Part shown: positions 1 to 32,153 of the stretch, in pieces
Numbering within the stretch: position 1 is the stretch's first letter
How the letters are laid out: every line of letters begins with the position of its first letter
Source of the DNA: a bacterium
GTDB taxonomy: Bacteria > Krumholzibacteriota > Krumholzibacteriia > JACNKJ01
Assembly (NCBI GenBank): GCA_014382085.1
Contig: JACNKJ010000218.1
Span: 1-32,153, forward strand
Direction of reading: 5' to 3'
Length of the DNA: 32,153 nt
The notes under the pieces: generated by a model
The model's input: only the letters and a program-made list of their open reading frames with translations
The model's database searches: none
What the model was told of the DNA's origin: nothing
Program-made: the position numbers and the translations under genes

Positions 1-744
1 GGAAACATCGCCTAGGCACAGGGCCCAACGACCACCTCCCATGTCAATGGTGTCGTAGTAATCGCCTCCCACTTCCCTGGCGGGATGGCTGGCGCCGGCC
101 ACCAGGTAACGTGGAATCTCAGGTGCAGCTTTAGGCAGAAGACCCAGCTGGATCTTTCTCGCGAAGCGCAGTTCCTCTTGCACTTCGAGCAAAGCCTGCT
201 CCTCTTCGTAAAGGCGCGCGTTCTCGATGACCTGTGCCGACTGTCCGGCGATAATGGTCAGCAGGCGCTGATCGGCCTCGCTGAATTCGGCACCCTTACG
301 CTTGTTGTAGGCAGTGAGTGCTCCCACCAGTTCCGACTTGGCCATGAGGGGCACGCAGATGAGCGAGTTGATGGCCTGCCCGCCCATTTTGCCAAGACGT
401 GGATCTCCCTTGGGATCGTTGCTGAGCAAAGGTGTGCGATGGTTCATGATCCAACCGAGCAGAACTTGATCCAAATGAAACTGCGTAAGCGAAGCCGAGC
501 TGCCCAGTGCTCGCACCAGGGTCTTGGCTTCCGAAGGTGACTCGCGATCGAGTAGTGTGATGGTGGCCTGCTCGGCATCCACGGCCTTCACGGATCGAAG
601 AATGATCTCGTCGATGATTTCCTGTGTGCTGTAGGACGAGCCGATGGCCCGCGCCAAATCATTGAGGGTGGAAAGCTCCTCCACCGCACGCTGCAGACGC
701 AGATTCTCTTCGCGCAGATTCTCGGCTTCGTTCTTCTTGCTCAT
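1..744 (-). CDS. GAF domain + SpoIIE/PP2C-family serine phosphatase (RsbU-like), N-terminal 248 codons; the 3' end lies beyond the window start
   Basis: Absent from the ORF track because it runs off the edge. The reverse complement of 1..744 is open from an ATG (742-744): MSKKNEAENLREENLRLQRAVEELSTLNDLARAIGSS... It has a coiled-coil leader and a GAF-like segment (LICVPLMAKSELVGALTAYNKRKGAEFSEADQRLLTIIAGQSAQVIENARLYEE). The PP2C/SpoIIE domain then begins (ARKIQLGLLP, EVGGDYYD, ALCLGDVS). Plus-strand ORFs 85..540 and 644..916 are antisense shadows. Confidence 0.8.
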   Translation of the reverse strand, partial: MSKKNEAENLREENLRLQRAVEELSTLNDLARAIGSSYSTQEIIDEIILRSVKAVDAEQATITLLDRESPSEAKTLVRALGSSASLTQFHLDQVLLGWIMNHRTPLLSNDPKGDPRLGKMGGQAINSLICVPLMAKSELVGALTAYNKRKGAEFSEADQRLLTIIAGQSAQVIENARLYEEEQALLEVQEELRFARKIQLGLLPKAAPEIPRYLVAGASHPAREVGGDYYDTIDMGGGRWALCLGDVS

Positions 745-760
745 GCCGACTTTCGGGCGC

Positions 761-1093
761 TTATCCGCCAATGATTATGGTGGGCTCGATGCCGTCCCCG
801 GGCTTAACCTTGCGGCTGGTGTCCAAACAGAAAATAACGTAATCCTGTGCAAGACCATGAGTTACACTCTGAGCGACACTCTGCGTGCTAGAGCTACCCT
901 TTTTGATGATGAATGAATCAACGCCGAAGACCTGACTGTCTGGAAACACAACTCGGCAATCGCTGGAAGCCTTTGCGGTCGACCAAGTCACCGAATCACC
1001 GCCCTTGAGATTTGTGAGTGCGGCGGCTTCGACAACACAACACTTCGTGGTCAAGGGATGTGGCTTGATGTTCACCTTATGAGATTTGGGCAC
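761..1093 (-). CDS. Small cytoplasmic protein, paralog B of a tandem pair (no family recognised)
   Basis: ORF track gives 761..1108. The ATG at 1108 has no SD. AGGAGGAG (1098-1105) lies 4 nt upstream of an in-frame GTG (1091-1093), and that start makes the N-terminus collinear with paralog A. It shares FPDSQVFG, QDYVIFCL and the C-terminal PTIIIGG with 1129..1467. No signal peptide. Confidence 0.7.
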   Translation of the reverse strand: MPKSHKVNIKPHPLTTKCCVVEAAALTNLKGGDSVTWSTAKASSDCRVVFPDSQVFGVDSFIIKKGSSSTQSVAQSVTHGLAQDYVIFCLDTSRKVKPGDGIEPTIIIGG

Positions 1094-1128
1094 CCTACTC
1101 CTCCTCATTCAATTCGCGTAAAGAACCG

Positions 1129-1467
1129 CTAGCCACCAATGATTATGGTCGGAGAGATTCCGTCGTCGCTGCTCACCTTCTTGCCTGTCATCAGACAGAA
1201 GATTACATAGTCTTGGAACAAACCGGGCTCAAGCCCAGTGGCCACGGTTTTCGTGACGTAAGAACCCAATTCAACAATGAAGGACTCTTCGCCAAAAACC
1301 TGACTGTCGGGAAAGGTTACCTTGAAATTGCAGTCAACGGTATCGGAAACCGACCAGGTAACCTCATCTCCACCTTCTAGCCCATCTAATGGGGCCGTAT
1401 CGATCGAGCAACATTCTCCCGTTTTCGGGTTTTGGCGGATATTCACGGTAATTGGTCCAATAGACAT
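1129..1467 (-). CDS. Small cytoplasmic protein, paralog A of a tandem pair (no family recognised)
   Basis: 112 aa, ATG preceded by GGGAGGAAAGCAA. About half of the positions are identical to paralog B by eye. It has four conserved Cys (CC, DC, FCL), no His, and ends in PTIIIGG. Confidence 0.75.
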   Translation of the reverse strand: MSIGPITVNIRQNPKTGECCSIDTAPLDGLEGGDEVTWSVSDTVDCNFKVTFPDSQVFGEESFIVELGSYVTKTVATGLEPGLFQDYVIFCLMTGKKVSSDDGISPTIIIGG

Positions 1468-1500
1468 TTGCTTTCCTCCCGGATTTTCACCAACGAGGGC

Positions 1501-4173
1501 CTATTCACCTTCCCCCCTCAGTGAGTTCAAATATTGAACCCATCTCTCATCATCCCTCAATTCACCTAAAAGCGATTCGTTTTCGATCTTGGATCGCGGA
1601 TAGCCGGCCTCCACGCACTTCTTGAGCCATGATAAGGCATCATCGCGGTAGCCCATTTTCTCGTAGGTATGGCCAATTTGAAACATTACTTCGGCATTGC
1701 TGGAGTCGAGTCGCGCTAATTCCTCGAGTAGTTCGAGCGCGTTTTCGTCCTGGTCGAGAATGTGATAATAGCTGGCCAAACGTGACAAGAGAGCCGGTTC
1801 TCTCGGGGTAACAGTCCGTTGATCCTCACAAAGCTCAACAGCTCTGCGGATGGATATGACTCCTTGCTCAGAGGTTTCCTCGATGCGAAATTGCGCCGCC
1901 GCAAGGTTGCCCCAGAGACGATAGTCGTGACTGTGCAAAGCCAAAGCTCCGTTATAGTACTGTATCGCTTTTTCGTAGTCTTCATTCATGTAGTGGTAGG
2001 TGCCCAAGTTTGACAGCGCATCGTAGCTGGGCTTGATTTCGATGGATCGATTGAGCAATTCCGCAGCTTCTTCTCCGCGGCGCAGGTAGAGATAGACACC
2101 GGCCAGATCCGTGTAGCCACGGAAGTAATTCTGCGGGGTTAGTTCCTGCACCTGCTGAAACTCCGCGATGGCTTCTTCGAAGCGGAATTGATCCACATAG
2201 AACAGGCCCAGCTTCTGATGCCCCACCCAGTCATCGGGTCGAATCGCGATGGCCTGCTTCAAAATGGAATCGGCCTTTTCCGCATCGCCTCGCTTCGCAT
2301 AGCTATCGCCCAACTCACGCAATGCGCGGATATTGGAAGGATCTTCGGCCAAGGCCTGATCGAGCAGGGTCAAAGCATGGTCGCACTCTTCGATTTCACG
2401 GAAGATCACGGCCAGTGATATGCGTGCGTCCTGAAGTTCATCATCCAGAACGAGAGATCTCTCGCAATGAGTCACCGCTTTGGGAATCCACTCGTCCTGG
2501 CGGCTCCAGAGATAGCGTTGCCAGTAGGCTTCACCAAGTCCCAATTCGGCGAGGGCGTAATTGGGATCTTTCTCGATGGCCTGAACGAAGAACTCGATGG
2601 CCGTGTCCACCGCATCCAGTTTGGCGCGTCGCTGCAGGTAGTCGAGATCCTGCATGAAGCCAAGACCCTTGAGGTAGTACTCCTGCGCCAAGCTCACTTG
2701 AGTGAGGCCCGCTTCCAGCGCCAGCAGTTCCTCGGGACTGAGTTCAACTCGCAGCATTTCAATCAAAGCACCCAGGACGTCGGCCTGCAACACGGAAGCC
2801 TTGCTCACCGAATCTTCCAGCACGGCGGAATTCAAAGTGCGGTGACTGTCGGGGTCGGTGAGATTCAGCGTAAGGGTGATATCTCCATTGTCCCGCGCCA
2901 CGCTTCCCACCACGGCCAGGTTCACGCCGAACACCTGCCGCGCTTCCATGGGACTTGTGATCTCGCTTTTGCGAATGTCCGCCGCAGGCACCACCCAAAA
3001 TGCGTCGCGGAGTCCTTCGAGCTGAGTGAGTTTACTGCTCAAATACTCGTGCAGGCCGTCACCCAAGGCCTGGTTTTCGGGATCACCGCCGATGTTGGCG
3101 AAGGGCAGAATCGCAAGGTACTTGCGATCGGGAATGCCCTCGCCGCCACCTCGCAACCAGGAACTGCCGGGACCATCCAATGCCACCCAGGCCAGGATCA
3201 GGGTGAAGAAGGCGGCGGGCATCCATCGCTTCCAGGGTCGCCGTCTCGCGTCGGCAGGTAGCTTTGCGCCTCCGCCCACTGTGGCCAAATCGGCGCGCAA
3301 TTTATCCACGCTTTGATAGCGAAGTAGAGGATCTTTCTGCAGGCATCGCCTAAGAATGCCCGTGACCCCCGCGTCAAAGGCGCTGGCATCCCCCTGAAGG
3401 CCACGGGGTTCCATGTGACAGATGGCGTACATGACGCCGGGTTCGTGATCGCCCTGAAAGGCCTTCTGCCCCGTGAGCATTTCATAGAGCAGTGCGCCCA
3501 AGGACCAAACGTCGCTGCGACTGTCCACCGCTTCTCCGCGGGCCTGCTCGGGCGACATGTAGGCCGCCGTACCCACGGCCGCTCCAAGCTGTGTCAATTC
3601 CGGCGAGCCGCTTGTTTTGGCCAGTCCGAAGTCGGTGATAATGGCCTTGTTCGCGGGAGTGATCATGATGTTGCCGGGCTTGATGTCTCGATGAACCACA
3701 TTCTTGCCGTGGGCCTCACCCAAACCCTCGGCGATCTGTAAGGCGTAGCTCAAGGCCGCATTGCGGTCGAGGGGACCGTCCACCAGCAAATCTTTGAGGC
3801 TGCTTCCTTCGAGATAGGCCATGGAGATGTAGGTGTGGCCATCTACTTCATCGATCTCGTGTACGGTGCATATATTGGGATGGCTCAATGAAGCAGCCGC
3901 ACGGGCTTCGTTGAGAAAGCGAACGCGATCTTCGTCGTCGCTGAGGAGATGGCCGGACAGGAACTTCAAGGCTACTTCGCGCTGAAGCTTGGTGTCCTCG
4001 GCCCTATAGACGATACCCATGCCCCCTTCGCCTAGCAGCGAGAGGATTTGATAGTGGGCGACCGTCTTACCGATGAGATCCTGAGTCAATGGATGGAATC
4101 CTCTCCGGATCGCGGCGGGGATAAGCGAAATAGGTCCGAAATTATGGCTCACGGAGTCTAGCCGAGGGACCAT
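1501..4173 (-). CDS. Hanks-type Ser/Thr protein kinase with one TM helix, an extracytoplasmic domain and C-terminal TPR repeats
   Basis: Kinase motifs: GEGGMGIVYRA (G-loop), VALKFL (Lys), HRDIKPGNIMI (catalytic loop), DFGLAK, AYMSPEQ. TM segment WMPAAFFTLILAWVAL. A YLAILPFANIGGDPENQALGDGL domain is followed by multiple TPR-like repeats (AIEKDPNYALAELGLGEAYW, ALAEDPSNIRALRELGDSY, and others). Confidence 0.92.
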   Translation of the reverse strand: MVPRLDSVSHNFGPISLIPAAIRRGFHPLTQDLIGKTVAHYQILSLLGEGGMGIVYRAEDTKLQREVALKFLSGHLLSDDEDRVRFLNEARAAASLSHPNICTVHEIDEVDGHTYISMAYLEGSSLKDLLVDGPLDRNAALSYALQIAEGLGEAHGKNVVHRDIKPGNIMITPANKAIITDFGLAKTSGSPELTQLGAAVGTAAYMSPEQARGEAVDSRSDVWSLGALLYEMLTGQKAFQGDHEPGVMYAICHMEPRGLQGDASAFDAGVTGILRRCLQKDPLLRYQSVDKLRADLATVGGGAKLPADARRRPWKRWMPAAFFTLILAWVALDGPGSSWLRGGGEGIPDRKYLAILPFANIGGDPENQALGDGLHEYLSSKLTQLEGLRDAFWVVPAADIRKSEITSPMEARQVFGVNLAVVGSVARDNGDITLTLNLTDPDSHRTLNSAVLEDSVSKASVLQADVLGALIEMLRVELSPEELLALEAGLTQVSLAQEYYLKGLGFMQDLDYLQRRAKLDAVDTAIEFFVQAIEKDPNYALAELGLGEAYWQRYLWSRQDEWIPKAVTHCERSLVLDDELQDARISLAVIFREIEECDHALTLLDQALAEDPSNIRALRELGDSYAKRGDAEKADSILKQAIAIRPDDWVGHQKLGLFYVDQFRFEEAIAEFQQVQELTPQNYFRGYTDLAGVYLYLRRGEEAAELLNRSIEIKPSYDALSNLGTYHYMNEDYEKAIQYYNGALALHSHDYRLWGNLAAAQFRIEETSEQGVISIRRAVELCEDQRTVTPREPALLSRLASYYHILDQDENALELLEELARLDSSNAEVMFQIGHTYEKMGYRDDALSWLKKCVEAGYPRSKIENESLLGELRDDERWVQYLNSLRGEGE

Positions 4174-4244
4174 CGGGGCGCAATGCTCCTTTATAGCACT
4201 GCCCCTAGGGTTTATATTGGATCTCCACCCGAAATGAGGTCTTC

Positions 4245-5414
4245 ATGCCCCGCCCTCACGAGCTGCGCGATCATCCATTTCAGCAAACCATCTATCATCG
4301 CCTCACCGAAGCGGTGGCATCGGGGCGCTCCCCCGTGAAAGACTTCCTGGCCTTGCACTTGGGCGACACGCTACTGGACTTGCCGGCTGAAATGAATTCG
4401 CCGCTTGAAGAAGAAAACTGGGACGCACGATGGTCGCGATATGGAGATCCTCAAGGTGAGATCGAACTGCGCCGGCGTTTGGTGGAGAAGCTTCAAATTG
4501 TGAATGGAATTCCGGTGTCGGGACCCGAAGAACTACAGCTTTCCTTCGGCGCCACCGGCGGTCTGCATTTGATTATGCGCCGCCTGCTGGATCCCGGCGA
4601 TGAAATTCTAACCCTTTCGCCTTATTGGGCCATTCTTCGCGTTGTGGCAAAGACTGCCGAGCGCAAACTGGTGGAAGTGCCCTTCTTCGATCGTGTGAAT
4701 GCCGTCTCCGATGAAGAGCTGCCCGGACTTATCGAGCCCTACCTCAGCGAAAAGACCCGTGCCATCTATTTCAACACGCCCAACAATCCCAGCGGAGTGG
4801 CCCTTCGCCCGGGACAGATAAAGGCCTTGGCGAAATTCGCCGCAGGAAATGATCTTTGGATCATCGCGGATGAGGCCTACGAAGATTTCCTTTGGGCTGA
4901 TTTCAAACATGTTTGCATCGCATCCTTGCCCGAGGCTTTCGAGCGCAGCGTGAGCGTGTTCAGCTATTCCAAGAGCTATGCCGCGGCGGGCTTGCGTCTG
5001 GGCTACGTGGCTGCTCCAGCAGGAACCATCGCGGCTTTGAATCCCGGTCAGGTGGGCGTCGGATATGAAGTGAATCGTCCGGCTCAGGCGGCGGGCTTAC
5101 GGGGGCTTGCAAGACGGGAAGCGATCATTCCCCGATTGCGGGCTCAGTACCTGCAAGGCCTTCAGGCCGCGGAGGAGAATTTGGATTTACCCTATCTCGC
5201 GCCCCAAGGCTCCTACTTCCTATTCTTGGATTTACGCGATCGATGGGCGGGGCTCGGCGAAGAGGAAAAGCTTGAGCGCATGCTCGAAGCGGGCGTGAGC
5301 CTCAGCCCCGGTGAGCACTTCGGCCACGACTACGACGGATGGGCCCGCTTCTGTTACACTTGCGAGGAGCCGGATCGCATCGCCGAAGCTGCGCGAAGAG
5401 TGAGTCGGCTATAG
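4245..5414 (+). CDS. PLP-dependent aminotransferase, class I/II (aspartate/aromatic aminotransferase-like)
   Basis: Motifs NTPNNPSGV, IADEAYEDF and SYSKSYAAAGLRLGY (PLP lysine context). GAGG lies 6 nt upstream of the ATG. Confidence 0.85.
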   Translation: MPRPHELRDHPFQQTIYHRLTEAVASGRSPVKDFLALHLGDTLLDLPAEMNSPLEEENWDARWSRYGDPQGEIELRRRLVEKLQIVNGIPVSGPEELQLSFGATGGLHLIMRRLLDPGDEILTLSPYWAILRVVAKTAERKLVEVPFFDRVNAVSDEELPGLIEPYLSEKTRAIYFNTPNNPSGVALRPGQIKALAKFAAGNDLWIIADEAYEDFLWADFKHVCIASLPEAFERSVSVFSYSKSYAAAGLRLGYVAAPAGTIAALNPGQVGVGYEVNRPAQAAGLRGLARREAIIPRLRAQYLQGLQAAEENLDLPYLAPQGSYFLFLDLRDRWAGLGEEEKLERMLEAGVSLSPGEHFGHDYDGWARFCYTCEEPDRIAEAARRVSRL

Positions 5415-5437
5415 TTCTCATCCCTGAAGAAATACTG

Positions 5438-6397
5438 TTACTTCAAGAGCACCAAACGCTCTCGAGTTTGGCGGCCACCCGATTCGAGCGAAGCGAAATA
5501 GAGTCCCGCAGCAAGCGCATTACCGGCTTGGTCGCGGCCGTTCCAATCCACGGTGAATTCTCCCACCTGACCCTGCCCTTCAAACAAGGTTGCAACATGT
5601 CTTCCGGCGATGTCGTGGATGCGCAGGCTCACATGGCCGGCCACCTCGACTTTCGCACGCAACTGCGTATTGGGATTGAAGGGATTGGGATAGGCCCTTA
5701 ACTCAAATTTGCTGGCAGGCACCGCTGCGTCAGTGGGCAGAGTGGAAAGACAGTAGGCCATGTCTTGGGGAATCATGGTGAAGTTATCGATCGAGGTCCA
5801 TCGGGTGTATCCCCAATTCGCGGCGTCCAACCATGCGGGACAAGCGCCATAACTAACTTCCCATGGAGTGGCCACGATTCCCGTGAAGGGCTCCTGCGTT
5901 CCCCAAGAGATGAGAGCCGTGGCACCAATGGACATAAACTCCCCTACCTCAAGTGGAGGATCCAGGTGAACGCGCAGCTCATAGACCGTGCTACTGGTGT
6001 TATCGAATATGAGATCCTTGTCGAGATCGACCCAGGGCACCTCAACGGAATGGTAGGGAACCAGCTCCGGTGGACAGGCTTCATGGTAAAAGTTCAAACG
6101 AATGCCGTCGGGTTCGGTCCAGTAGGGTCCGCCACCGTAGTACCACTCTCCCAACCATAAGGTCACCGTGCTAATCAGCTCTCCGGTGAACTCCACAGGG
6201 ATATCATCGGCGATTTCCCCGTTTTGGCCCGACGACATCTGATAGATCATGCTGTAGTCGGGATCCTGGCAATAAATCACGTCACGCGCTTTGCCCGAGC
6301 CATCGAATTCGTTTGGTGGAGAAAAGAGAGGTATGGAATCAGCGAGCAGTGGGATCAGCAATAAAACGAGGACAAGACAAGACCTGGCAATAGACAT
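5438..6397 (-). CDS. Secreted protein with a T9SS-type (FlgD Ig-like / Por) C-terminal sorting domain; N-terminal domain unknown
   Basis: ORF track start 6409 is TTG. The ATG at 6395-6397 has GAGGTG 5 nt upstream and gives signal peptide MSIARSCLVLVLLLIPLLADS. The C-terminal ~85 aa read LRAYPNPFNPNTQLRAKVEVAGHVSLRIHDIAGRHVATLFEG...WNGRDQAGNALAAGLYFASLESGGRQTRERLVLLK, which is typical of this sorting tail. Confidence 0.8.
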   Translation of the reverse strand: MSIARSCLVLVLLLIPLLADSIPLFSPPNEFDGSGKARDVIYCQDPDYSMIYQMSSGQNGEIADDIPVEFTGELISTVTLWLGEWYYGGGPYWTEPDGIRLNFYHEACPPELVPYHSVEVPWVDLDKDLIFDNTSSTVYELRVHLDPPLEVGEFMSIGATALISWGTQEPFTGIVATPWEVSYGACPAWLDAANWGYTRWTSIDNFTMIPQDMAYCLSTLPTDAAVPASKFELRAYPNPFNPNTQLRAKVEVAGHVSLRIHDIAGRHVATLFEGQGQVGEFTVDWNGRDQAGNALAAGLYFASLESGGRQTRERLVLLK

Positions 6398-6459
6398 GGC
6401 GCACCTCAAGGTCGAATTGGGTGGATAACTCGAGGCGCAAGTTTATCATAATTATTGGC

Positions 6460-7239
6460 CTAGGGGAACCAGGTCCAGAGCCGGGAACCAAGTAGCAGTA
6501 CGGCTGCGGCCGCAGGACCCAAGAAGGGGCCATAGGGCAAGGTGGATTGCCCCGAACCCTTGTGCTTGAAAATAATGTAGAGCCCGAAAGCCGTTCCGAT
6601 CAAGGAACCTAAAAGAAGACTGGTGAGCATACCCTGCCAGCCCAACCAGGCACCCAACATGGCTGCAAGCTTGATGTCCCCCCCGCCCATGCCGTCCACT
6701 CCACGAATTATTTTATAGATCGTGAAGACCAGCAGAAGCCAACCGGCACCGATCACGATCCCTAGACCGGAGTCGACCCAACTAATCCCTAACGCGGGAG
6801 CGATGGCGAATCCGACGATGATCCCCGGAATGGTGATCATGTCGGGAATGATCCCGTGATCCAGATCAATGAAGACTACCGCCATCATGGCGAGCAGAAA
6901 GGTAGAGCGCAGTACGGCCGTGGCGAAATGGTCGGACATCAAGGCGGCGGTTAGTAGACTGATAGCGCCGAGCAATTCGACGAGAGGATAGCGCATGCTG
7001 ATGGGCGTTTTGCAGTGCCTGCAACGTCCGCGTAACAGAAGGTAACTGAAAACCGGAATGTTGTCTCTCGGCAGAATGGGTTCTTTGCATTCAGGGCAAC
7101 GGGATCGCGGCCGCGAGAGGGATATGCCCAAGGGAAACCGATGGATAACCACATTCATGAAACTGCCCAGGCACAGTCCCAGCACAAGAATCAGGAGCGG
7201 CATGAATGGTAAAGCGTTCATCCAAGTTGGCAGTAACAT
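6460..7239 (-). CDS. pilD: Type IV prepilin peptidase / N-methyltransferase (A24 family)
   Basis: N-terminal CxxC...CxxC (CPECKEPI, CRHCKTPI), catalytic Asp contexts FIDLDHGIIPD and GGGDIKLAAMLGAWLG, and a polytopic membrane profile. ORF track start 7248 is GTG. The ATG at 7237-7239 has AAGGAG 8 nt upstream. Confidence 0.92.
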   Translation of the reverse strand: MLLPTWMNALPFMPLLILVLGLCLGSFMNVVIHRFPLGISLSRPRSRCPECKEPILPRDNIPVFSYLLLRGRCRHCKTPISMRYPLVELLGAISLLTAALMSDHFATAVLRSTFLLAMMAVVFIDLDHGIIPDMITIPGIIVGFAIAPALGISWVDSGLGIVIGAGWLLLVFTIYKIIRGVDGMGGGDIKLAAMLGAWLGWQGMLTSLLLGSLIGTAFGLYIIFKHKGSGQSTLPYGPFLGPAAAAVLLLGSRLWTWFP

Positions 7240-7278
7240 TTCAGGCACTCCTTAGAATCCGTTCCAGGGCCTATAAGC

Positions 7279-8010
7279 TTAACGATGTGAAAAGACCAAG
7301 TAGCCGAAAGCGCTCAGCAGAATGGCCAGCAAAATCGCCGTCCAAAGCGGCCCGTAGGTAATCATGATGGGTTCCATAAAGCCCTGCACCTGACCCCAAA
7401 CATCACTTCCCAATCCCGAGATGTTTCGTAGGACTTCTCCAAAACTTTGGGGCGGATTGAGCTTGAATCCATTTCCGCTGTTTTCCAGACCCATAGCCTT
7501 GGCAAGGACGAGAAGGAAAACGATGACCAATAATCCTGTGAACATGGGTGCACTTTTAGCGATCACAAGGCGCTTGGTTTGCCCACTATTGGGGGCCTTG
7601 GCACCGGGAAGGCTAGCTACGAGCTTTCTCGGAGATTCGCTCGCCCTCTTCAGCTCCATTCCCTTAAGTCGATTCAGAAAGATGAAGTGATCATGCCAGA
7701 TTTTGTCGAACTCATCGACATTCCAGGGCTCATCTTGGTCTTCGTGAGGAAGAGTGTGATGATCCTGGATCATCGACATGACGGCCTCCACCTTAAGGCA
7801 GATATCATCGTTTTGATCCAGGGGAAGGATGGAATTCAACCACTCGAGATCCACGGCCAACTTGCCCTTGAGTTTTAGAAATTCCTTCTCAGCCAAGGCG
7901 GTAAGAGTGTTCTTGCCTCCATAGCTAACGGCCAGCACGCGGAACTCAACCCAATGATTGAGAAGGCTCTTCATGCGCAATCGTGAACCGAAGGAGTTTA
8001 GAACTCGCAT
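7279..8010 (-). CDS. Hypothetical membrane protein (soluble N-terminal ~150 aa, two C-terminal TM helices) embedded in the T4P operon
   Basis: ATG with AGGAGA 6 nt upstream. TM candidates are MFTGLLVIVFLLVLAKAMG and GPLWTAILLAILLSAFGYLVF. No motif I recognise. It is 17 nt downstream of pilT and 39 nt upstream of pilD. Confidence 0.6.
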   Translation of the reverse strand: MRVLNSFGSRLRMKSLLNHWVEFRVLAVSYGGKNTLTALAEKEFLKLKGKLAVDLEWLNSILPLDQNDDICLKVEAVMSMIQDHHTLPHEDQDEPWNVDEFDKIWHDHFIFLNRLKGMELKRASESPRKLVASLPGAKAPNSGQTKRLVIAKSAPMFTGLLVIVFLLVLAKAMGLENSGNGFKLNPPQSFGEVLRNISGLGSDVWGQVQGFMEPIMITYGPLWTAILLAILLSAFGYLVFSHR

Positions 8011-8027
8011 GTCGGATCTCCTGATCT

Positions 8028-9092
8028 CTAGCCCAGAACCAGCTGGGCTTTCATGGGATCCTGAAGACGAGGTACGGCGTCGGAAATATTCACCACACCC
8101 TCCATCATCAGGTTGAGTAGCGAGTCATCCAGAAGGCACATGCCTTCCTTCGACGCACCCGCAATGGCGTTGTTGATCTGATGAACCTTATTCTCGCGAA
8201 TCAGATTTGCGATGGGATTGTTCACGAGCAGTATTTCACGCGCGGCAACGCGTCCATCCGTATCGCAACGAGGCAGCAGAACCTGTGAGATGACGCAGCG
8301 AAGTGTTAGCGCAAGACGAGTTCGCACTTCGGGCTGATCCTCCAAGGGAAAAACGTCGATAATTCGATTGAGGGTTTTCGCAGCCGACTGAGTGGCAAGG
8401 GTGCTTATGACAACATTGCCCGTTTCGGCTGCCGTCAGGGCGATCTCGATGGTTTCCCTGTCACGCATTTCCCCCACGAAGATTACGTGGGGCATCTGAC
8501 GTAGAGCGCCTTTAAGTCCCACCAGATAGTCTTTCGTGTCGATGCCGATTTCACGCTGGTCGACAACGCAAACCTTCGAGTCCAACCTGAACTCGATGGG
8601 GTCTTCGATGGTAACAATGTGCTTGGCTACATGATGTTCATTGTTCAGGTACTCAAGGAAAGCCGCCACGGTCGATGACTTTCCCGCACCCGTTGCGCCG
8701 GTCACGAGAATCAAGCCGTTGGGGATCGACGCGAGCTTCTTGATGAAATGCTCGGACAAGCCCAGATCCGTGTAGTGAGGAATCACTAAAGGGACAACAC
8801 GCAGGACGGCACCCACGGAGCCCTTCTGCTTGAGGGCGTTGACTCGAAAATTCGCAACGCCTTCAAGTTCATAGGAGCTGTCGAGCTCCCAATTTTCCTC
8901 GAACTCGCGAATGCCGCGGGCGGTGAGAAGCTGATAGGTCAGATCCTCGGTCTCCTGAGAATTCAGCACATGGCCGTCTTCCTTTGGCTGGAGCTCGCCG
9001 AATATATGGTAGCTAACAGGAGCTCCGGCGGATATCAGGATGTCCGAGGCTTCACGCCTCACAGCCTCCTTGAGAACCTCAACGATATTCAT
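8028..9092 (-). CDS. pilT: PilT-family (retraction-type) hexameric ATPase, atypical His box
   Basis: Walker A GATGAGKSS, Asp box IVTIEDPIEF, Walker B VIFVGEMRD, and a PilT-signature-like IANLIRENK (canonical AIRNLIRE). The His box reads GNVVISTLAT instead of GH..F.TLHT. The ATG abuts the pilQ stop. Confidence 0.85.
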   Translation of the reverse strand: MNIVEVLKEAVRREASDILISAGAPVSYHIFGELQPKEDGHVLNSQETEDLTYQLLTARGIREFEENWELDSSYELEGVANFRVNALKQKGSVGAVLRVVPLVIPHYTDLGLSEHFIKKLASIPNGLILVTGATGAGKSSTVAAFLEYLNNEHHVAKHIVTIEDPIEFRLDSKVCVVDQREIGIDTKDYLVGLKGALRQMPHVIFVGEMRDRETIEIALTAAETGNVVISTLATQSAAKTLNRIIDVFPLEDQPEVRTRLALTLRCVISQVLLPRCDTDGRVAAREILLVNNPIANLIRENKVHQINNAIAGASKEGMCLLDDSLLNLMMEGVVNISDAVPRLQDPMKAQLVLG

Positions 9093-10418
9093 CTATTCTC
9101 CACTCTCACTCTCATGTAATACGTCCGAGAGAGCTTGACTTACCGGAACCCTCAATCCTTCATCACCAACGATCCTCGGAGTAACTTCAATCAGCAGATC
9201 CAAGGTAATTTTCTCAGAAGTCGTGTGTGAGAAAAGGCGACCCAGGAAGGGGATCTGACCTAAGAAGGGAACCTTTTTAACCGTGGAGCGCTCTTCCTCG
9301 GACAGGAGTCCACCCAAGAATATCTTCTGCCCGTCGCGAACCCGGACCAGGCTTTTCGCTCGACGGGTAGAGGTCTGGGGAAGATCCTCATCCGGTCCAA
9401 CGAAGCGAAGGATTCTGGAAATCTCAGGTTCTACAAGCGTGGTAATGTGCCCGGAATCTGTTGCGCGAGGTGTGATATTGAGGCGAACACCCACATCGAT
9501 CTTATCCAGAGCGACCGTCTGGAACGCACCCGCAGCAGCAGAGGATTGCAGGGAGCTTATAATTACAGGAACGGTTTCGCCGGCGAAGATCTCTGCAGGA
9601 ACGCCATCGAGTGTAACGATTTTCGCATTGGCAAGCATTTTAGCATCGCCATCGCTGAGCAAAGCGTCGATAGCCACTTCAAGCGTCTCGAACTGACGAA
9701 ATAGTTTTCCTCCATCTTCGATGGGTGTGTAGGCAATATCAGTGGGCATCGCGTCGGGACTGCTGAATCCAGGATTCTCTTCCGTGACAATCGTCGACCA
9801 CTTGGTGAGTTTTTCCCAATCTACACCGAGCTCGACCAATCGATTGGTATTCACTTCGATGAGGCGCGTCTCCAGGTAAATCTGGGTCGGCTTCTTATCC
9901 ACATTCGCGATGATTCTCCCAGCTTCTTCCAATTGAGACTGAGTACCGCGGATGATCACACGGTTATTGGCGACGTCGGCGCTAACGCTTTTTGTCAATA
10001 CCTCGAGAATCGTTTTCATCTCTGCAGCATTGGAGTACTGCAAATCGAAAACCTGAGATATCAAGCCGGTGGGCGCTGCCAATCGACCGGGATCTGCAAC
10101 CAGTATCGAAGAACCTACTCTTTCGAAGCCAAGACCGGCGGCACGAACGACAAGGTTGAATGCCTCGTCAAATGGCGTGTCCTCCAGGTGAATGGAAATC
10201 TTTCGCGACTGAACTTCGGGACTCGTGATGATATTGAGGCCACTTCGGTTCGCCAGGATCTCGAGGATTTCATTAACAGAAGTACTATCCGCACTCAGTG
10301 ACACCACGGTGGGCTGCGGAGCTAAATCCCCAAAGGAGGGAATTGCCGCAAAAAGCATCGCCAAAGCGATAACCATCACCCGCTGGACAATGTGGCAAAT
10401 AGGAATCGGAGCTTTCAT
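9093..10418 (-). CDS. pilQ: Type IV pilus secretin (short, 441 aa)
   Basis: Signal peptide. An N0/STN-like segment (ILEILANRSGLNIITSPEV...ISIHLEDTPFDEAFNLVVRAAGLGF). Secretin domain (AKIVTLDGVPAEIFAGETVPV, GVRLNITPRA, VRVRDGQKIFLGGLL, VKKVPFLGQIPFLGRLF). AGGAGG lies 7 nt upstream of the ATG. Confidence 0.9.
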   Translation of the reverse strand: MKAPIPICHIVQRVMVIALAMLFAAIPSFGDLAPQPTVVSLSADSTSVNEILEILANRSGLNIITSPEVQSRKISIHLEDTPFDEAFNLVVRAAGLGFERVGSSILVADPGRLAAPTGLISQVFDLQYSNAAEMKTILEVLTKSVSADVANNRVIIRGTQSQLEEAGRIIANVDKKPTQIYLETRLIEVNTNRLVELGVDWEKLTKWSTIVTEENPGFSSPDAMPTDIAYTPIEDGGKLFRQFETLEVAIDALLSDGDAKMLANAKIVTLDGVPAEIFAGETVPVIISSLQSSAAAGAFQTVALDKIDVGVRLNITPRATDSGHITTLVEPEISRILRFVGPDEDLPQTSTRRAKSLVRVRDGQKIFLGGLLSEEERSTVKKVPFLGQIPFLGRLFSHTTSEKITLDLLIEVTPRIVGDEGLRVPVSQALSDVLHESESGE

Positions 10419-10437
10419 TCTTGAGCCTCCTAGGGCC

Positions 10438-10950
10438 TTATTTATCGAGTACGAAAGACTTGCTATTTTTCGACACGGTCACGGAATTCAGAGAGATGCT
10501 CTCAATAGTCCAACCAAGGAATTCATCTCCCACATGGAGCCAGCCAGAAACCTTGTCTTTTTTACTAAGTTTTGCAGAAGGGTCGACAGTGTCGTAAAGC
10601 AACGCCCGCAGTGTTGGCGGAATGAGTTTTTTAGGCTTGGGAGCCTTCGGGATGGTAGATTCTGAGCCAGTGTTCTTAGGCTTCGGCTCCACCTTTTTCT
10701 GAGGAGGTTGACCGAAGGGATCGCGTCCAGCGTTAACCGCCAGTTGAAGATAACTCACCTTCTGGTTAATCAGAATCGTGTCGGGCTTCCAACTCGAAGA
10801 ACTCGCTCGCAAGTTCTCTGCCGATGAAGAAGCGATAAAGGTGCCCATGGTAAGGGCTTTGTGCCCGCGAGCGCCGAAGAATGCCGCAATGAGTACCAGG
10901 GCTGCGCAAAGCACCAAGAAAGACCTGTTATCACTGTTACTGATTTTCAT
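10438..10950 (-). CDS. PilP-like periplasmic T4P alignment-complex protein
   Basis: Position between pilO and pilQ. N-terminal TM anchor, a Pro/Lys-rich linker (PPQKKVEPKPKNTGSESTIPKAPKPKK), then a small beta domain (VSGWLHVGDEFLGWTIESISLNSVTV). The ATG overlaps the pilO stop (TAATG). Confidence 0.5.
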   Translation of the reverse strand: MKISNSDNRSFLVLCAALVLIAAFFGARGHKALTMGTFIASSSAENLRASSSSWKPDTILINQKVSYLQLAVNAGRDPFGQPPQKKVEPKPKNTGSESTIPKAPKPKKLIPPTLRALLYDTVDPSAKLSKKDKVSGWLHVGDEFLGWTIESISLNSVTVSKNSKSFVLDK

Positions 10951-11477
10951 TAGAGCTTCTCCAGCGGGTCGTAGATGGAGAGGGTCATCCTGGTTTCCAG
11001 ATTCCGATTATCCAAACCCGTATTGATCTTGATTTCATCTACTGTGACTAGACGAGTTCCGCTTTCGAGTGTCCTAATGAATTGAAGTGTTGGATCGAAG
11101 GGTCCATGCACCCTGAGAAAGAACTTGGTTTGGACAAGGTTCGTGGATTCGATGGCATCAACTGCTCTTAACTCCAATCGAACCAGATTCGTTTCTTCGA
11201 TGAGTTTGCCGAGAAATGCAGTTGGGTCTTCCTTAATGAGGGAAGAGGTTCGAAGTCCGTAGTGTTCGAGGTAGCCAAGTAGGCGGCGATTATCTCGCTC
11301 TGAGCTTTGTACTTGAGCCACTTGTCCAAGAAGCTCCATACGTTTGTTCTCAAGCGAGACCAGGCGTTTACTCTTGGGGGTGACAAGCGCCAAATCAACG
11401 GAAACACCCACCACAATAACGAGGAGGGCAATTGCCATGATCTTGGGAGTGATCAATTTCTTCAGATCATCAATCAC
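10950..11477 (-). CDS. pilO: PilO-like T4P alignment-complex protein
   Basis: N-terminal TM (IMAIALLVIVVGVSVDLAL), a coiled-coil, and a C-terminal ferredoxin-like segment (FFLRVHGPFDPTLQFIRTLESGTRLVTVDEIKI). GTG start overlaps the pilN TGA (GTGA). Confidence 0.7.
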   Translation of the reverse strand: MIDDLKKLITPKIMAIALLVIVVGVSVDLALVTPKSKRLVSLENKRMELLGQVAQVQSSERDNRRLLGYLEHYGLRTSSLIKEDPTAFLGKLIEETNLVRLELRAVDAIESTNLVQTKFFLRVHGPFDPTLQFIRTLESGTRLVTVDEIKINTGLDNRNLETRMTLSIYDPLEKL

Positions 11478-12031
11478 GATCCACCTTCCGAGTCATCGCC
11501 AAGGATTTGGAACCTAGTTCCGGATCCACCTCCAACACTCCCCAATCGGAGGCTGGAGAAATCGTTTGAAAGTCGCGGGTCCATTCGCAACATATCCACG
11601 AACTCTGTGAAAACGCTTATCTGAACGTCTTCATGGCCGGTCTCTCCGATGATCGCTAACTTCTTCTTAGTTTTTCCACGCTCAATAGCACCTTCGAATT
11701 CGACTATCTGAAGATCCTCGGTCAACATCTCTGACAGCATGGCGAGCTTTGGCGCCCAGTCGATTCGCTTTGATCGTATCTCAAGCATTTCTCGGGCGCT
11801 GACCAATTCCTGTTCCAAGGCAGACTGATTTTGAATGCGGTCGGTTTGATGGGAAACGATTTCAGATAGAGAAGCGACTCTGTCGTTAATCAGAAATGCG
11901 CTCATAATGAGCGACCCGATCGCTAACACGACGACCCCTGAAAAGGCGGCCAGGATACCGGTCTTGACAACACGTAAACGCGCTGTGTTTCGACGCTCGT
12001 TGAACTCCGGATACAGATTGATGCTAAACAT
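11474..12031 (-). CDS. pilN: PilN-like T4P alignment-complex protein
   Basis: Canonical PilN N-terminus MFSINLYPEF...RR, followed by TM GILAAFSGVVVLAIGSLIMSAFL and a coiled-coil. ORF track start 12067 adds 12 residues. The internal ATGs at 12040 and 12031 fit the family better. It overlaps the pilM stop (12024-12026). Confidence 0.75.
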   Translation of the reverse strand: MFSINLYPEFNERRNTARLRVVKTGILAAFSGVVVLAIGSLIMSAFLINDRVASLSEIVSHQTDRIQNQSALEQELVSAREMLEIRSKRIDWAPKLAMLSEMLTEDLQIVEFEGAIERGKTKKKLAIIGETGHEDVQISVFTEFVDMLRMDPRLSNDFSSLRLGSVGGGSGTRFQILGDDSEGGS

Positions 12032-14786
12032 GTGCAGCATCTCCCCAGCGGCACAGACCCATGGCATTCACATAACTGGAACCGTATCCGGCTATCTCCT
12101 TGCTTGCAGAATCTGACATTCGCAGCCCTTCAGTTGGGTCCAGTAGATGGACCGGCAACTTGATTCCCTCCTGAAGCTTTTCAGGTAAGCCTTCAAGGAG
12201 TGCCCCGCCACCGGACAGATAGATACCCGAAATGTCTTTCGAGTAGCGCTGACGATAGAAGAAAACTGTTTCCGCCATCTTGAGTTTGAGATTATCAATG
12301 AATCGATCCACTGTCTCTTCACTGGCCTTGGGGTTGGCTGCGCCAAAGCCTAGCTTTCGACTCAAAATTCCCCCCGTGTGACTTGTAATGTGAAGGGAGC
12401 TTTGCTTAAAACCGATATCAACAAGGCCAACGGCTTTGCTGGTATCAAAACCAGCGGGAAGGTTGGCAAAAAGTTGGTTAAGACCTGCAAGTAAGTCCAA
12501 ATCTAGAACTCGGGGCTCCAACCCGATTTTTGTGAGTACCCGCAGAGGGAAGTTCTTCGCATAGGTCGGCACCGCTACCAGAAGCACACGATTTAGACTC
12601 ACGCCATTTTCAACGAGTGCAGATGCCTCTCCGAGGATTTGAGCGGCAAGTACAGGACACTCCATAGACTCGATGTCCAGATGTGTTTTTGCTTCGAAGG
12701 GCAATGCCATCTGAAGATCTTTCTCGGACAAGGGCGCCATCTCAACTTCCCTGATGCTTGCATCTCGTCCACTGACTGATACGATTATCCTGCCCATGTT
12801 CCTTTTGTTCAGATCGTTTCGTTCCAGTATATTATTGAAAGCCTCAACGGCCCGCCGCTCCAGCTCTACTTCATCATTTCTGTTACTTGCGGGAGGTAGG
12901 TCTTCTTTGGCACAGATCATCACCTCTTCGAGGCGATCCTTACCCCTGCCATGCACTAGCTTAATACTGTTTGACCCGATATCGATACCGGTCCGCAGAT
13001 CTGTGGACCTGATCATCGCCCCCCCAAAACTGGGCTTCGCTCCAGAGAGCTTCCCTCTTGTCTTTTCTTCTTCTCTGTCAGACGCGCCTAACAAGGCTTT
13101 CTTCCTTGCGAAAAGCTGTCCAAAAGACTTTCGGCTCTTAGCTTGTTTCTTCTTCGGGGCGCCTTCCATGTTCTGGGAGGACTCAGCCTGCATAAGCTGT
13201 TGTATATCTTTACTTTGCGCCGAGATATCGGCAACCATCTCTTTAAGGACAGGCGACTTCTCTTGGTCATTCGTGTTCGAGGAAAGAGGTATTTTTTCCC
13301 GCTCTGTAGTCAATTCCTCCTGCTTTTCTTGACTAGCCCGACTGAACTCTTTTTTACCGATTGAGACTCTGCTATTGGACTCCTGTCCAGATTCGTCGGG
13401 GTTCTTTGTCAAAGGTTTGCTTAAATGATCATTAACTATCGACCCTGGGGCTTGACTGTTGTCTCTTGACACTTTTTCAATGCCCTTGCTTGCTTTAGAT
13501 TCAAGGGAATCAGACGAAGCCCTTGGCAGAGGTTCATTGGCACTGACATTAAGATTATTAGTACTGCTTGGGGCAGCTGGCGACTTAGCCGCCAAGTGAT
13601 CGGCCTCCGCACTTTCTCTTAGCCCTGGCGCCGAATCATTGCCTTGGTCGTTTGCTATAGTGCCACGCCGTAGGTTCTGATTTTCCTGATTTCTTCGAGC
13701 TTCTAGTTCACGCTCAATTCGCGCTTTTGCCTCAGCTTCAGCCTTAGACTTTTCCTCGGCTTTAGCCTTTGCCTTCGCCTCAGCTTTTGCCTTTGCCTCA
13801 TCTTCAGCCTTGGCCCTTGCTTCTGCCTCCGCTTCAGCCTTAGCCCTCGCCTCCTCCTCTGCCTTAGCTTTAGCCTTAGCTTCTTCTTCAGCCTTGGCCT
13901 TGGCTTCCGCTTCAGCTTTAGCCCTAGCCTCCGCTTCAGCTTTTGCCTTTGCTTCTGCCTCAGCTCTGGCCTCTGCTTCAGCTTTAGCCTTAGCCTCCGC
14001 CTCCGCTCTGGCTATAGCCTCAGCTTCAGCCTTAGCCCTGGCTTCCTCCTCAGCCTTGGCCTTGGCTTCCGCTTCAGCTTTAGCCCTAGCCTCTGCTTCA
14101 GCTTTAGCCCTAGCCTCTGCTTCAGCCTTAGCCCTGGCTCTCGCCTCCTCCTCAGCCTTAGCCTTTGCTTCAGCCCTGGCCCTCGCCTCTTCCACTGCCT
14201 TAGCTTTTGCCTTAGCTTCTTCTTCAGCCTTGGCCTTGGCCTTCGCCTCAGCCTTGGCCTTGGCTTCTGCCTCAGCCTTGGCCTTGGCTTCTGCCTCAGC
14301 TCTGGCCTTGGCTTCTGCCTCAGCTTTGGCCTTGGCCTCAGCTTCAGCTTCAGCTTTAGCCCTAGCCTCAGCCCTGGCCCTCGCCTCTGCCTCATCTCTA
14401 GCTCTAGCCTCGGCTTCAGCTTCAGCTTTAGCCTTTGCTTCTGCCTCAGCCTTGTCCTTGGCCTTGGCTTCTGCCTCAGCTCTGGCCTTTGCCTCCGCCT
14501 CAGCTTTGGCTCTCGCCTCAGCTTCAGCCTTGGCCCTTGCTTCTGCCTCAGCTCTGGCTTTAGCCTCAGCTTCTGCTTTGGCTTTTGCCTCTTCCTCTGC
14601 CTTGGCGTTGGCTTCAGCTTTTACCTTAGCCTGAACTTCAGCCTCAGCCTTAGCTTTTGCCTCTGCTTCAGCCTTGGCTTTCGCCTTAGCATCTGCTTTT
14701 TCTTTTGATTTGATTCGACGTTTTTCGAGGAGGTCGGCGAGGCTGCCAATGTCCAGCCGCTGACTTCGTTCACTGGTCTTTCGCAA
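12024..14786 (-). CDS. pilM: PilM (actin-like ATPase, C-terminal ~322 aa) fused to an N-terminal ~340-aa A/E/K/R repeat and a ~230-aa Ser/Asn/Gln/Lys-rich disordered linker
   Basis: C-terminal domain TGIDIGSNSIKLVHG...VGLVDIGFKQSSLHI...IYLSGGGALLEGL is PilM/FtsA-like, and the gene lies directly upstream of pilN. Residues ~27-366 consist almost only of A, E, K and R. TTG start at 14786 with AAGGAGG 8 nt upstream, and no in-frame stop anywhere in the ORF. Confidence 0.85.
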   Translation of the reverse strand: MRKTSERSQRLDIGSLADLLEKRRIKSKEKADAKAKAKAEAEAKAKAEAEVQAKVKAEANAKAEEEAKAKAEAEAKARAEAEARAKAEAEARAKAEAEAKARAEAEAKAKDKAEAEAKAKAEAEAEARARDEAEARARAEARAKAEAEAEAKAKAEAEAKARAEAEAKAKAEAEAKAKAEAKAKAKAEEEAKAKAKAVEEARARAEAKAKAEEEARARAKAEAEARAKAEAEARAKAEAEAKAKAEEEARAKAEAEAIARAEAEAKAKAEAEARAEAEAKAKAEAEARAKAEAEAKAKAEEEAKAKAKAEEEARAKAEAEAEARAKAEDEAKAKAEAKAKAKAEEKSKAEAEAKARIERELEARRNQENQNLRRGTIANDQGNDSAPGLRESAEADHLAAKSPAAPSSTNNLNVSANEPLPRASSDSLESKASKGIEKVSRDNSQAPGSIVNDHLSKPLTKNPDESGQESNSRVSIGKKEFSRASQEKQEELTTEREKIPLSSNTNDQEKSPVLKEMVADISAQSKDIQQLMQAESSQNMEGAPKKKQAKSRKSFGQLFARKKALLGASDREEEKTRGKLSGAKPSFGGAMIRSTDLRTGIDIGSNSIKLVHGRGKDRLEEVMICAKEDLPPASNRNDEVELERRAVEAFNNILERNDLNKRNMGRIIVSVSGRDASIREVEMAPLSEKDLQMALPFEAKTHLDIESMECPVLAAQILGEASALVENGVSLNRVLLVAVPTYAKNFPLRVLTKIGLEPRVLDLDLLAGLNQLFANLPAGFDTSKAVGLVDIGFKQSSLHITSHTGGILSRKLGFGAANPKASEETVDRFIDNLKLKMAETVFFYRQRYSKDISGIYLSGGGALLEGLPEKLQEGIKLPVHLLDPTEGLRMSDSASKEIAGYGSSYVNAMGLCRWGDAAHV
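13689..14708. repeat. About 1 kb in-frame degenerate tandem repeat (GCN-GAR-GCN-AAR type) encoding the A/E/K/R region of the PilM fusion
   Basis: Visible 6/12-nt periodicity (gcctcagcttcagccttagcc variants). The exact 43-mer cagccttggccttggcttccgcttcagctttagccctagcctc occurs at 13889-13931 and again at 14051-14093, an offset of 162 nt (54 codons). Confidence 0.9.
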
Positions 14787-14912
14787 GCAGCACCCCTCCT
14801 TGGGTCAAGCTGACTACCCATAGCATTGTCTCGCGATTAATCGACCAATGCCTATGTGGGCAATAACAAGGAGAGCTCATCCGTGGCAGCACCTTGTCGC
14901 AATTCATATTCC

Positions 14913-15410
14913 TTAGTTGCGCAGTGCAACTGCACTTTCGATGTCGACCAGACTTCCAGTCTCATCATCAGCCTGAAAACTGTAGCGAACCGTTTTCGGC
15001 GCGACCGGATCCACCGCGAATTGGATACTCTGAAGAGTCAATGCCGTTACGCGGGCTCCGGTACTGTCGGCTAAAGTCATGTTGCCATCGTCCCATTCAA
15101 ATCGGTAGATGACATCACCGTCGATGTCTTGAAGAGCTAAACCATCGCCGGTATTCGTCGGGATCGTTCGATTAGGCATAGTGTAGACCATGAACCCAGA
15201 GGCGGTTCTTGCTCTGCGACTGATCATCAAGGAGAGGTAACTGGCTTCTTGCTGTGCGATCACCTTGTGAGCACCAGTCTTGAAGCTTCGATCCACTCCG
15301 CGGTGAACGGCCCCAGCACCGAGCATGACAACAAGCCCCAGAAACGCGTAGATCATCAATTCGACCAGAGTAAACCCGGCTTGTTGGCGACTAGAACGGA
15401 TAGGTTGCAT
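14913..15410 (-). CDS. Minor (pseudo)pilin with a prepilin-type N-terminal cleavage/methylation motif
   Basis: MQPIRSSRQQAG|FTLVELMIYAFLGLVV (G-1, F+1, E+5). GGGAGGAG lies 7 nt upstream of the ATG. It overlaps the upstream gene by 20 nt. Confidence 0.8.
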   Translation of the reverse strand: MQPIRSSRQQAGFTLVELMIYAFLGLVVMLGAGAVHRGVDRSFKTGAHKVIAQQEASYLSLMISRRARTASGFMVYTMPNRTIPTNTGDGLALQDIDGDVIYRFEWDDGNMTLADSTGARVTALTLQSIQFAVDPVAPKTVRYSFQADDETGSLVDIESAVALRN

Positions 15411-16758
15411 CCCAAGTCTCCTCCCAAGCTAGTTCCTCATAGATTCCCGTTTGCGGGAAAAACGGTGGTGTCCTCGCGGTCACACGTGTGTCGTAGTGAT
15501 ATGCTTTTTGGTAACCATGAATGATGTACCCACCCGATGCCTGTCCTACAGCGCCACGGACTTGTTGAATCAGACCACCCCAAATCGTCAAAGTTCCTCG
15601 AGGTGCACCCTGGTCATAGTTTTCCACTTGGATTGAGGTGTCTAAGGCCATCAGCACGCCATTGACAATCAAGTCATTCTGATTTGCAGTGTTGTCGACG
15701 AATACGATGTCCTTCTCCGCCACGAGTCCAAGGAGATCGTCGCAGCCGACTAGGGGCTGACCGGAGGAATCGCTTCCTGCGTAGACAACATCGTCGACAA
15801 TACGAATGGAATTGCGGCTGGAGATGGTGAGTTCGCCATCAAGAACGCCTTCTAGATAGACCTTGTCATTGCCGTAGAAGACCTTGTTGGACATGCCAGA
15901 GATATTGACCGAAGTCCAATCATCGGAGGTGTTGTGTTCTCGATATCGAAACCAGCCAGGAGCAGTGATAGGTGAATCAATACCCCGAACTCCAAGTTGG
16001 ATGTCGGTTTTCGGCGTGGTATAGACTCCGCCGTACTGACCTAGGTTTTTAAGGTCAACCGTCTCCGAAGGCATGGGGATCACATCCACATTTAGCTCGG
16101 CCCCCTCAGCGAAGTAGGGGTTGTTTCCGCCAACCGGCCAATCACTCATTTCATCGATCCAGTAGTTCTTGTAGCCGGTCATATGGTCGGAAGCGCTGGT
16201 GACGGGGCCAAGGAAACTGGGAGTTCCATAGATGCTGAAGGATCCATTGGTGTGCAAGGGACCTTCGATCACACCGCCGGTGAAGTGCCAGATTGTGTAT
16301 CCGCTTTCGGTTTTTTCTTGATTGGTAAACATGGCGTAGAGGGCAAATGAGGTCATACGCACTCTCTGGCGTACGCGGCGCTCAACGCCGCCGGCGTTTC
16401 CAACGCAATCAAGCACAAAACCCTTTTCGGCATCCCAGACTACCGAGGTATCAACAGCGCAGGTTACTGTGTATGTGCCTCCGTCGGGCCCAGCAACATT
16501 GTTGAATATGGTGATATCCGAGGTTGGCGGGCTGTAGAGCTCAGACAGGTACCGCATCGCCAAGGCTTTTGAACCTTCGGCCAGCCAGAAAGCTCGCTGA
16601 GAATTAAGAGAAGCCTGTGAAGCTAGAGTTTCGTGTCCCGCCATTGAAAAGAAAGCGGCACCGACGATGCCCATCGTGAAGATTAAAATTGTCACTACGG
16701 GGAGAACGTATCCAGCTTGATTGGATTTTGCTCTGATTTTCATCTTCATCTTTATCAC
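15391..16758 (-). CDS. PilX/GspK-like large minor pilin (455 aa) lacking Glu+5; candidate pilus-tip protein
   Basis: N-terminus ...KSNQAG|YVLPVVTILIFTMGIVGAAFFSMAGHETLASQASLNSQRAFWLAEG resembles a PilX N-terminal domain. About 380 aa of Gly/Thr/Asp/Val-rich beta-type sequence follow. The start is uncertain: GTG at 16758, or ATG at 16749 or 16743. Confidence 0.6.
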   Translation of the reverse strand: MIKMKMKIRAKSNQAGYVLPVVTILIFTMGIVGAAFFSMAGHETLASQASLNSQRAFWLAEGSKALAMRYLSELYSPPTSDITIFNNVAGPDGGTYTVTCAVDTSVVWDAEKGFVLDCVGNAGGVERRVRQRVRMTSFALYAMFTNQEKTESGYTIWHFTGGVIEGPLHTNGSFSIYGTPSFLGPVTSASDHMTGYKNYWIDEMSDWPVGGNNPYFAEGAELNVDVIPMPSETVDLKNLGQYGGVYTTPKTDIQLGVRGIDSPITAPGWFRYREHNTSDDWTSVNISGMSNKVFYGNDKVYLEGVLDGELTISSRNSIRIVDDVVYAGSDSSGQPLVGCDDLLGLVAEKDIVFVDNTANQNDLIVNGVLMALDTSIQVENYDQGAPRGTLTIWGGLIQQVRGAVGQASGGYIIHGYQKAYHYDTRVTARTPPFFPQTGIYEELAWEETWDATYPF

Positions 16759-16768
16759 CTTCCTCGGA

Positions 16769-17245
16769 TTAATAGACGAAGGTCACCAATGTTGCAGTTC
16801 GAGTACCCGTAGGCACCGCATCCCAAGTGACATCACATTGAAGGGTGATGATGTCGGGTTGCGGTAGATCCTCCGTCGCCGTTACGGCAATCGAATAATC
16901 AACGTTGGCAATTGTACGGGTCTCCGACCAGGAAGCGATATTCACGTAAGACAGCGCGGTCGTTCGCTCAAGAGCCTCCTGTGCGAGAAGAGTTGCCACA
17001 CGCTTTGACTCCTCTTGGTCAAAGGCCAAACGGCCACCGGCGAAAAACTCTGCCATTCCTATGGCGACGATACTCAGTATGAATGTGGCTACAACGATCT
17101 CGACCAAACTTGCACCACGCTGGTCAGCCAGACCGGAAAACCATCTAGAGGAAGGTTTGGATTGCCTGTCATGCATGACCTCACTATTCGTGACTCTTGT
17201 TTGACGGCAGATCAGGCGATCCAGTGTCTTTTTGAAGAGTGTCAT
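16769..17245 (-). CDS. PilV-like minor pilin with an unusually long (44 aa) leader
   Basis: ...LADQRG|ASLVEIVVATFILSIVAIGMAEFF (G-1, E+5). GAAGGAG lies 7 nt upstream of the ATG at 17245. An alternative internal Met (MHDRQSK) would give a 21-aa leader. Confidence 0.7.
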   Translation of the reverse strand: MTLFKKTLDRLICRQTRVTNSEVMHDRQSKPSSRWFSGLADQRGASLVEIVVATFILSIVAIGMAEFFAGGRLAFDQEESKRVATLLAQEALERTTALSYVNIASWSETRTIANVDYSIAVTATEDLPQPDIITLQCDVTWDAVPTGTRTATLVTFVY

Positions 17246-17263
17246 GGCATGTCTCCTTCAAGT

Positions 17264-17304
17264 GAAAAACGCCGAGGGCTGCCCTATCAGCGACCCCCGG
17301 CGTT
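17264..17304 (-). terminator. Candidate intrinsic terminator/attenuator after pilA
   Basis: Minus-strand RNA AACGCCGGGGG-(15 nt)-CCCUCGGCGUU followed by UUUCAC. It forms 11 bp including one G-U pair, begins 18 nt after the pilA stop, and has 5 consecutive U in total. Confidence 0.5.
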
Positions 17305-17322
17305 CCCAGATCCTAGATCAGG

Positions 17323-17757
17323 TTAGAGTCCGGTTACGACCGGAGCTGCCCCGCTGGAGTTAATGTCGGCAATCGTAATGACAACACCCACTCCATCCAT
17401 TTTGCTACCGGACACGCCGGTGCCGGTAATGCTCATGGCTGTAGTATTCGCGTTAGCTCCACCGCCTGCGGTGATTGCATAGGTGAAGTTTTCTGTGGCA
17501 GTGAGATCCACAACGCCTCCAGCACCCGAGGGCCAGGTCGGATTGCCGCTGGCATCCTGATTTTCCTGAGCCCAGGCCTTTGCAGCCGTGATAACCTCGC
17601 CAATCCGGCCCGTGCATTCTGTCACACGAGCGTTCTTGACATACTTGCCGTAGAGGGGAATGGCGATCGCGGCCAAGATGCCGACGATAACAACCACGAC
17701 CATCAATTCGATCATGGTGAAGCCCTTCTGATTGGGCTTGCGACGGAAATGCTTCAT
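17323..17757 (-). CDS. pilA: Major type IVa pilin
   Basis: MKHFRRKPNQKG|FTMIELMVVVVIVGILAAIAIPLYGKYVKNARVTE is a classic T4a pilin N-terminus. GGGAGG lies 5 nt upstream of the ATG at 17755-17757. ORF track start 17784 adds 9 unsupported residues. Confidence 0.9.
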   Translation of the reverse strand: MKHFRRKPNQKGFTMIELMVVVVIVGILAAIAIPLYGKYVKNARVTECTGRIGEVITAAKAWAQENQDASGNPTWPSGAGGVVDLTATENFTYAITAGGGANANTTAMSITGTGVSGSKMDGVGVVITIADINSSGAAPVVTGL

Positions 17758-18053
17758 GTTGCCTCCCGCTGCGCAATGCAGCATTTGGGGTCGGTCCCTC
17801 CCACGGGACCAACTCTGCCCCTTGGGAATCAGCTACCAATCAGACGACTTGGCGCTTAAATGTCACTGCGGCTAGGACAAGAACCATGCCGCCTTGCCGG
17901 GACAGACGATAGACTCACTACTCATTGTTACTGCTTCACTTACGACACTATACATATCCTGGAATGGAGAGGTCTTCAGAGCAGGAAGGAGGAAGCTTCC
18001 GCACCGTATGGAAGGATTTGGATGCGACGGGAAGAGATGGGAAAGGATCTTTC

Positions 18054-18093
18054 GAAAAGAAAGCTGGCCAATTCTCAGAGAGAACTGGCCAGC
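18054..18093 (-). terminator. Intrinsic terminator after pilC
   Basis: Minus-strand RNA GCUGGCCAGUUCUC-UCU-GAGAAUUGGCCAGC, a 14-bp stem with one G-U pair. It is followed by UUUCUUUUC and begins 31 nt after the pilC stop. Confidence 0.7.
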
Positions 18094-18124
18094 ATGTATC
18101 ACTCAGATTTTGTGGAAAATGTGC

Positions 18125-19369
18125 TTACATTCCATGTCCTCCGCGCATCACAGCTTCGCCAAGGCTGAAGATGGGCAGGAACATTCCCAGAACCATTACG
18201 CCGAGTAGCACACCCACCATGACGATCATTACCGGTTCGATAAGACTTGAGATGCCATGGACGGCAGCTTCAACTTCTCGATCATAGAAGTCGGAAGTTT
18301 TCTGGAGCATGGTGTCCAAACCGCCGGATTCTTCACCGGTCGCCATGAGCTGAAGCACCATCTCCGGAAACTTTTTCGTAGCCCGGAACGACTCGGTCAG
18401 GCCCTGCCCGGTCTCCATCTGAATCTTGATTTCATCCACAGCCTTGGCGATCACCGCATTGCCCGAAGCATGGCCCACCAAATCGAGGCCTTCCAAGATA
18501 GGGAGTCCGCTTTTCAGCAAGATTCCGAAGGTCCGTGTGAAACGGCTCATCACGGATTTGCGGATGATCACCCCGAAAAGAGGCATTCTGATCAGAAAGT
18601 TGTCCCTCGCATACCGACCCCGTACAGTTCTAAGGAATAGAAAGGCTGCGACACCGAAAGCTAGAACAGTTGCTGAGAAAATCATGAAATTGGCGCGGAT
18701 CAAATTCGAAGTGTCGATCATGATCTTGGTGAGGGCCGGTAAATCCTGGCCGAGATCACCGTACAGGACCGCGAAAGTCGGCACGATTTTTAAAAGGAGA
18801 AGCAGGAAGGCCAGAATCGCAAAACCCATGATGAATATGGGGTAGGAAAGCGCGGCCTTAACCTTCGTCTTGATGGCATCGGTCTTTTCCAAGTACACGG
18901 CCAGGTGATCGACGATCTGATCCAATGTTCCCGCCCGCTCACCAGCACGAACCATGCTCAGATACATCTTCCCGAAAGATGCTGGATGCGCGGCCATGGC
19001 ATCGGACAAGCTTTCACCCTGCTCAAGTCGAACGCAGATGTCCGAGATGGTTTTCCCCAGATTGCGATTCGCCGAATCGGTTGCCAAACCACGTAGACCT
19101 TTGGACAAGGGAATGCCCGATTCCAACACTGTGGACAGCTGACGACTGAACAAGGAAAGATCTTTGGTGCTCGTCTTTTTGATATTCAGCTGATGCCATT
19201 TTTCCTTCCAGACATCGAAACCCTCACCTGTCTTCTTTTCCGTGACATAGAGCACCGCCAGGCCAAGATCCTGAAGCCTGTGGACTACGTCATCCAGATT
19301 AGTGCCCGCCAGTACGCCCGTGACTTCTTCACCGGTTCGACTTCGTGCGATGTAAGAGAAGGTCGCCAT
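18125..19369 (-). CDS. pilC: T4P inner-membrane platform protein (GspF/PilC family)
   Basis: Typical N-terminus MATFSYIARSRTGEEVTGVL...DDVVHRLQDLGLAVLYV. Two repeated GspF-like halves (LSTVLESGIPLSKGL and TFGILLKSGLPILEGL) with three TM segments. Confidence 0.9.
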   Translation of the reverse strand: MATFSYIARSRTGEEVTGVLAGTNLDDVVHRLQDLGLAVLYVTEKKTGEGFDVWKEKWHQLNIKKTSTKDLSLFSRQLSTVLESGIPLSKGLRGLATDSANRNLGKTISDICVRLEQGESLSDAMAAHPASFGKMYLSMVRAGERAGTLDQIVDHLAVYLEKTDAIKTKVKAALSYPIFIMGFAILAFLLLLLKIVPTFAVLYGDLGQDLPALTKIMIDTSNLIRANFMIFSATVLAFGVAAFLFLRTVRGRYARDNFLIRMPLFGVIIRKSVMSRFTRTFGILLKSGLPILEGLDLVGHASGNAVIAKAVDEIKIQMETGQGLTESFRATKKFPEMVLQLMATGEESGGLDTMLQKTSDFYDREVEAAVHGISSLIEPVMIVMVGVLLGVMVLGMFLPIFSLGEAVMRGGHGM

Positions 19370-19391
19370 GAATTCCCTTCCTGGATCCTAG

Positions 19392-21122
19392 TTATTCGTC
19401 GCTGAGGCAAACCCGCAGGATTTCTTCGGGCGTGGTCACTTGCTGAAGGGCCTTATCAATGCCTTTTCGTTTCAATGTTTTCATGCCTTGACTCACAGCT
19501 AGTTCACGGACTTCCCCCGCAGGGCGGTTTTCTGCAACCAAGCGCCGAAGCTGTGGAGTCATGACCATCTTTTCAATAATCGCGACTCGCCCGAAATAGC
19601 CTCGACCCTTGCAGGCCGGACATCCCTTCCCCTTAACAAACTGAGGAGTCTTTTCGCTTTCGCTGATTTCGGGCATATCGCTTATGGCCAACATCACTTC
19701 GTCGGCAGGCACATACTCGGTAAGACAATGAGGACAGTTTTGGCGGATGAGCCTTTGCGCTGCCACCAGGCTCAGGGCACTCGCCGTCATGAAGGGCTCG
19801 CTGCCCATGGAAACAAGACGTGTCGCCGTGGTGGGTGCGTCATTTGCGTGAATGGTGCTGAAAACCATATGACCGGTCAGCGCCGCGCGAATGGATATGT
19901 CCGCGGTCTCACCATCTCGAATTTCTCCCACCATGATCACGTCGGGGTCCTGGCGCAAGAAAGCGCGAAGTGCGTTGGCGAAACTCACATCTTTCCGGTT
20001 GTTCACCTGAACCTGGTTGATGCGATCCATCTGATATTCAACAGGATCCTCAACGGTTGTTATGTTCAACGTTTCGTTCCGGAGCTCAAGAAGGCTTGAG
20101 TAAAGGGTGGTGGTTTTACCCGAACCCGTCGGCCCCGAGAGAAGAATCATTCCGTAGGGCTGATGGATTACCCTTTGGAAGTCATCCAGGTCTTCCTTGG
20201 ACAAGCCAAGGTCGACCAGAGAGAAATTGAAATTGGTCTTGTCCAAGAGTCGCATGACGATTTTCTCGCCATGAACGGTGGGAATGGACGAGACACGAAT
20301 GTCCACGTCCTGGTTGCCAGTGCGCAGCGAGAATCGACCATCTTGGGCGGTCCTGCGTTCGGCGATATCCATGTTTGAGAGAATCTTAATGCGGCTGATC
20401 GTACCCGTGTAAACGGCATGAGGAGGCTTCAAGGCATCGTAGAGGAGGCCGTCCACGCGATATCGAATAACCAATGCCTTTTCTTGCGGCTCGATGTGGA
20501 TGTCCGTGGCACGCTCCTGTAGCGCCTGGGCGATCATCTGATCGACGAGGTTTACAATACCGGCGTCTTCCGCTCGGCGCGTCGCCTCTTCTTCATCGGG
20601 ATCCTCCTCGATGAAGGAAACGCCGCCCACCTCGCTCACCACCTGATCAATGAGGTTGGTCAGGTTTTTGGATCGTTCAATTTTCCGGTAACTGACGTTA
20701 CGAAGTTCGCTGATTTCCTGGGGAAGTGCGAGGACGACCTTAACACCCCTGCCCACCTTGTCCGCAAAGTTCGTAAGGTGATCGAGAGCCTGAACATCCA
20801 CCGGATAGGTCATGGCCACGAGCATGTGATCGTCGGTAAAGTCCAAGGGCAGGACATTGTGCCTACGAGCGAATTCGATAGGAACTAGCTCAAGCGCTTC
20901 GTTCTCGATATTGGCCTGTGTCGGATTGAATCGTTCGAATTCAAGATGCTTGGCCATGACCGTGAGGAGATCCTTCTCACTGATCAATCCGCGCTCAAGG
21001 AGAACGTCCGCAAGTTGATGCTTGGCGTCTGCTTGTTCCACGAATATTTCGATGAGAACACTGGGTTCGATCATTCCCTCTCGAACGAGAATGTCACCCA
21101 GTTCGGGTACGCTAATAGGCAT
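19392..21122 (-). CDS. pilB: T4P assembly ATPase (GspE/PilB family)
   Basis: Walker A LSGPTGSGKTTTLY, Asp box ITTVEDPVEY, Walker B VIMVGEIRD, His box GHMVFSTIHANDA, and a tetracysteine motif CPHC...CPAC. ORF track start 21254 is TTG and adds an Arg-rich 44 aa. The ATG at 21120-21122 gives a family-typical MPISVPELGDILVREGMI N-terminus. Confidence 0.92.
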   Translation of the reverse strand: MPISVPELGDILVREGMIEPSVLIEIFVEQADAKHQLADVLLERGLISEKDLLTVMAKHLEFERFNPTQANIENEALELVPIEFARRHNVLPLDFTDDHMLVAMTYPVDVQALDHLTNFADKVGRGVKVVLALPQEISELRNVSYRKIERSKNLTNLIDQVVSEVGGVSFIEEDPDEEEATRRAEDAGIVNLVDQMIAQALQERATDIHIEPQEKALVIRYRVDGLLYDALKPPHAVYTGTISRIKILSNMDIAERRTAQDGRFSLRTGNQDVDIRVSSIPTVHGEKIVMRLLDKTNFNFSLVDLGLSKEDLDDFQRVIHQPYGMILLSGPTGSGKTTTLYSSLLELRNETLNITTVEDPVEYQMDRINQVQVNNRKDVSFANALRAFLRQDPDVIMVGEIRDGETADISIRAALTGHMVFSTIHANDAPTTATRLVSMGSEPFMTASALSLVAAQRLIRQNCPHCLTEYVPADEVMLAISDMPEISESEKTPQFVKGKGCPACKGRGYFGRVAIIEKMVMTPQLRRLVAENRPAGEVRELAVSQGMKTLKRKGIDKALQQVTTPEEILRVCLSDE

Positions 21123-21580
21123 GGGGAACCTCTGCTTCGAAGCCTTAGAATGCGACCGATGCGTCCTTGCCCAGTGCATCCGCGGAATTGGCTGCATAAG
21201 GCATGCCCTCGCCGATTCTCTCAAAACGGGTCTATCGGTCCGATTCGACCTCAAACTGTCTTTCCGTGGACTACGCTTTCTCAGAGTTCAGGAAGCAAAG
21301 TTGAAGATTCTTTTTCCATCATTATAGATGGAAGTTCTCGCAGTTTTTGGGCAGCACGAGGCACTCTGGTGACGCATAGAATTCGTAAAAAACTCAAGCA
21401 TGTCTTAGAAGGACTCCATCCTCGATCGGATATCGACCAATTCCGACCGGGAACTGTGCGGCGGGGAATTTTTTCCCGTCCAGCTTTGGGTATTTCGTAT
21501 AGCCCTGATATTACGTCGTTTACATTTTCACAATAACATTCGGGCCTCTTAAACGTTTTCCACTATCATGCGTCAAACCC

Positions 21581-22159
21581 ATGGAGACCGAATTGAGCCG
21601 AATCGACGACATGCAGGAGAAAGAGTTGATTCAGCGCTTCCAAGGAGGCGAGTCATGGGCATTCGACAGACTCATGGAAAAACATCAGAAGCGAGTCTAC
21701 CGAATCGCCCTTGGCATGCTGGGAGATCACGACTCAGCCGCCGACATTGTCCAGGAAGTCTTCATTCGGGCATTTCGCTCTTTGAAGAAGTTTCGCCGGG
21801 ATTCGAGCCTCAGCACATGGTTGCATCGAATCACCGTGAACCTCTGCATCGGGGAAATCCGAAAGCGAAAAGTGAGAAATCATCTATCTCTCGCCGGCTT
21901 CACGGAACGTTTGAGATCCCCTATCGGACGGCCCGCCAAGGATCTGGACCGCAAGGACGATCGGCAGCGCATTCAAAGAGCGGTGAAAAAACTTCCGGCA
22001 AGGCAACGAGCGATTTTCGTTATGCGTCACGATGAAGAATTGAGTCATGTGGAAATCGCCGAAGTCTTAAAATTGAGCGAAGGCGCCGTGAGAGCCAGCT
22101 ATTTCCACGCCTTGAAAAAATTGAGAGAGGAGTTGGGTGATCATGAACAGGACCAATAA
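21581..22159 (+). CDS. ECF-type RNA polymerase sigma factor (sigma-70 family, group 4)
   Basis: Region 2 is RVYRIALGMLGDHDSAADIVQEVFIRAFRSL...WLHRITVNLC. Region 4 is LPARQRAIFVMRHDEELSHVEIAEVLKLSEGAVRASYFHALKKLRE. Confidence 0.9.
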   Translation: METELSRIDDMQEKELIQRFQGGESWAFDRLMEKHQKRVYRIALGMLGDHDSAADIVQEVFIRAFRSLKKFRRDSSLSTWLHRITVNLCIGEIRKRKVRNHLSLAGFTERLRSPIGRPAKDLDRKDDRQRIQRAVKKLPARQRAIFVMRHDEELSHVEIAEVLKLSEGAVRASYFHALKKLREELGDHEQDQ

Positions 22160-22724
22160 GCACAAGCCCGATTCCTTCACCTGCAACGAGGCACAGTCCT
22201 ACCTGCCCGACTACTTGGACAAAAGCCTGAATCAGTCCCGGCATCTCGGACTGGAAGCTCATTTGAAAGAGTGCGCCTCCTGCCGCCTAGAATTGGATGA
22301 GCTCAGGAAAACTCTCGGCCTATTAAAACTCCGCAGCCTGGAGGAACCTCAAGACGCTTTCTTCCGCGATTTGCGCGGTCAGGTTCATCGAAAGATCGCA
22401 GCACGACGTCGCTGGACCCTAAGTGATCTGGCGCCCAAACCTGCCCTTTCGCCAGTATTTGCGGCTGCCGCCATGCTGCTTTTCCTCCTGCTCTGGTGGA
22501 CTCTACCCAATGCACAAAAGGGTACCGAACTACAGCCCTTCCTCGCTCAGATCGAGCAGGAAGCCACGAACAGCTTAATGGACTTAAGCCTGGATCTGGC
22601 CGGTGGGGCGACGGAGATCATCGACGATCTTCTGCCTTCTGCCGGCAGCGATAAGCTAATCGCCAATCTCAGCGAGTCCGAGCTCGAAAGACTCGCCGAG
22701 CGTTTGGAGGCAATCATGGGGTGA
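22137..22724 (+). CDS. Anti-sigma factor with a zinc-finger (zf-HC2 / ZAS-type) N-terminus and one TM helix
   Basis: FTCNEAQSYLPDYLD...HLKECASC is a HxxxCxxC motif. TM VFAAAAMLLFLLLWW. It overlaps the sigma gene. The start is GTG at 22137 or ATG at 22143. Its TGA overlaps the next start (GTGA). Confidence 0.8.
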   Translation: MIMNRTNKHKPDSFTCNEAQSYLPDYLDKSLNQSRHLGLEAHLKECASCRLELDELRKTLGLLKLRSLEEPQDAFFRDLRGQVHRKIAARRRWTLSDLAPKPALSPVFAAAAMLLFLLLWWTLPNAQKGTELQPFLAQIEQEATNSLMDLSLDLAGGATEIIDDLLPSAGSDKLIANLSESELERLAERLEAIMG

Positions 22725-23542
22725 CGAAACTGCATTGGACAAGCACGGAACGGCACGGTCTTTTGACCGCAGCCCTTATAGCCGCCTTGCTCCTCAGCCT
22801 ACTCCTAGCACCCGAGGCATTCGCATTGAAAGCGAGCCACCGGCAGCAGGTGAAGCAAAAGATCAACAAGGTTAAATCCTGGGAAATGACCAAGGAATTG
22901 GGTCTTGACGATGAACAGGCCCGCATCTTCTTCCCGGCCATGGAAAGCTACGAGAACGATCGTGACATGTTGAGCGAGGAAAGAGGCGATATTGAAGCCA
23001 CCCTCGACAGTCTTCTCGCTGATGGCGGTCCGAGGGCGGATGCTGAGATTCTCAAGAACCTTGAGCGTTTGCGTATCATTGAAAGACAGCAAACGGCCCA
23101 CGAAGAGGAGTATCAGCGGAAACTGGGGCGCATTCTTTCTCCCCAGCAAAGAGCCCGCTACGAACTTTTCGAACGCGATTTTGAAGTGCGCCTTCGCCAG
23201 ATGATCCGCGAGATCCAGGACGAAGAAAGTGGACAGAGTCGAAGTTCAAAATCAGAAAGTGGAAAATTGAAAAAAGCGCCCGAGCGCAAAGAACAAGACA
23301 ACGAAAAGCGCGAAGTGAAAAAAAAGTCCAGCGATCGAAAGACCAAGACCGAAGACAAGAAGAAAGACAAGTCCGAGGGTGACAATGATACCCGAAATTC
23401 CAAGTCGCATACGGGGGACAAGGATAAGGACGAGTCCGGTAAAAAGAAGAGTTCCGATGAGCGATCCTCTCGCGGCAAGAGGTCGAGCAGGGATTCTGAG
23501 CAACGGACCGAAGGTCCTTTGGCGCCGCGGAGAGGAGTATAG
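22721..23542 (+). CDS. Exported Spy/CpxP-like (LTXXQ-type) helical protein with a Lys/Asp/Ser-rich C-terminal tail
   Basis: Signal peptide ...LLLAPEAFA|LKA. Helical repeats ELGLDDEQARIFFPAMESY and ILSPQQRARYELFERDFEVRLRQMI. The tail reads KKSSDRKTKTEDKKKDKSEGDND... Confidence 0.6.
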   Translation: MTKLHWTSTERHGLLTAALIAALLLSLLLAPEAFALKASHRQQVKQKINKVKSWEMTKELGLDDEQARIFFPAMESYENDRDMLSEERGDIEATLDSLLADGGPRADAEILKNLERLRIIERQQTAHEEEYQRKLGRILSPQQRARYELFERDFEVRLRQMIREIQDEESGQSRSSKSESGKLKKAPERKEQDNEKREVKKKSSDRKTKTEDKKKDKSEGDNDTRNSKSHTGDKDKDESGKKKSSDERSSRGKRSSRDSEQRTEGPLAPRRGV

Positions 23543-23545
23543 GAC

Positions 23546-24460
23546 ATGAAAATGAAATACGGATTGATTGGAATGCTCTCCGTCCTGTTGCTCATCGGGG
23601 CCTGCCGTGTGCACGACCCTTGCGACGATTGCTACGATCCCCCGGCTCCCAGCGGAGTTTGGACGATCACCGGTGATGACTATGTGGAGATCCTCTGGGA
23701 TCACGTCTACATCCACGACCTTGACGGCTACCGCATCTACCGCAGTTTCCAGGAATTCGGAGAGTACGAACAGATCGGCTGGAGCTATGACAATTACTTC
23801 GAAGATGATGAGGTAACCAACGGTTTCACCTACTTCTACGCCATTACCGCCGTGGACGACTACGGTAACGAAAGTGATCTCAGTTACGAGTCCATTTTCG
23901 ATACGCCGCGGCCCGAGGGATGGGATCTCGAAGTCGGTGACTACGACGAAACCGCCGGTGTGGACTTCTCAGGCTACTATCGTCACATGGTTCAGCCCTG
24001 GGACGCCTGGGACACCGACATGTACCTGTTCTGGGATGAAGATGACGGCAGCTACGCTTTCGCCAGTACCGACGTGGAATTCGAGGAGGAAATCATCGGC
24101 ACCGACATTCAGTACGCCGGTTATGTGGACACCCTCGACGAACTCGATTGGGCACCCGCGGACGGATGGACCTTGGAAACCGCTGACGTTGTGAACCTCT
24201 ACGAGGGACACGCCTACTGGGTTTGGACCTGGGACAATCACTTCGCCAAATTCCGCGTCACCTACATCGGCGAACACTATGTGGTCATCGACTGGGCTTA
24301 CCAGATCGACGAGGGCAATCCCGAGCTGGTGGTCATCGCGGGCAACGGAAGCGGCACGAGCAGCTTCAAGGCAGCCCGACCCGATGGCTCAATGAAATTC
24401 GATCCGACATCGCGCGAAAAACGTGCGAGTACAGTAAATACCTTGGCCGGAGGGAGGTAG
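23546..24460 (+). CDS. Acidic lipoprotein with a fibronectin type III-like domain
   Basis: Lipobox LLLIGAC. Fn3-like segment WTITGDDYVEILWDHVYIHDLDGYRIYRS...GFTYFYAITAVDDYGNES. GAGAGGAG lies upstream of the ATG. Confidence 0.65.
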   Translation: MKMKYGLIGMLSVLLLIGACRVHDPCDDCYDPPAPSGVWTITGDDYVEILWDHVYIHDLDGYRIYRSFQEFGEYEQIGWSYDNYFEDDEVTNGFTYFYAITAVDDYGNESDLSYESIFDTPRPEGWDLEVGDYDETAGVDFSGYYRHMVQPWDAWDTDMYLFWDEDDGSYAFASTDVEFEEEIIGTDIQYAGYVDTLDELDWAPADGWTLETADVVNLYEGHAYWVWTWDNHFAKFRVTYIGEHYVVIDWAYQIDEGNPELVVIAGNGSGTSSFKAARPDGSMKFDPTSREKRASTVNTLAGGR

Positions 24461-24464
24461 GGCC

Positions 24465-25673
24465 ATGCGTATTCCCATCATCATCACCGTTCTGTCGATC
24501 GTCTTCGCTTCGACCGCGCCCCCGGTTCAGGGCGTGGAAAGTGTGGGAGACTATCCGGTGGATAAACTGGCCGTGGAGCTCTGGTTCGATGAAGCTCGCG
24601 GATCGGTCTACGAACCGGGTGAAAGCGTGGAAGTGTTCTTCAAGGTTAGTCACGACTGTTACGTGGTGGTCTACGACGTGGACACTCAAGGATTCGTCAA
24701 CGTGCTTTATCCCAGGGGAGAACAGAATTCCTGGGTCGAAAGTGACCGGATCAAGAGTATTCCCAGCGCCTATGACGACTACGATCTACTCGTGGAAGGC
24801 CCCAAGGGCATCGAGTATGTGATCGCGGTGGCATCCCCCTATCCCCTGAACATCGGCAGTCTCTACGCCGAAGAGGAATGGGAAGACGGCTATCAATATT
24901 CAGGCCGCATCGCCGGTGATCCCAACGAGGCCATCTACGAACTCAACGACCGTCTGGCCTGGGGCTCCAGCGCATACTCCCCGGAGGGCTACTCCAGCGA
25001 CATCGGCTGGTTTTACGTTGAACGCGAAGTCCCCTATCCGCGCTACATCGTCTACCACGAGTATCCCGACCGATTCTGGGATCCCTACTGGGACCCCTAC
25101 GTGGAAGTGGATTTCTTCGTGGACTACCACTGGAATCACAATTGGTGCCGCCCCTGGTGGTGGTGCCACGGTTGCCGACCCGTGCACGACTACTGGTACG
25201 TGAGTGTGGGCGGAGTTCGGGTGAAGTGGAAGCACTGGCATCATCACGATAGCTATCATCCCGAGTGGCGGCGCGTGAAGCCCCCCCGATGGGACGGCAG
25301 GTGGCGCGAAGCCCGGGTCAAGGCATACAAAGACCAGGATCGCCGCTACAAGGAAAGTCGATCCACTTGGGATGACCGGGAACGTCAGAGCAAGGAAATT
25401 TACAAGGGTGATCGCCAGATCAAACAGAAGGACTATCGCGAGCGCAGCGCCCCCAAACGGGTGGAAAATAAGGCGGATCGAAAGCGCATCGAGAAGAAGT
25501 CCGACAGTGTGAAGGACAGCAAACGGGACAAGAAGGAAAGTAAGCCCAAGGTGAAGGAGAAGAAGCCCACCAAAAAGGCGGAGCCGAAGAAGAAGTCCGA
25601 ACCTAAGGAAAAATCCGAGCCCAAGAAAAAAGACAAAAAGGAAAACAAGGATAAGCGCCCCCGTAAGCGCTAA
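24465..25673 (+). CDS. Exported DUF4384-like protein with a Trp/His-rich middle segment and a Lys-rich tail
   Basis: Signal peptide MRIPIIITVLSIVFASTAPPVQG. YEPGESVEVFFKVSHDCYVVVYDVDTQGFVNVLYPRGE...GPKGIEYVIAVASPYPL matches my recollection of the DUF4384 pattern. GGAGGGAGG lies upstream of the ATG. Confidence 0.6.
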   Translation: MRIPIIITVLSIVFASTAPPVQGVESVGDYPVDKLAVELWFDEARGSVYEPGESVEVFFKVSHDCYVVVYDVDTQGFVNVLYPRGEQNSWVESDRIKSIPSAYDDYDLLVEGPKGIEYVIAVASPYPLNIGSLYAEEEWEDGYQYSGRIAGDPNEAIYELNDRLAWGSSAYSPEGYSSDIGWFYVEREVPYPRYIVYHEYPDRFWDPYWDPYVEVDFFVDYHWNHNWCRPWWWCHGCRPVHDYWYVSVGGVRVKWKHWHHHDSYHPEWRRVKPPRWDGRWREARVKAYKDQDRRYKESRSTWDDRERQSKEIYKGDRQIKQKDYRERSAPKRVENKADRKRIEKKSDSVKDSKRDKKESKPKVKEKKPTKKAEPKKKSEPKEKSEPKKKDKKENKDKRPRKR

Positions 25674-25694
25674 GTTCCCTCCCGGGAACGGAAA

Positions 25695-25726
25695 GCCCCG
25701 AAGGATTCCTCCTTCGGGGCTTTTTT
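25695..25726 (+). terminator. Intrinsic terminator closing the ECF operon (possibly bidirectional with sodB)
   Basis: Perfect 11-bp stem gccccgaagga / tccttcggggc with a 4-nt loop, followed by tttttt. It lies 22 nt after the 24465..25673 stop and 19 nt beyond the convergent sodB stop. Confidence 0.8.
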
Positions 25727-25744
25727 GTGCGCTGCCAGTTTGAA

Positions 25745-26329
25745 CTAGGCGCCGAACTGCGCAGCGGCGAATTCCCAGTTTACCAAATTCCAATAAGCCT
25801 CAATGTGCTTGGGGCGCGCATTGCGATAATCGATGTAGTAGGCGTGCTCCCAGACATCGATGGTCAGCAAGGGCGTTTGCCCGTCGCGGATGGGGCTACC
25901 GGCGTTGCTGGAGCTGACGATTTCCAGAGAGCCGTCATCCTTCTTGACCAGCCAGGTCCAACCGGAACCGAAGTTGGTGGCGGCCGCCTTGCTGAAGGCC
26001 GCCTTGAAGTCGGCAAAGGATCCGAAGGCCGTGTTGATGGCTTCGGCCAAATCCCCGCTGGGCTCTCCACCGCCCTTGGGCGAGAGGCAGTTCCAGTAGA
26101 AGCTGTGATTCCAGATCTGAGCGGCATTATTGAAGAGGCCGCCCATGGGCGCCGTCTTCACGATGTCATCCAGGCTCGAGTTCTCAAACTCGGTACCACC
26201 GATGAGACCATTGAGATTATTCACGTAGGCCTGGTGATGCTTGCCGTAATGAAATTCGAGGGTTTCAGCCGAGATATGCGGCTCGAGGGCATCCTTGGCG
26301 AAAGGCAATTCGGGAAGTTTGTGTTCCAT
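25745..26329 (-). CDS. sodB: Fe-type superoxide dismutase
   Basis: [42 protein letters not shown] (Fe-SOD-like) and [18 protein letters not shown] lies upstream of the ATG at 26327-26329. ORF track start 26392 adds 21 unsupported residues. Confidence 0.9.
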
Positions 26330-26410
26330 GGGTTTCTCCCTTTCGTGGTTGGCTTTCCAGGCAGGTCTATAATCTTCTCCCGCCTGAGTCAAGTTTCACC
26401 ACGATAGTGA

Positions 26411-26441
26411 GCAAAGAAATTGCGGCGCTCGCAAGCGCCGC
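26411..26441 (-). terminator. Candidate intrinsic terminator after the msrB / flavin-reductase-like operon
   Basis: Minus-strand RNA GCGGCGCU-UGCG-AGCGCCGC (8-bp GC-rich stem, tetraloop) followed by AAUUUCUUUG. It begins 33 nt after the stop at 26475. Confidence 0.5.
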
Positions 26442-26474
26442 GAATTCAAGCTCCAGAGATCTTGGATATTGTTT

Positions 26475-27011
26475 CTATCTCCGCAGATACTTCTCCACAC
26501 CAAATGCCGCCAGAATCTCGCCCAGATAAACGCGATGATAGTCTTTCTTGGGATACTCGCCTTCTATCGAAGGATCCAGAAAATGCTGCGGATCCAAATC
26601 CTGCCAATAGATCTTACGGCACTCTAAAACCAATTCAGCTTCCTCAAAACCTGGTGAGCTCACCTGGCTGCACGGGGAAGGTCTGAGCCCGGTCTCGGCG
26701 ACTTTGTCGCCATCGCGTCCCGAGCGCGTGCCCAGAAGACGAAGGGCATCTCGATGCTTCTCGGAGAAGGCGCTTAAGGTGAAATTGTCGGCGGATTCCA
26801 TGAACTCATAGGTATGCCGTGTTGGCCGAACGAAGACCTGGGCCATGGGCTTGTTCCATAGAGTGCCCAGGGAGCCCCAGGAAACGGTCATGGTATTGAA
26901 CTGGCCAGATTCAAAATTACCGGCCGTGAGCAAAAACCATGTCTTGTCCCAAATAGTCAGGGGATCAAGGCGAAGGCGATCCAGGGGGATGCTTGAACGG
27001 TTCACCATCAC
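26475..27011 (-). CDS. Flavin reductase-like (FMN-binding split-barrel) family protein
   Basis: DKTWFLLTAGNFESGQFNTMTVSWGSLGTLWNKPMAQVFVRPTRHTYEFM...LGTRSGRDGDK matches the flavin_reduct family pattern as I recall it. No signal peptide. It starts 2 nt after the msrB stop. Confidence 0.65.
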   Translation of the reverse strand: MMVNRSSIPLDRLRLDPLTIWDKTWFLLTAGNFESGQFNTMTVSWGSLGTLWNKPMAQVFVRPTRHTYEFMESADNFTLSAFSEKHRDALRLLGTRSGRDGDKVAETGLRPSPCSQVSSPGFEEAELVLECRKIYWQDLDPQHFLDPSIEGEYPKKDYHRVYLGEILAAFGVEKYLRR

Positions 27012-27013
27012 TC

Positions 27014-27490
27014 CTATTCCGGGCTTATGATCTCGGGTAAGTCCTCACCCTTGGGTATGAAATCAAGGGAAACGGAATTGACGCAATGCCGTGTATCTTT
27101 GGAAGTGAATTGCTCACCGAGGAATACGTGACCCAAGTGGCCATCGCAATTCTCGCATAATATTTCGGTGCGGCGGCCGTCTGCATCCGTCTTGCGCCGA
27201 ACGGCGCCATCGATTTCATCGTCGAAGCTCGGCCAACCGCAGCGTGCGTTGAACTTGGAGTTCGATTCATAGAGAGGCGTATTACAGCGACGGCAGATGA
27301 AGGTGCCGTCCTCCCAAAAGTCCTCGAACTTCCCGGTGAAAGGTCGCTCGGTTCCCTTATTGATAATGACTCGGGCTTCCTGATCGCTCAATTCATTGTA
27401 CTCCACGGCGCTCTCCTCTTTGGATGCGGCGGCGCCGGTTCCGGCCATTGCCAGGAAGACGGCCACGAAAACCAACTGTTTGATCATCAT
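27014..27490 (-). CDS. msrB: Methionine-R-sulfoxide reductase MsrB with an N-terminal signal peptide
   Basis: CRRCNTPLY...RCGWPSF...ILCENCDGHLGHVF...RHCVNS covers the Zn CxxC pairs and the catalytic Cys. Signal peptide MMIKQLVFVAVFLAMAGTGAAAS. AAGGAGG lies upstream. Confidence 0.9.
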   Translation of the reverse strand: MMIKQLVFVAVFLAMAGTGAAASKEESAVEYNELSDQEARVIINKGTERPFTGKFEDFWEDGTFICRRCNTPLYESNSKFNARCGWPSFDDEIDGAVRRKTDADGRRTEILCENCDGHLGHVFLGEQFTSKDTRHCVNSVSLDFIPKGEDLPEIISPE

Positions 27491-27543
27491 TCCCTCCTTG
27501 CATCTTCGGGTCGATAGATACCCGGAAGTCCAGCACTAAGCAA

Positions 27544-27577
27544 GAAAAACGCGGGCCTCGTAAATCCGAAGCCCGCG
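27544..27577 (-). terminator. Intrinsic terminator after the outer-membrane barrel gene
   Basis: Minus-strand RNA CGCGGGCUUCG-GAUUUA-CGAGGCCCGCG (11 bp, one G-U pair) followed by UUUUUCUUG. It begins 21 nt after the stop at 27599. Confidence 0.7.
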
Positions 27578-27598
27578 CTGGAGGTAATGAACTGCTGA

Positions 27599-28846
27599 TC
27601 AGAAATCGAAAGAGAAGGCGCTGCCGAGGGTTAAGCCCTGGGCCCCACCGGGCATGTATCCGCCGCGAACACCGCCGTAGAGATCCATCCGGAAAATGCC
27701 GAGGTGTAAACCGATTCCGGCGACGGCGCCTTGAGCTTCCTTACCCATGCTCATTCCAAGGCGCGGACGCAGCCAGGATAGGGCCTTCCACTCGGCGCCG
27801 AGCATGGCCGCAGGGCCGGTGGCCTCGCCCTGCAATCCTCGCATGCGCAGCTCCGTTTCCAGCGCCAAAGTGATGCGACTCCAATCACGCAAAACACCCA
27901 TTCGAAGCGTCGAGGGTAGATTTCCAGAATAGGGATCGCCCGTCCAAGTGCTGTCGGACTTTTCGATGGCATCATCGATGTCGTCTTGGCCAAGTAGAAT
28001 ATCCTGGGCATCGGCCACCCAGAGACGATGCTCCACATCCTTGCTCCAATTCATGGATCCAAGGAGGCCCTCCCACATCAAACCCAAGCGCCAAACTTCG
28101 TTCAGGGTGCCCGCGAATCCGATGTCCATGGCATAGCCCGATCCACCTCGCGAAGTGAGGAACTCGGCGCGTGCCGAGCCATCCAATCCATCCATACTAG
28201 TGAACAGCCCGCCGCTTGCTTCCACGGCACGGAATTCGAAGAGTCCATAAAGATAGTGCAGATTGAGACCCGCGCTTAGCGACCAACTATCTCCCTGTTT
28301 AAGCGGATGCGCATAGGAAAGCGTGGCCGCGCCCATGGCAAAACCCTGGCCGTCGGTGTCCTCGAAGCTGAAGGCCTTGTCGATTTCGTTACCCAAAAGC
28401 ACGAGCTCAAAGACGTCACGATCCAGGTTACCACCACCTCGGCCAATCATCTGACCGGTTAGCGCGAAACGTCCCTTTCGGAAACCGAGCGCCGAGGCTT
28501 CCAGGCCGGCATCCACACGAAGTCCGCTGGCAGGGACATCGGCGAGCAAATCATCCTTGGCTTGAGAATCGAGTACCGCGCCCGAGATCTCGTTGTAACG
28601 AGAAAGCGACAGGGTGTTGTTGCCCAGATCCAAACCCAGGGATGCAAGGCCGAAGTAGAAGCCATCGGCCGCGGGATCGGCTAGCAGGGCGGGATTTCGT
28701 CCCACCGCTTCAAGACCGCGGGCCTGGGCGCTCATACTACCCGAGAGTCCCCAGGCGCGTAGGGCGTCTTGGGCATTCGCTGTGCCACCCAGAAGCGCCA
28801 AAGCGAGGAGGGAGAAGATTGCAATTCGTAAGGTCATGCGAGGCAT
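27599..28846 (-). CDS. Outer-membrane beta-barrel protein (FadL/PorV-like N-terminal motif; family uncertain)
   Basis: Signal peptide MPRMTLRIAIFSLLALALLGGTANAQ. ARGLEAVGRNPALLAD motif, alternating amphipathic strands, and a terminal ...GSAFSFDF aromatic residue. ORF track start 28858 is TTG and itself contains the SD (GGAGGA) for the ATG at 28844-28846. Confidence 0.7.
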   Translation of the reverse strand: MPRMTLRIAIFSLLALALLGGTANAQDALRAWGLSGSMSAQARGLEAVGRNPALLADPAADGFYFGLASLGLDLGNNTLSLSRYNEISGAVLDSQAKDDLLADVPASGLRVDAGLEASALGFRKGRFALTGQMIGRGGGNLDRDVFELVLLGNEIDKAFSFEDTDGQGFAMGAATLSYAHPLKQGDSWSLSAGLNLHYLYGLFEFRAVEASGGLFTSMDGLDGSARAEFLTSRGGSGYAMDIGFAGTLNEVWRLGLMWEGLLGSMNWSKDVEHRLWVADAQDILLGQDDIDDAIEKSDSTWTGDPYSGNLPSTLRMGVLRDWSRITLALETELRMRGLQGEATGPAAMLGAEWKALSWLRPRLGMSMGKEAQGAVAGIGLHLGIFRMDLYGGVRGGYMPGGAQGLTLGSAFSFDF

Positions 28847-28866
28847 GGGGTCCTCCAAGATTCCGT

Positions 28867-30933
28867 CTAGTTTTCCGAGCTGTTGATTTCCGCTTGCAGC
28901 ATGCCTCTCACGGCCAGATAATCCGATGGCCTGAAGGCGATTTCTTCTCCGTCCGTGCCGGGCATATCGACCACCACCGCCACGTAGTTTCCCTGCCCGA
29001 TGAGGGCCATGAGATCGTCGTTATCCAATTCCAATTCCTGGGAATCCAGCAGAGGTTGATCCACAAAACCCGAAGCGTCGGTGGAGGCGGCCCCTACGAC
29101 GAAAGGTCCAATTTCGCGAATGGGATGGCTGAACACCGTCATGGAGTCAGCGCCAACCACAAAACGCAGCTCGAGACCCAAGGGTAGAGCATTGTCGATT
29201 TCCGTCATGAGCTTGGCCGAATAGAGATGATCGCTAAGGGTCTCGCGCATGTCATCGTCGAGATCAAGTTCGAAAGGATCGCGCTGAATCTCGGTGGCCT
29301 CGATACTCGCTCGCAGAGGCGCCTCCACGCTCCAACGAATTTCGGCGCCAAGACCAAGGGCTGCCGTCCCGATCACATCTCCGCCCACGACCACATTGCC
29401 GCTGAGCTCAATGCGATTAGGAGCACCGCTCAGCATCTCAGGCAGGATGCTATTGCTGCTGTCCAGGACCACGCGCGTCAGCTTGCCGCTGCGTCCGTCA
29501 GCCGGCAGAATCTGCGCCACGTGATTCAGCTCAAGGGAATTCCCATCTGCATACTGACTCTCCATGTGGATGTTCAGCTGGGCGGGAATCTGCACTTCAT
29601 TCATCACATCGAGAACGAGGATGGCTTCGGAAAAATGCACGCCGGCCAATTCCTCAGGAAGATCCAGCTCTTCACTCACGGGATCGAGGTCGAAGATCTT
29701 TTCGGGAAAGCGCCCCGTCACCTCGTCCATGGATATTTCGACAGCCCATACCGAACTGCTCAAGAAGTCGCTGGATTGGATAAAGACCGTTTCTCCGACA
29801 CTACCCGGACTGGAAATCTCAACACGATAGGCCAACTGTTCAAGAGGCTCACTTCCTGGCGCAAGAATGTGCGCAGCAGCAAGGTCGACGAAGGTTTCAC
29901 CTTCTTCACCGGGACCCAGGTGCAGATGAGCTGAAACAGGCGTGCCTCCCGCATCGAAGATTTCTTCGAAGTAGAGTTCGGCCTGAACGTTGATCGGTAG
30001 ATGATTGCCGAGCGTCACGGCTAGAGATCCAGATGCGATGCTGCCCTCTAGAATCGCCAGAGAATCGCCAATCTCCACGAAGCGATTCTCAATCATGGAC
30101 TGTTCACCCACCACCGCTGTAGCCTGGTCCACCGACAGATCCACGAAATCTACGATAATATTCAATATTCGATAGGGGTCCACATCGCTGACGCCCGGAT
30201 GGCCTTCACTTCCGCCAATTATTCGCACTGAAACCGAATCGGGAAGCGTTGCGCCGCTCATATCGACCAAAGCTGTATCGGCAGCTCCAGGAGGAATTTC
30301 ATCGAGGAATTCAATGGTATCGATGAGCGCACCGTTACTCGTGTCGCGAATTTCACATCTTAGGGTATAAGGCATGTTCGGCCCCGAAAGAGGAACCTGG
30401 AACTGATTGTCAATGGTGGCCCGAAGGTATCCCGACTCAACGTGCGCGCTCTGCACGTCTTCAATGTCCTGCGCCTCAGGATCGAGGACGAATGCGAATG
30501 GTGGCACAGGAACCGTTCCCGGCGGCAGAAGAAGTATGTCGGGATAGATTTCGCTGAGGTCGAAATTGAAATTACCCGCCTCTCCCGTTTCGAGCGAAAA
30601 AAGACCCAGTTCAAAGGTTGATTCCTGCGAATCAAGTTCCACACTCATGTCTTGATCCAGATCCACTCGCAGGCTGTCTCCTTCAAGAAAGATGTAGAGA
30701 CCACCCTCTGAGTCCGAGAAAAGCAACTCCTCATCTTCCACCAGATCCGCCATGAGGACTTCCTGTCTCTCAAAGGGAATGTTCAGGACTGTGGTGAATA
30801 TAGGAAGCTCCGGACTTGCGATACCGCAGGCTGAAAAACCGAGAGCCGCAAGAAGAGCCAAACCGGCCATCAGCCAACGAAGACCGCGTGCGATTCTTTG
30901 ACGGAAAGAGCCATGAGAATGGATGGGGAACAT
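28867..30933 (-). CDS. Large acidic lipoprotein (~688 aa), no recognisable domain
   Basis: AGGAGA lies 6 nt upstream of the ATG at 30931-30933. N-terminus MFPIHSHGSFRQRIARGLRWLMAGLALLAALGFSAC (lipobox-like). Asp/Glu/Leu/Ser-rich beta-type sequence. Its stop is 20 nt upstream of the barrel gene start. Confidence 0.65.
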   Translation of the reverse strand: MFPIHSHGSFRQRIARGLRWLMAGLALLAALGFSACGIASPELPIFTTVLNIPFERQEVLMADLVEDEELLFSDSEGGLYIFLEGDSLRVDLDQDMSVELDSQESTFELGLFSLETGEAGNFNFDLSEIYPDILLLPPGTVPVPPFAFVLDPEAQDIEDVQSAHVESGYLRATIDNQFQVPLSGPNMPYTLRCEIRDTSNGALIDTIEFLDEIPPGAADTALVDMSGATLPDSVSVRIIGGSEGHPGVSDVDPYRILNIIVDFVDLSVDQATAVVGEQSMIENRFVEIGDSLAILEGSIASGSLAVTLGNHLPINVQAELYFEEIFDAGGTPVSAHLHLGPGEEGETFVDLAAAHILAPGSEPLEQLAYRVEISSPGSVGETVFIQSSDFLSSSVWAVEISMDEVTGRFPEKIFDLDPVSEELDLPEELAGVHFSEAILVLDVMNEVQIPAQLNIHMESQYADGNSLELNHVAQILPADGRSGKLTRVVLDSSNSILPEMLSGAPNRIELSGNVVVGGDVIGTAALGLGAEIRWSVEAPLRASIEATEIQRDPFELDLDDDMRETLSDHLYSAKLMTEIDNALPLGLELRFVVGADSMTVFSHPIREIGPFVVGAASTDASGFVDQPLLDSQELELDNDDLMALIGQGNYVAVVVDMPGTDGEEIAFRPSDYLAVRGMLQAEINSSEN

Positions 30934-31280
30934 TTCGAATCTCCTGTGCTTGCGCATGCTTGTTTCCAGCGGGCGAACAGCAAAGGCCATGCCTTTAGCA
31001 ATTCACTTTTGACGCGCAATGTCGGGGAGGTTCGGGGAAGGGCGAGGGCTGAAACGCAACAGGGATTCAAGGGTCTTGAACGCCGGTGGGAAGCTTTGAC
31101 CCTAAGTTTAGGGTAGCTTGGGTTGTTTGCGATTTCGCCTTCTGGAAAGCCTTAACAGAGTACGTGCATCGCTTGAGTCAGGCTCCTATATTGTCCGCAA
31201 CGATCATGCGGCAAAGGGCATCACAAGAGATCATTGTCAGAGATACGATGCCTAACGCGAAACTGAGAGGAGGCGAGCAG

Positions 31281-31925
31281 ATGAAACATCTAAGTAGTCT
31301 TTTGCTTGCCCTGATGACCTTGACCACGATTGCCCTAGAGGAGCCCGCCATGGCCGGATCCCAAAACAAGGATGCTCACGAAACCAAGATGGCCGTGGCC
31401 ACATTCGGTGGAGGATGCTTCTGGTGCCTGGAAGCCGTCTTTGAAGAATTGGATGGCGTGGACGACGTGATATCGGGATATGCCGGCTGAAGAGAGAAGA
31501 ACCCCAATTATCGTGATGTCTGCAATGGTCTCACCGGTCACGCGGAAGTGGTGCAAATTCGTTTTGATTCCTCGCGCATCAGCTACGAGGAATTGCTCGC
31601 CGTCTTTTTCGGCACTCACGATCCTACTACCATGGATCGCCAAGGCGCCGACGTGGGCAGCCAATACCGCTCTCTCATCCTATGCCACGACGAATCGCAA
31701 CGCGCCGGCGCCGAGAAGATGGTAATGGAGCTGGAGAAGGAAAAAGTCTTCGACGAGCGTATCGTCACCGAAATCTCGAATCTCGATGAATTCTACCCAG
31801 CTGAGTCCTATCACCAGGACTATTTCGCGCGCAACACCGACCAGCCGTACTGTGCGGCGGTGATCACACCCAAGCTCATCAAGTTTCGCAAGGAGTTCGC
31901 AGAGAAGCTCGCGCGCAATCGCTAA
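31281..31925 (+). pseudogene. msrA: Peptide methionine-S-sulfoxide reductase MsrA with a signal peptide, interrupted by an in-frame TGA at 31488-31490
   Basis: GAGAGGAGG lies upstream of the ATG at 31281. [25 protein letters not shown]..., then [59 protein letters not shown]...HDPTTMDRQGADVGSQYRS...YHQDYF, all in a single frame. The ORF track splits it into 31086..31490 and 31548..31925. Confidence 0.75.
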
Positions 31926-32153
31926 CGAAGAACGGTCATGCGGCGGGTCCACCGTTTCTGGCCTGAGCGAGCCCGCAATAGGTATACCCCTGAAAAGGGA
32001 CCCATCGGCAGGGGCAAAGCATGGCGCCCTCCCCGGTCCCATTTTCGCCCCACCCCCGCCAATTCCCGGCCACGGGTCACGGCCAGTTTCAAGGCCGCCC
32101 CCCTCCCCCCCCCTCTCTTTGACAAAATCACCGGTTCTCCCCCCCGCAATTGG

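Follow-up and report, generated by a model that had tools for sequence, protein, structure and literature searches.

The window, by which we mean the whole 32,153-nucleotide stretch of DNA analysed, holds the 5′ two-thirds of a six-gene operon that occurs as a four-gene version in some relatives. A receptor Hanks kinase comes first, then one or two small genes of predicted cupredoxin fold and a GAF-PPM phosphatase; an FNR-like flavoprotein, missing from some relatives, is next, and a STAS protein of a single domain closes the operon. The best explanation, to which we give a probability of roughly 60%, is a partner-switching-type operon in which the small proteins serve as kinase-matched partners. 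Our literature searches did not find this gene set described.

Layout of the operon

The first-pass annotation had reported four co-directional minus-strand genes at the start of the window, and this was confirmed, with gaps of 33, 35, and 16 nt (Table 1). No promoter-like or terminator-like sites were seen in the intergenic gaps of the four genes, which is consistent with a single transcript, though unproven. The GTG start of small B has a Shine-Dalgarno sequence (AGGAGGAG) 5-6 nt upstream, and public gene calls also give this protein 110 aa; the alternative start, an ATG at 1108, gives 115 aa. Beyond the window edge, the parent contig (L001) adds the FNR-like flavoprotein and the STAS gene to the operon. 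All genomes compared were uncultured MAGs or metagenome contigs. An anti-phage defence system was ruled out: in PADLOC the small proteins, the phosphatase, the FNR-like protein, and the STAS protein had no match, and the only matches (PD-T4-6/mad6) were to the generic kinase domain.

Table 1 Features of the operon inside the window.
Feature	Positions	Strand	Extent	Basis or remark
Kinase	1501-4173	(-)	890 aa	ORF call
Kinase catalytic domain	3313-4053	(-)	residues 41-287	Pfam and motifs
Probable single transmembrane segment	3166-3222	(-)	residues ~318-336, MPAAFFTLILAWVAL	hydropathy
Small A	1129-1467	(-)	112 aa	GenBank MBC8367284.1, "hypothetical protein"; predicted fold a degenerate cupredoxin, signal peptide absent
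Small B	761-1093	(-)	110 aa, GTG start	MBC8367283.1; paralog of small A
Phosphatase N-terminus	1-744	(-)	248 of 428 residues	GAF + PPM (SpoIIE/RsbU-type), cut by the window edge
Hypervariable recombining cassette	850-2200 (approximate)	(-)	last ~200-230 kinase residues (C-terminal TPRs), small A, most of small B	

A receptor Hanks kinase

Judged from its sequence, the first gene codes for a Hanks-type Ser/Thr kinase, with the glycine loop (GEGGMG at 48), the lysine (ALK 68-70), the HRDxKxxN motif (HRDIKPGN 161), DFG (181), and an APE-type motif (SPE 207) all in place; Pfam Pkinase (PF00069) matches the catalytic domain with an E value of 3.6e-48. The protein is predicted to consist of a cytoplasmic catalytic domain, one membrane segment, a region of ~170 aa (residues 340-515) that has no Pfam match, and an extracytoplasmic TPR array, to which several Pfam TPR families were matched at residues ~520-880. 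The membrane segment has a hydropathy peak of 1.35 over 19 residues, is preceded on its N-terminal side by the basic stretch RRRPWKRW, and is kept in all orthologs and paralogs.

The phosphatase and a STAS protein past the window edge

The phosphatase begins with a GAF domain (residues 40-174, E 1.7e-15 in Pfam), and Pfam SpoIIE is undetectable in the window because only the first ~55 PPM residues lie inside it. An identical full-length gene of 428 aa (L001 10724-12010) shows GAF + SpoIIE, with NCBIfam matches to spore_II_E, RssB, and SiaA-type over residues 181-425, and contains GDVSGKG, SDGVTD, and FDDVT, which we take to be the PPM-type acidic (catalytic) motifs.

It had been claimed from the window that no STAS protein is present, and this proved to be an artefact of the edge. 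The last gene of the operon, ~2.1 kb past the window (L001 12850-13206), codes for a 118-aa STAS protein (Pfam STAS PF01740, E 1.5e-11) that matches SpoIIAA structures with E values of 1e-7 to 4e-6. Its MTSAG aligns to MDSSG, and the serine at the SpoIIAA phospho-serine position, presumably Ser58 in Bacillus subtilis SpoIIAA numbering, is kept in 6/6 distinct orthologs. The phosphatase thus has a canonical substrate candidate in its own operon and needs no small-protein substrate. Between these two genes, most lineages have the FNR-like flavoprotein (NAD_binding_1, E 4e-16), which is absent from L005, L013, L020, and L023; in L005 and L013 the phosphatase is followed directly by the STAS gene.

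The statement that there is no RsbW-type kinase holds for the 20-kb locus and the 32-kb window, where no GHKL anti-sigma kinase was found. A 138-aa ORF convergent to the STAS gene was considered as a hidden RsbW and rejected, since it is a CxxCH lipoprotein with no Pfam match. The lone sigma factor seen is an ECF type with a zf-HC2 anti-sigma, ~17 kb off on the other strand.

The small proteins belong to a rare family tied to the kinase

Small A and small B are paralogs, as had been proposed (56% identity, E 2e-39), and small B matches the family HMM with an E value of 6.5e-46. Their placement outside any described family also held up, as neither Pfam nor NCBIfam gave a match at E<=1. The family is represented by 4 clusters among 5.8 billion sequences, and by 11 matches, one of them spurious (~10 clusters), among 1.84 billion representatives; a narrower family alignment used as query yielded two more MAG loci. 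The family is new and very rare; it is limited to a small number of uncultured lineages, and relatives carry one or two copies. Hydropathy revealed no signal peptide and no hydrophobic N-terminus, and gaps of only 33-35 nt leave no room for a longer one. The family cysteines C20 and C91 are conserved, and most members keep a Ser/Thr at T16 (NPKTGEC) and T107 (EPTIIIGG). A ubiquitin/ThiS-like C-terminal GG tail was rejected because some members end in GD, P, AE, or TG instead and because in the structural model PTIII forms the final beta-strand of the sandwich. A fusion of small A with the kinase by stop-codon read-through was rejected as well, as the 33-nt gap, in frame and stop-free here, is not conserved; the gap in relatives is 23, 30, 34, 38, or 44 nt, or the genes overlap.

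A kinase and a SpoIIE/PP2C gene had been expected as conserved neighbours of the family. In each informative context the family member adjoins a Hanks kinase with TPRs and the same domain layout, so the kinase half of this expectation was borne out; the phosphatase half was not, as in L020 and L023 the ~8 kb to each side contain neither a SpoIIE nor a STAS gene. Three contexts are non-syntenic. L020 has an 874-aa kinase with a family member of 108 aa after it (E 1.6e-20), and P0013 beside a second kinase; in L023 an 868-aa kinase is followed by P0014 after a gap of 23 nt; and in L019 the N-terminus of a kinase comes after P0011. Since synteny extends over 20 kb in most loci, about four contexts at most count as independent. 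The conserved tie of the family is to the kinase alone, not to the kinase/phosphatase pair.

These contexts bear on the proposal that the small paralogs replace a STAS protein, with the Hanks kinase and the GAF-PPM both acting on them as common phospho-substrates or adaptors that shuttle from one enzyme to the other. The position of the small genes between both enzymes with gaps of 16-35 nt, the Ser/Thr kept at T16 and T107 in most small proteins, and the constant adjacency to a kinase all agree with it. We nevertheless regard it as unlikely, given the STAS protein with its canonical serine in the same operon and the family members that have a kinase but no SpoIIE/STAS nearby. It is also disfavoured by the substrate specificity of the PPM phosphatases that act on STAS-family anti-anti-sigma factors, which is reportedly set by docking interactions (PMC11418112). 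From the earlier interpretation, the gene set, the packing, the paralogy, and the link to the kinase stand, while the STAS premise and the link to the phosphatase fall away.

A degenerate cupredoxin fold is predicted for the small proteins

The structure prediction and Foldseek search that had been suggested gave a fold for the small proteins. The AlphaFold2 model of small A from a 14-sequence alignment reached pLDDT 89.5 and pTM 0.82; a first model from 5 sequences (pLDDT 74) had no significant fold match, and only the 14-sequence alignment gave a usable one. Matches included pseudoazurin and amicyanin (E 3e-4 to 2e-3, TM ~0.55, 18-21% identity), and the top PDB matches were nearly all of cupredoxin fold (best E 2.8e-4), with SO1698 as the only recurring exception that could not be placed. 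A viral structure library gave no match to the model at E<=0.001. As weak hints from sequence profiles, the family profile searched against PDB sequences matched only plastocyanins (E ~0.3), and hhalign against three cupredoxin sequences gave 13% probability. On this predicted model, with its modest TM of ~0.55, the small proteins are degenerate cupredoxins with a Greek-key beta-sandwich. C91 aligns with plastocyanin Cys84, a weak sequence echo, and from the copper ligand set His/Cys/His/Met only this Cys is kept: the first His position holds Asp/Asn/Thr, and after the Cys most members have no His or Met.

A hypervariable cassette spans the kinase end and the small genes

Comparison with relatives revealed that blastn similarity is lost entirely across the cassette (Table 1), while the flanks stay at 75-90%. 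Kinase identity among relatives is 92-100% up to residue ~680 and 40-75% thereafter, and the cassette boundaries are the same in two independent close genome pairs. Estimated with the simple Nei-Gojobori method from alignments that are very divergent, the cassette has pS 0.77-0.82 and dN 0.42-0.70 as against pS 0.29-0.39 and dN 0.01-0.02 in the flanks, a non-synonymous divergence 20- to 70-fold above the flanks. The identity matrices and phylogenies of the cassette and the flanks are incongruent, and the kinase C-terminus and the small protein co-vary (Mantel r=0.92, p=2e-4). The kinase end and the small genes are one block exchanged between lineages. As a source of the variation, a diversity-generating retroelement was rejected: positions 1-6000 contain no pair of template and variable repeats, and the locus lacks a reverse transcriptase.

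The co-variation could reflect only linkage within one recombination tract. The small proteins would then be fast-evolving cytoplasmic thiol/metal or redox proteins whose function is independent of the kinase and which vary with its end since one tract covers both. We consider this improbable. The conserved C20 and C91, the latter at the copper-cysteine position, and the FNR-like flavoprotein in the operon of most lineages fit it, and these data cannot separate co-variation from linkage; however, a TPR Hanks kinase is still the neighbour in the three non-syntenic contexts, the four loci named above lack the FNR-like gene, and the cassette boundaries recur in the two genome pairs.

The same block might instead be a signal-receptor specificity cassette, in which the small protein or its product is the cognate ligand of the outer TPR array and the alleles are specificity groups; as with the agr or comQXP pherotypes, strains could then communicate selectively or recognise their own kind. 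Peptides or proteins are common binding partners of TPR domains, and the variable block spans the receptor sensor end and the adjacent small genes exactly, between conserved flanks, with an incongruent phylogeny, saturated synonymous sites, and the correlation of 0.92. It is very doubtful all the same, as the small proteins are folded 110-aa domains rather than short peptides, lack a signal peptide or hydrophobic N-terminus, and have no processing or export gene in their operon, and the in-frame read-through gap is not kept in relatives. Just as doubtful is the idea that the small leaderless proteins fit the outer TPR tip of the kinase as ligand to receptor, or key to lock, in a pair whose several ancient alleles are swapped between lineages; if true, it would be a Hanks-kinase specificity-group or self-recognition system feeding a STAS phospho-switch, of a kind undescribed so far.

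Proposed mechanism

We return to the preferred reading, a partner-switching-type operon with kinase-matched small proteins. Here the GAF-PPM would erase the phosphate from the STAS protein in a partner-switching-type phospho-switch. The membrane Hanks kinase, with no other kinase seen in the operon or across the ~20 kb of contig inspected, probably writes that phosphate on a signal at the outer TPR array, although the true STAS kinase could be an RsbW-type one encoded elsewhere in the genome. For the small proteins, a role as partners matched to the kinase is the best reading, not one as STAS replacements; they would be regulators, adaptors, or substrates specific to the kinase, with a specificity matched to their own kinase allele, and duplication of the small gene would yield two versions of this partner. 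Direct contact is hard to picture, as the prediction puts the variable kinase end outside the membrane and the small proteins have no signal peptide.

Comparison with known systems

The predicted fold of the small proteins, an aligned GDxVxW strand, and a Y-x-x-x-C motif recall type-1 copper cupredoxins (pseudoazurin, amicyanin, and plastocyanin). Unlike these, the small proteins have no export signal, lack the two His and the Met ligands, have an extra conserved CC in the first loop and a longer C-terminal loop, and are encoded in a kinase operon. If the predicted fold is right, a cupredoxin fold is reused inside the cell without its copper site, in a new protein family.

With the RsbU-RsbV-RsbW and SpoIIE-SpoIIAA-SpoIIAB modules, the operon shares a PPM phosphatase with an N-terminal sensor (here GAF) and a STAS protein of a single domain in which the phospho-serine position is retained. 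It differs in that no GHKL-type anti-sigma kinase and no SigB/SigF-type sigma was found in the ~20 kb inspected or the window, the first gene is that of a membrane Hanks kinase, and the operon has an FNR-like gene and one or two cupredoxin-fold genes as insertions. The usual driver of a partner-switching phospho-switch is a dedicated RsbW-type kinase; with a receptor Hanks kinase, a GAF-PPM, and a STAS protein in one operon, nature would offer a compact case of a STAS switch that takes its input from a Hanks kinase.

In Mycobacterium tuberculosis, the receptor Hanks kinase PknD phosphorylates the STAS protein Rv0516c (PMC1847690). The likeness lies in a receptor Hanks kinase whose sensor is built of repeats outside the cytoplasm, PknD acting on a STAS anti-anti-sigma homolog; the PknD sensor is a beta-propeller, whereas TPRs are found here, and neither small partner proteins nor a variable cassette is described for PknD/Rv0516c. 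In M. tuberculosis, pknD and Rv0516c are not known to share an operon with a GAF-PPM gene.

In agrBDCA and comQXP, a hypervariable block covers the receptor sensor and an adjacent small gene between conserved flanks, and alleles are exchanged between lineages. The same arrangement of a variable block across the receptor sensor and the neighbouring small gene was found here, with the flanks conserved. In contrast to agr and comQXP, the receptor is a Hanks kinase and not a histidine kinase, and the small gene codes for a folded, leaderless domain in an operon without a processing or export enzyme. The allelic cassette couples a small-protein family to the sensor end of its kinase and, if this coupling reflects binding, would offer ready-made cognate and non-cognate pairs for partner specificity in a bacterial Ser/Thr kinase.

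An operon that continues past the window edge

The genes at the start of the window are tightly packed, and their ORF coordinates (see the table of features) agree exactly with the gaps of 33, 35, and 16 nt given in the first-pass annotation. The GTG start of the small protein B gene is preceded by the Shine-Dalgarno sequence AGGAGGAG, and an alternative ATG at 1108 is located within that Shine-Dalgarno sequence. Between the TAG stop of the kinase gene and the start of the small protein A gene, the gap is in frame and stop-free; this is also the case in the related locus L008, and a 30-nt version is found in L027 and L011, but not in the other relatives.

Residues 41-287 of the kinase match Pkinase (E 3.6e-48), and the GEGGMG, ALK, HRDIKPGN, DFG, and SPE motifs are all intact; judged by these motifs, the protein is a typical active Hanks kinase. 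A single hydrophobic segment (residues ~318-336), preceded by basic residues, is kept in all relatives. It is followed by a ~170-aa region with no Pfam match, and the C-terminal part is a TPR array reaching the C-terminus, which bears out the earlier description of a TPR Ser/Thr kinase with a membrane segment.

Positions of features in the window and in L001, a longer metagenome contig carrying the full operon
Feature	Sequence	Positions	Strand	Remarks
Four tightly packed genes	window	1-4173	minus	
Hanks kinase gene	window	1501-4173	minus	890 aa
Gap, kinase stop to small protein A start	window	1468-1500		33 nt
Small protein A gene	window	1129-1467	minus	112 aa
Small protein B gene	window	761-1093	minus	110 aa, GTG start
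Phosphatase gene	window	begins 744, runs past window start	minus	cut by window edge
T9SS-tail protein gene	window	5438-6409	minus	323 aa
Type IV pilus/type II secretion-like cluster	window	6460-21254	minus	
PilM_2 fusion ORF	window	12024-14786	minus	920 aa
Repeat in PilM_2 fusion ORF	window	~13720-14690		period 24/48 nt, 20-39 copies
ECF sigma and anti-sigma factor genes	window	21581-22724	plus	
FNR-like flavoprotein gene	L001	12010-12825	plus	271 aa
Lipoprotein-like ORF	L001	13221-13637	minus	138 aa

Within the window, the phosphatase has a GAF domain (E 1.7e-15) and only the first ~55 residues of a PPM domain. Small protein A (GenBank MBC8367284.1, annotated "hypothetical protein") is recorded on the 330-kb metagenome contig ERZ24794654 NODE_11 (L001), where the phosphatase gene is complete and encodes 428 residues with GAF and SpoIIE domains, in line with the first-pass annotation. 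The full-length protein contains GDVSGKG, SDGVTD, and FDDVT, which we take to be the PPM-type acidic motifs. Two further genes follow on the same strand. The first, whose start overlaps the phosphatase stop, encodes an FNR-like flavoprotein (NAD_binding_1, E 4e-16; ferredoxin-NADP reductase, E 9e-35). It is present in some lineages only and is missing from L005 and L013, where the STAS gene comes directly after the phosphatase gene; it hints at a redox link but lies outside the conserved core.

The second gene encodes a single-domain STAS protein of 118 residues (PF01740, E 1.5e-11; anti-sigma-factor antagonist TIGR00377, E 3e-12). The first-pass annotation had seen no STAS protein, an artefact of the window stopping short of this gene. 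Against solved SpoIIAA structures (E 1e-7 to 4e-6), the MTSAG motif aligns on MDSSG, and therefore Ser64 occupies the position of the phospho-serine Ser58 of Bacillus subtilis SpoIIAA. This serine is retained in six of six distinct orthologs. The accompanying observation that there is no RsbW-type kinase held, as none was found in the 20-kb locus or the 32-kb window. One candidate, the ORF converging on the STAS gene (138 aa), is instead lipoprotein-like, with a CLSCH motif (CxxCH, haem-c type) and no Pfam match. Next come genes for YceI and cytochrome P460, which like this ORF run convergent to the operon.

A rare family of small proteins with a cupredoxin-like fold

Small proteins A and B are indeed paralogs (56% identical, E 2e-39), and a profile search of Pfam and NCBIfam gave no match even at E<=1, in keeping with the earlier statement that they belong to no assignable family. 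The family is very rare, with four clusters among 5.8 billion proteins in a word-indexed search and 11 matches at E<=1e-3 when its HMM was run against all 1.84 billion representatives; one of the 11 is spurious (a eukaryotic Ig-repeat protein). An alignment of 14 sequences revealed a conserved GD-x-V-x-W strand, F-P-D and V-F-G motifs, Y-V-I-F-C, and a near-invariant C-terminal E-P-T-I-I-I-G-G. Cysteine C20 is kept in at least 90% of members and C91 in all but two.

The AlphaFold2 model built from this alignment is confidently all-beta (pLDDT 89.5, pTM 0.82), and its best PDB matches are nearly all of cupredoxin fold. Pseudoazurin and amicyanin led (E 3e-4 to 2e-3, TM ~0.55, 18-21% identity), followed by plastocyanin, laccase and nitrite-reductase domains, and FtrB; SO1698, which we were unable to place, also recurred. 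Weak echoes at the sequence level are consistent with this fold. Plastocyanins were the sole matches of the family profile among PDB sequences (E ~0.3), and a profile-profile alignment to plastocyanin, with a probability of only 13%, paired C91 with the copper-ligand Cys84 and F-P-D with F-P-H37. Both His and the Met of the copper-ligand set are absent from the small proteins, as is a hydrophobic N-terminus, for which the short intergenic gaps leave no space. A cytoplasmic, degenerate cupredoxin carrying a cysteine-rich site is the best description of the family, and the topology suggests that this site may occupy the former copper center.

The kinase is the constant genomic neighbor of the small proteins

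Most family members occur in one syntenic neighborhood, in the order type IV pilus/type II secretion-like cluster, aminotransferase (other strand), kinase, one or two small genes, GAF-PPM phosphatase, optional FNR-like gene, and STAS gene. Because these genomes are close relatives, shared synteny is weak evidence alone. Members outside this neighborhood were more informative. In L020, a family member of 108 residues (HMM E 1.6e-20) comes after a TPR kinase of 874 residues, and a second member, P0013, adjoins a second kinase of 855 aa, with no SpoIIE or STAS gene within 8 kb. L023, likewise without a SpoIIE or STAS gene within about 8 kb, has an 868-aa TPR kinase, 23 nt, member P0014, and then a MutL-family gene (PF13941). 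In L019, member P0011 lies 46 nt ahead of a kinase N-terminus 59% identical to that of the window kinase. Every context with enough sequence therefore has an adjacent Hanks kinase of the same architecture, while the phosphatase is not constant; of the two neighbors whose conservation the first-pass annotation put up for testing, the kinase stood and the phosphatase did not.

The pilus cluster keeps its synteny in most relatives, with just the aminotransferase gene between it and the kinase operon. It encodes a PilB-like ATPase with MshEN, T2SSF, two N_methyl pilins, DUF4900, a PilM fusion, a T2SSM_b-like protein, a secretin, a PilT-like ATPase, and a prepilin peptidase. In the PilM fusion, ~330 residues of near-perfect (A-E-A-K/R-A-K)n repeat and then a ~250-residue low-complexity linker come before PilM_2 (residues 600-818, E 3e-18); the repeat accounts for the pronounced skew in both GC and AT at 13-15 kb. 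The 323-aa protein ends in a T9SS type A sorting domain (Por_Secre_tail, E 1.5e-7; FlgD_ig) and evolves fast, at 64-85% identity between relatives compared with 90-99% for its neighbors. The sole sigma factor found in the window is an ECF type (Sigma70_r2/r4_2) whose gene overlaps the start of a zf-HC2 anti-sigma factor gene, followed by several ORFs with no Pfam match and a DUF4384 protein.

A hypervariable cassette spans the kinase end and both small genes

The small-protein genes are by far the fastest-evolving of the locus. Between L018 and the window genome, identity was 99% for the PilT-like ATPase, 92% for both the aminotransferase and the phosphatase, and 84% for the kinase, but 49% and 47% for small proteins A and B. 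DNA similarity of L001 to L018, L015, and L027 was wholly lost from ~9570 to ~10620, while the flanks retained 75-90%. Against L018, the kinase protein is 92-100% identical to residue ~680 and then 75, 65, 40, 57, and 50% in successive 40-residue bins. Two independent close genome pairs, L008/L018 and L015/L027, have the same boundaries: DNA identity is ~90-92% up to kinase nucleotide ~1900-2000, 36-66% across the kinase end and both small genes, and back to 84-93% where small gene B ends and the phosphatase begins.

Identity matrices of the cassette and its flanks are incongruent. L018 is nearest L008 in the kinase body (97%) and phosphatase (96%), and nearest L027 in the kinase C-terminus (72%) and first small protein (68%). 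For L008 and L018 (Nei-Gojobori), pS is 0.29-0.39 and dN 0.01-0.02 in the flanks, compared with a saturated pS of 0.77-0.82 and a dN of 0.42-0.70 in the cassette. From these sequence comparisons, the cassette alleles are much older than the flanks and have moved between lineages by recombination, rather than just evolving faster in place. A search of window positions 1-6000 turned up no template/variable repeat pair like those of retroelements, and the accessory genes matched none of the PADLOC defence models.

In a comparison of eight loci, the kinase C-terminus and the first small protein diverged in step (Mantel r=0.92, p=2e-4), while the phosphatase did not follow (r=0.16). We hypothesize that the small proteins act with the kinase as allele-matched partners, as a regulator, adaptor, or substrate. 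Topology poses a real difficulty here, as the kinase's variable portion has a predicted location outside the membrane and the small proteins appear to be cytoplasmic. Direct contact would need an unrecognised export route; alternatively, the co-variation may reflect linkage within one recombination tract. A read-through fusion of the kinase and small protein A would resolve the topology but is unsupported because the in-frame gap is not conserved.

Proposed mechanism and comparison with known systems

By analogy with RsbU/SpoIIE-type enzymes, the GAF-PPM phosphatase would dephosphorylate the STAS protein. Docking interactions reportedly set substrate specificity in this phosphatase family (PMC11418112). 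The operon and the ~20-kb locus yielded no kinase other than the receptor Hanks kinase, which is the probable source of STAS phosphorylation; Mycobacterium tuberculosis PknD and Rv0516c provide a precedent for a Hanks kinase acting on a STAS protein (PMC1847690).

The enzymes and the STAS protein all belong to known families, and our literature search found no paper describing the kinase/small-protein/GAF-PPM/STAS gene set. The locus contains a new small-protein family and an unexplained allelic cassette. All of the evidence is computational, and family members come from just a few uncultured lineages. Compared with partner-switching modules, a Hanks kinase, a GAF-PPM phosphatase, and a STAS protein in one operon form a variant in which the defining RsbW-type kinase and linked sigma factor are absent locally. 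The small proteins share the cupredoxin fold of blue copper proteins but neither their ligand set nor their export, and should not be classed as cupredoxins in the functional sense. Finally, the cassette is like the pherotype loci agr and comQXP, in population-genetic pattern only.

Follow-up and report, generated by a model that had tools for sequence, protein, structure and literature searches.

A PilM protein with a long charged N-terminal arm, encoded by a single gene in one small clade of uncultured bacteria

Canonical PilM is a protein of about 350 residues that consists of its actin-like domain alone, and the question raised by the locus studied here is what to make of a pilM gene in which 590 residues precede that domain. 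The window (the whole stretch of DNA that was analysed, 32,153 nt) carries this gene on the minus strand at 12024–14786, with a TTG start, a stop codon at 12024–12026 and a product of 920 residues. A Shine-Dalgarno site, AGGAGG, lies 8 nt 5′ of the TTG (14795–14800, minus strand), and an in-frame TGA is found 5′ of that site at 14807–14805. The original prediction of one 920-residue reading frame with a TTG start, a strong Shine-Dalgarno site and no in-frame stop was thus reproduced, with the same frame and the AGGAGG. The parts of the protein follow each other in the order head peptide, charged repeat, disordered linker and PilM domain. A full-text literature search returned no paper describing a PilM with a charged N-terminal arm, which agrees with the earlier statement that no described type IV pilus system was known whose PilM carries such an extension.

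The identity of the C-terminal part is straightforward. Residues 591–920 (12027–13016, minus strand) form the PilM actin-like ATPase domain according to Pfam, the PDB and AlphaFold2/Foldseek, close to the last ~322 residues originally assigned to it. Specifically, Pfam PilM_2 (PF11104) matches residues 600–818 with E = 3.4e-18 and 66 bits against a cut-off of 27, and the sequence matches in the PDB are 3jc8, 5eox and 5eou; the NCBIfam PilM model gives 87.5 bits, below its cut-off of 133. AlphaFold2 models the domain with a pLDDT of ~90, and the top Foldseek matches are the PilM proteins of P. aeruginosa, T. thermophilus and M. xanthus, followed by FtsA, the nearest fold outside PilM itself. 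The C-terminal 330 residues therefore share the actin/FtsA-like fold of canonical type IVa PilM (P. aeruginosa 5EOX/5EOU, T. thermophilus 2YCH, M. xanthus 3JC8), although sequence identity to the characterised proteins is only 18–23%. The gene also sits in the same type of cluster, with the content pilB-pilC-pilins-pilM-N-O-(P)-Q-pilT-pilD. Its end is overlapped by 8 nt by a PilN-like gene of 185 codons (11474–12031, minus strand), recognized by an MFSINLYPEF N-terminus, one transmembrane helix and conserved synteny; its SINLYPE corresponds to the INLLP-like N-terminus of PilN downstream of canonical pilM.

Whether the arm belongs to this protein at all can be judged from its relatives. A homologue search recovered the same charged arm in seven lineages of one small clade (the window with L011–L013; L001–L005; L006; L008; L009; L016/L017; and L010). 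Across these lineages the PilM domains are 62–93% identical, and the architecture, the TTG start and the Shine-Dalgarno site are kept; CCCAAGGAGGGG followed by TTG stands at the start of pilM in 7/7. Orthologues of the same architecture have 838–944 residues in L006, L008, L009, L011 and L016, and 590 in L001. The frame remains open in every lineage despite a dS of about 1–1.2, and dN/dS is 0.03–0.10 for codons 1–32, 0.14 at the end of the predicted helix, 0.42–0.74 in the disordered linker, 0.24–0.50 for the 40 codons 5′ of M591 and 0.055–0.13 in the PilM domain. The common architecture and the purifying selection on the N-terminus uphold the view that the fusion is genuine: as judged from the sequences compared, the arm is translated and conserved, and the long-arm PilM is one long protein from one gene, present in a small group of uncultured bacteria.

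The competing possibility is that a misassembled repeat, or a gene call that reads through, has fused a separate low-complexity reading frame with pilM. Assembly of the repeat is indeed imperfect. A separate assembly of this strain (L011) encodes 944 residues instead of the window's 920, its repeat being identical except for one residue and one extra unit of 24 residues (72 nt), and three other contigs terminate within the repeat; the exact copy number in the window is therefore uncertain by one unit. But no fewer than eight assemblies, produced independently in different projects, have the identical continuous frame, start and order of parts, and the arm is under purifying selection at both ends. 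Moreover, exact direct repeats in the repeat DNA reach 44 nt at most, no 55-mer occurs twice and synonymous codons are used in mixture, so the repeat is not an artefact at the DNA level. The present evidence brings an artefactual fusion close to refuted.

The arm is lineage-specific, since a 51% identical relative, L007, lacks the extension and starts at the equivalent of M591, and most of the 43 closest cluster representatives have 312–330 residues. In L007 that start has its own Shine-Dalgarno site, AAGGAGG, 8 nt 5′ of the codon, and the stop of the preceding gene is 17 nt 5′. The internal ATG encoding M591 (13014–13016, minus strand) is the codon at which pilM started ancestrally, and it may serve as a secondary site of initiation. 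It had been pointed out before as an ATG following a G-rich run, and the ATG is present with GGGGGGG 2 nt 5′. If it were used, the gene would give two isoforms, the 920-residue form and a canonical PilM of ~330 residues, of which the short one would build the ring and the long one would be made in minor amounts or under regulation. All lineages keep M591, and a G-rich run precedes it in most (GGGGGGG in 4/6, GGGAG with a 4-nt spacer in L016), but the distance from the run to the ATG is mostly 1–2 nt, unlike that at genuine starts, where AAGGAGG stands 8 nt 5′. The run is also shrunk to GGGG in L001 and constrained by the Gly-Gly codons that it encodes, promoter-like sites are not enriched relative to shuffled sequence, and the 40 residues N-terminal to M591 show conservation at the protein level. 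We regard a second isoform as possible but somewhat unlikely; it would be compatible with the explanation of the arm preferred below.

The most conspicuous part of the arm is the charged repeat, residues 26–365 (13692–14711, minus strand), delimited by composition, periodicity and AlphaFold2. The original prediction described residues ~27–366 as almost exclusively Ala, Glu, Lys and Arg, and the measured share of these four over residues 27–366 is 96% (A 44%, E 25%, K 19%, R 8%). The order within the repeat is strict, an (Ala-X)n register that is never broken, with Ala at 149–150 of the 165–170 positions of one phase and at none of the other. X runs Glu-Glu-Lys/Arg-Lys/Arg, giving a charge period of 8 and an octad, AEAEA[KR]A[KR] (charges --++), that occurs 21 times; its 16-mer form occurs 11 times. 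Opposite charges spaced i/i+4 outnumber like charges by 138–141 to 17–19, and the net charge is 0 to −3. In every long-repeat lineage, down to 62% identity in the PilM domain, the register is unbroken and the charges are balanced and i/i+4-paired.

Two structures can be imagined for such a sequence, and the hydrophobic moment, 0.05 for an alpha-helix and 0.87 for a beta-strand, might seem to choose the second. The segment of yeast zuotin from which the peptide EAK16 was taken is helical in the native protein. The octad and the strict alternation of hydrophobic and charged residues are shared with EAK16-II, AEAEAKAKAEAEAKAK. At neutral pH this peptide assembles into very stable beta-sheets and nanofibres, and it is able to convert to a helix (PMC2387071). 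With an all-Ala face and a face of complementary charges, (AEAEAKAK)n could by analogy stack into sheets or fibrils that hold together PilM subunits or adjacent pilus bases, perhaps in a switchable way, and the perfect alternation over 21 octads and 11 16-mers fits this picture. EAK16 is, however, a free 16-mer studied in vitro, whereas the motif here extends over ~340 residues of a bacterial cytoplasmic protein that is predicted to be helical in both long and short orthologues. The i/i+4 pairing of charges is a stabilizer of long single helices, the parent zuotin segment is itself a helix, and it would be hazardous for the cytoplasm if each PilM subunit bore an aggregation-prone sheet-former of 340 residues. 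Self-assembly into sheets is therefore very improbable.

Because every charge meets an opposite one at i+4, a hydrophobic seam is absent and the net charge is about zero, the repeat would be expected to form a stable single alpha-helix. Charged single-alpha-helix (SAH, or ER/K) domains, such as those of myosins VI and X, INCENP and the KER of CAF-1, have the same dense i/i+4 opposite charges, no hydrophobic seam, a predicted long helix and a place between two functional parts, and they serve as spacers, levers or springs. The likeness to them that was originally noticed is borne out by the charge pairing and by AlphaFold2, with two differences: classical SAH domains are almost pure E/K/R, whereas the present repeat is 44% Ala with Ala at every second residue, and at 258–364 residues the repeats of this clade are far longer than the characterised examples, the helix here being a predicted one. 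The resemblance to domain II of TolA, another long Ala/Glu/Lys-rich helical spacer, also stands, and the NCBIfam TolA model TIGR02794 matches residues 23–145 and elsewhere with 80.8 bits (cut-off 59.45). TolA is defined by its N-terminal helix, the SHLS motif and domain III (PMC12204202). The present protein has neither an N-terminal transmembrane helix nor SHLS, domain III or tol-pal neighbours, and it is cytoplasmic whereas TolA is periplasmic; the match is compositional.

For the window protein, AlphaFold2 gives helices at residues 16–175 and 186–371 with a pLDDT of 70–85, a moderate confidence obtained from an alignment with only three sequences over the arm, and for the short orthologue P0001 a helix at residues 13–90, so that the structure prediction once proposed as a check does return a helix in both. 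The prediction for the repeat is thus one non-amphipathic alpha-helix, which would measure about 51 nm if straight. The span of ~50 nm calculated earlier is correct arithmetic for a straight helix, but the model breaks at residues 176–185 and would also allow a hairpin of about 25 nm.

The suggestion that the arm measures a distance is weakened by the comparison of lengths. The repeat has 258–364 residues in 6/7 lineages, differs by 24 residues between two assemblies of one strain and is reduced to 34 residues in L001; since arm length is not tightly set, a tether or spacer is indicated instead of a precise ruler, and a fixed-length ruler is unlikely. As the pil cluster of L001 is otherwise intact, the long rod must be dispensable at least there.

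The same variation could mean that the repeat is of little consequence, an expansion by slippage in steps of 24–72 nt that is tolerated as a largely neutral spacer, so that nothing would count but the PilM domain and, perhaps, the short motifs. The DNA shows tandem periods of 24, 48 and 72 nt, copy number varies both between lineages and between assemblies of one strain, the collapse in L001 has left the core pil genes without visible damage, and AEK-rich tails are common low-complexity appendages of unrelated proteins, e.g., S16, IF-2, TolA and Pal. A neutral spacer does not, however, readily account for an amino-acid pattern that is held while the DNA, its codons mixed, has diverged to saturation (pS 0.81 and pN 0.14 between the window and L006), for an Ala-X register with balanced i/i+4 charges in all long-repeat lineages, or for at least 258 residues in 6/7 lineages. 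It would also make little sense for the peptide at the far end to be conserved like the PilM domain if the repeat that connects them were irrelevant. We consider this explanation unlikely.

That far-end peptide comprises residues 1–25 (MRKTSERSQRLDIGSLADLLEKRRI; 14712–14786, minus strand), is basic with a net charge of +5, and is predicted to be unstructured over residues 1–15 with helix from about residue 16. Its core, RKTxERSQRLD, is invariant save for S/N and E/D exchanges across the seven lineages at 62–68% identity of the PilM domains, and the peptide is conserved at least as well as the PilM domain. The conservation acts on the protein, since synonymous differences accumulate (the window and L008 have seven within the first 12 codons) while the residues stay invariant.

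The explanation that best accounts for these observations is a cytoplasmic PilM of the type IV pilus platform with a four-part N-terminal arm (head peptide, repeat, linker and GxLFAR motif), a semi-rigid tether or spacer that is attached to the PilM ring and bears a docking peptide at its far end; to this we assign a probability of roughly one half. A repeat folded into a stable single alpha-helix would give each PilM subunit of the ring a semi-rigid rod of ~40–55 nm on a flexible leash. The head peptide would most likely dock onto a specific partner, and the arm would then link the pilus base with something tens of nanometres distant or keep that partner within reach; the sheer bulk of the arms would also keep the zone around the base clear. 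The original alternative of tether or ruler is in this way reduced to its first half. AlphaFold2 did not reveal docking of the head peptide onto PilM itself, with residues 1–12 at low confidence.

The one concrete candidate for the docking partner is encoded in the same operon. The gene orf243 (7279–8010, minus strand), between pilT and the prepilin peptidase gene, encodes a membrane protein with two transmembrane helices and a soluble N-terminal domain of ~150 residues, probably cytoplasmic because basic residues precede the first helix. It has no match in Pfam or the PDB, and among 5.8 billion proteins it occurs in five clusters only, all from this clade. The gene is intact wherever the PilM repeat has at least 258 residues and is a pseudogene (deletion, frameshift, stop) in L001, the lineage with the 34-residue repeat. 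This association comes from one evolutionary event in a single lineage, where the gene could have decayed by coincidence, and orf243 is no more than a lead. Its loss goes beyond the original prediction, as do the strict (Ala-X)n register, the identity with the EAK16 motif, the invariant head peptide and the GxLFAR motif.

The GxLFAR motif lies in the linker between rod and ring. This linker, residues 372–590 (13017–13673, minus strand), is rich in Ser, Lys, Glu, Asn and Gln with a pLDDT below 50; taken as residues 367–597 it is Ser/Ala/Lys/Glu-rich and likewise predicted to be disordered with a pLDDT below 50. Its length, about 225 residues, is conserved across lineages (201–236) and its sequence is not. 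A transmembrane segment is absent from it, the maximum 19-residue Kyte-Doolittle mean being 0.005. The GxLFAR motif itself (residues 550–563, KSRKSFGQLFARKK; 13098–13139, minus strand), ~30 residues before the PilM domain, is kept in 6/6 full-length lineages.

Its hydrophobic moment of 0.40–0.74 falls within the range of the membrane-targeting helices of MinD and FtsA, as does its mean hydrophobicity, and this suggests another use of the arm, in which the head peptide and GxLFAR would both be amphipathic membrane-binding helices and the rod, not reaching into the cytoplasm, would run along the membrane on its inner side and space pilus bases apart. FtsA, the structural cousin of PilM and its next-best fold match, binds the membrane through just such an amphipathic helix, and the charge of +5 on the head peptide would suit the role. 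But AlphaFold2 has no helix at GxLFAR and low confidence there, its basic flanks are lost in L016, and the hydrophobic moment of the head peptide peaks in a very polar stretch with a mean hydrophobicity of −0.85. A rod lying on the membrane is quite improbable.

The tether preferred here has an architectural parallel in ZipA, whose layout of anchor or docking element, charged region, long flexible linker and globular domain follows the same logic. FtsA and PilM, for their part, both bind short N-terminal peptides of membrane partners. ZipA and FtsA belong to the divisome and not to a pilus, and the arm has neither homology to them nor a transmembrane anchor. Distant relatives with true transmembrane domains N-terminal to the PilM domain, a point in favour of contact with the membrane, do exist: P0065 and P0078 from the same PilM-like subfamily (37–38% identity) and the more distant P0173 (29%). 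In their long extensions, transmembrane domains of the MFS type or of other kinds precede Pro-rich repeats, and a basic or Pro-rich linker forms the end, with no charged helix; P0065 at least is an orphan gene outside any pil cluster.

The extended pilM gene is a minus-strand open reading frame of 920 codons (12024..14786) with a TTG start in the ORF listing. AGGAGG stands at 14800-14795, 8 nt 5' of the start, and an in-frame TGA at 14807-14805 ends the reading frame just above it. The features read from the sequence in the original prediction (open reading frame, repeat, linker, PilM domain and internal ATG with its G-run) were all recovered at their positions. The C-terminal part matches Pfam PilM_2 (PF11104) over residues 600-818 (E 3.4e-18, 66.1 bits; gathering score 27) and TIGR01175 (PilM) with E 8e-25 and 87.5 bits, below the strict cut-off of 133, and in a PDB sequence search the last 335 residues match the PilM chains 3jc8, 5eox and 5eou. 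AlphaFold2 gives this domain an actin/FtsA-like two-domain ATPase fold (pLDDT about 90). For the fold of P0001, a naturally short orthologue, the Foldseek matches run through PilM in the top ten and then FtsA (E 4e-23 to 4e-18; TM-score on target 0.63-0.75 for the top ten PilM structures). Genes for PilN, PilO, a secretin and the pilus ATPases lie alongside, and HMM matches, fold and context together mark the protein as a genuine, if divergent, PilM. It departs only from the single-domain form of about 350 aa, having 920 aa with 590 residues N-terminal to the domain. Codon 709 (12660-12662), within that domain, reads Cys in the window (ESMECPV) and Arg in every relative (ESMERPV), the near-identical contigs L011-L013 among them; the Cys is a substitution specific to the strain or else a base error.

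The surrounding genes form a compact type IVa-like pilus cluster, all on one strand: PilB (with a c-di-GMP-type MshEN domain), PilC, three pilin-like genes, a DUF4900 protein and the extended PilM, followed by PilN-like, PilO-like (assigned through a weak match to T2SSM_b) and GspC/PilP-like genes, a small secretin, PilT, orf243 and the prepilin peptidase. The architecture differs from GspL-type fusions, in which a transmembrane segment and a periplasmic domain are C-terminal to the actin-like domain: here nothing follows the PilM domain, PilN has a gene of its own downstream and the extension is N-terminal. The protein encoded downstream of PilM has one transmembrane helix and the N-terminus MFSINLYPEF, similar but not identical to the INLLP of PilN. 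We considered whether the head peptide mimics the PilN N-terminus in the groove of PilM. The two sequences, RLDIGSLADLLEKRR and SINLYPEFNERR, are identical by eye at 3/12 positions, with no Pro, and in the AlphaFold2 model the peptide leads into the helix without any hint of docking, so that mimicry is not supported. The PilB-like open reading frame (19392-21254, minus strand) spans 620 aa from its first TTG; as its orthologues in the related loci L001 and L006 are called at 576 aa, the true start probably lies farther downstream.

The same architecture is common to seven lineages whose PilM domains are 62-93% identical: the window with L011-L013; L001-L005, whose protein P0001 occurs on 11 contigs from several samples; L006 (protein P0002); L008 and L009, two MAGs; L016/L017 with a JGI contig; and L010, taken in for its first 71 codons only. 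All seven share the TTG start and the CCCAAGGAGGGG site, and dN/dS for codons 1-32 is 0.03-0.10; the fusion is thus genuine, as originally proposed. The ratio is 0.14 at the end of the helix, 0.42-0.74 in the linker, 0.24-0.50 in the 40 codons before M591 (the first residue of the PilM domain) and 0.055-0.13 in the domain itself. The first 12 residues (RKTxERSQRLD) are invariant in all lineages but for S/N and E/D. Between the window and L008, 7 of these 12 codons differ synonymously, which places the constraint on the peptide at the protein level. All six full-length lineages also keep a second short motif, GxLFAR, some 30 residues N-terminal to the PilM domain. The rest of the linker is poorly kept in sequence, with lengths of 201-236 aa across lineages; in L001 it is 46 aa shorter, next to a short repeat of 34 aa. 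Apart from the coding region, the window, L006 and L001 strongly resemble one another in the 126-nt spacer between the pilin-like gene and pilM (14787-14912, minus strand), and the similarity extends well past the Shine-Dalgarno site. No promoter-like site on the strand of the gene and no Rfam match was found in this spacer, and an Rfam search of the window as a whole gave no match.

The stretch that had been described as an A/E/K/R repeat is indeed 96% Ala (44%), Glu (25%), Lys (19%) and Arg (8%) over residues 27-366, with a Ser/Ala/Lys/Glu-rich segment following at 367-597, but that description understates its order. Along about 330-340 residues, one phase has Ala at 149-150 of its 165-170 positions and the other has no Ala at all; this other phase alternates two acidic with two basic residues, with a period of 8. 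The autocorrelation of charge is -0.71 (lag 4) and +0.59 (lag 8), pairs at i/i+4 carry opposite charges in 138-141 cases and like charges in 17-19, and the net charge is 0 to -3. To our knowledge, few natural (Ala-X)n charged repeats are as long and as regular. Long open reading frames that overlie it, such as a 274-aa ALASAS... frame (13810-14634, plus strand; a similar one at 14012-14395, minus strand), were rejected as by-products of low-complexity DNA and not genes.

Such a repeat could in principle arise from misassembly or annotation. However, its DNA is degenerate (longest exact direct repeat 44 nt, all 55-mers unique, Ala, Glu and Lys codons mixed), and it is reproduced in L011, a 330-kb contig from an independent assembly of the same strain group. 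The PilM of L011 has 944 aa against 920 aa in the window, and the two repeats differ by one residue and one extra tandem unit of 24 aa (72 nt), ARARDEAEARARAEARAKAEAEAE, which a comparison of the two assemblies places at about 14300-14420 in the window and within 3153-5987 in L011. The long repeat is therefore solid and an artefact is essentially excluded. Three further contigs (L012, L013 and L017) break off inside the repeat; together with the difference from L011 this leaves the copy number uncertain by about one unit, and the earlier call for long reads across the repeat was justified.

In the AlphaFold2 prediction for the window protein, the repeat forms helices at 16-175 and 186-371 (pLDDT 70-85) and the linker is disordered at 374-592 (pLDDT below 50), ahead of the confident PilM domain, in line with the structure expected at the outset. 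P0001 shows the same plan in miniature, with one helix at 13-90 and disorder at 95-261, then PilM. If straight, a helix of 340-356 residues would be about 51-53 nm long, which agrees with the original estimate of about 50 nm; because of the break at 176-185, which is of low confidence, it might instead fold into a hairpin of about 25 nm. The dense opposite charge pairs at i/i+4, with no hydrophobic seam, resemble those of single alpha-helices of the ER/K type, for which roles as linkers and constant-force springs have been described (PMC5378345, PMC4183817). Compared with the characterized examples, the PilM repeat is Ala-rich and much longer, and its helix is a prediction.

The likeness to TolA domain II that had also been noticed holds for composition and not for membership. 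The NCBIfam TolA equivalog model TIGR02794 scores 80.8 bits on the repeat alone (residues 23-368), above its cut-off of 59.45. TolA is defined by an N-terminal transmembrane helix with an SHLS motif, by domain III and by its tol-pal context (PMC12204202). The PilM extension contains no Ser-His dipeptide and no transmembrane segment (maximum 19-aa hydropathy 0.005 in residues 1-596), the C-terminal domain of the protein is PilM, and the genes around it belong to the pilus, tolQRB and pal being absent. We therefore rejected TolA membership, and note that automated annotation may misname such proteins TolA.

The regular alternation has a second precedent. AEAEA[KR]A[KR] occurs 21 times in the repeat and is the motif of EAK16-II, first found in yeast zuotin, which as a free 16-mer forms very stable beta-sheet fibrils (PMC2387071). 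The PilM repeat shares the strict hydrophobic/charged alternation and the --++ pattern of that peptide. As a helix it is essentially non-amphipathic (hydrophobic moment 0.05), and as a strand it is maximally amphipathic (0.87). Sheet assembly of the EAK16 kind would exploit the latter property, but AlphaFold2 predicts helix and not strand for the repeat, and we regard such assembly as highly improbable. The repeat does offer a natural test case of a single helix versus a sheet-former in vivo. A strut that hugs the membrane by amphipathic ends is another conceivable arrangement, which we judge very unlikely.

The length of the repeat varies from 340 aa in the window and 364 in L011 to 317 in L006, 258 in L008, 320 in L009, 305 in L016 and 34 in L001, which argues against the precise ruler that had been suggested as one role. 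Variable length might also reflect a largely neutral expansion. The Ala-X register runs without a break in all of these loci, and the window and L006 are separated by a dS of about 1; a rod pattern kept at saturated synonymous divergence argues that the rod matters, and we consider neutral expansion quite unlikely.

A second isoform might be started at M591. The internal ATG (13014-13016) has GGGGGGG 2 nt upstream. In L007, the next relative at 51% identity, the gene begins at the codon that corresponds to M591, preceded by AAGGAGG at 8 nt and by the stop of the upstream gene at 17 nt. Counts of promoters and terminators inside pilM are not above those in shuffled sequence. We view a second product as unlikely. 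Neither the 920-aa nor the 330-aa form of the window protein was found in the protein collection.

Comparison with L007 makes the N-terminal extension a lineage-specific trait. An exhaustive HMMER search of 1.84 billion representatives returned 43 proteins at E < 1e-30, most of them 312-330 aa long, a range into which the PilM of L007 also falls. A first metagenome scan with the PilM alignment gave no match; a degenerate DNA pattern for the head peptide retrieved one further locus of the same kind, L010, which is cut off after 71 codons. Residues 1-120 as a query found only generic AEK-rich tails on S16, IF-2, TolA and Pal. A full-text literature search for PilM with an N-terminal extension or single helix found no description, as the original prediction had supposed. 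Other N-terminal additions do occur among more distant proteins. P0065 and P0078 (37-38% identity), both among the 43, carry an MFS transporter, then Pro-rich repeats, and the weaker match P0173 (29% identity, E 3.7e-13) has transmembrane and Pro-rich segments before its PilM-like domain; the repeat types in this group are EIDTxPPP and KPEVP. P0065 (L019 6001-8865) is an orphan gene outside any pil cluster, with no adjoining pilN or pilO.

The extended PilM arm is most economically read as a tether or spacer. A flexible leash would join every PilM subunit of the cytoplasmic ring to a semi-rigid single alpha-helix, and the helix would be tipped with a peptide for specific docking; that this tip is so strongly conserved speaks for a partner. 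PilM rings are viewed as compact cytoplasmic platforms in contact with the PilB/PilT motors, with PilN keeping them at the membrane. If the tether or spacer reading is correct, some pilus machines extend far into the cytoplasm or along the membrane, perhaps to find, hold or exclude something, and a rod of about 50 nm with a leash of about 225 residues and an invariant tip would be a new type of connection in a well-studied nanomachine.

A candidate companion of the arm is orf243 (7279-8010, minus strand), between pilT and the prepilin peptidase gene. Its product is predicted from sequence to have a soluble N-terminal domain of about 150 aa and two transmembrane helices. No relatives were found in Pfam, NCBIfam or PDB, profile search included, and among 5.8 billion proteins only five clusters contain it, all from this clade. 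The gene is intact in every locus with a long repeat (at least 258 aa) and decayed only in the lineage with the 34-aa repeat: in L001 it is a pseudogene (15798-16048) with the N-terminal 140 codons deleted, a frameshift and an in-frame stop, while the other pil genes there are 73-97% identical to those of the window. Because the loss of orf243 and the shrinkage of the repeat are a single co-loss event, their association is a lead and not a result. Arm and orf243 might together form a previously unknown accessory module of the pilus machine, in which the arm would link the ring, across about 50 nm, to another membrane site or to machines nearby, and the rod might switch between helix and sheet; we consider this improbable and put it forward as speculation. 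We know of the EAK16-type motif so far only as a biomaterial, and such a switch, if real, would be a natural use of it.

The flanks of the cluster are in conserved synteny (window 21568-25673, plus strand, and 1501-4173, minus strand; L011 13838-19749). On one side, divergent from pilB, lie a zf-HC2 anti-sigma-like gene, which in L001 and L006 adjoins an ECF sigma factor, and a gene for a DUF4384 protein. On the other is a Ser/Thr kinase with TPR repeats, followed in L011 by a GAF-SpoIIE phosphatase and a STAS protein. These flanking genes are possible regulators of the pil cluster. A protein encoded next to the cluster (5438-6409, minus strand) has FlgD-Ig and T9SS-type C-terminal sorting domains; the sorting domain hints at a host of the FCB group, though genes of this host use strong Shine-Dalgarno sites.
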